This document shows positions 1 through 32,000 of a DNA stretch of 32,000 nucleotides, in pieces (positions within the stretch are counted from its first letter, which is position 1; every line of letters begins with the position of its first letter). The stretch is from Prochlorococcus sp. MIT 0801. GTDB lineage: Bacteria > Cyanobacteriota > Cyanobacteriia > PCC-6307 > Cyanobiaceae. A program made the translations under genes and the position numbers. The stretch lies in assembly GCF_000757865.1 (NCBI RefSeq), contig NZ_CP007754.1, forward strand, positions 1,200,001-1,232,000, written 5' to 3'. The notes below the pieces were generated by a model. That model made no database searches. It was not told the DNA's origin and was given only the letters and a program-made list of their open reading frames with translations.

Positions 1-1194
1 CTCAAGTAAATGATCAATTGTTGGTGCAAGACCATTTGTTCCACCTGCAACGCTACCTATTCCACTTGTGTTGAGAATTCCTCTAGGTTGATTAGATGAT
101 CCTGTTCCTGTAATAGCAGCTAAATCAATTGCCTCTGCAATAACAGCTAGGAAATCACTTCTTACTAAACCCTCTATCTCTGGTGTTGCCTGTAGATCCA
201 TTAAATGACTGAATTTGCTATATGCACCAATGGTTTTGGGTGTCATTGCAATACTGCCTAAAGCTCCAGTTGACTCAGTAATTGAGTCAGAATTGTCTGC
301 ACCAATCCAATAGGCACTGGCTGATCCACTACGAGTAGGAATATCGACATTGCCCACTAATGATGGAAGCATTGTTGCTCCAAGTTCAGCTACAGCAAGG
401 CTGTTTCTGAGACTATCTACAAATCGATCTGCAAGATGTTCAGTCGCAATCAGATTGCCACCAGAAGCAGCAGTGCCAGCCACATAAGCCCTTGTAGACC
501 AACCGTTAGAAGGGACGAAGAAGCCTTGAGTTCTTTTGCCATTAACTCTTTCAAGTTCTGTATTTATTTCTAACTCTCTTCCAGATAAACCTCTGCCAGA
601 TGCGATACCTTTTGCAGCTTGAATAATAGAGAAATTATCTGATTCTCTTGCAAACTCATCTGGAATAGATGTGTTGATTGGTTCGTAGTTTGAAACTGGA
701 GTTGTTGTCATTTGATTAGCAGGAATTGATGTGGAACGATTAACGCCAATAGATGGATCAGCAGGGATTGAAACGATGCTCAACTCAACTGGTTGCCATG
801 AAATAGCTCTTGTTATTTCTTCGTCTTGCTCTACTTGATTGACTTGATATCCAACAGAAATATTTTCCAGAATATTATTTTCAACATCTTTTCTAATCTC
901 TAATGCTCTTGGATTAGTCGCCCATTTAATAGTGGCTTTGCCTCTCTTGTCTTCGATCCAAGCTTTGGTGACTTTGCCCAAAACTTGGTTGGGATCATGG
1001 TTGAACAATAGTGGAGCTGCACCTGTATTTAGACGAGTTAAATCAACAGATTCCTCATCATGGTCGAGTACTTCCTCTCCAAAATATCTTTCTACTGGTT
1101 GCTCACTACTAAATGAAAAAGTGAGATTATCCCGTTCTGTTTGAGCATCCATGGGAAGAAATCTCCTTTTGATTTCAACGGTTTTTGTAGTCAT
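1..1194 (-). CDS. HK97-type prohead serine protease fused to an HK97-family major capsid protein (partial; the C-terminus lies left of the window)
   Basis: Absent from the ORF track because it runs off the window. My reverse-complement translation of 1194->1 is open for 398 codons; 1-300 and 1100-1194 were re-checked codon by codon. N-terminal ~150 aa: MTTKTVEIKRRFLPMDAQTERDNLTFSFSSEQPVERYFG..LLFNHDPNQVLGKV..ENISVGYQV..VELSIVSIPADPS. This is a protease S78/U35-like pattern, with His in LFNHD and Ser in ISVGY. From about aa 190: FSIIQAAKGIASGRGLSGRELEINTELERVNGKRTQGFFVP..AYWIGADNSDSITESTGALGSIAMTPKTIGAYSKFSHLMDLQATPEIEGLVRSDFLAVIAEAIDLAAITGTGSSNQPRGILN, a typical HK97 capsid pattern. A GAGGAAAGGA SD-like purine run lies just upstream of ATG 1194. 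An alternative in-frame ATG is at 1152. Confidence 0.8.
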   Translation of the reverse strand, partial: MTTKTVEIKRRFLPMDAQTERDNLTFSFSSEQPVERYFGEEVLDHDEESVDLTRLNTGAAPLLFNHDPNQVLGKVTKAWIEDKRGKATIKWATNPRALEIRKDVENNILENISVGYQVNQVEQDEEITRAISWQPVELSIVSIPADPSIGVNRSTSIPANQMTTTPVSNYEPINTSIPDEFARESDNFSIIQAAKGIASGRGLSGRELEINTELERVNGKRTQGFFVPSNGWSTRAYVAGTAASGGNLIATEHLADRFVDSLRNSLAVAELGATMLPSLVGNVDIPTRSGSASAYWIGADNSDSITESTGALGSIAMTPKTIGAYSKFSHLMDLQATPEIEGLVRSDFLAVIAEAIDLAAITGTGSSNQPRGILNTSGIGSVAGGTNGLAPTIDHLLE

Positions 1195-1309
1195 TCCTTT
1201 CCTCTTTTTGTAATTGCAGATAACGTCTTCTCATTGGTGAAGTAAGAGCATCATCTAGGACGTGTTTGCACACTCTTGGTGTGTCGTCATCAACTAAAAG
1301 CTGAGTCAT
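1175..1309 (-). CDS. Hypothetical 44-aa protein, translationally coupled to the capsid gene
   Basis: ATG at 1309, TGA at 1177-1175. Translation: MTQLLVDDDTPRVCKHVLDDALTSPMRRRYLQLQKEERNDYKNR. It overlaps the capsid-fusion start by 20 nt (AATGAC arrangement). It is below the 60-aa track cut-off and I recognise no family. Confidence 0.3.
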   Translation of the reverse strand: MTQLLVDDDTPRVCKHVLDDALTSPMRRRYLQLQKEERNDYKNR

Positions 1310-1419
1310 AAAATATTGCGAATAATATATTTTATCTGTAAAAACTATTGGTATAGCTGTTGTTTTGGTGGGTAAATGAAATTAAAAACTAAATAGTATT
1401 ATATGCCAACTAATAACTC

Positions 1420-1680
1420 TTAATTAATGTTAAAACGACTAAAAATGTCTTAAAACAGCTTAAATACATATTTCAATTTCGATACATAATTAATGCTGTC
1501 TCGGTGCCTCAGGTGTCTCGGCATTTTCTATACCTTTCCCAGTATTGTTATCTATCTATAAATTACTACCTTCAACTTTATTATCTGAGACACTGAGGCG
1601 GAAGGGCTAAAGCCCAACCACCAGAACAGGTTTACCCCGCCTCGGAAGAAGCCAAATCTACTGAGGCTTCTGAGGCAGAC
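1420..1680. repeat. Iteron / inverted-repeat cluster next to an AT-rich tract; candidate replication origin of the element
   Basis: TTAAAAC(G/A)(A/G)CT at 1430-1440 and 1450-1460. TGTCTCGG at 1497-1504 and 1514-1521. Inverted repeat GCCTCAGGTGTCTC (1506-1519) / GAGACACTGAGGC (1587-1599). CTGAGGC at 1593-1599, 1661-1667 and 1670-1676; variant GCCTCGG at 1639-1645. The cluster lies immediately 3' of the VirE-type replication gene. Confidence 0.35.
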
Positions 1681-2936
1681 TTTCTCCATAGTCTTGGTTG
1701 CTTGACTCCATTAATTCGTTTTTGATTTTTATCTTGGACGAAACCTAATTCTCTTAGAGCGTTACCAGCTTCCTTACAATCGTGAGCTGTTATACGACCA
1801 CGATCTCTGCAACCACTTAAGTGGAGAGCTGTTTCTGCAGAGAATCCATCTGATCCTTGCTTATTTACCCACTCATACAAGCTTGAATAAAAAGGATGCT
1901 CAGCTTCAAAGTCACTATTATTCAACTCTGATTGAGCATGTTCTTCAGGAGACAGATAACACTTGTAGCCATTTAGATAAGCGAGGTGAGCAGCTTTCCA
2001 AATTCGATCACGATCTTGTTCTATTTTTTCAAGATTAATCTTTTGGTTTGGAAGGCTGATGATATTGAATCGTCTATTACCAGTTGGATCAACGAGAAAA
2101 TCCAATCGGTTGCATGTGCCTACAAGGATGCTGGGCCTTGGGAAAAGTTGAACATTTCTTCCATATGGAACTCTGAATGTATCTGAGGAACTACTAAGTA
2201 AGCCTTTTAAGCTACCCGCATCTTTTTTATTGGTGAGGTGATCTAGTTCTTGAATTTCATGAACCCATCCTCGATGAAGTTGCAGGTAAGCATCCTTCCC
2301 CTCACCAATAGTGGTATCAGAGAACCAATCTTCACCAACAAGAGTTTTAAAACAAGCAGATTTGTTAAGACCTTGCGGACCCTGAAGTATCAGTGCGGTA
2401 TCGAATTTAATTCCAGGTTTAAAAACTCTTGAAACTGCTCCTACCAAACAATTGGCCAACATTCTGTTGTACAAAGATTTGCTTTTGTGATTTTTATCTA
2501 TTGCCAAATACTCTTCAGCAAGAGTATTAATGTCCGCTTCAAATAGGTGATTGTTAGCTAATAAATCAAGAAGGTATTTTTTTATTGGATGATATGGATT
2601 TTTTTGACAGGCAACAATAAAAGCATCGACAGCGGCTTCACTGGTAATTTTAAAACCACGATCAGACAGATGTGTTGATAATTTATCGCTGAATACTGGT
2701 TCTATTCTCTGTCCATCAAGTTCTGGCTCCATTGATAATTCATTCCATGCCAGCCTCGCTCCAAAGTGCTTATTGAGAAGAGTACAAAAATCACCAGCGT
2801 GTAACTTTCTTCTTTTTCCCAAAGATATCCAACCCCACATCCAACCAACAATTGGATTAGTTGAATATGTTGGTCTATTTGGGTCAGGGAAAATCTCTGA
2901 CTCTTCTTGTCCAAAGACTTGAATTTCTTCAATCAT
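1632..2936 (-). CDS. VirE-family / D5-N-like P-loop replication NTPase (SF3-helicase-like) of a mobile element
   Basis: 434-aa ORF. Walker-A-like LILQGPQGLNKS, Walker-B-like GWVHEIQELD, then RVPYGRNVQLFPRPSILVGTCNRLDFLVDPTGNRRF. This pattern is typical of VirE (PF05272-type) proteins of phages and satellites. I saw no toprim or AEP primase motifs in the N-terminal ~170 aa. Confidence 0.75.
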   Translation of the reverse strand: MIEEIQVFGQEESEIFPDPNRPTYSTNPIVGWMWGWISLGKRRKLHAGDFCTLLNKHFGARLAWNELSMEPELDGQRIEPVFSDKLSTHLSDRGFKITSEAAVDAFIVACQKNPYHPIKKYLLDLLANNHLFEADINTLAEEYLAIDKNHKSKSLYNRMLANCLVGAVSRVFKPGIKFDTALILQGPQGLNKSACFKTLVGEDWFSDTTIGEGKDAYLQLHRGWVHEIQELDHLTNKKDAGSLKGLLSSSSDTFRVPYGRNVQLFPRPSILVGTCNRLDFLVDPTGNRRFNIISLPNQKINLEKIEQDRDRIWKAAHLAYLNGYKCYLSPEEHAQSELNNSDFEAEHPFYSSLYEWVNKQGSDGFSAETALHLSGCRDRGRITAHDCKEAGNALRELGFVQDKNQKRINGVKQPRLWRKSASEASVDLASSEAG

Positions 2937-2938
2937 TT

Positions 2939-3289
2939 TTACAACCCCACTGCTTCAATTCGATCAATTACGTCACTAAGATTTTTTGCATATTGCTCGT
3001 GTATTCGGTGCTGTTCAAAAGTGATCTTGATTAACTCTTTCTTTCTGTTGAGGTTGGCTTCGGCTAGAGCTGTATAACCAGTTTGTAATTCTTGAATTTG
3101 TGAAACTAGCGAATAATTCTGAGCGGTTGTCTCGGCTAAATGCTCAATAACGAAATTGAAATCAGCTTTGCTCCACTTTTTCATTAAGTAATTTTTTAAA
3201 TCCTCAACAGTCAGATTGGTTAGGATTGGTGCAGGGTATTCGGACTTCTCGTTTTCTTGTGACGAGGGGCCTTTTTTTTGTGATGTCAT
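2939..3289 (-). CDS. Hypothetical coiled-coil protein of the element (116 aa from ATG 3289; 118 aa from TTG 3295)
   Basis: The ORF is packed between the HTH gene (stop 3292-3294) and the VirE gene (start 2936), with 2-nt gaps on both sides. The sequence is heptad-like and Q/E/L-rich. No family recognised. Confidence 0.55.
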   Translation of the reverse strand: MTSQKKGPSSQENEKSEYPAPILTNLTVEDLKNYLMKKWSKADFNFVIEHLAETTAQNYSLVSQIQELQTGYTALAEANLNRKKELIKITFEQHRIHEQYAKNLSDVIDRIEAVGL

Positions 3290-3291
3290 TT

Positions 3292-3603
3292 TCAAGCACC
3301 CATTTTTTGATAGGTGGCTATCCCTTCGGCTGCTGTAAGAGGAGCCTCTTCAGTAATTTTTGTTTGCTCAATTTGCCAATTTCTAATTTCGTCAACATTG
3401 AACAAAACAGTTGAAGCTTTTTTGCCAGTGCTATACAACCAATGCTTGCCAGCTTCTAATTCACAAGTATTTTTGAGGCTCCACAAAGTTGCCTCAGACA
3501 TTCCCAGCATTTTTGATGCTTGAGATTTTCCAAACCAAGAAATCACTATTAAATAAGTAGTACCGATTATTTGAGACCCGCCCTTTTTCCTCCGTGGAGC
3601 CAA
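3292..3603 (-). CDS. Small HTH DNA-binding protein, excisionase / AlpA-like
   Basis: 103 aa with a TTG start; there is no in-frame ATG upstream of the HTH. ..SQASKMLGMSEATLWSLKN..GKHW..VLFNVDEIRNW resembles MerR-superfamily excisionase/AlpA regulators. It is the first well-supported gene of the leftward operon next to the tRNA. Confidence 0.55.
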   Translation of the reverse strand: MAPRRKKGGSQIIGTTYLIVISWFGKSQASKMLGMSEATLWSLKNTCELEAGKHWLYSTGKKASTVLFNVDEIRNWQIEQTKITEEAPLTAAEGIATYQKMGA

Positions 3604-3640
3604 ATCTAATTAGATCTGGAAGTCTCTCTTCTTTTTAAAA

Positions 3641-3832
3641 TCATTTGGTCAATCCAGCTTCTGGGGCTAATCCGACACCTAATCCAGAAACACGAAAGTC
3701 AGTTACCTTCACTTGGTTCACAGGCAGAACTTCCGCTTCTCCTGATCTTTTGTTTTTGCTTGGGAAGAGAGTGAACTCCTTTTGATACCCAAACGTAGGG
3801 GTGCTTGAAATTAGAAATCTAATCTTGGCCAA
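3641..3832 (-). CDS. Doubtful 63-aa ORF between the HTH gene and tRNA-Pro
   Basis: TTG start, no SD, no recognisable motif. It is co-directional with the element operon. It may simply be regulatory or att-arm DNA. Confidence 0.15.
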   Translation of the reverse strand: MAKIRFLISSTPTFGYQKEFTLFPSKNKRSGEAEVLPVNQVKVTDFRVSGLGVGLAPEAGLTK

Positions 3833-3953
3833 AAGCTAGCTTGATAAATTCCAATCTGCAACAACATATTTAAAAGTCTTGGGAAAAACTAGAAGAATTC
3901 AGGCTGTCACTAGACGCTTTTCCCAATTTTTTCCCAAACTACAATTTCCCATT

Positions 3954-3980
3954 AAAAAAGACAGGCTGGGAAACCTGTCT
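3954..3980 (-). terminator. Rho-independent terminator of tRNA-Pro
   Basis: On the minus strand: AGACAGG-tttcccag-CCTGTCT followed by TTTTTT (plus-strand A-run 3954-3959). It begins 9 nt after the tRNA 3' end. Confidence 0.6.
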
Positions 3981-3988
3981 ATGACTGA

Positions 3989-4062
3989 TCGGGGCGACAG
4001 GATTCGAACCTGCGACCTAGTGCTCCCAAAGCACCCGCGCTACCAAGCTGCGCCACGCCCCG
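3989..4062 (-). tRNA. tRNA-Pro (anticodon UGG)
   Basis: The reverse complement folds by hand into a cloverleaf: CGGGGCG TG GCGC AGCTTGGTA GCGC G GGTGC TTTGGGA GCACT AGGTC GCAGG TTCGAAT CCTGT CGCCCCG A. Length 74 nt, GTTCGAAT T-loop, no encoded CCA. Confidence 0.93.
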
Positions 4063-4378
4063 TCAACCAAGATTGTAGCCCCTGATAGCTGCTAAGAAAA
4101 TATAAATTCCCTAAAGCTTGACTCAATAATGATCAAATAGAATCATTTAGAGAGTTTTGTCACTCGCTATCTATCTAAAGAAAGTTAATGAATAGCCAAT
4201 AAAGACGAATTAAAACGGCGAGACTATGAACGTGAATATTCTTATAAAAAATAGACTATGAAAGTCATCTGTTCATTCGAGAAGGGAACTGCTTAAGGAT
4301 TTCCAGATTTTCATGTAAAGATCATGTACCAAAGATATCCAGTAACACTATCCTCAGTGTATATTCGTAATGATTTAG

Positions 4379-4555
4379 ATGCCACCTACACCAGATAGGA
4401 CGTTTATTTACTCCGAAATCATCCAGCATACAACTTTGGAACTAATGACCAAGCTGACCGAATATCCATCTCCAGAGAAGCAAGAAGCACTTATAGAAGC
4501 TCAGCGAAGTAATGCAGAAGTGAGGGTGCTAAGAAAGCAACCGAATATCTTATAA
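4379..4555 (+). CDS. Hypothetical 58-aa protein
   Basis: ATG 4379 to TAA 4553-4555. Translation: MPPTPDRTFIYSEIIQHTTLELMTKLTEYPSPEKQEALIEAQRSNAEVRVLRKQPNIL. Below the track cut-off. It lies inside the segment bracketed by the 12-bp direct repeats. Confidence 0.3.
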   Translation: MPPTPDRTFIYSEIIQHTTLELMTKLTEYPSPEKQEALIEAQRSNAEVRVLRKQPNIL

Positions 4556-4614
4556 GCACCCCATTTTAATATTTCCTTATCACTCGCTATCACTCATTAA
4601 GGGTTTGTCGCATT

Positions 4615-4638
4615 AAAAAAGCCCTGCTACTACAGGGC
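4615..4638 (-). terminator. Terminator-like hairpin downstream of the orphan tRNA-Pro 5' half
   Basis: On the minus strand: GCCCTG-tagtag-CAGGGC followed by TTTTTT. It is preceded on the plus strand by CATTAAAAAAG, the same context as the genuine tRNA terminator at 3951-3960. Confidence 0.45.
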
Positions 4639-4658
4639 TGTTGCTTGTCTAAAATTCC

Positions 4659-4699
4659 GCTCCCAAAGCACCCGCTCTACCGAGCTGCTCCACGCCCTG
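4659..4699 (-). pseudogene. tRNA-Pro 5'-half fragment (anticodon loop to 5' end); a copy of the upstream flank continues to ~4775
   Basis: gctcccaaagcacccgCtctaccGagctgcTccacgcccTg aligns to 4022-4062 of the intact gene with 4 mismatches. The following ~75 nt (4700-4775) align to the flank at 4063-4140, for example gatagctgc and ataaattc. Confidence 0.8.
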
Positions 4700-4909
4700 T
4701 CAATTAAGATCGTAGCCACTGATAGCTGCCAATAGAAAATAAATTCTCAAAAATTTTGACTAATAATAATGAATTACAATTTTGCAATGATTTTTTGACC
4801 TTATTTTTCAAGCTTTCCTACAAAACAATATTTATAAACATCTAAAAAAATATAGTTTTTTTTTAGATTCCAAGAACTATTTTTTGAGGAATACTAAGAC
4901 AAATTCTGA

Positions 4910-5899
4910 TCAATTACATATAGGGACTTCTGCAATACCCCAATTGTAAGGCCAATAAGCATCATCTTCTAATCCATAATATTCTTTAGGGTTGACTGGT
5001 TCTTGCCACCATCCATTTAATCCCCCATGTCTTTCTGCATGACCAGAGGGATCCTTCATTAACAAATGGAAACCTCCTGCTTGTCCACTCTGATGATATT
5101 GATTATTCCAGCCACCTTGCCCTGCCCCATAGGGGGATTCAAAATCTTCATCTAAATCATTACCATTAGCCCAATTAAAATCACCTTCAGAATCTGAACT
5201 CAATCCAATCCAAGCTCCTGCACGAAGTCCATCTCCCCAGTTAGGATCAGGCGAAGACAACTTATCTGTATAAGTATCTATTAAATACTGATTCTCATCT
5301 GTGTTATTTGGAGTCGTTAAAAAGCCACCTAATTTCTGGGCGTTATCATTAGCCTCGGTCCATGATGAACCTTTGATTAAAACATAAGCCGAACACCCTC
5401 TTTTAGATAAAGAGTCGGGCATTATGACATCAGCATTTTTGATTATCAATCCTTCAAGAGACTGGTCATCAGAAGAACCACAAATTGCATTTAAACAAGC
5501 ATTAAAGTTTATTCCACTTAACCCTTTAAATGAATATGACAAAAGATTTGTACTAGCCTCAAGAATAAATGAAGGAAAAACCGATGAATTGCTTGGGGTA
5601 GCGCTAATTAATCCATTTGATTGATTACCACTACAACTATTTGAACCATCAGATTGGATTTGATAAGAATTTAAATTGCTTGAAGTAAATGTACCTGCGT
5701 TACCCGTATCAATTCTATTAATTTCACATTCAGTTTGAATTTGTTTCATTGCTGCCAATGCAGCAGTCGCCTGAGCTTTTCTCTGGAAGCAGCTAAACGT
5801 GGGGATTGCAATCGCAGATAGGACTGCCAGTACAGAAACAACAACTACTAGTTCAATCAAAGAGAATCCTTCTTCTTTTAAGTGATTCTTTAAAACCAT
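4910..5899 (-). CDS. Type IV prepilin-like N-terminus fused to a C-type-lectin-like C-terminal domain (paralog 1)
   Basis: 329-aa ORF. Prepilin signal KEEG|FSLIELVVVVSVLAVLSAIAIP (Gly-1, Phe+1, Glu+5). C-terminal ~170 aa: GCSAYVLIKGSSWTEANDNAQKLGGFLTTPNNTDENQYLI..GAWIGLSSDSEGDFNWANG..VPICN. This has CTLD hallmarks: W-x-EA, GG-x-L, WIGL and a terminal Cys. Confidence 0.7.
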   Translation of the reverse strand: MVLKNHLKEEGFSLIELVVVVSVLAVLSAIAIPTFSCFQRKAQATAALAAMKQIQTECEINRIDTGNAGTFTSSNLNSYQIQSDGSNSCSGNQSNGLISATPSNSSVFPSFILEASTNLLSYSFKGLSGINFNACLNAICGSSDDQSLEGLIIKNADVIMPDSLSKRGCSAYVLIKGSSWTEANDNAQKLGGFLTTPNNTDENQYLIDTYTDKLSSPDPNWGDGLRAGAWIGLSSDSEGDFNWANGNDLDEDFESPYGAGQGGWNNQYHQSGQAGGFHLLMKDPSGHAERHGGLNGWWQEPVNPKEYYGLEDDAYWPYNWGIAEVPICN

Positions 5900-6096
5900 T
5901 GGATAATAGATCTAAGGCATTAAATGTATTGTTTTTAATTCTGGCTAAATAAAAAAATGTCGACTAACATTTATAGTATATCTATACAAAACGTGTTCTA
6001 TTTATAGCTTTACAAACTAGAGACTCTGGCCTCTATCAACTATCAAGAAATCCTTGGGCACTAAAAACAGTGAATAAGTTAATAAATCCTTTATTT

Positions 6097-6139
6097 GACA
6101 GATAGTGATTTCGAACTGCGACCTAGCGTTCCCTATGCA
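6097..6139 (-). pseudogene. tRNA-Pro 3'-half fragment (acceptor/T-arm to anticodon loop)
   Basis: gacag[atagt]gatttcgaactgcgacctagcgttccctatgca aligns to 3996-4033 of the intact gene. The T-arm GATTCGAAC..GCGACCTAG is well kept. It sits 16 nt below the stop of the second pilin-lectin gene. Confidence 0.7.
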
Positions 6140-6154
6140 AATCAAATATGGCTT

Positions 6155-7090
6155 TTAATTACATGCTAGCTCTACCATTCCTTGTCCATCATGTCTTGTA
6201 GCAGGGAAGTCATTCCATGTGATGTCTCCGTTTTGTTGTATTACAAGTGAGCTGAAATTACCATCCCAGTCCATTCCTTCACCTATGCCCCAGAAGCCAG
6301 GGCGATAAGAAGAACTTTCCCCTGAGACCCAACCGTCTGAATGACCTGCAGCATTTTGAAGCTTCTCGCCTGTATCACCGCTTCTTGTGAGACCAATATG
6401 TATATTTCTAACCCCCCATGAATCCTGTGGGATATTTTGCCCAATCTCTAGATAGGTTTCAGCTATCCATCTATCCTCTGCCTCATCATTAATTGTGACC
6501 AAATTACCTCCAATTGCTACTGCATTCGCCTGAGCATCACTCCACTTTGGTCCGTCAACTAAGACATAGCATGAATTATTTCTCTTGAAAAAAGTGTCTT
6601 TTTGTACAAATTCATAGGATTCTAATTCAGTCTGAAATTCCGTTGTACTCCCAGCATTTCCATTAAAACAAATCATACTTAAACATTTCGAGAAATCAGT
6701 TCCTGTCTCCCCTTTAAAGCTATATGTTAGTTGACTATTGTTAATAGCCAATATGAAAGTAGGTAATAAGTTTGTATCGTTTGGTATTGCACTAATCAGT
6801 CCGGTTTCCGAGACACCTCCGCAACTGTTACTGCTAGTTCCATCTGATTGAATCTGATAAGAATTTAAATTGCTTGAAGTAAACGTACCTTCGATACCCG
6901 TATCAGCTTTATTAATTTCACACTCAGTTTGAATTTGTTTAATCGCTGCTAAAGCAGCAGTTGCTTTTGACTTACGCTGAAAACAATTGAAAGTAGGTAC
7001 TGCAATTGCAGATAATACAGAAAGCACAGAAACTACAATTACTAGCTCAATTAATGAAAAGCCTTTTTCTGATTCATTTTTCATAATCAT
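6155..7090 (-). CDS. Type IV prepilin-like N-terminus fused to a C-type-lectin-like C-terminal domain (paralog 2)
   Basis: 311-aa ORF. SEKG|FSLIELVIVVSVLSVLSAIAVP. C-terminal: SCYVLVDGPKWSDAQANAVAIGGNLVTINDEAEDRWI..IHIGLTR..GDITWNDFPATRHDGQGMVELACN, including a CTLD-like WND motif and terminal Cys. The first ~145 aa are clearly homologous to paralog 1; the lectin-like part has diverged. Confidence 0.7.
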   Translation of the reverse strand: MIMKNESEKGFSLIELVIVVSVLSVLSAIAVPTFNCFQRKSKATAALAAIKQIQTECEINKADTGIEGTFTSSNLNSYQIQSDGTSSNSCGGVSETGLISAIPNDTNLLPTFILAINNSQLTYSFKGETGTDFSKCLSMICFNGNAGSTTEFQTELESYEFVQKDTFFKRNNSCYVLVDGPKWSDAQANAVAIGGNLVTINDEAEDRWIAETYLEIGQNIPQDSWGVRNIHIGLTRSGDTGEKLQNAAGHSDGWVSGESSSYRPGFWGIGEGMDWDGNFSSLVIQQNGDITWNDFPATRHDGQGMVELACN

Positions 7091-7290
7091 TAGGACTAGG
7101 AAATAATCAAACTTATTTATTAACTTTAATTCTGGCTAAAAATTTAAATAATTAAACTATTTAAGCTAGAAATTATATAATCATTAAATTATTGTCACCT
7201 AAAAGCCTAAAAACTTGGCAAAATTATTTTAAGTTTTTACTTATGAAGTTATTTGGGAATCAATCTGTCGAATTTATCAAAACCGAATGA

Positions 7291-7362
7291 TCAGAAGGAC
7301 AAGATTAAAACATGCGGTCTAGCTCTCCAAAAGCATCCGCGCTGCCAAGCTGCGCAACGCCT
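7291..7362 (-). pseudogene. Full-length but decayed tRNA-Pro copy
   Basis: tcagaaggacaagattaaaacatgcggtctagctctccaaaagcatccgcgctgccaagctgcgcaacgcc aligns end-to-end with 3989-4060. The acceptor and T-arm pairing are destroyed. The left flank (atgatc) also resembles the genuine flank (ctgatc). Confidence 0.7.
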
Positions 7363-7585
7363 AACTTACGAAATTGATCTTAAGGCTTCAATGATGCTTA
7401 AGTACAAGAATTAAAAAACACAACCAAATACACCCGTGTAAAAAGCATTAGTCAGGTTCTCTTCTTGGTAAGTTTGAGCATTGCAGTTAGAAAAATCAGA
7501 AAAAACCTGACACATTTAAATTTAGCCCAAAAAACTATGAACTCGTGGTAATTCCTCCCAATAGCTAAGATTAAAACTGTTAACA

Positions 7586-7756
7586 GTGAATCCTTTGGCC
7601 CCTCATTTAGATCACCCTTTCTTAGTATTTACTTGGCACTTACTTGTAGGGTACCTTCTCACTGTTAGTTGTGACTGGAACTGGATTCCTTTGAATAACG
7701 AGGAGAAAAAGAGGGGTCCATCTCTAGATCAAATTAGAGGTAAAATATTTAGCTGA
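7586..7756 (+). CDS. Possible 56-aa single-TM protein or gene remnant (GTG start)
   Basis: (M)NPLAPHLDHPFLVFTWHLLVGYLLTVSCDWNWIPLNNEEKKRGPSLDQIRGKIFS. It is open from the TAG at 7565-7567 to the TGA at 7754-7756 and has no ATG. It lies in a locally GC-richer patch in an AT-rich context. Below the track cut-off. Confidence 0.3.
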   Translation: MNPLAPHLDHPFLVFTWHLLVGYLLTVSCDWNWIPLNNEEKKRGPSLDQIRGKIFS

Positions 7757-8076
7757 AAAGTGAACAAATAAAAAACTTTTACTCGAGAAACAGATGTATT
7801 AATTAAAGATTAGTTTAATAGTTTTTAGGAAGTTGATAAATAAAATTGCTCAAAAGGTAGGAAAAGCTCATATCTCCTTTAATTGTAATAGCATTAATAT
7901 AAGTAAATGAAGTTATTTATTTGATTTTAAAAATGTTTTTTCTCTAAAAATATTTAATAGGATAATTTTATAGATTCATTAAAACACATTTAAAAAATTA
8001 GTCATTTTTCTCTCCTTTTTTAATCACAGAAAAGGGAAAATCCTTTCATAATAAATGTATCTATTTAAGTTAGTCA

Positions 8077-8475
8077 GTGAAACTGATACCAAATTTTGCT
8101 GAATTGCTGCATGACGTAAAATTACCAACGGCTGAAAAATGCTTTTTTATTGAAGAAGGCGATGAAAAGTACATCGAGAAATTGATAAGTAAAGGAGAAC
8201 TCACATGCGACTTAGAAAAACTCTTCAATTGGATCAACCTAGAGTACAAACTGAAGAAAAAAAATTTAAATAACGAAGAAAGACAACTTGCTGAAGAAGT
8301 AAAAAAGAGATTCCCTGTGGACAAATGGCGTGTTATAAAAATCTTTAGTGATCATCAACAAAAATATCGATACTACAAAAAGGCAATTGAAGACGTGAAA
8401 AGACGAACAACTCCTCGTATGAACGAACAAGCAATTATGACTATTTTCAGCCCAGGCCGGGGTATAAATACCTAG
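8077..8475 (+). CDS. Hypothetical 132-aa K/E-rich protein (GTG start)
   Basis: Track ORF. The opposite-strand ORF 8070..8324 is an S/F-rich low-complexity mirror image. No family recognised. Confidence 0.45.
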   Translation: MKLIPNFAELLHDVKLPTAEKCFFIEEGDEKYIEKLISKGELTCDLEKLFNWINLEYKLKKKNLNNEERQLAEEVKKRFPVDKWRVIKIFSDHQQKYRYYKKAIEDVKRRTTPRMNEQAIMTIFSPGRGINT

Positions 8476-8517
8476 GTATGGTATAATTACTTATGAGTTA
8501 TTAAACATTTGAATTTC

Positions 8518-8610
8518 ATGATTAATAAGTATCCCTTGATTCCTTTCCTTATTTTCGCCGGAGCACTAGTAAGCACAGCAACAATTGGTTTGCCAGTATT
8601 TGCTGGATAA
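8518..8610 (+). CDS. Possible 30-aa hydrophobic peptide
   Basis: MINKYPLIPFLIFAGALVSTATIGLPVFAG. An extended -10-like TGGTATAAT ends at 8487, about 30 nt upstream of the ATG. Confidence 0.25.
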   Translation: MINKYPLIPFLIFAGALVSTATIGLPVFAG

Positions 8611-8988
8611 TTACAACAAAACCAAAAATCTCTCCAAACAAAAGATATTGCCCTTTAACTTAAATAAAGAAAAAAAAAGAAAATAGTATTCAACTTTATT
8701 TTAATTCAATACGAATATAGTTAAATAAATTTTTTTTATTTAACTTTAATATTATTTCTCTAAAATTGCATACCAATAATTAAATAGAAAATACGAAGAG
8801 TATAAAAATATCCCTAGGTAAACCCAATTAAGCCACTCAGGCCGCTTATTACCGGTAGCCATTAAATCTAATTAATATACTATCAATATATTATACTTAT
8901 ACATATAAGGTTTGACTCTTAGCTGCTAAAGCTTTACGTTAATTCTAAAAGTTAAAAACCAAAAGTAATTACATAAGGGGAGGTATTT

Positions 8989-9489
8989 ATGAAAAAACAA
9001 TATAAGTTTCTCCAAAAGCACACGAATGAATTCATTACCACTTTCAAAAGTTTAAGAGGAAACATATGGTCATTAAACTTTCCAGTTTTTCTTTTTGATA
9101 GAGATTGGTTCAGGCTCAAAAAAATTACCCTTTATGATTTAGCCAAAGAACTTAAACCAGACAATTCACAGGAAGCACCTGAAATAATTCAATATCAACA
9201 ATTACTCAATGATGGTCACGATCATTTACTTGCAATTCAAGAATGTTGGAACGAATTTGGAATTGAAGATTTTCATCGATCCCTTAGAAACTCTTCTGAG
9301 TGGAAATTAAAAGGAAATAATGGATGGACATTCAAAAAATACGCTGAACTTATAACTGGATATAGAAATATTATTGAAAGCAAAGAAATTCTTATACCAA
9401 TAATTATTTTAGGCAGGAATAAAAATGAAGATCACCAACTTGAATGGATAAGCGAAGAATTCATTTCTGAACTTACATTCGCAGATTAA
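8989..9489 (+). CDS. Hypothetical 166-aa soluble protein
   Basis: The strongest SD in the island (AAGGGGAGG, 6 nt before the ATG). Non-repetitive composition. No family recognised. Confidence 0.65.
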   Translation: MKKQYKFLQKHTNEFITTFKSLRGNIWSLNFPVFLFDRDWFRLKKITLYDLAKELKPDNSQEAPEIIQYQQLLNDGHDHLLAIQECWNEFGIEDFHRSLRNSSEWKLKGNNGWTFKKYAELITGYRNIIESKEILIPIIILGRNKNEDHQLEWISEEFISELTFAD

Positions 9490-9519
9490 AAATATAGAAA
9501 AGCTTTATATAAAGAAGTT

Positions 9520-9696
9520 TCAAGCAATAGTTAAATCATCCGATCTCGTTCCCCACTCTGTATCTTCCAAAAGATCAGAGTAGCAAGAGGCATTTACCAA
9601 GTTATATTTTTGAAATTTCCAATCTGAATCTTCAAGGTAATCTGAGTACTCAAATGTTTTCGCAAGAAGAGAGAATTCCTTACTAAAAGGGCACAT
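9520..9696 (-). CDS. Possible 58-aa acidic protein
   Basis: MCPFSKEFSLLAKTFEYSDYLEDSDWKFQKYNLVNASCYSDLLEDTEWGTRSDDLTIA. ATG 9696, TGA 9522-9520, with an upstream in-frame TGA at 9717-9715. Convergent with 8989..9489. Confidence 0.3.
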   Translation of the reverse strand: MCPFSKEFSLLAKTFEYSDYLEDSDWKFQKYNLVNASCYSDLLEDTEWGTRSDDLTIA

Positions 9697-9867
9697 GGAG
9701 ATTATGCAATTTTTTCAATCATTCACACTACCAGGGCTAAAAGCAACTGAATATTATAATTCCTAAATATTTAGATAGAATAATTAAGTAGCAAAACAAG
9801 GAATTACATCAATTTAAATGAAAGCCTGTAATAGAATATTTAACGATAAAGACCTCTTTAAAAAACA

Positions 9868-10158
9868 ATGGGTTACATCAAAAAGGAAAAGCAAGGAGAA
9901 TTTGATTTCGAGAAGCTCCCTGAGGGTATATATTTCTTTTCAGGCAAAGAGGGATTCGTAAAAGTAGAAGTAAATAAAGATGGACATCAGTCTTGGGATT
10001 TACAAAATTGGTTTGACTCTTTAGATCCAGACAAAGATGAGGCGCAACATCAAAAAACAATTCAAGACATCAAAAGAAGATTAAACGCAGATACTGGAAT
10101 TATTAATCCCTCTGAAAAACAGGAGAAGAAAAAATTTTTAAACCTCTTTAGCAAATAA
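9868..10158 (+). CDS. Hypothetical 96-aa protein
   Basis: Track ORF with an ATG start and a K/E/D-rich, non-membrane sequence. No family recognised. Confidence 0.5.
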   Translation: MGYIKKEKQGEFDFEKLPEGIYFFSGKEGFVKVEVNKDGHQSWDLQNWFDSLDPDKDEAQHQKTIQDIKRRLNADTGIINPSEKQEKKKFLNLFSK

Positions 10159-10171
10159 GCAAACTCTAAAC

Positions 10172-10513
10172 TTATTCAAGAAATAGAAATATTCGATTTA
10201 CCGCTAATCCAATTAGAAAATATCTTAACAATGTACACCAAGCATATAAATATACACATTGATAATCTGTCTTTGAGACTTCTTCACCTTTGTGAATTAA
10301 TAAAAGATTAAATCTATAATTTGAATTATTTTTAACAAGAAGAACGACACATAAAACTAATGATACCAAAACATTCTCATTCAAAAATAAAATGAAGGCA
10401 ATAAAAAAAGATATATTTGAAATCAAGTCAATTAATGGAATAAATGTAGCAGGCAAAACCAGAAGATTAGAAAAAATATATATAACTCTGCTATAATTTA
10501 GCCAAGAAGACAT
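10172..10513 (-). CDS. Hypothetical 113-aa multi-pass membrane protein
   Basis: Track ORF with 3-4 hydrophobic segments, in very AT-rich DNA. Confidence 0.4.
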   Translation of the reverse strand: MSSWLNYSRVIYIFSNLLVLPATFIPLIDLISNISFFIAFILFLNENVLVSLVLCVVLLVKNNSNYRFNLLLIHKGEEVSKTDYQCVYLYAWCTLLRYFLIGLAVNRIFLFLE

Positions 10514-10770
10514 TTTCTAAGATAAATATATATCTATCTTTAGCAAATAATTAAGCTAATGGCAATTTTTCAAGTCAAAACTCATTAAAGGGTAAATGAA
10601 TAAGCTATAAATAATCTAACCTATTAAGAGAAGGCAGAAGTCAATAATAGGAAATACAAGGTATGTACAGAAATATAAGGTATTTGTCTAACATGTCTTT
10701 ATATGTATTTTTTTTCATAAATCTAAAAAAGCCTTTAAAGAAGTTAATATTAAAGTAAAGAACTAATAAA

Positions 10771-11016
10771 ATGGAAATATTTCTGCTTCTTTCTTTAATC
10801 CTTTTAACGGTTTTTTTTGTTTTCAAAAAAGTTTTTTATTCGGCAAAGAGAAATCTTTTCAAGAATCAAGCGGAATGGTTTAGCAAAGATATAAAAATAA
10901 AATACAGTAAATCAAAAGAAATTTCAGCATTAAAAAAGCATGATAACTATCTAAAAATAATTGCTGACGAGTCAAAATGCTTTTTAGACGAACAATCAAG
11001 TCAAGATTATGAGTGA
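10771..11016 (+). CDS. Hypothetical 81-aa protein with an N-terminal TM helix
   Basis: MEIFLLLSLILLTVFFVF followed by a K-rich tail. Confidence 0.4.
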   Translation: MEIFLLLSLILLTVFFVFKKVFYSAKRNLFKNQAEWFSKDIKIKYSKSKEISALKKHDNYLKIIADESKCFLDEQSSQDYE

Positions 11017-11067
11017 AACCTATTAAATTAAACTATAAAAAAACAGAAACTCTCAATTTAATTAAAA

Positions 11068-11304
11068 ATGTACTATCAATTATTATTCATTAATAATATA
11101 TATTTCCTTTTAATAAAGAATATTTTACTTGATATGACGATAAATAATCCTATTTTCATTTTTGCACTCATAATAGTTATTTGGTTCATTCCAGGAATTT
11201 TAGTTAGAAGGATTAATGAATTAAAACAGATAAAGAAAACTAAAAAGAGACAAGCTGATGCTATTAATAAACTATATCCAAATCCAAAAGATTCTTCTAA
11301 TTAA
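11068..11304 (+). CDS. Hypothetical small membrane protein (78 aa; 56 aa if it starts at ATG 11134)
   Basis: TM helix IFIFALIIVIWFIPGILV followed by a basic tail, RRINELKQIKKTKKRQ. Confidence 0.4.
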   Translation: MYYQLLFINNIYFLLIKNILLDMTINNPIFIFALIIVIWFIPGILVRRINELKQIKKTKKRQADAINKLYPNPKDSSN

Positions 11305-11492
11305 CTAAAAAATGATATTGTATTTATTAAATTTTAGACTATAAATAAACAGATTTTTAGAATATTAGATCTTTGTGTAAAGTGACTTATGTTGTTTTAA
11401 TATTAAAGCAAAGTCATCAAATATATATCTTTTAATATTAGAAGTATTTTTTAGATATAATGAGTTAATCTAATAAGAAAGAGATTCTGTTG

Positions 11493-11768
11493 ATGATGGT
11501 AAGGAAGCTAGGACAATATGGTGGCTACTTACTTAGTGGAATATTAATAGCATGGCTAATAAATCCAATAGCAGCGCTAGCTTTTCTTGAGATTTTTCTA
11601 AAAATGACGTTATTAATATCTATTCCTATCTCAGGAGCTTATTTGTTAGAAAAGATTATCCTTTTAAAGCATCAAAAAGCATGGAATATAATTCTTCCTA
11701 CATGGATAATATTAAGTATCTATTTCAGTTTCAGGTTAGTTAAATTAATAGAAAGCCTTATTGATTAA
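11493..11768 (+). CDS. Hypothetical 91-aa three-TM membrane protein
   Basis: ATG 11493 (the track start, TTG 11490, is one codon upstream). TATAAT at 11456-11461. Confidence 0.45.
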   Translation: MMVRKLGQYGGYLLSGILIAWLINPIAALAFLEIFLKMTLLISIPISGAYLLEKIILLKHQKAWNIILPTWIILSIYFSFRLVKLIESLID

Positions 11769-11996
11769 ATATTTATATCTTTTTTTAAGATTATTGAGGA
11801 ATTATGTTTTATGAATAGATAGTTAATTTATTTGGCGATTATAAATTTATTCTAATCTAATCAGACAATTACGAATTCAAAAAATTATTTTCATAAAATC
11901 AAGAATAGTACCTAATTTTATTCATTCATAAAATCCATAGCATTTCTAGAAGTTAAAATATCCGACCTTGTCGAAAGAATTCATGCTTTATGGATA

Positions 11997-12272
11997 ATGA
12001 TTAATACAGTAAAAAATTTGAACAACATGGTGCTTCCTTTTCTTACTGCAATATTTTTCCCTGATTATGGTTATCAGGGTATTCCCTGGGATTTGTACTT
12101 ACTTCATTTTTTCTTCTTTGCGATTGTAATTCCATTTCATGTAATTATTTTTGCTGCCCGTAGCGCTCAGACCGTCAAGCCAAACGGAGTAAAGGACTGG
12201 CTTAAGTGGGAATCCAAGGCAACTAAAGACGACTTGGATTCAATGTTTCCAAACGATTTCCCTACCGCTTAA
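11997..12272 (+). CDS. Hypothetical 91-aa membrane protein
   Basis: Two hydrophobic segments followed by a charged C-terminal tail. Confidence 0.45.
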   Translation: MINTVKNLNNMVLPFLTAIFFPDYGYQGIPWDLYLLHFFFFAIVIPFHVIIFAARSAQTVKPNGVKDWLKWESKATKDDLDSMFPNDFPTA

Positions 12273-12376
12273 CTCTCTAAAAAGCCTTTTAAAAATGTCC
12301 GAATTTATCAAGGTGCTACAACTTCATTAAATTTGGGCAATTTTAGGTTTATATATATACCTGCATCTAAAAAAAA

Positions 12377-12520
12377 ATGCTTCATTTGCCATTCTTAACC
12401 TTTGCTTTAGGAGGGGGAAGCCTCTCAGCAACAATTGTCGGTGTTGGATCCCTAGTTCTCTTTGGACTTGTTGGTGTAATTGCTGGGCCAAATCTTTCTA
12501 AATTTGATTCTGAAGCTTAG
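12377..12520 (+). CDS. Possible 47-aa Gly-rich hydrophobic peptide
   Basis: MLHLPFLTFALGGGSLSATIVGVGSLVLFGLVGVIAGPNLSKFDSEA. Below the track cut-off. Confidence 0.3.
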   Translation: MLHLPFLTFALGGGSLSATIVGVGSLVLFGLVGVIAGPNLSKFDSEA

Positions 12521-12953
12521 GGAGATAGCCATTATTTCAAAAAGCTTTTGCTAAGCTTCCCAAATAGACATATTTTTAGATTTTAAAAATCTATCTAGGG
12601 AATCCAATTCTTTAACAGAACTTTCTTCCATCAAGAGTTTTAACCTTGGTGGAATTTTTTTATATACATTTGCCAAAAAATACCTCAAAATCCATTACAA
12701 AATCTATGAAAATATAGATAAAATGGGACCTCACAGAGACAATCAAAATAGTAAGATAGATTAGTAAAACTTATAGCTTCTATGATCGTCTATTATGAGG
12801 CTTGATTAGTTGCAGCTCTGACTTATAAATTATTAATAAATTAATTTACAAAGTTTAATTAAATGGAAATGAATCCTTATAAGCCTTTGATACAAGCTTT
12901 TAAAAAAATCTACAAAAACTTCAAGTAATAGATCAGGAAAATTTAATGTGCAG

Positions 12954-14480
12954 TTAATGTGCCGATTTAAATTCCCCACCTCTTCCCCCAGCTTCTGATG
13001 CTTGTCCTATTCGAGAAAATAAATTCAAGCTTTCATCATTTAAATTAATAACTTCAACCTCAGACCCCCCTAATTTTATTCTTCTAATTACTTGGTCAAG
13101 AACCGTAACGCCGCTTTGATCCCAAATATGGGCTTCTGCCATATCTATTGTAATTTTTTTAGGATGTTCATGTAGTTCAAAACCTTGTCTAAAGTAAATG
13201 CTACTAACAAAAAATAATTGGCCTGAAACTTTATAAATCCTGTGATCTGCACCATTCAAAGAAGACTCAACCTTAATAACTTTTGCGACCTTTCTACTAA
13301 ATAATATTGCTGCAAGTCCAACACCGGAAAGAAGACCAAGAGCTAAATTATGTGTAATAACAGTTACGAATACAGTCAATATCATAACTGAACTATCGCT
13401 TCGAGGAATTCGGCGAATATCTTTAATTGATATCCAATTAGCAGTATTTATAGCAATCATTATCATAACCCCAACCAATGTTGCCATTGGTATTTGATTT
13501 ACCCAATCCTTAGCCGCAAGAATCATCGCTATTAAACAAACGCCAGAGCTTAATGTTGAAAGACGAGTTCTTCCCCCATAACCCACATTCATAACCGATT
13601 GTCCAACCAAGGCGCATCCAGCCATCCCTCCAAAAAGCGAACTAACAATATTTCCCATACCTTGCCCTCTAGCCTCAACATTTTTATTAGTACTTTTATC
13701 AGTCATATCATCAAGAATATCTTGAGTCAGGAATGTCTCCATAAGGCCAACCAAAGAAATTGCTAGTGCTGTTGGAAGTATCAAACCAAGTGTTTCAAAA
13801 TTAAATGGAACTTTTGGAATACCAAAGCTAGGCAATCCATTTGGGAGAATTCCTAAATTCGATACAGTTGGAACATTTAATTTAAATAAAATTGAAATCG
13901 CTGTACAAATAAAAATCGCGACCAATGCAGATGGCAAAAGCTTAGTAAATTTAGGTAGCAAATAGATAATTAACAATGTAAGTATGGTCAAGCCCCAAAC
14001 AGCAGGTACTTGGACTGCAGCAACAACTTTCTCAGAATGTGCTAGGTCGATTCCTAAATGAGGCAATTGAGCAAGGAAGATCAATATTGCTAAACCATTT
14101 ACAAAGCCATCCATAACCGGTTGAGGTACAAATCTCATCTGATGAGCAAGCCTTAAATACCCCCAAGCAATCTGAAGAACTCCCGTAAGCAATCCAGCAG
14201 CCAAAAGATATTGCAGACCAAGGCCAGGGCTAATATTTTCACCCTGTTGAACAATCCCGGTCATCAAAAGAGCAGTTGAACCAGTCACTGAGGTAATCAT
14301 GGCCATTCTGCCCCCAAAAATTGCAAGGGTGACAGAAAGCAAAAAAGCACCAAACAGCCCAACTCTTGGATCAACGCCTGCAATACCAGAAAAAGCTATC
14401 GCCTCTGGGATCATTGCGAATGCAACAACAAGACCAGCAATAACATCGCGGGAAGGAGAGACGATTCTCTCCTTTACCAT
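12954..14480 (-). CDS. SulP-family anion (sulfate/bicarbonate-type) permease with a C-terminal STAS domain
   Basis: A ~510-aa polytopic protein. RDVIAGLVVAFAMIPEAIAFSGIAG is the typical SulP N-terminal motif. The C-terminal soluble domain (..YKVSGQLFFVSS..VINLNDES) is STAS-like. ATG at 14480; an in-frame TTG at 14498 is the track start. Confidence 0.9.
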   Translation of the reverse strand: MVKERIVSPSRDVIAGLVVAFAMIPEAIAFSGIAGVDPRVGLFGAFLLSVTLAIFGGRMAMITSVTGSTALLMTGIVQQGENISPGLGLQYLLAAGLLTGVLQIAWGYLRLAHQMRFVPQPVMDGFVNGLAILIFLAQLPHLGIDLAHSEKVVAAVQVPAVWGLTILTLLIIYLLPKFTKLLPSALVAIFICTAISILFKLNVPTVSNLGILPNGLPSFGIPKVPFNFETLGLILPTALAISLVGLMETFLTQDILDDMTDKSTNKNVEARGQGMGNIVSSLFGGMAGCALVGQSVMNVGYGGRTRLSTLSSGVCLIAMILAAKDWVNQIPMATLVGVMIMIAINTANWISIKDIRRIPRSDSSVMILTVFVTVITHNLALGLLSGVGLAAILFSRKVAKVIKVESSLNGADHRIYKVSGQLFFVSSIYFRQGFELHEHPKKITIDMAEAHIWDQSGVTVLDQVIRRIKLGGSEVEVINLNDESLNLFSRIGQASEAGGRGGEFKSAH

Positions 14481-14534
14481 TAAATTTTTCAATTTCAAAA
14501 CTACGCTTCTACCATCCTGCCTTATTAGACATGC

Positions 14535-14576
14535 TTATTCATATTAGTAAGAAGATCTTCTTACTAATATGAATAA
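14535..14576. repeat. Perfect 42-bp palindrome between the small membrane ORF and sulP
   Basis: TTATTCATATTAGTAAGAAGA|TCTTCTTACTAATATGAATAA. All 21 pairs verified by hand, with no spacer. Confidence 0.9.
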
Positions 14577-14584
14577 ATAAATGA

Positions 14585-14764
14585 TTAATCAGACTCCTCT
14601 TTCCTTTCAATAAATGAATCCATCAATTTTTTGTATTCATTCTCTCTTGAGCTTTTTGCAAAGCCGACAATAAAAACGATAGATGAAACTACTATCAAAG
14701 CTAGTATTGTTGGATTGAGACCCATTTCACTAGCAGTCAAAGCAAAGAATAAATGAGTTATCAT
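14585..14764 (-). CDS. Hypothetical 59-aa membrane protein
   Basis: MITHLFFALTASEMGLNPTILALIVVSSIVFIVGF followed by a charged tail. ATG 14764 (track start TTG 14773). Confidence 0.45.
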   Translation of the reverse strand: MITHLFFALTASEMGLNPTILALIVVSSIVFIVGFAKSSRENEYKKLMDSFIERKEESD

Positions 14765-14879
14765 TAAATGCAAAGATACTTTTAAAAAGACTAAGTTGAA
14801 TAGGACAATCTTGAAAGATTTTTAGACAGAAGTTTATTTTTTATATAAATTAAATCTAAGAATAAAAACATAATTATAT

Positions 14880-15176
14880 CTATTTTTCTTTTATTAAACT
14901 GACAAACTCTTCAGTAGTTAAAGCAGGCTTATACTCCCAAATCATTCCAAATTTATCTCTCCAGGATCCAAAAACCTTAAATAAAATTGATGCACTTGAA
15001 GCTCTGCAAATGATTACTCCTGTTCCGTCTTGTGGCGTGTGTGCCCAAGTAATTCTCTCATAGCCATCAATAAGATCTTCAGATTTTCCACTTTCAACAT
15101 AATCTACAAATGCTTCCGATGAATAATTTTGATCCTCAGAAGATTCGAATTTCCAAGTAACTATATACAGCTGCAT
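14880..15176 (-). CDS. Conserved-looking hypothetical 98-aa soluble protein
   Basis: Clean ATG ORF of balanced composition (MQLYIVTWKFESS..). I cannot name the family with confidence. Confidence 0.6.
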   Translation of the reverse strand: MQLYIVTWKFESSEDQNYSSEAFVDYVESGKSEDLIDGYERITWAHTPQDGTGVIICRASSASILFKVFGSWRDKFGMIWEYKPALTTEEFVSLIKEK

Positions 15177-15213
15177 TTTTTATTTTTCGTAGGACTTTTA
15201 TTCTATCTGAAAA

Positions 15214-15537
15214 TTATTTTTTATCTCTAAAACCAGGTTCAAACTGCCTTCGTGCTGCCTGTGTTCTAAGTATTAACTGCCTTCCGGAACTAGAAAGAGT
15301 AAACCTCAAAGCTTTTCCAGACTTAAACATTGCCTCTCCAATTGCCCTCGTTCTTGATAATTCAATTTGGTAGGCCCTTGCAACGGCTCTCTCTGCATCA
15401 ACATTTGCCAACTTTGCCTGTTGGGCCAAACGTTTAGTTTTTGATTTTGGAATAACTGAGAGTTCGCTTTCAGGTTCTGCCCACCTCCATAACCAATTAG
15501 AATTGGATCTTGTGATCGAAGAAGATTTCTTAACCAT
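15214..15537 (-). CDS. Hypothetical 107-aa basic protein
   Basis: ATG preceded by GGGAATGGGGG. Preferred over the overlapping alternative-frame ORF 15306..15602. Confidence 0.5.
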   Translation of the reverse strand: MVKKSSSITRSNSNWLWRWAEPESELSVIPKSKTKRLAQQAKLANVDAERAVARAYQIELSRTRAIGEAMFKSGKALRFTLSSSGRQLILRTQAARRQFEPGFRDKK

Positions 15538-15549
15538 ACCCCCATTCCC

Positions 15550-15576
15550 ATAAAACGAAGAGGCATTTGATGCCTC
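15550..15576 (-). terminator. Hairpin plus U-tract just upstream of the 107-aa gene
   Basis: On the minus strand: GAGGCAT-caa-ATGCCTC followed by TTCGTTTTAT. 7-bp perfect stem at 15560-15576. Confidence 0.4.
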
Positions 15577-15796
15577 ACATAGACCCTAACCGCTACAGGC
15601 AAGAAAAAAGGATTGAAATTGCAAAAAAAAAATGAAAGTTAAAAAAGTGCTTGATAATCAAAACAAATTTCTTATTTTAAAAATAAATTATCATCTAACT
15701 ACAATCATCAGAAAAATGTTGAAATCTAAAAAATAAAGTTCTTAAAAAATTAAAAAAAATAGAGATATAAATAAAATTTTTATCCTTCTTTCCTAA

Positions 15797-15883
15797 TCAA
15801 AATTTAAAGGGTAAATCCATTAAAGCCCAAAAATACAAAGATAAATTAATTGCAATTGCAGCTCCTACTGTAAGTTTTTTCAT
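15797..15883 (-). CDS. Possible 28-aa hydrophobic peptide
   Basis: MKKLTVGAAIAINLSLYFWALMDLPFKF. It is the only plausible ORF in the long AT-rich intergenic region and lies upstream of the 15550-15576 hairpin. Confidence 0.2.
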   Translation of the reverse strand: MKKLTVGAAIAINLSLYFWALMDLPFKF

Positions 15884-15973
15884 ACAAAAGTAAATTACTA
15901 TATTTATAATTCAGCAACAAACTTAATTTTGAGAAAGTATTTATATTCTCATCAACACATTAGTCCTTAATCT

Positions 15974-16333
15974 TTATAGGTTTTCAGGCAGGAAAAGTAG
16001 TCCTGACCTGCAATCATCAAGAAGTTCTCTGATTTTAACTAATTTCGATTCAAGTACTTGGTTGGCCTTTACAGAGATCCAAATAGGTTGTATTAATTCA
16101 TTTTTGGGTCCAAGTCTAACGCGAGCTCCAAACCAGGTTGCATGTGAAGGGATTGAGGCTCTGCATAGTATTTCATTAATTGTTAAATCAACCTTTCTCT
16201 CGACAAGCCAATCTTCAACAAAGATCAAATTAGTAAACTTATTCAACCCAGCATTTACTGATGTAGTAATACAGGAAATCAAGAGCGCTCGAAATAAATA
16301 GTTCTTCAAAAACCCAGAAGTGCTTATCACCAC
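15974..16333 (-). CDS. Hypothetical 119-aa protein with an N-terminal signal-like segment
   Basis: Track ORF with a GTG start. LFRALLISCITTSVNAG is signal-peptide-like. Confidence 0.5.
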   Translation of the reverse strand: MVISTSGFLKNYLFRALLISCITTSVNAGLNKFTNLIFVEDWLVERKVDLTINEILCRASIPSHATWFGARVRLGPKNELIQPIWISVKANQVLESKLVKIRELLDDCRSGLLFLPENL

Positions 16334-16363
16334 AGCTTATATAGCAATAGTCTTAAAAAAAAA

Positions 16364-16435
16364 TGGGTCGCCTGAGATTCGAACTCAGGACCAGCCGGTT
16401 AAAAGCCGGATGCTCTACCACTGAGCTAGCGACCC
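16364..16435 (-). tRNA. tRNA-Lys (anticodon UUU)
   Basis: Reverse complement: GGGTCGC TA GCTC AGTGGTA GAGC A TCCGG CTTTTAA CCGGC TGGTC CTGAG TTCGAAT CTCAG GCGACCC A. Length 72 nt, good cloverleaf. Confidence 0.93.
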
Positions 16436-16624
16436 CTATCAGACCAATATTAATAGTCCAATATGAAAAATATCACGTTGGCGAAGCATTAATGACCTTA
16501 ATGTTCCTTTTTGAGGACTATAAAACAATATTAAAGATATTTTTTTCCTTCCTCATTGATTTTTTAGATATTTCTGAAGTCTTAATAAATAGCTGAGGGA
16601 CATGAGAATACTATTTAATTAAGC

Positions 16625-18049
16625 TTGTATAAAAAAAACCACAGTTTGAAAGAATATCCATCGGTAACGGTAATAGGCGCTGGTCTGGCAGGGTCAGAGG
16701 CAGCATGGCAAATAGCAAGCGCAGGAATAAATGTAACTCTCTTCGAAATGCGCCCAAAAAAGAAATCCCCAGCTCACCACTCATCAGAATTTGCAGAATT
16801 AGTTTGCAGTAATAGCTTTGGAGCGCTTAGTAGCGACAGAGCCGCAGGGCTTCTACAAGAAGAGTTAAGAACATTAAAGTCAATTGTTATCAACAAGGCT
16901 GATAAACACTCTGTTCCTGCAGGAGGGGCGCTTGCAGTCGATAGGAGTCAATTCAGTCTTTCCATAACAAATGAACTGTCTTCTCATCCCCTAATAACAA
17001 TCATTAGAGATGAGTGTCCTTTTCTACCGAAGGCCCACCAAATAACAGTTTTAGCCACAGGTCCTTTAACAAGCGAGTTACTTGCAGAAGACATCAAAGA
17101 ATTTACAGGTAAAAAAGAATGTCATTTTTTTGATGCTGCTAGTCCAATAATTACTGGGGAAAGTATTGATTTTTCAACAGCATTTCGGGCAAGTAGATAC
17201 GACAAAGGCGATGCTGATTACGTTAATTGTCCGTTGAATGAAGATTCATATTTAAAGTTTCACTCTGAATTAATCAAAGCTGAACAAGCTGAATTAAAGA
17301 ATTTTGAAAAAGAATCTGCTCAATTTTTTGAAGGTTGCCTTCCTATAGAGCAACTTGCAAAAAGGGGAATAGAGACTATGCGTTATGGGCCGTTAAAGCC
17401 GATAGGGCTTTGGGATCCAAGATGGGGTGATGTCAACGACAAAAGTGTCCGGAGGCTTAGGAGAGCCCATGCGGTCGTGCAACTAAGACAAGAAGACAAG
17501 TCTGGTCAATTATGGAATCTCGTTGGATTTCAAACAAATTTAAAATGGGGCGAGCAAAAACGTATATTCAGGATGATTCCTGGCTTATCAAAAGCAGAGT
17601 TTATTCGTTTTGGAGTTATGCATAGAAATACTTTCCTTGAATCTCCAAAGCTCATAGAACCAACGCTTCAGTTCATAAATAGAAAAACTTTGTTTGCTGC
17701 TGGACAACTCACTGGCACAGAAGGTTATGCTGCGGCTATTGCGGGAGGTTGGTTAGCTGGAACCAATGCAGCATTATTAGCAAAGGGATTAGATACGATT
17801 ACTTTGCCATCGTCTACAATGATTGGAGCATTGACAAATTTTATAAGCAACAGTCAAGCAAGTTTACGAGTAAAAAATAAAAAAAACTTTCAACCAATGC
17901 CGGCTAATTTCGGATTACTGCCTGAACTCCATAACAGAGTTCACGACAAACGCGAAAGGTATAAAGAATACCGAGACAGAGCATTGAATCAAATAAAAAA
18001 GGTACGCGAAACTTTATTGGATAAAAGCTCTTACCCCACGACCATTTAA
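16625..18049 (+). CDS. trmFO: Methylenetetrahydrofolate--tRNA-(uracil-5-)-methyltransferase TrmFO (Gid)
   Basis: [21 protein letters not shown]-binding motif; ELVCSNSFG; ..[17 protein letters not shown]. Length ~470 aa. There is no in-frame ATG upstream of the GAGLAG motif, so a TTG start is implied (16625 or 16646). Confidence 0.9.
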
Positions 18050-18064
18050 ATTTTTTTGAACATC

Positions 18065-19627
18065 ATGACTCAATTATCAAATAAAACTAAAGATGCTTGC
18101 AACTGGGATTCGATAGTTATTGGTTCCGGTCTTGGTGGATTAGTAACTGCAAGTCAACTAGCAAGCAAAGGTGCAAAAGTTCTTGTGCTGGAACAGTATA
18201 AAATTCCTGGTGGAAGTGGGGGATCATTTAAAAGAAAAGGCTTTACTTTTGATGTTGGAGCATCAATGATCTTTGGATTTGGTGATAAAGGATACACAAA
18301 TTTACTAACGCGAGCTCTTAAAGATGTTGGACAAGAATGTGAAACGATTCCTGACCCAACACAATTGGCATATCATCTACCCAATCAATTAGAAATTTCA
18401 GTTGATAGAGATTATCAGAAATTCATTACTAAGCTAATAAATTTATTTCCCCATGAAGAGAAAGGAATAAAACATTTTTACGAAAAATGTTGGGATGTCT
18501 TTAATTGTCTAGATTCAATGCCTTTACTTTCAATAGAGGATCCTGCATATCTAATGAAAGTTTTTTTTAAATCACCTTTATCTTGTCTTGGACTGGCTAG
18601 ATGGTTGCCAGTAAATGCCGGCGATGTTGCTAGGCGATATATCAAAGATCCCGATCTATTGAAATTTATTGATATTGAATGTTTCTGCTGGTCAGTTATG
18701 CCTGCCGACTTGACTCCTATGATAAATGCTGGAATGGTCTTTTCTGATAGACATTACGGAGGTATTAACTATCCCAAAGGAGGTGTAGGAATTATTGCAG
18801 AAAAGCTAGTGAAGGGAATTAAAAATCTGGGGGGAGAAATTAGATATAAATCAAGAGTAAAAAAAATAATTTTTGATAAAGAAAATGCCATAGGTGTTTC
18901 CCTTGAAAATAATGAAGAAATTTTTAGTAAAACAGTGGTTTCTAATGCAACAAGATGGGATACATTTGGTGGTCAGGGGATTAAGAATCCACTTGTAGAA
19001 ACAGAGAGAAAACCAACGTTTGAGAAAAAATGGGAAAACAGATACAGACCCTCCCCTTCATTCTTATCTCTACACTTGGGAGTAAATGAAGACTCTATAC
19101 CTGCTAACACCCATTGCCATCATCTACTTCTCGACAAATGGGAAGAAATGGAGAAAGAACAGGGAGTTACTTTCGTATCAATACCAACTCTCTTAGATCC
19201 CGCATTGGCACCTTCAGGTAGCCATATAGTTCATGCTTTTACTCCTTCTTCAATGGATAACTGGGATGGATTAAGCAATAAAGAATATCTTGCAAAGAAA
19301 AAAGAAGATGGGGATAAACTTATTTCAAAGTTAGAGAATTTATTTCCTAACCTAAGTCAAAATATCCTTCACAAAGAGATAGGAAGCCCAAGAACACATA
19401 AAAGATTCCTTTCAAGAAACAAAGGAAGTTATGGACCAATTCCAGCAATAAGATTGCCTGGACTTCTACCCATGCCATTTAACACTACAAAGATTAATGG
19501 GCTTTATTGTGTTGGAGATTCGTGCTTCCCCGGTCAAGGTTTAAATGCTGTGGCTTTCAGCGGATATGCCTGTGCTCACAAAATCGGCACAAAGCTTGGG
19601 ATTAACAAATGGGAGCTTCCAGAATAA
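18065..19627 (+). CDS. crtH: Carotenoid (prolycopene) isomerase CrtH-like FAD-dependent oxidoreductase
   Basis: DSIVIGSGLGGLVTASQLASKGAKVLVLEQYKIPGGSGGSFKRKGFTFDVGASMIFGFGDKGYTNLLTRAL is the characteristic CrtH/CRTISO N-terminus. ~520 aa. ATG 18065 (track start TTG 18056). Confidence 0.85.
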   Translation: MTQLSNKTKDACNWDSIVIGSGLGGLVTASQLASKGAKVLVLEQYKIPGGSGGSFKRKGFTFDVGASMIFGFGDKGYTNLLTRALKDVGQECETIPDPTQLAYHLPNQLEISVDRDYQKFITKLINLFPHEEKGIKHFYEKCWDVFNCLDSMPLLSIEDPAYLMKVFFKSPLSCLGLARWLPVNAGDVARRYIKDPDLLKFIDIECFCWSVMPADLTPMINAGMVFSDRHYGGINYPKGGVGIIAEKLVKGIKNLGGEIRYKSRVKKIIFDKENAIGVSLENNEEIFSKTVVSNATRWDTFGGQGIKNPLVETERKPTFEKKWENRYRPSPSFLSLHLGVNEDSIPANTHCHHLLLDKWEEMEKEQGVTFVSIPTLLDPALAPSGSHIVHAFTPSSMDNWDGLSNKEYLAKKKEDGDKLISKLENLFPNLSQNILHKEIGSPRTHKRFLSRNKGSYGPIPAIRLPGLLPMPFNTTKINGLYCVGDSCFPGQGLNAVAFSGYACAHKIGTKLGINKWELPE

Positions 19628-19648
19628 CTACAAAAAAAATGCTTTAAA

Positions 19649-20413
19649 TCATGAAGGCAAGTTATCAAGGCTAAACCTATAACCCTGCTGGCGAACAGTT
19701 GTAATTCCTCCACCATCACCAAGCCCTGCTTGTTCCAGTTTTCTTCTAAGCGTCAAAACCTGTGTATCAACTGAACGAGGACCGCCACTAAATGGTGGCC
19801 AGGCCATTCGAAGCAGCTCATGGCGGCTCCTTACCATGCCAGGTGGCATCAACAAGGCGCACAATAAAGCAAATTCCCTTGGACTTAGTTCTACAGGTTT
19901 CTCTCGCAAGGTGACCTGCCTGAGAAGGAGATGAACTTCAAGAGGACCAACCGCGACACGTTCCTGTAAACCAATTCTTCCCCTTTTAAGTAAAGTCCTA
20001 CACCTAGCAGCTAATTCTTCTAAGCCAAAAGGTTTCCTTAAAACATCATCAGCTCCATCATCTAAAAGTCCAACAACGGGTTCAACTCCTGTTCTTGCAG
20101 TCAGAACAATCACTGAACATCCCAGTTGTTGTGCAAGTCGAAGCGCTGAGCTTTTTTCTAATAGCTCAGCACTAACTAATAAATCAGGTGATTGGTCTCG
20201 ACAAAGATCAACTGCCTCCTCAGCAGAACCCACTGCTGCGGCCAGCTGTCCATCTTGCCTGAGCCTCTGAACCAAAACAGTTCTGAGAGTTGGATGTGGT
20301 TCTACAACAAGCACCTTGGAGGGTGATTGTGTGGCTCCTTGATTAGGAGAAGAACCTGAGGAGGATCCTTGGATTTGCTCAGTAGCAAGCTGATCTGCAG
20401 GTATTAATGTCAC
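19649..20413 (-). CDS. OmpR/PhoB-family response regulator with an atypical (pseudo-)receiver domain
   Basis: Receiver-like VLVVEPHP..PDLLVSAELL..VIVLTART..GADDVLRKPF, followed by a winged-helix domain (LSPREFALLCALL..VDTQVLTLRRKL..VRQQGYRF). GTG start; there is no in-frame ATG in the N-terminal part. G+C is markedly higher than in flanking genes. Confidence 0.8.
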   Translation of the reverse strand: MTLIPADQLATEQIQGSSSGSSPNQGATQSPSKVLVVEPHPTLRTVLVQRLRQDGQLAAAVGSAEEAVDLCRDQSPDLLVSAELLEKSSALRLAQQLGCSVIVLTARTGVEPVVGLLDDGADDVLRKPFGLEELAARCRTLLKRGRIGLQERVAVGPLEVHLLLRQVTLREKPVELSPREFALLCALLMPPGMVRSRHELLRMAWPPFSGGPRSVDTQVLTLRRKLEQAGLGDGGGITTVRQQGYRFSLDNLPS

Positions 20414-20501
20414 AACTTAGAAAAGTAGACCCTTAGACTGGAGAAGATAATAAAGCAAACTGTTCGCTCACTATCAAGATTAGTACTTGTCTTAGCAAAC
20501 C

Positions 20502-20771
20502 ATGACATCTTTTGATTCTCCAGAGGCAATAAAACACTTCCAATCAATTTGTGATGCCTGTCAAGAGTTAACAAGTCGATACTACGGTCCATCTGAGTTG
20601 AGGATCTATGCAGATGGATATTTACATTCTCTCAGGAATTGCAAGAGATTAGACTCTAGGGATCAAGAGAAGTTAGAAGCATTAATTGATAGATGGATTA
20701 TGGATCCTTCAAGCTTTATTGGTCCTGATGGTGATATGAATAATCTCTTTTTTCAAAAAGAACCTGGATAA
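20502..20771 (+). CDS. Conserved-looking hypothetical 89-aa protein
   Basis: Clean ATG ORF, divergent from the response regulator. No family named. Confidence 0.6.
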   Translation: MTSFDSPEAIKHFQSICDACQELTSRYYGPSELRIYADGYLHSLRNCKRLDSRDQEKLEALIDRWIMDPSSFIGPDGDMNNLFFQKEPG

Positions 20772-20789
20772 AAAGCAAAAAGTCACAAG

Positions 20790-21113
20790 TTATGAAGCTA
20801 GTGCAATTTCTAACTTTTCTTTCAATTCTCCAGAGTTGTACATGCTTATCAATATATCTGAACCACCCATAAATTCTCCTTTTAAATAAACTTGGGGTAT
20901 GGTCGGCCAATTTGAATATTCTTTTATACCCTCACGAATTTCCATATCTGAAAGCACATCAAACGTTTCAAAGCTCATTCCCAATGAATTTAAAATTTGA
21001 ACAACATTGTTAGAAAAACCACATTGTGGCATTAACTTATTGCCTTTCATAAAAACAAATATTGGTTTTGACTTGATTAAGCATTCAATCTTTGAGCGAG
21101 TGTTAGGATCCAT
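20790..21113 (-). CDS. grxD: Monothiol glutaredoxin (Grx4/GrxD type)
   Basis: CGFS active site (MPQCGFSN), WPTIPQVY and GGSDI motifs. 107 aa. Confidence 0.92.
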   Translation of the reverse strand: MDPNTRSKIECLIKSKPIFVFMKGNKLMPQCGFSNNVVQILNSLGMSFETFDVLSDMEIREGIKEYSNWPTIPQVYLKGEFMGGSDILISMYNSGELKEKLEIALAS

Positions 21114-21123
21114 GATGGAAAAA

Positions 21124-21354
21124 TTAATTAGGTGTTGAGGTTTTCAAGGCCAATGCATGAATTGTTTCGGTTTTCAATTCATTTTTTAACGAACCATAAA
21201 CAAGTTGATGTTGCTGTACAAGAGATAAACCGGAGAATTTTGCAGATACTACATTGACTTCAAGGTGATCACCTCCTCCCATATCTTTAACATCAATTTG
21301 AGCATCAGGAAGTGATTGCTTTATTAGGAGAGTAACTTCTTTGGCTGTAATCAT
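21124..21354 (-). CDS. BolA-family protein
   Basis: ..DVKDMGGGDHLEVNVVSAKFSGLSLVQQHQLVY..IHALALKT is the BolA pattern. It lies adjacent to grxD, the usual functional partner. ATG 21354 (track TTG 21360). Confidence 0.85.
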   Translation of the reverse strand: MITAKEVTLLIKQSLPDAQIDVKDMGGGDHLEVNVVSAKFSGLSLVQQHQLVYGSLKNELKTETIHALALKTSTPN

Positions 21355-21433
21355 TTGCAAATAAGAAATTTAAAGTGAATTTAGAGGGATAAATTAAATG
21401 TGAGGGCTAAGGATTTAACTAAGCAAAATCATA

Positions 21434-22282
21434 TTATCTTCTACCAACAGCTAACAAAGCCGATTGTTCAGCACTTCTCATACTTTTGGAAAGTTCAAGA
21501 TTGAAGTCATTTGTAGATTGCTTAAAATCCCTCGAAATAATTATTGGTTTAGAGAAACAAATTGATGCAGATCCATAAAACTTTGGGATAACATCGCTGT
21601 AGGCCAAACCTACTGGAACAACTTTAATTTCCAACCCTTTGTTAGAGGCTAGTTGAGCTAAACGAATCAGGCCTTTTTTCAGTTTCACAGGCTCGCTAAA
21701 TCGATTTATCTTTCCTTCTGGGAATACAACTAATTGCTGACTTGAAATCAACAAATCCACTGCATACCTAAGAGTAGTTAAAGAAGGTCTTCCTTGATCA
21801 ATTGGAAAACAACCCAACCTGTTTAAGAACCAACCTTGTAAACCTCTCATTTCTGATCTGGTGACCATGTATCTACAATCTCTATTTGTAATCCTTCTCC
21901 CAGCAGCCATAGTCAACATCAAAGCATCCCATCTAGATCTATGAGTGGGAGCAAGTACAACAGAACCACTTAAAGGTAAATTTTCTCCACCCATAACTAT
22001 TCTTCTTCGAAAAAAATTGTTCAACGCAAAATCTTGGGTAGCAAACATCGCTAATCGACTCCAGAAAGGGTCAACCCCGAGGCATATTTTTTTTTCTCTA
22101 TGAAGAAGGGGCAAAAAATCCCTCTTTATCAAACTATGTAATGAAGTTAACTCCGAAAGCTTTATTATTAACGGTCGGACTGGGCAGTTACTCCAGCGGC
22201 TAAACCTTATTTTGCTTTTGATGAATACAATCAAAGTACATTTTAAATACCTATGGCAAGTCTTGGCGTAAACATTGATCAC
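21434..22282 (-). CDS. 1-acyl-sn-glycerol-3-phosphate acyltransferase-like (PlsC family) protein; start uncertain
   Basis: H(x)4D motif APTHRSRWD and VFPEGK motif. The longest ORF overlaps the pdxJ 5' end head-to-head by 30 nt, so the true start is probably an internal non-ATG or ATG codon. Confidence 0.75.
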
Positions 22283-22984
22283 ATAGCAAATGTCCGAGAA
22301 GCTCGTAAGACATTTGAACCTGACCCAGTAAAAATGGTTCTTTTAGCGGAATTAGGTGGTGCTGACGGTATAACAGTTCATTTAAGAGAAGATAGAAGGC
22401 ATATTCAAGATAGAGATCTAAATCTTCTAAAAGAGACTGTGCATACTCGACTAAATCTTGAAATGGCTGCGACTGAAGAAATGACTTCAATAGCACTGAA
22501 TCTCAAGCCAGATATGGTTACGTTAGTTCCTGAAAAAAGGGAAGAGGTCACGACAGAGGGAGGACTCGATGTCACTAAAAACAAAAGCAAATTAAAGGAA
22601 ATAATTCAACGTCTTTCAGATGCGGATATTCCGGTTAGTCTTTTTGTTGATCCAGTCCAAGCTCAATTAGAAAATTGTGCTGAAGTTAAGGCCGCATGGA
22701 TTGAACTGCATACAGGTAAATATGCAATCACAAAAAACCAGGCAAGAAATCTAGAATTATCTATTCTTAAAGAGAGCACAGCTAAAGCAAAATCATATGG
22801 TTTGAGAGTAAACGCAGGGCATGGATTGACATATCAAAACGTTGAACCGATTGCAGCTATTGAAGGGATTGAAGAATTAAATATTGGACATACAATTATA
22901 TCTAGAGCCCTTTCAGTAGGTCTATCTCAGGCAGTAAAAGAAATGAAAAGCCTAATTATCAATCCGAGAAAAGACAACTTCTAA
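22253..22984 (+). CDS. pdxJ: Pyridoxine 5'-phosphate synthase
   Basis: [69 protein letters not shown] are canonical PdxJ motifs. 243 aa. Confidence 0.93.
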
Positions 22985-23017
22985 CTTTGAAAATATCTGC
23001 AAATCGCATTTGGACTC

Positions 23018-26000
23018 TTGCTAACAATTTATCGAAGTAATAAAGCTGAATGGTTAGCAGAGTTGCTAGGACAGGAACTTCGATTAAATCCTCCTGAAAT
23101 AACTGAAGAAGTTAACATTATCGTAAATACATGGCCATCAAGCAGATGGCTAAGTGAAAGACTTTCAATAATTAATAATATCAATGCATTAGTTAAGTAC
23201 CCATTCCCTGGTACATATTTAAAAAGGTTAGTAAAGAGAATTATTGGTATTGATCCAAATGAAAAAGATCCATGGGAAAAGAATAATCTTGTTTGGAATA
23301 TTCTAGAATTATTGCCAGAATTAATGAAAGAAGAAGAAGCAGAGATAATTCAATCATGGCTAGAAAAAAGCGATAAAGAAAATGATAATATTAATCTTAA
23401 TTCATGGGATCTAGCAAATAATATTGCAGAGATATTTGACGATTACATACTTTATAGACCAGAAATTATAAAGCAATGGTTAAGCAAGAAAGCAAAGAAA
23501 GATTTTCGAGAATTTAGTGTTGATAAAAATATCCATTGGCAAGAAATATTATTTAATTTATTATATAAAAAGATAAAAAAAGATCCTTTTTGCATCCAAG
23601 TCGAAAAAGCTATTAAACGTTTGAAGAAAGATGATATTTCTAAATTAGATTATCCCAAAAATCTATACATCTATGGAATCAGCAGTCTGGCACCATTGCA
23701 AATAGATTTAATTCAAGCATTTTCAAAAGTAATCAATATAAAAATTTATCTAATTTCCCCTTGCAATGATCTTTGGCAAAGATGTGAAGCAAGAAGACTG
23801 CAGTTTAGAAACACATGGAATACTCCACCTGACAAGCAATGGTTACTAGAATCTCCAAGACTTGAAGCCTTCCTTGGGAGGATGGGGGCTGAATTTCAAC
23901 AGTTGCTAGAGGGGAGTGGTGAATATCAATTGGGGAATAGAAATGAGGAAGATATTTTTTCTCTTACAGCAGATATCGCCACTAACAAAGGGAACAAACC
24001 AAATTTATTAGAACAACTACAACAAGAATTATTATCAACAAAAAGTGAAAGTATTTTAACCAAAGAAAAATCTGACAAATCACTACTTTTCCTTAAATCT
24101 CCAGGGAAGTATCGGCAAGTGGAATTAATACGGGACCATATATTACAGCTCATCGCCAATAACAAAGAACTTCAACCCAGAGACATCCTAATAATGACAC
24201 CACAGGTGGATAGTTATGCACCAATAATTGCCTCAGTGTTTAACAATATCGATCATAATACTACTCAGCTACCTTGGGTAATAACAGATAGAAGTCAAGA
24301 AGATAAAGTAGGTTTAATACATTTTGTATTAGATCTGTTAGAGATTTCGGCCTCTCGTCTAACCGCTTCAATTTTTGAAAACTTATTAACGAATCCAGCA
24401 CTCCAAACACAACAGAATATAAGTATTGAAGAGGTGAGTGAGATAATCAAAAGTCTTCAATCCGCTGGCTTTACTTGGGGACTTGATTCTTCAGAAAGAT
24501 TTGGGGAAGAAACTCATAGTCTCTGTTGGTGTCTAGAAAGATTTCTACTTGGTCTTGTTTTACCAAACAATCCAGTTAATGGAATAAGCAATATCTCCCC
24601 TTATTCCGCGAATATTTCAAGTACAGAGTTTATAAAAGCATGGGGGATACTTTCAAAACTCTGCAATTATATCGATGCGATTCGCAGTAATCGTTCATGT
24701 AAAGAATGGATAAAACTTATAACATCGCTGGTTAAGGATTTATTCGGGGATGGTGGGGAATGGGCATGGGAAGAGCAACAACTACTAACTATTGTTAATA
24801 GTTGGCATCTCATAACAGATGATTGTGAATTAGAAATTGATTGTTTAGTAGTCAAAGACATTATTACCAAAGCATTAAGTTCTACGAATGGCAAGTTTGG
24901 TCATAGGACAGGCAAGATTACGATCAGCGCCTTAGAACCAATGAGAGCAATCCCTCATCAAGTCATCATCGTTATGGGACTGGAAAGTAGAACTTTTCCA
25001 AGAATAGATAATAGAAGGAGTTTTAATCTCTTAGAAAGAAAAAGAGAACTTGGAGACCCTAACCAATATGACAAAGACCGCTATTCATTATTAGAAGCTT
25101 TAATCTCAACTCGTCAAAATCTTTTACTTTCTTGGAATTCCAAAGATGAAAAGACAGGAGAAGATCTTGAACCTCCAAGTCCTATTCAACAATGGCTGAA
25201 TTACTTAAAAATCAAATTAGGAGCCAACACCTATCAAGATATTCTCATTGAGCCACCAGCAAATCCTCTTGATCATTTCAACTTTATAAAAACCGAAAAT
25301 TCACAAATCATGAGTTCTGACATGAAGAATCTAGAAGCTAGAAAATGGCTTGAAAAAGCGATTCCGACTAAAGATATCTCACTAGCATTACCGATAAAAT
25401 GGAACGGAATAAACGAAAGTGAATCAAAATCTTTTTCCTTCGAGGAAACCAAAGAATGGTTACTAAATCCACAAATAACATGGTTGAAAGAGAATGAAAT
25501 CCAATCTAAAGAATTTGTCAATCTTATTGAAGATAATGATTCACTTGAGCTTTCAGAGTTAGAAAAATATAAGCTGCTGAAATATCGACTAGAGAATAGT
25601 GATCTCAGCAAAATTAACAACACAAAAAACAATTCAAACTACTGGGAAGAAAACTTTTCTGGCAAAGGTGTTTTTCCTCCAAAAGGCTCTGGATTAATAG
25701 AAGAAGATATTCTTGAAGAGCGATGGAATAATTTAATATCCGCAATATACGCTACCGGTGAAATCACGAAAAGAAGTATTGAGATGCAAGAGTTAGAAGG
25801 TGAATTTTACTTTAGCGGGAAGAATTTAATACAGATTGAAATTGGAATTTTAAAATATAAAACTCTTATGAAAGGGTGGCTAAATCATTTATATTTATCT
25901 GCAAATAGTTCTTTTAATTCCAAAACTCTGATAATATCTAAAAAAATAGATTATAGTAAAAAAATAAATTTTGAAATAAGCAAGGAAATATTACCAATCA

Positions 26001-26311
26001 ATACCCAAGAAGCAACTAAAACACTAAGAGAGATCCACCTATTAGCAGCCGCAGGAAGAAAAAGTTGTTGGCCCATACCACCTGAAAGTGGCCTGGCATA
26101 TGCCCTTGCTATGAACGAAAAGAATAAGAATGAGGAAGATTTATTTCAAAAGGAATGGGAAGGTGATTTATATAGGAATGGAGAAAGAGAATCACTATCA
26201 ATGGAACTTTGCTTTGGGAAAGAATGCAAAGCCTCTACTTTTCTAGACGTTAAATCATTTAACGATATATTAATGAGTCTCTATGAACCACTACTGAAAA
26301 ACATCTACTAA
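23018..26311 (+). CDS. recC: Exodeoxyribonuclease V gamma subunit RecC
   Basis: 1097 aa. The N-terminus (LTIYRSNKAEWLAELL) and the context, followed by recB and recD, fit RecC. TTG start; there is no in-frame ATG near the N-terminus. Confidence 0.85.
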   Translation: MLTIYRSNKAEWLAELLGQELRLNPPEITEEVNIIVNTWPSSRWLSERLSIINNINALVKYPFPGTYLKRLVKRIIGIDPNEKDPWEKNNLVWNILELLPELMKEEEAEIIQSWLEKSDKENDNINLNSWDLANNIAEIFDDYILYRPEIIKQWLSKKAKKDFREFSVDKNIHWQEILFNLLYKKIKKDPFCIQVEKAIKRLKKDDISKLDYPKNLYIYGISSLAPLQIDLIQAFSKVINIKIYLISPCNDLWQRCEARRLQFRNTWNTPPDKQWLLESPRLEAFLGRMGAEFQQLLEGSGEYQLGNRNEEDIFSLTADIATNKGNKPNLLEQLQQELLSTKSESILTKEKSDKSLLFLKSPGKYRQVELIRDHILQLIANNKELQPRDILIMTPQVDSYAPIIASVFNNIDHNTTQLPWVITDRSQEDKVGLIHFVLDLLEISASRLTASIFENLLTNPALQTQQNISIEEVSEIIKSLQSAGFTWGLDSSERFGEETHSLCWCLERFLLGLVLPNNPVNGISNISPYSANISSTEFIKAWGILSKLCNYIDAIRSNRSCKEWIKLITSLVKDLFGDGGEWAWEEQQLLTIVNSWHLITDDCELEIDCLVVKDIITKALSSTNGKFGHRTGKITISALEPMRAIPHQVIIVMGLESRTFPRIDNRRSFNLLERKRELGDPNQYDKDRYSLLEALISTRQNLLLSWNSKDEKTGEDLEPPSPIQQWLNYLKIKLGANTYQDILIEPPANPLDHFNFIKTENSQIMSSDMKNLEARKWLEKAIPTKDISLALPIKWNGINESESKSFSFEETKEWLLNPQITWLKENEIQSKEFVNLIEDNDSLELSELEKYKLLKYRLENSDLSKINNTKNNSNYWEENFSGKGVFPPKGSGLIEEDILEERWNNLISAIYATGEITKRSIEMQELEGEFYFSGKNLIQIEIGILKYKTLMKGWLNHLYLSANSSFNSKTLIISKKIDYSKKINFEISKEILPINTQEATKTLREIHLLAAAGRKSCWPIPPESGLAYALAMNEKNKNEEDLFQKEWEGDLYRNGERESLSMELCFGKECKASTFLDVKSFNDILMSLYEPLLKNIY

Positions 26312-26312
26312 A

Positions 26313-26867
26313 ATGAGGCTAAACAAAAACTTTAAGAAAATTATAACTGTCTTATCAAGATGGGGATTTAGCAAGCAAGGACTATTAAATAATTCAAAAG
26401 GGGAGTGGTATTTATTTTCTCAAATACTACTAATACTCCTCCATTTTATAGTTCCCTACCCAAAAATAGAGTATACAGAATTTGCAATAAATATTTTTAT
26501 TAAAATTATTGGATTAGCAATTTCAATTCAAGGTCTAATCATTGTTATCAACGCATTCCTAGATTTAGGAGAAAATCTTACACCGCTTCCTTATCCAATG
26601 AATGAATCGATTCTGATAAAAAATAAATCATACAAAAATGTTAGACATCCCCTTTATAAGGGATTATTATTTATTTCATTAGGAATATGTATTTTTTTAT
26701 TGAGTCTAATACATCTATGTTTGCTCATATCATTAGCTTACATCTTAAAAATAAAAGCTTTAAAGGAAGAAGAAAGACTGAAAATTAAATTCCCTGAATA
26801 CAAAGAATATATCAAAGAAGTACCAGCTATTATCGAAAAAATAAAATATTTAGATTGGAGGTCTTGA
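26313..26867 (+). CDS. Isoprenylcysteine carboxyl methyltransferase / phospholipid methyltransferase-like membrane protein
   Basis: 184 aa, multi-TM. VRHPLYKGLLFISLG and EEERLKIKFPEYKEYIKEVP match the ICMT/PEMT C-terminal signature (RHPxYxG .. EE..L...F..Y..Y). It starts 1 nt after the recC stop. Confidence 0.7.
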   Translation: MRLNKNFKKIITVLSRWGFSKQGLLNNSKGEWYLFSQILLILLHFIVPYPKIEYTEFAINIFIKIIGLAISIQGLIIVINAFLDLGENLTPLPYPMNESILIKNKSYKNVRHPLYKGLLFISLGICIFLLSLIHLCLLISLAYILKIKALKEEERLKIKFPEYKEYIKEVPAIIEKIKYLDWRS

Positions 26868-26963
26868 AATGATAATTATAAGTAATTTAAAACATCAGCA
26901 TCAAGGTGAAAAGAAGAGAGAACTAATGAGTTGTTATTTTATGATTGTAAATATGAAATAGAT

Positions 26964-29900
26964 ATGAATAATATTGAATTATTTCAAGCAAATAAATATC
27001 CTTTAACTAATGGAATGCGCCTAATAGAAGCAAGTGCTGGTACAGGCAAGACATTCTCTCTTTCTCATCTTGTCTTAAGGTTATTGACTGAAAAAGAGTA
27101 TTCGATAAACGAAATACTGGTTGTTAGCTTTACAGAAGCTACAGCATCAGAAATAAAAGCAAAAATCATTGAAAGACTAATTTCAGCATTAAAAATAATT
27201 GAATCAATAAATACAAACGTAAAACCATATCAAATTGACGACGTATTAAATGAATGGATTGAATTAAATATTACATCCAAAGAAAGGGGTTTATATATAG
27301 CTTCCCTGCTATTAGAAGCATTAGAAAGAATTGACACTGCAGATATCACAACAATTCATGGATTTTGCAGTAAAACTCTTCGTAGAGAAGCTATAGAGAA
27401 TGGTAATAATTTAAACCCAACCATTGAAAAAGATTCAAATTCACTAATAAATGAAATTGTTGAAGAATATTGGATAAAAGAAATATTAGAAATAGAGATT
27501 TCAGAATTAAAAGGGATATTTAAAACTAATTTTAATCGTAAGAATTTAATTCAAGTTCTTAGTTCATTGGATAATGATCCAAATAATATTTTCAAACAAA
27601 CATTTAATGACTTACAAATAGAAGAAAGTCTTTCAAGTCAATTAAACAACTTAATTGATTTATTATGGATAGAATTTAAAACTATATGGAAAGAAAAGGG
27701 CCAAGAGCTTGAAGAGGGATTTATAGAAATTGCGAAAGATCTAAAATCTCAGGGTATTACAGGGACACAGCCATACTCATCCAAGCCTAGGAAAAATCGT
27801 TATCAGCTTTTAAGTAACTGGATTGAAGAATATAAAGAGAAAAAACGACCATCATATGAGGATATTCAAAATCAAACCCTTATAAATAAATATTTTCATC
27901 CTAAAAATATTTACAAATTAGATATGAAATATAAAATAAATTCTTGTTCAAAAGAAATGAAGGAAACACTTGATATCATAGGAGCTTTATACGATAGTCC
28001 AGGTGAATTAGTTTGGGAACATGCTTTGTTATTTACTAAGAGAGAGCTTGAGAAAAGAAAATCTAAGAAGGGTCTGATAAATTATTCTGATCTACTTAAA
28101 TTATTAGACCCTAAAAAACTCAATAGTAAAAAAATTAAAGATGAATATAAACCTAATAATATCTATAAAAACTTAAAATCTAGATATAAAGTAGCCTTAA
28201 TCGATGAGTTTCAAGATACTGACCCAGTCCAGTTAAGATTACTAAAAGAAGCCTTTGGTAACAGTGCAACGCATCTATTACTAATGATTGGAGATCCAAA
28301 GCAAGCAATCTATAGTTTCAGAGGTGGGAGTTTAAATACATACTTAAAAGCCCGAGAAGCTTGTGATCGAATTGATTTGATGAACGCTAATTATAGAAGT
28401 ACAAAATCCCTAATCTTAACTCTTAATAAATTATTTCTTGATGGTTTAATTAGATCAAATCTATCGACTCAAGAACTTAATCCATGTTCACAAGAAGAGC
28501 TATTAAAACTGAATGGTATAAAAGAACCATTTAAGATAATAAATCTAATAGATAACAATCAAGAGGAAAAAGCACAAAGAGTAAACTTAGAATCAAAAAG
28601 CAGAATCGAGGATAAAATTCCGAAAGTTATTGGATCTTATCTGTTAGAACTATTAAGCAATAATCCTAAAGATTTAAACCCCTCAGATATTTGCATACTA
28701 GTTAATAGACACGATCAAGCTACCAACATCAATAGCTATTTATCAAAAATAAAAATCCCTTCACAACTCCTAAGCAATGAAAATATTTTTACTAGAGAGG
28801 GTGCTCAAATTCTACAGATTTTCATTAACTGCATCGTCAGTCCATACAACCAACAAAAAATTTCCATTTTGGCTTGTTCTGAGCTAATGCAATGGAAAAA
28901 GAAAAAACTTATTGAATCAAAAATTAATGGGGATTTTGATTCATTATCTTCGAAGTTCAATGAACTTGCCAAATTATTTCCAAAGATTGGATTGTTAGGG
29001 TGTTTATCAAACTTTCTAGAAGGTAAATCAATAGCTGACCTTTCTCAAAGAGGAACTTTGTTAGGTGATTTATATCAAAGCTCTCAGTTAGTAGACGAAC
29101 AGATCCATCGACAGCAATTGAATGCTTTAAGAGCATCACAATGGCTTAGCTCGCAACGATTCCAGCCCATCGAGTCAATACCTGAAGAGTATCAACCTAA
29201 TAGTGCCATTAGTAATAGCTCCGTAAATATCATTACAATCCATAAGAGTAAAGGACTTCAATTTAAAATAGTAATCTGTCCATACTTATGGCAAAGACCT
29301 CCAGATAAAAAAAGTCATTTATGGAAAGATAATCAAAATCTATTAATTTCTAAAAAGTATAAATGGCATAAAAAATATTGTTCATATCAAAATTTCATTA
29401 GAAAAGAATCATTAAATGAAGCAGAGCGGTTAGCTTACGTTGCTTTTACAAGAGCCAAGCAACAATTAATAGTCCTGTGGGCAAAGGCTGCTGATCAAGA
29501 AGGGAACCCTCTTTCAGGATTTTTATTTGGATCTGAATCAATAAATTTAAAAATAGAAGAGCATACAAAAGCAATGATGGAAAAGTCATTCAAGAGAAGG
29601 GAACTAAGAGTTGATATTCAGGATATAAAAGCAATTGAAACTAATAAAACATGGACTCAACCGAAAAATGAAGTCAAATTACAACTTGGAGAAACTCCTA
29701 AACATCAGTTTGAGAATAGTTGGGGAAGGTATAGTTTTTCAAAATGGATATCACAAAAAGATGACGAATTAATTCTGAAAGACTTTTCAGAAGAGTTAAA
29801 TGAAGATCATGCATTTAAAGATGAAATTGAGGATGTATCTCTCCAAAAAATTGATCAATTATTGATAGAGAACGATCAAAGTATTGACAAATCAGAAGAT

Positions 29901-30743
29901 CAGGTTTTATCGATCGAAAGTCCTATTGGTGATTTCCCCCGAGGTCCTATAGCAGGGACTTGTCTTCATAAAATACTTGAAAAAATAGATTTCAATGATA
30001 TTGAAAATCAACTAAAAGTTTCAGCTATAATAGAAGAAGAATTAAATACAGTTAATATAAGTAATTCATTTATTGAACCAATAAATATTTTATTAAAGAG
30101 AATTGCAAATATTCCTTTAGGTGGTCCTTTAGGTAAATTAAAGATGAAAGATTTAAATTCTAAAAGCTCTATCAAAGAATTAAAATTTGATATTCCAATT
30201 TGTCATAAAGCTAATCCAATTAATACTTCAGAATTATCATCCATATTTAAAGAAGATCCCCAAAATAAATATGGTACAGACTATATAAATAAACTTATGA
30301 ATCTAAATATCTATAGCAGCGGTTTCCTAACCGGATCCATAGACCACATTTTTGCAGACAACCCAAATCATGAAATTGCTAAATGGTGGGTTTTAGATTG
30401 GAAAAGTAACTGGATAGGAAGTCCACTATCAAAAGATGGTGGATCTTTTTGTGGTCCCTCTAATTATTCAATTTCCAGAATGGATGAAGAAATGTACCAT
30501 CACCACTATCCACTTCAAGCTCATATATATTTACTTGCTTTACATAGATTTTTAAATTGGAGACTCCCCGAGTATTCACCTCAAAAACATCTTGGAGGTT
30601 ACATTTACGTGTTTTTGAGAGGACTTCCAGATAAAGGAGATTTAGAAGAAAAGAGTTTCTCTCAAAGGACTCCAGGCTTAATCGTAGAACCTGCTCCTAT
30701 TAAAAGAATTCAAAAATTAGATTTATTGATTAAAAGAATTTAA
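26964..30743 (+). CDS. recB: Exodeoxyribonuclease V beta subunit RecB (UvrD-type helicase plus C-terminal nuclease)
   Basis: Walker A EASAGTGKTFSL, motif II ALIDEFQDTDP, ..GDPKQAIYSFRG.., ..IHKSKGLQF.., ..AYVAFTRAK.. The C-terminal PD-(D/E)xK region includes GSIDHIF..VLDWKSN. ATG 26964 (track TTG 26931). Confidence 0.9.
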   Translation: MNNIELFQANKYPLTNGMRLIEASAGTGKTFSLSHLVLRLLTEKEYSINEILVVSFTEATASEIKAKIIERLISALKIIESINTNVKPYQIDDVLNEWIELNITSKERGLYIASLLLEALERIDTADITTIHGFCSKTLRREAIENGNNLNPTIEKDSNSLINEIVEEYWIKEILEIEISELKGIFKTNFNRKNLIQVLSSLDNDPNNIFKQTFNDLQIEESLSSQLNNLIDLLWIEFKTIWKEKGQELEEGFIEIAKDLKSQGITGTQPYSSKPRKNRYQLLSNWIEEYKEKKRPSYEDIQNQTLINKYFHPKNIYKLDMKYKINSCSKEMKETLDIIGALYDSPGELVWEHALLFTKRELEKRKSKKGLINYSDLLKLLDPKKLNSKKIKDEYKPNNIYKNLKSRYKVALIDEFQDTDPVQLRLLKEAFGNSATHLLLMIGDPKQAIYSFRGGSLNTYLKAREACDRIDLMNANYRSTKSLILTLNKLFLDGLIRSNLSTQELNPCSQEELLKLNGIKEPFKIINLIDNNQEEKAQRVNLESKSRIEDKIPKVIGSYLLELLSNNPKDLNPSDICILVNRHDQATNINSYLSKIKIPSQLLSNENIFTREGAQILQIFINCIVSPYNQQKISILACSELMQWKKKKLIESKINGDFDSLSSKFNELAKLFPKIGLLGCLSNFLEGKSIADLSQRGTLLGDLYQSSQLVDEQIHRQQLNALRASQWLSSQRFQPIESIPEEYQPNSAISNSSVNIITIHKSKGLQFKIVICPYLWQRPPDKKSHLWKDNQNLLISKKYKWHKKYCSYQNFIRKESLNEAERLAYVAFTRAKQQLIVLWAKAADQEGNPLSGFLFGSESINLKIEEHTKAMMEKSFKRRELRVDIQDIKAIETNKTWTQPKNEVKLQLGETPKHQFENSWGRYSFSKWISQKDDELILKDFSEELNEDHAFKDEIEDVSLQKIDQLLIENDQSIDKSEDQVLSIESPIGDFPRGPIAGTCLHKILEKIDFNDIENQLKVSAIIEEELNTVNISNSFIEPINILLKRIANIPLGGPLGKLKMKDLNSKSSIKELKFDIPICHKANPINTSELSSIFKEDPQNKYGTDYINKLMNLNIYSSGFLTGSIDHIFADNPNHEIAKWWVLDWKSNWIGSPLSKDGGSFCGPSNYSISRMDEEMYHHHYPLQAHIYLLALHRFLNWRLPEYSPQKHLGGYIYVFLRGLPDKGDLEEKSFSQRTPGLIVEPAPIKRIQKLDLLIKRI

Positions 30744-30755
30744 ACGAGAGAACCC

Positions 30756-32000
30756 TTGAAAAAAAAATTTCCAACTGATTTAAATAAAGCATTATTAGCT
30801 ACTCTAATTCGCTATTTTCCACCCATAGAGTTTAATGAAGCCTTAATTGATGTTGTAAATGTACTAATGGATGGATTATCAAGAGGTGATGTTTATATAG
30901 ACATGAAAGAAATCCCTAAAAATCTTGAACTTAAATATAAAGATTGGCCCAGCTTTCATATGAAAGCCTTATTAGAGAGTGGCTGGACTAAAGAAGATAA
31001 CTCCCCAATAGTTTTAAATGGGGATTTTATAAGTTGGCGTCGAACACATAATGAGATTGTTGAGACCATAAATAAAATACACTTAAGGAATCAAACTATT
31101 AATAACCTATCTAAAGAATTATCTGTTCGAATTGAAGCTAAGAATTTAGAGCATCTAAATATTCAACAAGTAGAAGCTGTTAACCTTGTTAAAAGTGAAA
31201 AAATCATCTTATTAAGTGGTGGCCCAGGCACAGGCAAGACTAGTACCATCCTTCAAATGCTTTTACAAGCACTAACAAGAAATCCAACTCTTAGAATTGC
31301 AATGGCTGCTCCAACAGGGAAAGCCGCAAAAAAACTAAAAGATACTATTCAGGCGGGAATTAAAGGTTTTGATGATCCTATAAAGGATAAGCTTGCTAAC
31401 ATTCCCTCTAAAACATTACATAAATGGTTAGAAGCAGGACCAAATGGCTTCAGAAGAAACTCTCAACGTCTATTAAAATTAGACCTAATAGTCATAGATG
31501 AGATGTCAATGGTTGATTTATCAACCATTAATGGATTGCTCGATGCATTAACAAAATCATGTCAAATAATCTTAGTAGGTGATCCTGACCAATTATTACC
31601 AATAGGAAGTGGTGGTATATGGCAAATTTTACAAGAGAAAGAAACGAAAACAAACTTTCAAACTAACTCAGTCAAACTAACAAAGTCATACCGAAATAAA
31701 GGAGATATCGCTTTATTAAGAAATACACTAAAAGATAAAGGAGTAGATGCCTTTTGGCAGCTCCTTTCAATTAAAAAAGATTCAACAAATACACTTAATT
31801 ACCTTTCATCCCTAAAAAGTGTTCCAGATCCGGTAGTAAGGACTCTTCTAAGCTATAGAAAGAAGCTTAAAAAGTTAACAGAAAATTGTATCACTCATAT
31901 TCCAGAAGAAGCCTGGCAATCAAGCATGATTGAGATAGATCAAACAGTTGAGATACAAAAACTCTTTAAATTCATAGATAATCTTCTTATACTTTGTCCG
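30756..32000 (+). CDS. recD: Exodeoxyribonuclease V alpha subunit RecD (partial; runs off the window)
   Basis: Not in the track because no stop lies in the window. The frame is open for 415 codons from TTG 30756. Walker A LLSGGPGTGKTS, APTGKAAKKL, Walker B LIVIDEMSMVD, VGDPDQLLPIGSG. The first in-frame ATG is ~36 codons in, so the start is uncertain. Confidence 0.85.
   Translation, partial: MKKKFPTDLNKALLATLIRYFPPIEFNEALIDVVNVLMDGLSRGDVYIDMKEIPKNLELKYKDWPSFHMKALLESGWTKEDNSPIVLNGDFISWRRTHNEIVETINKIHLRNQTINNLSKELSVRIEAKNLEHLNIQQVEAVNLVKSEKIILLSGGPGTGKTSTILQMLLQALTRNPTLRIAMAAPTGKAAKKLKDTIQAGIKGFDDPIKDKLANIPSKTLHKWLEAGPNGFRRNSQRLLKLDLIVIDEMSMVDLSTINGLLDALTKSCQIILVGDPDQLLPIGSGGIWQILQEKETKTNFQTNSVKLTKSYRNKGDIALLRNTLKDKGVDAFWQLLSIKKDSTNTLNYLSSLKSVPDPVVRTLLSYRKKLKKLTENCITHIPEEAWQSSMIEIDQTVEIQKLFKFIDNLLILCP

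Follow-up and report, generated by a model that had tools for sequence, protein, structure and literature searches.

The closest described counterparts of the element analysed here are the PICI-like (MCP-type) tycheposons of the YR_P group, which occur in the same genus and have their site next to tRNA-Pro(tgg). Hackl et al. (bioRxiv 10.1101/2020.12.28.424599; Cell 2023) listed Pro_tgg among the tycheposon target tRNAs, reported that PICI-like tycheposons carry MCP or terS, and gave as hallmarks hel_VirE, xis, reg and "MCP_IRVE-HK97 = MCP + caudovirus serine prohead protease", that is, a hel_VirE helicase, reg/xis HTH genes and a major capsid protein (MCP) fused to an S78 prohead protease. The AlpA-type PICIs of Gram-negative bacteria and the capsid-forming PICIs (cf-PICIs) are likewise small tRNA-associated islands with the gene order AlpA-like regulator, replication, packaging, and their dependence on a helper phage is presumably common to our element. 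Unlike them, the element lacks terS, portal, connector and capsid-size-redirecting genes and has a single MCP-protease fusion; in addition, the integrases of the tycheposon family form a clade separate from those of PICIs (Hackl et al.). The VEIMEs (Eppley et al. 2022, PMC9618062) are also marine satellites, found in virus particles; some are integrated in Prochlorococcus, and some of their recombinases are related to tycheposon recombinases. They were reported without a major capsid gene, whereas the family studied here has one. Finally, Synechococcus phage S-LBS1 (MG271909.1), a cyanobacterial siphovirus, provides a full-length, single-piece match to the protease-MCP fusion (34.5% identity, 3e-88), but its 34.6-kb phage genome has terS, terL, portal and tail genes surrounding the capsid gene. 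As the identity is only about 35%, we regard S-LBS1 as an evolutionary cousin and not as an identified helper.

We analysed a 32,000-nt stretch (hereafter, the window) of DNA from Prochlorococcus sp. MIT 0801, a strain of the LLI clade to which the window was assigned by exact protein matches. The left end of the window very probably holds the tRNA-proximal 4 kb of an MCP-type PICI-like tycheposon, inserted by site-specific recombination in the 3' 45 nt of tRNA-Pro(tgg). A satellite or tycheposon had already been suggested in a preliminary description of this DNA, and our analysis supports that suggestion: the tRNA target, the VirE helicase, the AlpA/Xis-like regulators and the MCP-S78 fusion all figure among the listed hallmarks, and relatives with tRNA-Pro attachment sites exist. 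The same description considered such an element notable in this host. Since the kind was described in 2020 and 2023 from a genome set that includes MIT 0801 (the strain appears in the genome table of Hackl et al.), this no longer holds, and the element is an ordinary member of an already described kind.

The tRNA-Pro(tgg) gene, called by both ARAGORN and Rfam, occupies positions 3989-4062 on the minus strand, so its 3' end points towards the gene train. Its 3' 45 nt (3989-4033) are the attachment core used across the element family, and the same 45 nt were found again as partial copies around the L052 element and as the attP of the circular L009 element. Directly after the tRNA, a terminator scan detected a terminator-like hairpin on the minus strand (3959-3980; GACAGG-TTTCCCAG-CCTGTC followed by a T-run), which is part of the element-side att arm; in the L009 attP, and in copies a and c of L052, the tRNA-Pro half-copy is likewise followed by a hairpin of this sort.

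All plausible genes between 3832 and 1 lie on the minus strand and are closely spaced. The stop of the first conserved gene, encoding an HTH protein, ends at 3292, leaving a 2-nt gap before the next ATG at 3289 (an alternative TTG at 3295 would instead create a 4-nt overlap); the stop of that second gene ends at 2939, again 2 nt from the helicase ATG at 2936; and a 44-aa ORF ends at 1175, overlapping by 20 nt the capsid gene that starts with an ATG at 1194. On recomputation, the ORF coordinates, strand, gaps and overlap of the preliminary description proved exact, and its tRNA, helicase and capsid identities held as well; what did not stand were the iterons it placed in the intergenic region and, more doubtfully, a 63-aa ORF, both discussed below.

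The first conserved gene (3292-3603, minus strand, 103 aa from a TTG start) had been called an excisionase-like HTH. Alone, it has a weak HTH_17 match (E=0.035). It is homologous to the first genes of the relatives L001 (56%), L052 (27%) and L009 (30%), and the evidence is carried by this family: HTH_17 is matched by three of the four members, related first genes match the excisionase/regulator families PHROG 66/2907, and the family profile matches the AlpA structure 8c3t (E=0.011). The earlier call is thus borne out, and the gene probably encodes an AlpA/Xis-like regulator. Next but one lies the replication module, a 434-aa VapE/VirE-type helicase (AIQ97596; 1632-2936, minus strand), for which the VirE-type assignment is confirmed by the VapE-like_dom family (PF05272, formerly VirE; E=2e-61) and by PHROG 256, DNA helicase (4e-61). 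Among phage proteins it is closest to the primase-polymerase of S-LBS1 (36% identity, 8e-53).

Downstream, an intergenic region (1310-1631) separates the helicase from the 44-aa ORF. Its half at 1310-1500 is AT-rich (23% GC), as the preliminary description had noted, but the count and length of direct repeats in 1310-1631 did not exceed those of dinucleotide shuffles (p about 0.2-0.4), so its iterons are at chance level. The region is possibly a promoter or an origin; the equivalent region of L001 contains three 27-nt repeats. The 44-aa ORF itself (AIQ97595; 1175-1309, minus strand) has a 46% identical counterpart in the same place over the capsid start of L001, and L004 and L056 have similar ORFs of 50/51 aa across their capsid starts. 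It has no amino-acid change relative to three of four Tara variants and one relative to L003. Judged by this conservation, the small ORF reported ahead of the capsid gene is a real gene.

The last gene in the window (AIQ97594; 1-1194, minus strand) encodes the first 398 of the 533 aa of a prohead protease (S78) and HK97-fold major capsid protein fusion; the remainder lies to the left, on a contig (L005) that carries the complete gene. Pfam and PHROG matches confirm the earlier identification (Phage_capsid, 4e-20; Peptidase_S78, 2.6e-9; PHROG 617 major head protein, 1e-80), as does NF045541, a model of the protease/MCP fusion. The protease catalytic pair, His66 and Ser113, is invariant in 31 homologues, and the mature capsid chain of roseophage R4C (8gta) starts at residue 245. 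Identity to even the nearest phage capsids does not exceed 37%. Copies 96-99% identical to the element occur in several Tara samples, and, judging from comparison with these variants, the visible genes are intact and under purifying selection (pN/pS 0.11-0.22; 0.11 for VapE and 0.13-0.22 for the capsid fusion).

Complete relatives show what the whole element looks like. Like YR_P tycheposons, they are about 8-9.5 kb long (8.3-9.5 kb among the complete ones), have a roughly 45-nt partial tRNA duplication and include viral-fraction contigs. They possess att sequences as well as a recombinase. In L052, two 45-nt tRNA-Pro half-copies enclose an element of 8.26 kb, which is oriented to the tRNA as in MIT 0801 and has the order regulator, helicase, MCP, HTH_17, ligase and tyrosine recombinase. 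The same order is seen in L001, whose end is formed by a ligase and an integrase. Excised or circular forms, which the preliminary description had proposed to look for, are represented by two of the complete relatives: L009, an IMG/VR sequence whose 99-nt terminal repeat closes it into a circle of 8,626 bp, and L056, which is circular at 9,486 bp and contains VapE, a small ORF and MCP. The attP of L009 is the 45-nt 3' half of tRNA-Pro with 3 mismatches, and it adjoins a 413-aa ORF that has no Pfam or PHROG match of its own and is 30% identical to the L001 tyrosine recombinase. These elements share homologues of the first gene, the 44-aa ORF, MCP and the xis gene. The ligase is not universal, being missing from L009. 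Portal, terminase, tail and lysis genes are absent from every relative examined, the capsid fusion being the sole virion gene.

The far end of the MIT 0801 copy differs. Contig L005, 100% identical to window positions 1-2107, extends the sequence leftwards by 1.5 kb; it completes the capsid gene and continues with a second HTH_17 (xis-like) gene and, 12 nt on, a convergent host-type gene for a 740-aa DUF4214 protein. The integrase expected left of the window is therefore not at the position it has in the relatives. Unlike in YR_P tycheposons, DUF4214 abuts the xis-like gene, and neither a recombinase nor a distal tRNA-Pro repeat is seen in the window or the 1.5-kb extension. The backbone is shared with the closest relative, L002, up to a point about 0.9 kb beyond the left edge of the window, which is exactly the DUF4214 stop codon; this implies that the recombinase/att end was deleted or displaced further left; we slightly favour deletion, and the integrase end may thus have been lost.

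Whether this copy is a decayed, immobile remnant, deprived of its ligase/recombinase end and distal att when the tRNA-Pro island underwent an internal rearrangement, and hence unable to excise alone, is in our judgement evenly balanced. Behind the xis-like gene, L001 and L052 have a ligase and then a tyrosine recombinase (L052 also the tRNA half-copy after these), where here DUF4214 begins after 12 nt. The junction on L005 has no spacer: L002 homology ends at 3009, and homology to L048, an unrelated DUF4214 locus, starts at 3002. The DUF4214 family is also found in non-element contexts, no tRNA-Pro fragment occurs in the extension or elsewhere in the window, and MIT 0801 contributes no protein to the 120 top-ranking homologues of the L002 ligase. 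Degenerate and integrase-less partial tycheposons were reported by Hackl et al., and lone ligase remnants exist, e.g. L060. Against decay speak the intact genes under purifying selection and the near-identical Tara copies, as well as the dispensability of the ligase; moreover, the stretch downstream of xis in L004 and L009 is a variable accessory slot occupied by opposite-strand genes, so DUF4214 could be cargo with the recombinase beyond it. This question bears on the state of the MIT 0801 copy and not on its kind.

As to kind, it is very unlikely that the family consists of minimal autonomous HK97-fold "mini-viruses" forming portal-less or tail-less particles free of a helper. The complete circular relatives of 8.6-9.5 kb, with the capsid gene as their only virion gene, would fit such a virus, but we know of no mechanism by which an HK97 shell alone packages or delivers dsDNA, and the integrative, regulator-controlled architecture is satellite-like. 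A 2025 preprint describes hundreds of HK97-encoding genomes below 11.6 kb without portal and tail genes, which favours the autonomous reading; against it, such elements were recovered by Hackl et al. from the tailed-phage fraction.

Still less probable is the end of a complete or defective tailed prophage with its other structural genes left of the window, an alternative raised in the preliminary description that we reject. Among true phages a protease-capsid fusion is nothing unusual as a head gene: it follows terS, terL and portal in S-LBS1, which is also the best phage match of VapE. In phages, however, portal and terminase precede the capsid gene, and here a helicase does; left of the capsid gene, where a portal and terminase had been anticipated, the 1.5 kb on L005 holds only the xis-like and DUF4214 genes and no portal, terminase or tail genes, and the complete relatives, too, lack these and lysis genes. 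The comparison with cf-PICIs, which would encode a full head module and take only tails from the helper, is equally improbable despite the element's own capsid protein and maturation protease, AlpA-like regulator, replication gene and tRNA integration, because cf-PICIs carry portal, head-tail connector and small terminase genes on about 10-15 kb, whereas these genes are absent here and from the complete relatives, the capsid fusion is the only head gene, and the integrase clade is separate.

For the MCP-type tycheposon, a life cycle can be proposed by analogy with known satellites. The element would lie dormant; when DNA is damaged or a helper cyanophage infects the cell, the HTH regulators would turn on the operon and direct excision. 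The circle would then be replicated by VapE, for which the AT-rich region ahead of the capsid gene is a possible origin. The capsid fusion would assemble and remove its own N-terminal 244 residues by self-processing, and would build, or co-assemble into, heads needing the helper's portal, terminase and tail. The capsid gene is probably used for travel in helper-phage particles; the element would spread, and the helper's yield would fall.

The 116-aa orphan protein (AIQ97597/WP_038653390; 2939-3289, minus strand), a putative coiled-coil protein according to the preliminary description, occupies a variable accessory slot; it forms a cluster of 2, with no significant family match and no homologue in related elements or outside near-identical copies. 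The 63-aa ORF (AIQ97599; 3641-3832, minus strand, TTG start) is a doubtful gene, a singleton cluster without a Pfam or PHROG match or a homologue in related elements, and the region is more probably a 5' leader or regulatory region. Between it and the tRNA, five copies of a 7-mer cluster at 3880-3973 (TTTCCCA at 3919, 3930 and 3945; inverted TGGGAAA at 3880 and 3967), so that a 94-bp stretch contains 5 of the 12 copies present in the whole window. We infer that these are candidate arm-type binding sites for a recombinase/Xis or a regulator; in other elements this position has 2-3 short repeats particular to each, e.g. GCGGACAAA in L052.

The minus-strand gene train that begins at the 3' end of tRNA-Pro(tgg) (3989-4062, minus strand; ARAGORN and Rfam) is an element of an already known kind, an ordinary and possibly truncated member of the tycheposons. 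Every credible ORF from 3832 down to 1 lies on the minus strand, and the junctions quoted in the preliminary description (3292/3289, 2939/2936 and a 20-nt overlap at 1175-1194) are right. Domain searches bore out its VirE-type replication gene and its prohead-protease/HK97-capsid gene. The former (1632-2936, AIQ97596.1) encodes a VapE/VirE-type helicase (PF05272, 2e-61; PHROG 256, 4e-61). The latter (1-1194, the window part of a 533-aa ORF, AIQ97594) fuses an N-terminal prohead protease to an HK97-fold capsid protein within that one ORF, with matches to Peptidase_S78 (2.6e-9), Phage_capsid (4e-20), PHROG 617 (1e-80) and the NCBIfam family NF045541, "prohead protease/major capsid protein fusion". 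The term "excisionase-like HTH" is acceptable at family level for the AlpA/HTH_17-like first gene (3292-3603): its family matches PHROG 66/2907 ("excisionase / transcriptional regulator"), HTH_17 is hit by three of the four members, and the family profile matches the AlpA-family structure 8c3t (E=0.011). Of the "AT-rich iteron region" at 1310-1631, the AT-richness holds (23% GC in 1310-1500) and the iterons do not, the direct repeats being neither longer nor more numerous than in dinucleotide shuffles.

The remaining proteins of the train, of 116 aa (WP_038653390.1), 63 aa and 44 aa (AIQ97595.1, whose ORF is the one overlapped by the start of the capsid gene), had no significant match in NCBIfam, Pfam or PHROGs. 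The 63-aa ORF (3641-3832, TTG start) is an orphan, a singleton with no relatives in the related elements compared. Site counts in the promoter scan did not exceed those in shuffled sequence, and the sole convincing signal of the promoter and terminator scans was a terminator just after the tRNA. Rfam reported two tRNAs and nothing else.

Tycheposons were described across 623 Prochlorococcus genomes by Hackl et al. (bioRxiv 10.1101/2020.12.28.424599). They target seven tRNAs (Pro_tgg, Ser_tga, Ala_ggc, Thr_ggt, Arg_tct, Met_cat and tmRNA), use either a tyrosine recombinase clade (YR_P for tRNA-Pro) or large serine recombinases, and carry reg and xis genes as well as replication genes (with profiles including hel_VirE); at the distal end, ~40 bp of the tRNA is duplicated. 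YR_P is the largest group, with 261 of the 501 elements, and elements of this type are plentiful in viral-fraction metagenomes. A "PICI-like" subset carries MCP or terS, and the packaging hallmark MCP_IRVE-HK97 is a fusion of Phage_capsid and Peptidase_S78 (bioRxiv 10.1101/2020.12.28.424599). The MIT 0801 element shares with PICI-like tycheposons the tRNA-Pro(tgg) site, at whose 3' end it starts, a hel_VirE-type helicase (E=2e-61), an AlpA/HTH_17-like first gene together with a 77-aa gene after the MCP that matches HTH_17 (1.6e-4), and the MCP-S78 fusion in one ORF. The preliminary description was largely right, and its comparison with satellite-type tycheposons is supported. All features that can be tested in the window agree with the published class, so we regard the kind as already known. 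Neither a recombinase nor a distal partial tRNA, as in the published tycheposons, was seen in the visible part of the MIT 0801 copy. The genome table of the same study includes MIT 0801 itself; in the portion of the supplementary tables searched for an element entry, that row was the only one for the strain (bioRxiv 10.1101/2020.12.28.424599).

Homologues of the capsid fusion number in the thousands in marine metagenomes, many of them on contigs of 8.1-9.7 kb, and a similar capsid gene adjoins tRNA-Pro(tgg) in the MIT 1307 genome. Five related elements were compared. One of them (L052), in the Prochlorococcus SAG GCA_003216465.1, spans 8,260 bp (6227-14486), is flanked on each side by a 45-nt copy of the tRNA-Pro 3' half, and shares the orientation of the window's element relative to the tRNA. 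It encodes an AlpA/Xis-like protein of 88 aa, four small ORFs, an AAA_25 helicase, the MCP fusion and a 90-aa HTH_17 protein, and ends with a ligase and a tyrosine recombinase on the opposite strand. A 7.9-kb element on an HLI SAG contig (L001; no att found) has the same order with a VapE helicase. In IMG/VR, an 8,626-bp circle with a 99-nt terminal repeat (L009) carries regulators, helicase, MCP fusion, xis-like gene, small ORFs and a 413-aa putative tyrosine recombinase, which has no family match of its own and is 30% identical to the L001 recombinase. Beside this ORF lies an attP comprising the 45-nt tRNA-Pro 3' half (3 mismatches) and the same type of terminator hairpin. A 9,486-bp circle from ENA (L056; 55-nt terminal repeat, no att found) carries VapE, a 51-aa ORF and the MCP fusion. 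Relatives of the element thus form circles with terminal repeats in assembly, one of them catalogued in IMG/VR, and the 45-nt tRNA-Pro 3' half is the att core. The closest capsid (81% aa identity) belongs to a JGI contig (L002; 8,730 bp, completeness not established, no att found) with the order MCP fusion, xis-like gene, ligase, large serine recombinase and D5-type helicase. The recombinases accordingly include tyrosine enzymes in L001, L052 and, putatively, L009, and a large serine enzyme in L002. No other virion protein was detected in these elements by Pfam or PHROGs.

Individual genes of the train are related to their counterparts to varying degrees. Identities of the first gene are 56% to L001, 27% to L052 and 30% to L009, the VapE proteins of the window and L001 are 37% identical, and the 44-aa ORF is 46% identical to an ORF overlapping the L001 capsid start. 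The 77-aa xis-like gene shows 73% identity to L002, 45% to L009, 42% to L001 and 34% to the MIT 1307 locus (L004). A scan of genome contigs returned one distant SAG, and VapE scans of metagenome and viral sets returned one 1.6-kb fragment and two distant loci (30% identity). The SAG contig of L052 carries five copies of the 45-nt tRNA-Pro 3' half in one orientation (904-948, 6182-6226, 14487-14531, 17616-17660 and 19018-19062), which span 18 kb in which ARAGORN finds no full tRNA. They look like a tandem array from successive integrations, within which segment 6227-14486 is the single complete MCP element.

Beyond the left window edge, the element can be followed on a Logan contig (L005; 3,642 bp) that is 100% identical to window positions 1-2107 and adds 1,535 bp; its proteins are exactly AIQ97594 (capsid, 533 aa) and WP_038653384 (77 aa) of MIT 0801. 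The end of the capsid gene is followed by a terminator-like hairpin, the 77-aa xis-like HTH_17 protein and then a convergent DUF4214 gene (AIQ97592, 740 aa; L005 2988-3642, 0.9-1.5 kb beyond the left window edge), whose stop codon lies 12 nt past the xis-like gene. Homology to L002 reaches L005 position 3009, and homology to an unrelated DUF4214 locus (L048) starts at 3002 (an overlap of ~8 nt), so the element backbone directly abuts the 3' end of the DUF4214 gene, with no spacer. In L001 and L052, oriented as in the window, a ligase and a recombinase come after the xis-like gene, and in L052 the distal tRNA half-copy comes next. A site-specific recombinase is absent from the window and the 1.5-kb left extension, where the DUF4214 gene stands instead, and no second tRNA-Pro fragment occurs elsewhere in the window or in L005; the repeat whose distal copy is expected at an intact element end is TGCTTTGGGAGCACTAGGTCGCAGGTTCGAATCCTGTCGCCCCGA.

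The visible element measures ~4.9 kb, versus 8.3-9.5 kb in complete relatives. We slightly favor the reading that the MIT 0801 copy has lost its recombinase end and is a partial element; the DUF4214 gene family is common in LLI genomes outside elements. Somewhat less favored is that the DUF4214 gene is cargo and the recombinase lies farther left, a reading in line with L009 and MIT 1307, both of which have accessory genes on the other strand past xis. When the L002 ligase was used as query, no MIT 0801 protein appeared among the best 120 matches, a weak negative since it is drawn from those matches and some members of the family lack the ligase. A tycheposon-type ligase of ~245 aa, which shares 79% identity with the L002 enzyme, was found at 3148-3885 of a 20-kb contig (L060). 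It stands alone among host polysaccharide-biosynthesis genes, with no recombinase or capsid gene, and is apparently a stranded remnant.

Capsid-forming PICIs (cf-PICIs) carry a head module of their own, comprising MCP, protease, portal, head-tail connectors and small terminase, and PICIs are induced to excise, replicate and be packaged by a specific helper phage. The sole head gene here is the MCP-protease fusion. Pfam and PHROGs detected no portal, terminase or connector in the element or in the complete relatives L001, L009 and L052, and we therefore rejected a cf-PICI on the absence of portal, connector and terS genes. In tailed prophages (Caudoviricetes), the terminase, portal, tail and lysis modules are contiguous with the capsid gene; here the capsid gene lies between the helicase on one side and xis and DUF4214 on the other. 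The preliminary description had allowed for the end of a prophage, which is disposed of for the visible sequence because the left extension has no portal, terminase or tail gene. Domestication of an encapsulin or GTA-like kind is rejected as well, given that the capsid is fused to an S78 protease and that the gene lies in a mobile setting with att sites. The marine VEIMEs, in contrast, lack capsid genes (Eppley et al., PMC9618062), whereas the MIT 0801 element has one.

No close helper-phage capsid was found, the best phage capsid match being 37% identical, and there was no DNA-level similarity to any deposited phage. The best deposited-phage match for VapE (36%) is the freshwater Synechococcus siphovirus S-LBS1, which also matches the capsid fusion over its full length (34.5%, 3e-88; several non-cyanobacterial phages have slightly higher identity, up to 37%). 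The matching regions are 4621-6516 and 33085-34179 of MG271909.1. This suggests that the VapE and capsid modules come from one cyanosiphovirus-like lineage. In S-LBS1 the fusion lies within an ordinary terS-terL-portal-capsid-tail module. With identity of only ~35%, S-LBS1 is a distant cousin and not an identified helper.

The element genes are conserved and under purifying selection: against Tara Oceans variants of 96-99% identity, VapE has a pN/pS of 0.11 and the capsid gene one of 0.13-0.22, and there are no indels. Across 31 aligned capsid fusions with identities down to 52%, protease residues His66 and Ser113 never vary; in the HK97 gp4 protease their counterparts are the catalytic His and Ser. 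In roseophage R4C (PDB 8gta; PMC10276861), the mature capsid chain aligns from exactly residue 245, which suggests that the N-terminal 244 residues (protease and linker/scaffold) are cleaved off.

A life cycle may be envisaged in which DNA damage or a helper phage induces the element, AlpA/Xis-type proteins control the operon and excision, and VapE drives replication. The capsid fusion would then assemble and process itself, the helper would supply portal, terminase and tail, and the element would interfere with the helper. A bolder version, which we consider unlikely though worth stating, is that the MCP-protease fusion alone lets the satellite build a down-sized shell, for a genome of 8.3-9.5 kb, around a helper cyanophage portal. 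If true, this would be a "minimal capsid-forming satellite", much simpler than cf-PICIs and going beyond an interference factor. A 2025 preprint describes many HK97 genomes of <11.6 kb without portal and tail genes. MIT 0801 is a cultured strain, and the question of an own shell is testable in it if this copy can still be mobilized.

The locus flagged at the outset is one of few virus-related mobile elements in Prochlorococcus. Since the class and its exact hallmark set were published from a dataset including MIT 0801, the element adds an annotated example and is not a discovery. Its value lies in the MCP-type capsid, helicase and regulator set intact in a cultured strain of the LLI clade (complete genome, 1,929,203 bp), and its apparent abrupt end at the DUF4214 gene illustrates element decay or cargo capture in tRNA islands.

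Just past tRNA-Pro, the 7-mer TTTCCCA/TGGGAAA occurs five times within 94 bp (3880-3973; three direct, two inverted), out of 12 copies in the entire 32-kb window. Other elements bear two to three short repeats of their own at the equivalent position (GCGGACAAA in L052, GCGTCCA in L009). We infer that the cluster holds candidate arm-type recombinase sites or operator sites.

Several further features lie near the element. At 7000-12500, between tRNA-Pro and tRNA-Lys (16364-16435, minus), GC content falls to 23-31%, versus 35-40% around it, and there are only short orphan ORFs without Pfam matches. The stretch looks island-like; no partial tRNA-Lys repeat occurs in the window. The gene for a small DUF3303 protein (14880-15176, minus) lies between those for SulP and tRNA-Lys. 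Its domain is found again in two accessory genes, one next to tRNA-Pro in MIT 1307 (L004 13356-13670) and one within the circular 9.5-kb L056 (9065-9379). The window also encodes pdxJ (AIQ97626.1) and a pilin-like neighbor protein (AIQ97601.1); like the VapE, 44-aa and 116-aa proteins, both were identified as MIT 0801 proteins by exact sequence. On the opposite side of tRNA-Pro, and immediately adjacent to it, two tandem genes of ~320 aa (4910-5899 and 6155-7090, minus) combine an N-terminal prepilin-type cleavage/methylation signal with large divergent C-terminal domains, and the 90% cluster of the first has two members.

Follow-up and report, generated by a model that had tools for sequence, protein, structure and literature searches.

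Partial tRNA-Pro genes as probable scars of mobile DNA entering the anticodon loop from both sides in a Prochlorococcus genomic island

Introduction

Prochlorococcus outnumbers every other phototroph in the ocean, and how it gains the genes of its genomic islands is still being worked out. A 32,000-nt stretch of the genome of Prochlorococcus sp. MIT 0801 (NZ_CP007754.1, positions 1,200,001–1,232,000; hereafter the window, with coordinates counted from its first nucleotide) contains an intact tRNA-Pro gene together with decayed pieces of the same gene, which raises the question of how a working tRNA gene came to lie among its own fragments. The original prediction, made from the sequence of the window, was an integration hotspot with three decayed tRNA copies, all broken at the anticodon loop. 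Mobile elements termed tycheposons target seven island-associated Prochlorococcus tRNA genes, tRNA-Pro(tgg) among them, and stacked elements are separated by partial tRNAs (Hackl et al., bioRxiv 10.1101/2020.12.28.424599). Here, the locus was compared with tRNA-Pro loci of related genomes, viral contigs and metagenomes (compared loci carry L numbers).

Results

ARAGORN and Rfam (64.7 bits) identified a single intact tRNA-Pro(tgg) gene, with anticodon UGG, at 3989–4062 on the minus strand, and neither program called a tRNA at any of the three extra copies. In this low-GC marine picocyanobacterium, the window displays tRNA-Pro(UGG) as the seed of a genomic island. An intrinsic terminator hairpin lies downstream of the gene (3959–3980, minus strand), and the terminator scan also found a hairpin after copy (a). 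The stretch from this terminator through the whole tRNA (3949–4062) is 93–98% identical to its counterparts in L009, L019, L025 and L125.

Three significant copies were detected besides the intact gene, all on the minus strand: (a) at 4659–4795, (b) at 6101–6139 and (c) at 7291–7364. Copy (a) aligned with 4022–4158 without gaps at 77% identity over 137 nt (blast E 8e-29; z = 46 against shuffles). Its tRNA part (4659–4699) is an orphan 5′ half, t1–41, with the 4 mismatches that had been predicted, and the upstream homology is 96 nt long rather than approximately 75 nt. This older upstream region, U′ (4700–4795, minus strand), is 77% identical to U, the region upstream of the intact gene, and carries a weakened −10 box, TACGAT, at 4709–4714. 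Copy (b), an orphan 3′ part that starts 15 nt past the stop codon of the second pilin gene, aligned with t30–67 with three 1-nt gaps and 84% identity over 31 nt; it is the weakest of the three, and alone its significance is marginal (E 0.025; z = 7.7). It is supported by its register, which is that of the 3′ part of copy (c) within a 1194–1196-bp repeat unit, and by its start at t30, where orphan 3′ halves begin in other genomes. When the sequence ahead of copy (b) was read directly, no 5′ half was found. Copy (c) matched at 78% over 77 nt (7285–7361 against 3983–4059; E 1e-14, z = 21) and, in register over its full length, has 19 mismatches in 74 positions. These fall on 8 of 41 positions in t1–41 and 11 of 33 in t42–74, a difference that is not significant (Fisher p = 0.19). 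Because the mismatches are spread evenly, copy (c) is a uniformly decayed full-length copy, unbroken at the anticodon. The predicted breakage at the anticodon loop was thus borne out for copy (a), which ends at t41, and copy (b), which starts at t30, the two overlapping on the anticodon stem-loop, but not for the full-length copy (c).

The upstream flank (7365–14468), which lies outside the inserted material, is 78–87% identical and collinear over 5–6.6 kb in L009, L025, L107 and L019, and is also present in L125. In L009, L019 and L025, an intact tRNA gene sits where copy (c) sits, directly on the same flank, while the near-identical window stretch 3949–4062 is now 3.3 kb from that place. Synteny establishes the site of copy (c) as the ancestral position of the gene. 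Since the relatives have their intact gene at this position, the gene has probably taken up an insertion of about 3.3 kb and had its working copy rebuilt. Other cassette contents occupy the same site in L086, L070, L107, L125, L152 and L154; the locus is polymorphic among relatives, as expected of an integration hotspot.

In a census of approximately 120 picocyanobacterial tRNA-Pro loci, orphan 5′ halves lay upstream of the full gene in 18 of 18 cases and orphan 3′ halves downstream in 34 of 36. The 5′ halves ended at t42 in 20 of 30 cases, and the 3′ halves started at t29 (17 of 36) or t25 (9 of 36). The two kinds of halves overlap at t29–42, the anticodon stem-loop, the shared site of breakage across dozens of genomes. 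The block common to the orphan halves reads GTGC-TTTGGGA-GCA(C), a 7-nt loop between inverted stem arms; its form, read from sequence alone, is that of an att core, in which inverted repeats surround a 6–8-bp overlap. In the window, the predicted crossover core corresponds to the anticodon stem-loop t28–44 (4019–4035, minus strand), and the crossover would fall within t29–42. These results support the reading of the extra tRNA-Pro pieces as real scars of mobile DNA that repeatedly entered the anticodon loop from both sides.

Between the intact gene and copy (a), window positions 4022–4658 form a single 637-bp integrase-less cassette with conserved arms, covarying repeats, a tRNA promoter and 5′ half of its own, and a terminator; the tRNA part of copy (a) serves as its putative attL. 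The P arm (4063–4171, minus strand) contains the upstream region U with a −10-like TACAAT (4072–4077), an outward-facing promoter-like site (4118–4146, plus strand) and the arm motif GATAGCGAGTGACA (4158–4171). It is 91–93% identical to the regions upstream of the full tRNA in L070 and L086 and is kept in L151, L152 and L154. The P′ arm (4577–4658, minus strand), including the junction sequence that adjoins the core, carries two GAGTGATA repeats (4578–4595) and a terminator hairpin (4620–4639), and is 67–88% conserved immediately past an orphan 5′ half in L086, L107, L151, L152, L153 and L154. The cargo (4172–4576, plus strand) has one 58-aa ORF (4379–4555, plus strand), without a Pfam match and without similarity to the cargo of other cassettes.

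Complete units of 637, 780, 1023 and 1113 bp and one of approximately 222 bp were found, each running from an orphan 5′ half to a full gene. Their arms are 67–90% identical and their bodies have no detectable similarity, and unrelated cargo stands on the same arms in other genomes and in metagenomes. Within an element, the arm motif changes in concert on the two arms, reading GAGTGAYA in the window and L154, GAGCGAYA in L152 and GGGCGAYA in L153. Clusters of the motif are confined to these arms among loci L001–L126, which include all of the approximately 120 genome loci. These direct repeats, present on both arms and covarying within elements, are candidate recombinase-binding sites.

The cargo between copies (a) and (c) includes two pilin-lectin genes. 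Paralogue 1 (4910–5899, minus strand; 329 aa; Pfam N_methyl and Lectin_C) has 238 homologues and is 72% identical at the DNA level to a lone pilin gene located between flank and tRNA in L125. Paralogue 2 (6155–7090, minus strand; 311 aa; Pfam N_methyl) lies between copies (c) and (b); over 231 nt it shares 80% identity with paralogue 1, the spacing being 1194 bp. Tandem pilin arrays elsewhere lack tRNA fragments, and the pilin pair could therefore owe something to ordinary gene duplication.

On the 3′ side of the intact gene, the predicted satellite-like element was recovered. It includes a VapE-like primase/helicase (1632–2936, minus strand; Pfam VapE-like_dom 2.2e-61), with 43–46% identical homologues in the tRNA-Pro islands L008, L100 and L063, and the first 384 codons of a prohead protease–major capsid fusion gene (1–1152, minus strand; Pfam Peptidase_S78 2.5e-9, Phage_capsid 3.7e-20). 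The fusion gene continues past the left window edge, and an identical element contig in SRR29904083 gives a 533-aa product. Two small ORFs of 118 and 103 aa (2939–3603, minus strand) occupy the position of an excisionase/regulator module; neither has a Pfam match. A 44% identical homologue of the 103-aa ORF lies immediately downstream of tRNA-Pro in L025, and its equivalent in L008 has weak HTH_17/excisionase matches. Past the terminator, two direct repeats of TTGGGAAAA stand 11 nt apart (3918–3937, minus strand), and six relatives each have their own, different repeat pair at the same place; the repeats are putative arm-type sites of the 3′-side element. The orphan 3′ half of this element was not seen because its far end is outside the window.

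The recombinases whose presence nearby was to be checked are not encoded in the window: no integrase or integrase remnant was found in the 32 kb or in any cassette, and a search for an integrase recognizing the GAGYGAYAA arms found none. As the cassettes encode no integrase, they would have to be moved in trans. A divergent tyrosine recombinase (profile match to a XerC-like protein, 1.6e-6) is encoded in L119, L115, L064, L082 and L102, approximately 200 nt upstream of the full gene and divergently oriented. In IMG/VR, 13 of 15 relatives adjoin a partial tRNA-Pro, which is t26–31 to t74 in 11 of them and t1 to t41 or t45 in two. One divergent tyrosine recombinase family adjoins either the 3′ or the 5′ part of tRNA-Pro in viral contigs. 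In L003, the 5′ half is flanked on either side by phage genes, which makes this site an attP; an attP built from the tRNA 5′ half beside an integrase is present in a viral contig. Together with the complete cassettes bounded by an orphan 5′ half and a full gene, this agrees with the prediction that an incoming element brings a new 5′ half and promoter region.

Discussion

Four or more site-specific integrations by tycheposon-type tyrosine recombinases have probably left the tRNA copies behind as attachment-site scars, with the anticodon stem-loop as core and two attP architectures. Elements of the 3′ type would carry a 3′ half and a terminator and come to lie on the downstream side of the gene, with orphan 3′ halves as their traces. 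Those of the 5′ type would carry an upstream promoter region and a 5′ half, land upstream of the gene and leave an orphan 5′ half still joined to the old upstream region. The most economical reconstruction would begin with a 3′-type pilin-2 cassette placed between (c) and (b), in keeping with the predicted classical 3′-side insertion at an older gene. A pilin-1 element, with a 3′-half-like P′ arm corresponding to (b) and a P arm consisting of U′ and a 5′ half, would then have given rise to another complete gene 2.6 kb downstream, leaving (c) to decay. The 637-bp cassette would have split this second gene, leaving (a) and providing the present U and 5′ half, and the satellite-like element with VapE and capsid genes occupies the 3′ side. 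This order is a reconstruction, as other orders or a deletion-based history yield the same map. The same strain showed neither an excised circle nor an empty site.

Concerning the small units, it is quite possible, although we propose it tentatively, that those of 0.2–1.1 kb form a true cassette system: integrase-less single-gene modules captured and shuffled in trans at the anticodon loop by tycheposon-type or chromosomal tyrosine recombinases, one arm carrying the tRNA-Pro promoter and 5′ half and the other a terminator, with covarying recombinase-binding repeats on both. The units could instead be what deletions have left of larger tycheposons that bore an integrase, each having decayed independently where it stood, with ends that look conserved only for being the last to go. 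We regard this as rather unlikely. No cassette holds an integrase, the approximately 222-bp unit in L070 consists of arms only, and degenerated elements and scattered partial tRNAs are reported from islands (bioRxiv 10.1101/2020.12.28.424599); yet in five units both arms are intact and the boundaries fall exactly at the core, the bodies have nothing in common, and no integrase fragment is found beside the P arm, where the gene lies in integrase-bearing relatives. Independent decay would also not predict arm motifs that covary within a unit. It is less probable still that U and U′ are donor-strain chromosomal flanks of tRNA-Pro, imported by imprecise excision (specialized transduction), and not parts of cassettes. 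That model was proposed for most island DNA (bioRxiv 10.1101/2020.12.28.424599), and U, U′ and the ancestral upstream region are weakly alike, each with a −10-like box equally far from the gene. However, the U type always leads to arm repeats and then variable cargo, never to a conserved chromosomal gene, whereas the ancestral flank type (..GAAGCCTTAAGAT..) differs and is alone attached to conserved synteny.

Segmental duplication with unequal homologous recombination around the tRNA and the pilin pair, without site-specific recombination, is very unlikely. The pilin genes do lie in a 1194–1196-bp tandem repeat unit, and tRNA-free tandem pilin arrays exist elsewhere, but the breakpoints at t29/30 and t41/42 match those of dozens of other genomes, and unrelated cargo between conserved arms separates the copies. 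Copy (b) also resembles the real tRNA (84%) more than it does the 3′ part of (c) (approximately 61%, counted from the alignment). Chance matching in AT-rich DNA can practically be dismissed: although (b) alone reaches only E 0.025, z against shuffles is 46 for (a), 21 for (c) and 7.7 for (b), the register of the copies is consistent, and genome after genome repeats this architecture. For (a) and (c), chance is refuted. Site-specific integration at the anticodon core is the reading retained here.

What the locus displays base by base is that a single core can admit insertions into one essential tRNA gene from either side. It also displays that the functional gene can be assembled from an ancestral half and a half supplied by an element, and that there are tiny cassettes without an integrase whose arms are complete and whose cargo is interchangeable. 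Should the cassettes move in trans, as they may still do today, they would be a simple, testable unit of gene gain, and their att sequences a set usable for site-specific tools in a genetically difficult organism. The tycheposon work accounts for integrase-bearing elements and leaves most island DNA to the proposed imprecise excision (bioRxiv 10.1101/2020.12.28.424599). A true cassette system would be an integron-like route of gene capture, an alternative to that model, and could explain some of the island DNA that lies outside recognizable elements, which is a large fraction in Prochlorococcus.

The locus belongs to the known Prochlorococcus tycheposon/tRNA-Pro island system. It shares with tycheposons the tRNA-Pro(tgg) target, all inserted material abutting the gene or its fragments; flanks of full and partial tRNAs, as around the 637-bp cassette, between (a) and the gene, and around pilin 2, between (c) and (b); and stacked insertions. 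Also common to both are PICI-like members that have genes for primase and capsid, a separate clade of tyrosine recombinases and degenerate island remnants. The left element resembles PICI-like satellites in its VapE-type primase and protease-capsid fusion beside a tRNA, although, cut by the window edge, it is known here from these primase and capsid genes only. Neither in the 32 kb of the window nor in any cassette was a recombinase of the tycheposon clade detected, and the left element extends beyond the window. That element alone has a replication module (VapE, with the protease-capsid fusion), and the units between (c) and the gene differ from tycheposons in having neither integrase nor replication module. 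The advance made here is modest, namely the mini-cassettes and the explicit two-polarity anatomy: the preprint text describes no att-bounded integrase-less single-gene cassettes and does not spell out the two-sided use of one tRNA through a common anticodon core (bioRxiv 10.1101/2020.12.28.424599).

Targeting of the 5′-distal part of tRNA genes, reported by Zhao and Williams in 2002 and from archaea, is considerably less frequent than 3′ targeting (PMC6563490). An element of this kind rebuilds the 5′ part of the gene, for which it has to supply a promoter (PMC6563490), as the cassettes do. The locus differs in that the 5′ mode is a routine second mode at one site, with 30 orphan 5′ halves in the sampled loci, and that the integrase family using it also uses the 3′ mode. 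The classification put forward by Williams in 2002 reportedly includes tRNA-targeting tyrosine integrases with an anticodon-loop sublocation. Classical examples of this class are 3′-restoring phages and islands; they share with the locus a symmetric core of anticodon stem arms around a 7-nt loop and repeats in the flanking arms, the crossover here being a predicted one.

CIMEs and mobilizable islands are non-autonomous att-bounded elements moved in trans. Like these and integron cassettes, the present units are small, usually have one ORF and no recombinase of their own, end in recombination sites and stack at one site. Their structure fits a non-autonomous, CIME-like att-bounded element that would be mobilized in trans. 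Unlike integron cassettes, they lack an attC site, the imperfect inverted repeat that recombines as a folded single strand, and have no platform integrase (intI/attI) beside them, their ends being tRNA-derived and arm-repeat sequences. What sets them apart from both CIMEs and integron cassettes is that each cassette bears half of an essential tRNA gene together with its promoter.

Extra copies of the tRNA-Pro gene

The only working tRNA-Pro in the window, tRNA-Pro(UGG) at 3989–4062 (−), was called by ARAGORN and Rfam, as was a tRNA-Lys(ttt) at 16364–16435 (−). Three extra tRNA-Pro copies had been predicted beside the intact gene, and formal alignment bore out all three. Copy (a), at 4659–4795, was 77% identical to 4022–4158 in an ungapped 137-nt alignment (z = 46 against shuffled sequences). 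It comprises tRNA positions t1–41 with the four mismatches originally described, but its homologous upstream region extends over 96 nt and not ~75 nt. Copy (b), described as a 3′ half at 6097–6139, is indeed a 3′ part (t30–67), but the alignment spans 6101–6139 and contains three gaps of one base each (E 0.025, z = 7.7). Copy (c), at 7291–7364, is full length but decayed, as predicted, with 19/74 mismatches (z = 21). The claim that all copies are broken at the anticodon loop held for (a), which stops at t41, and for (b), which starts at t30, their overlap being the anticodon stem-loop; it did not hold for (c), which is unbroken. None of the copies was called as a tRNA by ARAGORN or Rfam, and neither the tRNA fragments nor the arms gave an Rfam match at E ≤ 1. 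Mismatches in (c) are even across its halves, and given this in-register count (8/41 in t1–41 versus 11/33 in the 3′ part; Fisher p = 0.19) the idea of (c) as a hybrid junction with a more decayed 3′ part was dropped.

Ancestral position and surroundings

The flank at 7365–14468 is common to six related loci from Prochlorococcus single-cell genomes (78–87% identity, up to 6.6 kb; collected loci and contigs are numbered L001–L159). Three of the six (L009, L019, and L025) have an intact tRNA-Pro exactly at the position of (c), and the stretch 3949–4062, which holds the terminator hairpin and the tRNA 3.3 kb from (c), is 93–98% identical to its counterpart in the same three loci. Copy (c) therefore stands where the tRNA-Pro gene originally lay. 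The stretch 4022–7290 is inserted material, with the working gene rebuilt at its far end, in keeping with the prediction that the gene was rebuilt at least once. In L125, which is more distantly related, the shared flank and the tRNA are separated by a single pilin gene and other DNA, and the position equivalent to (c) shows only a badly eroded trace. Taken with L009, L019, and L025, the locus is therefore polymorphic, and its arrangement is not identical throughout the relatives.

The region 7000–12500 looks island-like, with a GC content of 23–31% (23–41% in the window) and small ORFs without family matches. It is conserved flank and not recent cargo, because it is collinear and 78–87% identical in four relatives. 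The tRNA-Lys lies at the boundary between the AT-rich region and the core genes, which run from 16.6 kb onward (trmFO, a response regulator, pdxJ, recC, and a recB-like helicase).

The predicted satellite-like element was found on the 3′ side of the intact gene, at lower coordinates. All of its genes are on the (−) strand: two small ORFs, a VapE-type primase (1632–2936), and a prohead-protease/major-capsid fusion that extends past the window edge. L008 (1574–7716) and L100 carry a related VapE and protease-capsid element with 43–54% protein identity to it; there the element is placed 5′ of the gene, behind an orphan 5′ half, whereas the window satellite is placed 3′, behind the full gene. Logan run SRR12829168 contains exact matches to three window proteins, SulP, PdxJ, and pilin 2. 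The only recorded occurrence of the window's VapE protein is in run SRR29904083, where pilin 2 also occurs. The satellite-like element may be present in one population and missing from the other, absence from the record being no proof.

Breakpoint rule and integrase family

One genome per species was scanned for the exact tRNA-Pro 5′ half, which yielded 120 loci. In all 18 cases in which an orphan 5′ half and a full gene occur on one stretch, the half is upstream; of the 36 orphan 3′ halves, 34 are downstream, always in the orientation of the gene; the two exceptional 3′ fragments, in L041 and L119, lie upstream, like (b). The 5′ halves mostly end at t42, and the 3′ halves mostly begin at t29 or t25. 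The common block t29–42, GTGC-TTTGGGA-GCA, places the seven-base anticodon loop between inverted stem arms, which is the form expected of a tyrosine-recombinase core site. L041 (1836–2017) and L007 (6373–6525) each have, upstream of the full gene, an orphan 5′ half followed ~100 nt later by a short tRNA-Pro fragment (t39–71 or t22–42); these may be minimal or collapsed cassettes. The exact cyanobacterial 5′ half also occurred in contigs from metagenome bins labelled Sphingobacterium, Tabrizicola, Bifidobacterium, and Klebsiella (L022, L047, L103, and L108), most likely as binning contamination.

The search for nearby recombinases proposed in the original prediction found none, and no integrase is encoded anywhere in the 32-kb window. 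Five other loci (L119, L115, L064, L082, and L102) carry the gene of a divergent tyrosine recombinase ~200 nt from the full tRNA gene, on its upstream side and transcribed away from it; direct repeats separate this integrase gene from the upstream region of the tRNA. Pfam Phage_integrase matches to this family were weak, and its profile matched a XerC-like structure at 1.6e-6 and also XerH. Arginines, histidines, a lysine, and a tyrosine are among the invariant columns, a pattern compatible with a tyrosine recombinase.

In IMG/VR, 13 of 15 integrase relatives lie 100–170 nt from a partial tRNA-Pro, which spans t26–31 to t74 in 11 cases and t1–41 or t1–45 in two. In L003, one of the latter two, the fragment is flanked on both sides by phage genes and the repeat TAGGCCGC, and is therefore an attP (the element-side attachment site) built on the 5′ half. 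The occurrence of integrase relatives beside either part of tRNA-Pro points to a single integrase family acting on a single core with two attP designs. One design would restore the 3′ half; the other would restore the 5′ half and would have to supply a promoter. A search of viral contigs for relatives of the L102 integrase gave no useful match. After the terminator, the window and six relatives each have a different direct-repeat pair, in the window two copies of TTGGGAAAA at 3918–3937; arm sites of different 3′-side elements would look like this.

A family of integrase-less cassettes

Directly behind the orphan 5′ half (a) lies an arm with conserved counterparts in L086, L107, L151, L152, L153, and L154. 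Its parts are a AGAACTTGAGACAAGC-type junction sequence, a terminator hairpin (4620–4639, −), the sequence TTTTTTAATGCG, and two GAGTGAYA repeats (4578–4595). U, the upstream region of the working gene (4063–4158), is conserved in L070, L086, L151, L152, and L154, contains a −10-like TACAAT (4072–4077), and terminates in the same repeat as the other arm, at 4158–4171. Since conserved arms with the same repeat stand at both ends, 4022–4658 is a single 637-bp unit. It is made up of a P′ arm at one end, a body that holds one 58-aa ORF, and at the other end a P arm with the promoter and the 5′ half. This unit and the attP of L003 support the proposal that an incoming element supplied a new 5′ half and promoter.

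Complete units of 780 bp (L152), 1023 bp (L154), and 1113 bp (L086) occupy the same site elsewhere, as does an arms-only unit of ~222 bp (L070). The arms are 67–90% identical; the bodies have no detectable similarity to one another and encode unrelated small ORFs, one a zinc-ribbon protein. The repeat motif varies among units (GAGTGAYA, GAGCGAYA, or GGGCGAYA) and agrees between both arms of one unit. No unit contains an integrase or integrase remnant; the 58-aa ORF and the cassette bodies were rejected as remnants, with no similarity at E ≤ 1. An integrase reading the cassette arms was not found in genome loci or viral contigs, and a degenerate pattern of U and U′ (the older upstream region attached to (a), 4700–4795) had no match in genome or viral contigs. 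The arm-repeat pattern occurred in 24 viral contigs, none with tRNA-Pro parts, and these were discarded as chance matches.

An outward-facing promoter-like site (4118–4146, +; TTGACT, 17 nt, AATCAT/TAGAAT) points from the tRNA into the cargo. It is conserved at the equivalent place in L070, L151, L152, and L154, and the cargo ORF is oriented for reading from it in three of four complete cassettes. The orphan (a) has kept its promoter-bearing upstream region, with the conserved terminator hairpin (4620–4639, −) within 20 nt; a putative short transcript of tRNA 5′ half and arm could arise from it.

Pilin genes and order of insertion

Two pilin-like proteins with N-terminal methylation motifs, the first also with a C-type lectin domain, are encoded between the tRNA copies (pilin 1, 4910–5899; pilin 2, 6155–7090). 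No pilin homologues were found in the 120 tRNA-Pro loci, and exact look-ups of pilin 1 and the MIT0801 paralogue P0025 gave no match. The pilin-lectin family, which was also examined in L125 and L155–L159, has 238 homologues at E ≤ 1e-5, including several paralogues in Prochlorococcus MIT0801. Many metagenome contigs with these genes are only 1.2–1.4 kb long, as if assembly breaks at flanking repeats. At 4796–4909, where the stop codon of pilin 1 is joined to U′, there is a 28-nt inverted repeat (4823–4885) and no recognisable att core; any resemblance to a cassette P′ arm is only vague.

Four site-specific events at one core, in an order that we infer, would reproduce the observed map without deletions, as expected from the predicted several independent insertions. 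A 3′-type pilin-2 cassette (~1.2 kb, ending 15 nt past the stop codon) would have entered between (c) and (b), matching the prediction of an older tRNA with a classical 3′-side island. A pilin-1 element, with a 3′-half-like P′ arm, now (b), and a P arm of U′ and a 5′ half, would have created a second complete gene and left (c) redundant; the integrase-bearing element of L119 has the same design. These two events are interchangeable in order. The 637-bp cassette would then have split the second gene, leaving (a) with U′ behind and supplying the present U and 5′ half, and the satellite-like element would have entered on the 3′ side.

The pair (c)/(b) and the pair of pilin genes repeat at a spacing of 1194–1196 bp, which fits two related cassettes. 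Ordinary duplication keeps a small plausibility as the origin of the pilin pair, because pilin-lectin genes elsewhere form tandem arrays without tRNA pieces (two or three genes, twice beside a T2SSE-type ATPase); simple duplication of (c) is disfavoured by (b) being nearer to the true tRNA than to (c). Overall, the originally predicted observation is confirmed, and its interpretation as serial insertion is supported.

Comparison with known systems

Cases of recombination with the 5′ portion of a tRNA gene are known and, according to the literature (PMC6563490), considerably less frequent than 3′ targeting, as had been stated for 5′-half replacement. The text of the tycheposon preprint lists tRNA-Pro(tgg) among seven target genes and describes elements between full and partial tRNAs, stacked elements divided by partial copies, PICI-like members, and degenerate remnants; it also mentions a core-genome integrase, and under its proposal the bulk of island DNA comes in as flanking material following imprecise excision (Hackl et al., bioRxiv 10.1101/2020.12.28.424599). 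The present finding therefore belongs to this described system. Three features appear to be unstated in the preprint text: the two-sided use of one core in one gene by one integrase family, a working gene 3.3 kb off its ancestral site, and complete single-gene cassettes that lack an integrase and have covarying arms. The locus is of a known kind, with the cassette family a modest novelty; it serves as a clean worked example and also gives a testable lead to the acquisition of integrase-less island DNA.

Follow-up and report, generated by a model that had tools for sequence, protein, structure and literature searches.

Paralogous type IV pilins with C-type-lectin-like heads in a tRNA-Pro island of Prochlorococcus sp. 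MIT0801

No phototroph on Earth is more abundant than Prochlorococcus. Its cells are commonly imagined as bare and drifting freely, and to our knowledge drag, that is, staying afloat, and escape from grazers are the only functions with which its pili have been connected to date. The nearest described pilins of modular build are those of Streptococcus sanguinis, PilB with a vWA module and PilC with a concanavalin-A-like lectin module (Raynaud et al., 2021, PMC8179133; Shahin et al., 2023, PMC9934059), in which a class III signal peptide, an N-terminal pilin module and a short linker come before a C-terminal effector domain of a kind not confined to pili; they are proposed to display a binding module on the pilus. 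In marine picocyanobacteria, the PilA1/PilE pili are made from small pilins (mature PilA1 ~140 aa) that have no additional domain (Aguilo-Ferretjans et al., 2021, PMC7994388). Supplementary Data 1 of that study lists PilA1 (1246), PilC (1242), PilQ (1235) and PilB (1244) for strain MIT0801, and neither pilus apparatus nor pilin matches for the LLI strains NATL1A, NATL2A and PAC1; the word ‘lectin’ does not occur in it, nor is a lectin head or a multi-paralogue family mentioned. The islands and tycheposons of Prochlorococcus, for which Proline_tgg is among seven island tRNAs, have been described in a preprint in which pili go unmentioned (Hackl et al., bioRxiv 10.1101/2020.12.28.424599).

Here we describe two neighbouring genes, A and B, in a 32,000-nt stretch of the MIT0801 genome (the window; contig NZ_CP007754.1, positions 1,200,001 to 1,232,000), which likely encode two members of a set of five or more paralogous modular type IV pilins in this strain; A and B both have a lectin-fold head on a PilA1-like stalk. 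Both have the parts by which Raynaud et al. (2021) define a modular pilin, namely a pilin module, a linker and a domain not specific to pili. The two open reading frames lie on the minus strand exactly where an earlier note, made from the sequence alone, had put them (Table 1). Protein A is letter-for-letter Pro_MIT0801_1509, the sequence given in the supplement of PMC7994388, and protein B is 100% identical to P0058, an MIT0801 protein. The two are paralogues (BLASTP, 53% identity over 230 aa, E 2e-67), and the likeness is unevenly spread: the pilin modules, or stalks, are 70% identical, the C-terminal heads only 27–37%, with ~36% in one comparison.

Table 1. Features of the modular pilin locus; positions are those of the window.
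Feature	Positions	Strand	Basis or remark
Intact tRNA-Pro(tgg), island anchor	3989..4062	-	ARAGORN
Hairpin then T-run	4620..4639	-	Terminator scan, repeat family D6; copy of the tRNA-Pro terminator at 3959-3980
Pseudo-tRNA-Pro downstream of gene A	4659..4795	-	Repeat family D2, blastn; 77% overall
Gene A, modular type IV pilin	4910..5899	-	ORF, 329 aa; Pro_MIT0801_1509
Gene A stop codon	4910-4912	-	
Gene A CTLD head, residues 166-329	4913-5404	-	
Gene A linker, residues 142-165	5405-5476	-	
Gene A pilin module, residues 12-141	5477-5866	-	
Gene A leader, residues 1-11	5867-5899	-	
15-nt motif TTAGCCAGAATTAAA (coding strand)	5934..5948	-	Repeat family D5, motif scan; ends exactly 34 nt upstream of the A ATG
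33-nt tRNA-Pro remnant, between gene B and the upstream region of A	6107..6139	-	Repeat family D4, 76%; 11-nt exact core by blastn
Gene B, modular type IV pilin	6155..7090	-	ORF, 311 aa
Gene B stop codon	6155-6157	-	
Gene B CTLD head, residues 168-311	6158-6589	-	
Gene B linker, residues 143-167	6590-6664	-	
Gene B pilin module, residues 11-142	6665-7060	-	
Gene B leader, residues 1-10	7061-7090	-	
15-nt motif TTAGCCAGAATTAAA, second copy	7125..7139	-	Repeat family D5, motif scan; ends exactly 34 nt upstream of the B ATG
Degenerate full-length tRNA-Pro copy upstream of gene B	7285..7361	-	Repeat family D3, blastn, 78%

A prepilin peptidase site and a hydrophobic helix had been read at both N-termini, and two profile libraries recognize them: Pfam N_methyl (PF07963) scores 24.0 bits in A and 26.7 in B (cut-off 21.2), and NCBIfam TIGR02532 scores 24.4 and 28.7 bits (cut-off 16.3). 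The translations begin MVLKNHLKEEG/FSLIELVVVVSVLAVLSAIAIP in A and MIMKNESEKG/FSLIELVIVVSVLSVLSAIAVP in B (the slash marks the cleavage site), and both have the features of a class III signal peptide, with a short basic leader, Gly at −1, Phe at +1, Glu at +5 and then ~20 hydrophobic residues. The prepilin motif G/FSLIELV is common to the two proteins, and A carries the rarer GFSLxE motif noted by Aguilo-Ferretjans et al. (2021). Pilin alpha1 helices in the PDB match with E down to 3e-8, or 2e-14 with the family profile; these matches cover the helix, and the globular part of the stalk has no separate match to a solved pilin. In the AF2 models (pLDDT 83.6 for A and 81.2 for B), a 52-residue alpha1 helix (residues 14-65 in A, 13-64 in B) is followed by a 4–5-stranded sheet with strands at 79-129, as in a pilin fold. 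By sequence comparison the stalk is PilA1-like across the whole pilin domain: aligned over 128 aa, MIT0801 PilA1 and A share 38% identity, and of the 24 residues that open the mature proteins 22 agree; for B the identity is 49% over 79 aa. Protein A itself is the PilE-column BLAST match of MIT0801 in PMC7994388 (E 3e-06), a match that stems from the shared N-terminal helix. Between A and B, the stalk has dN of 0.15–0.28 at saturated synonymous sites, which argues for purifying selection on it. Recent gene conversion was considered as a source of this conservation and rejected, since the synonymous sites of the stalk are as saturated as those of the head (pS 0.64–0.77).

The central proposal of the earlier note was a fusion of a pilin with a C-type-lectin-like domain (CTLD), the stalk conserved and the head divergent, and it is borne out by profile and fold searches, which return CTLDs for both heads; the two also share one fold (AF2 and Foldseek) and are not the unrelated folds that would have undone the proposal. 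The motifs quoted in its favour can all be read in the translations (A/B: GCSAYVL/NSCYVL, WTEA/WSDA, GGFL..N..E/GGNL..ND..E, WIGL/HIGL and ICN/ACN, with WND in B only). Pfam Lectin_C (PF00059) scores A at 23.9 bits, just over its cut-off of 22.6, and gives no match for B alone; the paralogue P0025 scores 42.7 bits. With a profile of the family, CTLDs in the PDB are matched at E 6e-26 to 1e-6, and a profile of B-type heads alone matches one of them, BDCA-2, at E 8e-5. Foldseek against the PDB pairs the A head with CD23, MGL, mincle and CL-K1 (E 1e-5, TMt 0.7–0.78) and the B head with mincle, BDCA-2 and dectin-2 (E 7e-7, TMt ~0.7, up to 0.79), the top 50 matches being all CTLDs. As modelled, both C-terminal domains are of the C-type lectin fold, which comprises two helices, two sheets and a long-loop region. 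They resemble the animal C-type lectin CRDs (mincle, CD23, BDCA-2, dectin-2, MGL) at TM ~0.7 over the whole target and 16–23% identity, and share with them the WIGL motif, the alpha1 signature W..A...C/GG.L, the outer disulfide and, in B, WND. The residues conserved in the family are Cys and core residues, with C169 and C328, the Cys pair of the outer disulfide, nearly invariant (the bond itself is read from sequence, not coordinates).

The further claim that the heads bind glycans fared less well. The EPN/QPD triplet, which together with WND coordinates Ca2+ and sugar in true C-type lectins, is absent from both A and B when they are aligned to known CTLDs: in B, GEGMD stands opposite GEPNN and WND is kept, and A has LNG in place of WND. 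The inner long-loop disulfide of the animal CRDs is also missing, with no Cys at either position in A or B (B has Phe and Ala opposite the C..C of BDCA-2), and the A head has long insertions in the long-loop region. For want of the sugar-site motifs we file the head as a CTLD fold and not as a proven lectin, and these differences together mean that Ca2+-dependent sugar binding should not be assumed. Since many CTLDs bind proteins or other ligands, lectin activity is here an analogy. In known CTLDs the ligand site is formed by the long-loop half, and it is in this half, the C-terminal half of the head, that A and B are almost completely different, the CTLD core and the outer-disulfide Cys being kept in both; different paralogues may thus have different binding specificities. 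A homologue search with the head only returned nine matches, mostly fragments and none of a non-pilin architecture, and so does not reveal the origin of the head.

A and B are not alone in MIT0801. At least three further paralogues (P0025, P0043, P0078) have stalks that are 70–95% identical and different heads; the heads of the MIT0801 paralogues are only 27–41% identical, and one is a PD40 beta-propeller. Beyond this strain we found 255 homologues at E ≤ 1e-3, with a precomputed PF00059 match in 40 of the best 120, and an alignment-based scan of ocean metagenomes returned hundreds of intact homologues (a metagenome scan with protein A alone gave no match). Across 107 family members, stalk identity and head identity are correlated at r = 0.26, with 44 pairs combining a stalk of ≥85% with a head of ≤40% identity and 31 pairs combining a head of ≥70% with a stalk of ≤65%. 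This large uncoupling, together with a syntenic contig in which the place of B is taken by an A-like gene, agrees with the suggestion in the earlier note that heads or cassettes are swapped. Diversifying selection, its other suggestion, is beyond the reach of dN/dS computed from A against B because synonymous sites are saturated. A phage origin or carriage was also considered and set aside: there are no close relatives in IMG/VR, the BFVD matches are only CTLDs of eukaryotic viruses, and the PHROG matches are to the pilin N-terminus only.

The genomic setting is a hypervariable island anchored on an intact tRNA-Pro(tgg). That each gene is bounded by tRNA-Pro fragments proved correct by repeat search, blastn and ARAGORN, but the fragments are degraded. 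In the copy downstream of A, 4659-4697 matches tRNA-Pro positions 3-41, the 5' half, at 92%, and is followed by a ~96-nt copy of the tRNA upstream flank to 4795; ARAGORN calls no tRNA in the full-length copy upstream of B. Elsewhere, in many metagenome contigs and Prochlorococcus genomes, pilin genes are found one by one with tRNA-Pro fragments on either side, in keeping with their description as mobile cargo; those repeats are clean, 43–50 nt long and derived from the tRNA-Pro 3' half, whereas the window remnants are of another type (one 5' half, one full-length copy). No integrase was seen adjoining the cassettes. An element at 1-3832 with capsid and primase/helicase genes is PICI-like and integrated at the tRNA; any integrase of its own would lie outside the window. 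The locus thus resembles the islands and tycheposons of Hackl et al. (bioRxiv 10.1101/2020.12.28.424599) in adjoining tRNA-Pro(tgg) and in its partial tRNA copies and PICI-like element. Tycheposons have a tyrosine or serine recombinase and a replication module of their own between a full and a partial tRNA; the locus differs from them in that the pilin units are single genes that carry tRNA remnants and have no integrase, recombinase or replication module of their own; in the terms of that preprint they are ‘island genes’. We suggest that single-gene units of ~1–1.2 kb entered the hypervariable island by site-specific integration and that the remnants between them are scars of tRNA-Pro attachment sites, which would account for repertoires that differ from cell to cell.

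How might such proteins work? Prepilin peptidase would cut the class III signal peptide after Gly (KEEG/FSLIE in A, SEKG/FSLIE in B), the hydrophobic N-terminal helix, almost the same as that of PilA1, the major pilin of the strain, would bring the protein into the pilus, and the PilB/PilC/PilQ machine, encoded elsewhere in the genome, would build the filament. The pilin module (~130 aa) would then act as carrier, with the ~25-residue linker keeping the CTLD (~145–165 aa) off the filament so that it could serve in binding. Such heads would most likely sit at the tip, or else be thinly spread over the length of the fibre; candidate ligands include a glycan, a particle, another cell or the surface of a predator. 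A minor or tip role is favoured because a ~19 kDa head on every subunit may not fit the filament lattice. The window ORFs contain no genes of the PilB/PilC/PilQ machine, and neither a prepilin peptidase (PilD) nor minor-pilin genes were found in the window; the assembly machinery on which the earlier note made its reading depend is nonetheless present in the host, with PilA1, PilB, PilC and PilQ all reported for MIT0801 in PMC7994388, in a table that does not include PilD.

Each paralogue could instead be the major subunit of its own thick, lectin-coated filament and not a minor part of the PilA1 pilus. The homology of the stalk to PilA1 over the entire pilin domain would suit this, as would those single-cell genomes in which a lectin-type pilin has several small pilins as neighbours and no hierarchy is apparent; the linker of B, moreover, is modelled at low confidence (pLDDT <50 at residues 143-148), and if it is flexible the arguments of Raynaud et al. 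(PMC8179133) for tip exposure leave room for a position in the filament body. We nevertheless hold major-subunit status to be improbable: the conventional PilA1 adjoins the machinery genes (1242-1246) and the modular pilins lie ~260 genes away in the island, and a stalk that comes with five different heads is more readily explained by one common slot than by five filaments. We also know of no major pilin with a folded extra domain of ~165 aa. Much the same judgement, perhaps a little more sceptical, applies to pilin-like processing without display on a long pilus, the proteins being pseudopilin-like or membrane-anchored and the CTLD held in the periplasm or at the surface, bound for example to the cell's own envelope glycans. 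Heads without a canonical sugar site leave the ligand open, and there are NCBIfam matches to GspG/GspH-type pseudopilins; all of these, however, are far under the cut-offs and limited to the shared N-terminal helix, and the stalk is like MIT0801 PilA1 beyond that helix. Pilins and machinery also occur together, as judged from NATL1A, NATL2A and PAC1, which lack both (PMC7994388).

We think it very unlikely that A and B are defunct remains of past integrations in an island undergoing decay. Decay is visible around them, in flanking tRNA-Pro copies reduced to 76–78% identity and no adjoining integrase, and A is missing from a large protein database in which B is present, yet both frames are intact, the signal peptide, Cys pattern and CTLD core are conserved, dN in the stalk is far below the saturated dS, the ocean homologues that are intact number in the hundreds, and a shared motif lies upstream of both genes at the same distance. 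The C-type lectin fold is also the classic scaffold of the variable proteins of diversity-generating retroelements (DGRs). Heads that serve as DGR targets, like Bordetella phage Mtd or Treponema TvpA, would accord with variation in the C-terminal half of the head, but here the chance is slight in the extreme: a repeat search found no template/variable repeat pair near A or B, the window ORFs that were scanned have no reverse-transcriptase domain, and the heads differ by divergence of the whole domain and by indels, not by adenine-templated substitutions. For the window, DGRs are effectively refuted. The reading as modular pilins with interchangeable heads is the one we favour.

Integron arrays, with their attC hairpins, IntI-type integrase and Pc promoter, offer an analogy for the cassettes, in that here too a hypervariable array is made up of promoter-proximal genes that stand singly, with short direct repeats between them. 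The repeat of the pilin cassettes differs in being a tRNA gene 3' half and not an attC hairpin, both cassette orientations occur, and no IntI-type integrase or Pc promoter was seen for them. Tentatively, and at rather less than even odds, the tRNA-Pro island might be an integron-like store of pilin cassettes, small as well as lectin-headed and each between copies of the tRNA-Pro attachment site, which tycheposon-type recombinases insert, excise and shuffle, with new heads made by recombination between stalk and head under pressure from phages or grazers or for specificity towards particles or partners. Were this so, neighbouring cells in the ocean would carry different repertoires of pilus binding and receptors.

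The earlier note did not recognise a described family in this architecture, but some description exists. The combination IPR012902-IPR001304 is listed for three proteins in Dataset S1 of Raynaud et al. (2021, PMC8179133), and A had been recovered as a PilE match (PMC7994388); neither study discusses the lectin head, and literature searches on Prochlorococcus lectin pilins, C-type-lectin type IV pilins and island-borne pilins gave nothing relevant. The modular-pilin design is thus known in principle, the lectin-headed, cassette-borne ocean family never studied. It differs from the modular pilins of S. sanguinis, a monoderm pathogen, in belonging to a free-living planktonic diderm phototroph, in having a head of C-type lectin fold and not a vWA or ConA-like one, in that a single genome has several paralogues whose heads are interchangeable on a common stalk, and in residing in island cassettes and not in the pil operon. 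From the PilA1/PilE pili it differs in the added head; the organism group is the same and so, we assume, is the machinery. The concept of modular pilins hence gains a diderm, environmental and multi-paralogue example, and the first of C-type lectin fold to be looked at. With several copies of such genes per cell and hundreds of variants in ocean metagenomes, folded and interchangeable pilus heads would imply that some cells grip something specific by means of their pili, and whether the target is sugars, particles, partner bacteria or, as a decoy, phage becomes a testable question. Cassettes between tRNA-Pro repeats also make a concrete case for the exchange of surface traits in a streamlined genome.

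Some smaller features of the locus deserve mention. The identical run of DNA that had been noticed in A and B is real, though 29 nt long and not 27 (5661-5689 = 6855-6883). The run codes for a conserved peptide, FTSSNLNSYQ, largely by way of the AT-rich codons that are preferred, and other members of the pilin family have the core of the run as well, so that it is probably not a recombination or regulatory signal. The hairpin and T-run downstream of A are likely the terminator of the gene A transcript, and the 15-nt motif shared by the upstream regions of A and B is a candidate promoter or 5'-UTR element.

The neighbouring minus-strand genes A and B encode pilins (the stalk) with a C-type lectin-like domain (CTLD) as C-terminal head, and the finding is real: CTLD-headed modular pilins, in multiple paralogues, swapping heads and borne on cassettes, occur in an abundant planktonic phototroph. 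The family belongs within the modular pilins already known, defined as >1,200 proteins in 264 architectures that include lectin-type modules (Raynaud et al., 2021; PMC8179133). Dataset S1 of that study holds three proteins of architecture IPR012902-IPR001304 (N-methyl plus C-type lectin), so the architecture, which the earlier note did not recognise as a described family, had already been catalogued. Elsewhere, the picocyanobacterial pilus survey (Aguilo-Ferretjans et al., 2021; PMC7994388) has protein A solely as a PilE-type match and does not mention lectins, the preprint on tycheposons, tRNA-anchored mobile elements of Prochlorococcus, does not mention pili (Hackl et al., bioRxiv 10.1101/2020.12.28.424599), a review of cyanobacterial pili from 2025 is silent on modular pilins and on lectins, and a targeted literature search on lectin-headed pilins returned nothing else. 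Most likely, the family would serve to display alternative binding heads on the pilus of PilA1, the major pilin of MIT0801; we offer this putative mechanism and the mobility of the cassettes as proposals.

Both reading frames are intact and lie exactly where the earlier note placed them, and the translations show every motif it quoted. The stretch of DNA it found identical in the two genes exists, but measures 29 nt (5661-5689 = 6855-6883) rather than 27. The products are clear paralogues (53% identity over 230 aa, BLASTP E 2e-67). Each has a short basic leader, a prepilin site (KEEG/FSLIELV in A, SEKG/FSLIELV in B) with Glu +5 and then ~20 hydrophobic residues; Pfam N_methyl and NCBIfam TIGR02532 exceed their curated cut-offs in both, and solved pilins of Geobacter, Pseudomonas, Neisseria and Myxococcus match the N-terminal helix. 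The pilin module is also matched by phrog_27437 (PHROG; function unknown) over residues ~4-100 (E 1e-14 to 5e-15), in B reaching past the signal peptide, which suggests that some phages encode related pilin-like proteins; no close relative was found in IMG/VR.

PilA1 of MIT0801 and A are 38% identical across 128 aligned residues, and of their first 24 mature residues 22 agree; the alignment with B covers 79 residues at 49%. Thus the stalk is a pilin domain of PilA1 type whose assembly helix matches that of PilA1, and it is chiefly for this reason that A and B would be expected to co-assemble into the PilA1 pilus. The MIT0801 row of the published Cyanorak-based table (PMC7994388) lists PilA1 (1246), PilC (1242), PilQ (1235) and PilB (1244), and Pro_MIT0801_1509, a BLAST match entered under PilE (E 3e-06), is protein A letter for letter (Supplementary Data 1); PilD was seen neither in that table nor in the window. 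MIT0801, a strain reported to possess a pilus apparatus, is a member of clade LLI (GC ~35%); for its relatives NATL1A, NATL2A and PAC1 the table shows no apparatus and no pilins. Protein B is 100% identical to the database entry P0058 of Prochlorococcus sp. MIT 0801, and a collection of 5.8 billion proteins holds no identical entry for A (best match 76%). NCBI names P0058 and the MIT0801 paralogue P0025, both lectin-headed pilins, 'nuclease (SNase-like) protein', which looks like a mis-annotation and found no support in this analysis.

Pfam Lectin_C barely exceeds its cut-off on A (23.9 against 22.6 bits) and does not match B by itself. A profile of 73 family members reaches solved C-type lectin domains at E values from 6e-26 (multi-CTLD receptors) to ~1e-6 (single CRDs), and one built from B-type heads only still reaches BDCA-2 and mincle (E 8e-5 to 2e-3). 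The AlphaFold2 models, made from family alignments, are confident (A, pLDDT 83.6, pTM 0.72; B, pLDDT 81.2) and alike: a helix of 52 residues leads to a sheet of 4-5 strands, then a short linker, modelled with low confidence in B, and finally a compact alpha/beta domain. For both models the top 50 Foldseek matches in the PDB are CTLDs exclusively, with TM ~0.7-0.79 over the whole target; A matches CD23, MGL, mincle and CL-K1 (E 1e-5), B mincle, BDCA-2 and dectin-2 (E 7e-7). The heads therefore share one fold, and the outcomes that the earlier note named as refuting its reading did not arise.

The alignments retain the CTLD core (C..Y.L, W..A, GG.L, E, WIGL/HIGL and the C-terminal Cys). Absent from both A and B are the inner disulfide and the Ca2+/sugar-site triplet EPN/QPD (B reads GEGMD opposite GEPNN of BDCA-2), and the WND motif is retained in B-type heads only, A reading LNG there; for these reasons we class the head by its CTLD fold rather than as an established lectin. 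Sugar binding would be an analogy rather than a result. A also has a 22-residue insertion ahead of the last strand. In B, and in the proteins whose heads are closest to it (P0034, P0042, P0068), the first CTLD Cys is displaced by two residues (NSCYVL versus GCSAYVL) and the C-terminus is one residue shorter (LACN versus VPICN), in B at residues ~172-175 and 308-311 (window 6566-6577 and 6155-6166); the two changes together suggest that the outer disulfide has moved in a compensated manner.

Searching the database found 255 homologous proteins (E <= 1e-3), nearly all of them unnamed and of marine metagenomic or single-cell origin, and 40 of the best 120 carry a precomputed Lectin_C match. At least three are further MIT0801 paralogues: P0025 (294 aa; Lectin_C 42.7 bits), P0043 (329 aa) and P0078 (569 aa), the last with a PD40 beta-propeller head. 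Among the five MIT0801 paralogues compared, stalks are 70-95% identical and heads 27-41% (P0025 versus P0043, 94.6% and 36%). Over 107 members the identity of the stalks is weakly correlated with that of the heads (r = 0.26), 44 pairs having stalks >=85% yet heads <=40% identical and 31 having heads >=70% yet stalks <=65%, as would be expected from recombination between stalks and heads. A and B have saturated synonymous sites in all segments (pS 0.64-0.81), which rules out recent gene conversion between them; dN reaches 0.75-0.86 for the head, against 0.15-0.28 for the stalk. A and B are therefore old paralogues, with the stalk under purifying selection.

Features of the tRNA-Pro island and its flanks (window positions)
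Feature	Position	Strand	Remarks
Phage-satellite-like element	1-3832	minus	directly downstream of tRNA-Pro
Prohead-protease/capsid fusion ORF	off left end of window	minus	Peptidase_S78 + Phage_capsid, >398 aa
VapE-type primase/helicase	1632-2936	minus	434 aa
Two small ORFs	2939-3603	minus	
tRNA-Pro(tgg)	3989-4062	minus	intact
Copy of tRNA terminator hairpin	4620-4639		
Copy of tRNA upstream flank and 5' half	4659-4795		
Gene A	4910-5899	minus	intact, 329 aa
TTAGCCAGAATTAAA (A)	5934-5948		15 nt, ends exactly 34 nt before ATG
tRNA-Pro remnant	6107-6139		33 nt, between B and A
Gene B	6155-7090	minus	intact, 311 aa
TTAGCCAGAATTAAA (B)	7125-7139		identical to that of A, same spacing
Degenerate full-length tRNA-Pro copy	7285-7361		78%
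SulP transporter gene	12954-14498		

In the direction of transcription, the full-length copy, B, the 33-nt remnant, A, the flank copy and the hairpin copy precede the intact tRNA. The equal spacing of TTAGCCAGAATTAAA before A and B indicates that the duplicated unit took in the upstream region; the motif was not found upstream of pilin genes in 161 other loci examined and may be a candidate promoter or 5'-UTR element peculiar to the MIT0801 lineage. The satellite-like element fits the PICI-like tycheposons, reported at seven tRNAs including Proline_tgg (Hackl et al., bioRxiv 10.1101/2020.12.28.424599); any integrase it has lies outside the window. The remaining island (~7400-12900) is strongly AT-rich, with ORFs that match no family. 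Between the pilin cassettes and the SulP gene, 10001-12000 is extremely low in GC (23-26%), its short ORFs matching nothing in Pfam or PHROG. Genes from 12954 on include those for SulP, a GidA-family protein, PdxJ, RecC and RecB.

Pilin loci of other Prochlorococcus single-cell genomes are rich in clean direct repeats that copy the final 43-50 nt of tRNA-Pro (positions 25/29-74), consecutive repeats enclosing one pilin gene each. In locus L005 a 341-aa lectin pilin and then a 188-aa pilin alternate with three repeats, one of them at either end; L013, L022 and L015 have small pilins between repeats, and L012 has one full tRNA-Pro and nine partial copies in 17 kb. Small conventional pilins (150-200 aa) are likewise single-gene units between 3'-half repeats in all five loci. 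In contrast to these clean repeats, the remnant 3' of gene A (4577-4795 versus 3947-4171) copies the whole tRNA-Pro locus with the tRNA 3' half deleted, comprising upstream flank, 5' half, terminator hairpin and a 15-nt box, TT(G/A)TCACTCGCTATC; by sequence it is no simple att scar. Modular pilins also lie between tRNA-Pro repeats in six metagenome contigs (L082, L097, L099, L100, L108, L110). Another, L090 (CETG01187083.1), shares synteny with the island ORFs of 8074-9568 (77%). Compared with 5362-9568, its tRNA-like remnant is followed immediately by an A-like pilin, in the place that B occupies in the window; on this alignment cassette order or content differs between related genomes. The repeat-bounded single genes and the L090 difference thus mark pilins, lectin-headed ones included, as cassette-like cargo of the tRNA-Pro island, which looks like a pilin-cassette array whose content varies between relatives. 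No integrase was seen inside pilin units in the window, single-cell loci or metagenome contigs, so we infer how they move. In Prochlorococcus sp. AG-676-M04 (L010, 5923-10978), three ~320-aa modular pilins have three different heads and another N-terminal helix, GFSLIELIVVLIITAIL, and a tRNA-Thr(cgt) at 8093-8166 lies among them besides tRNA-Pro fragments.
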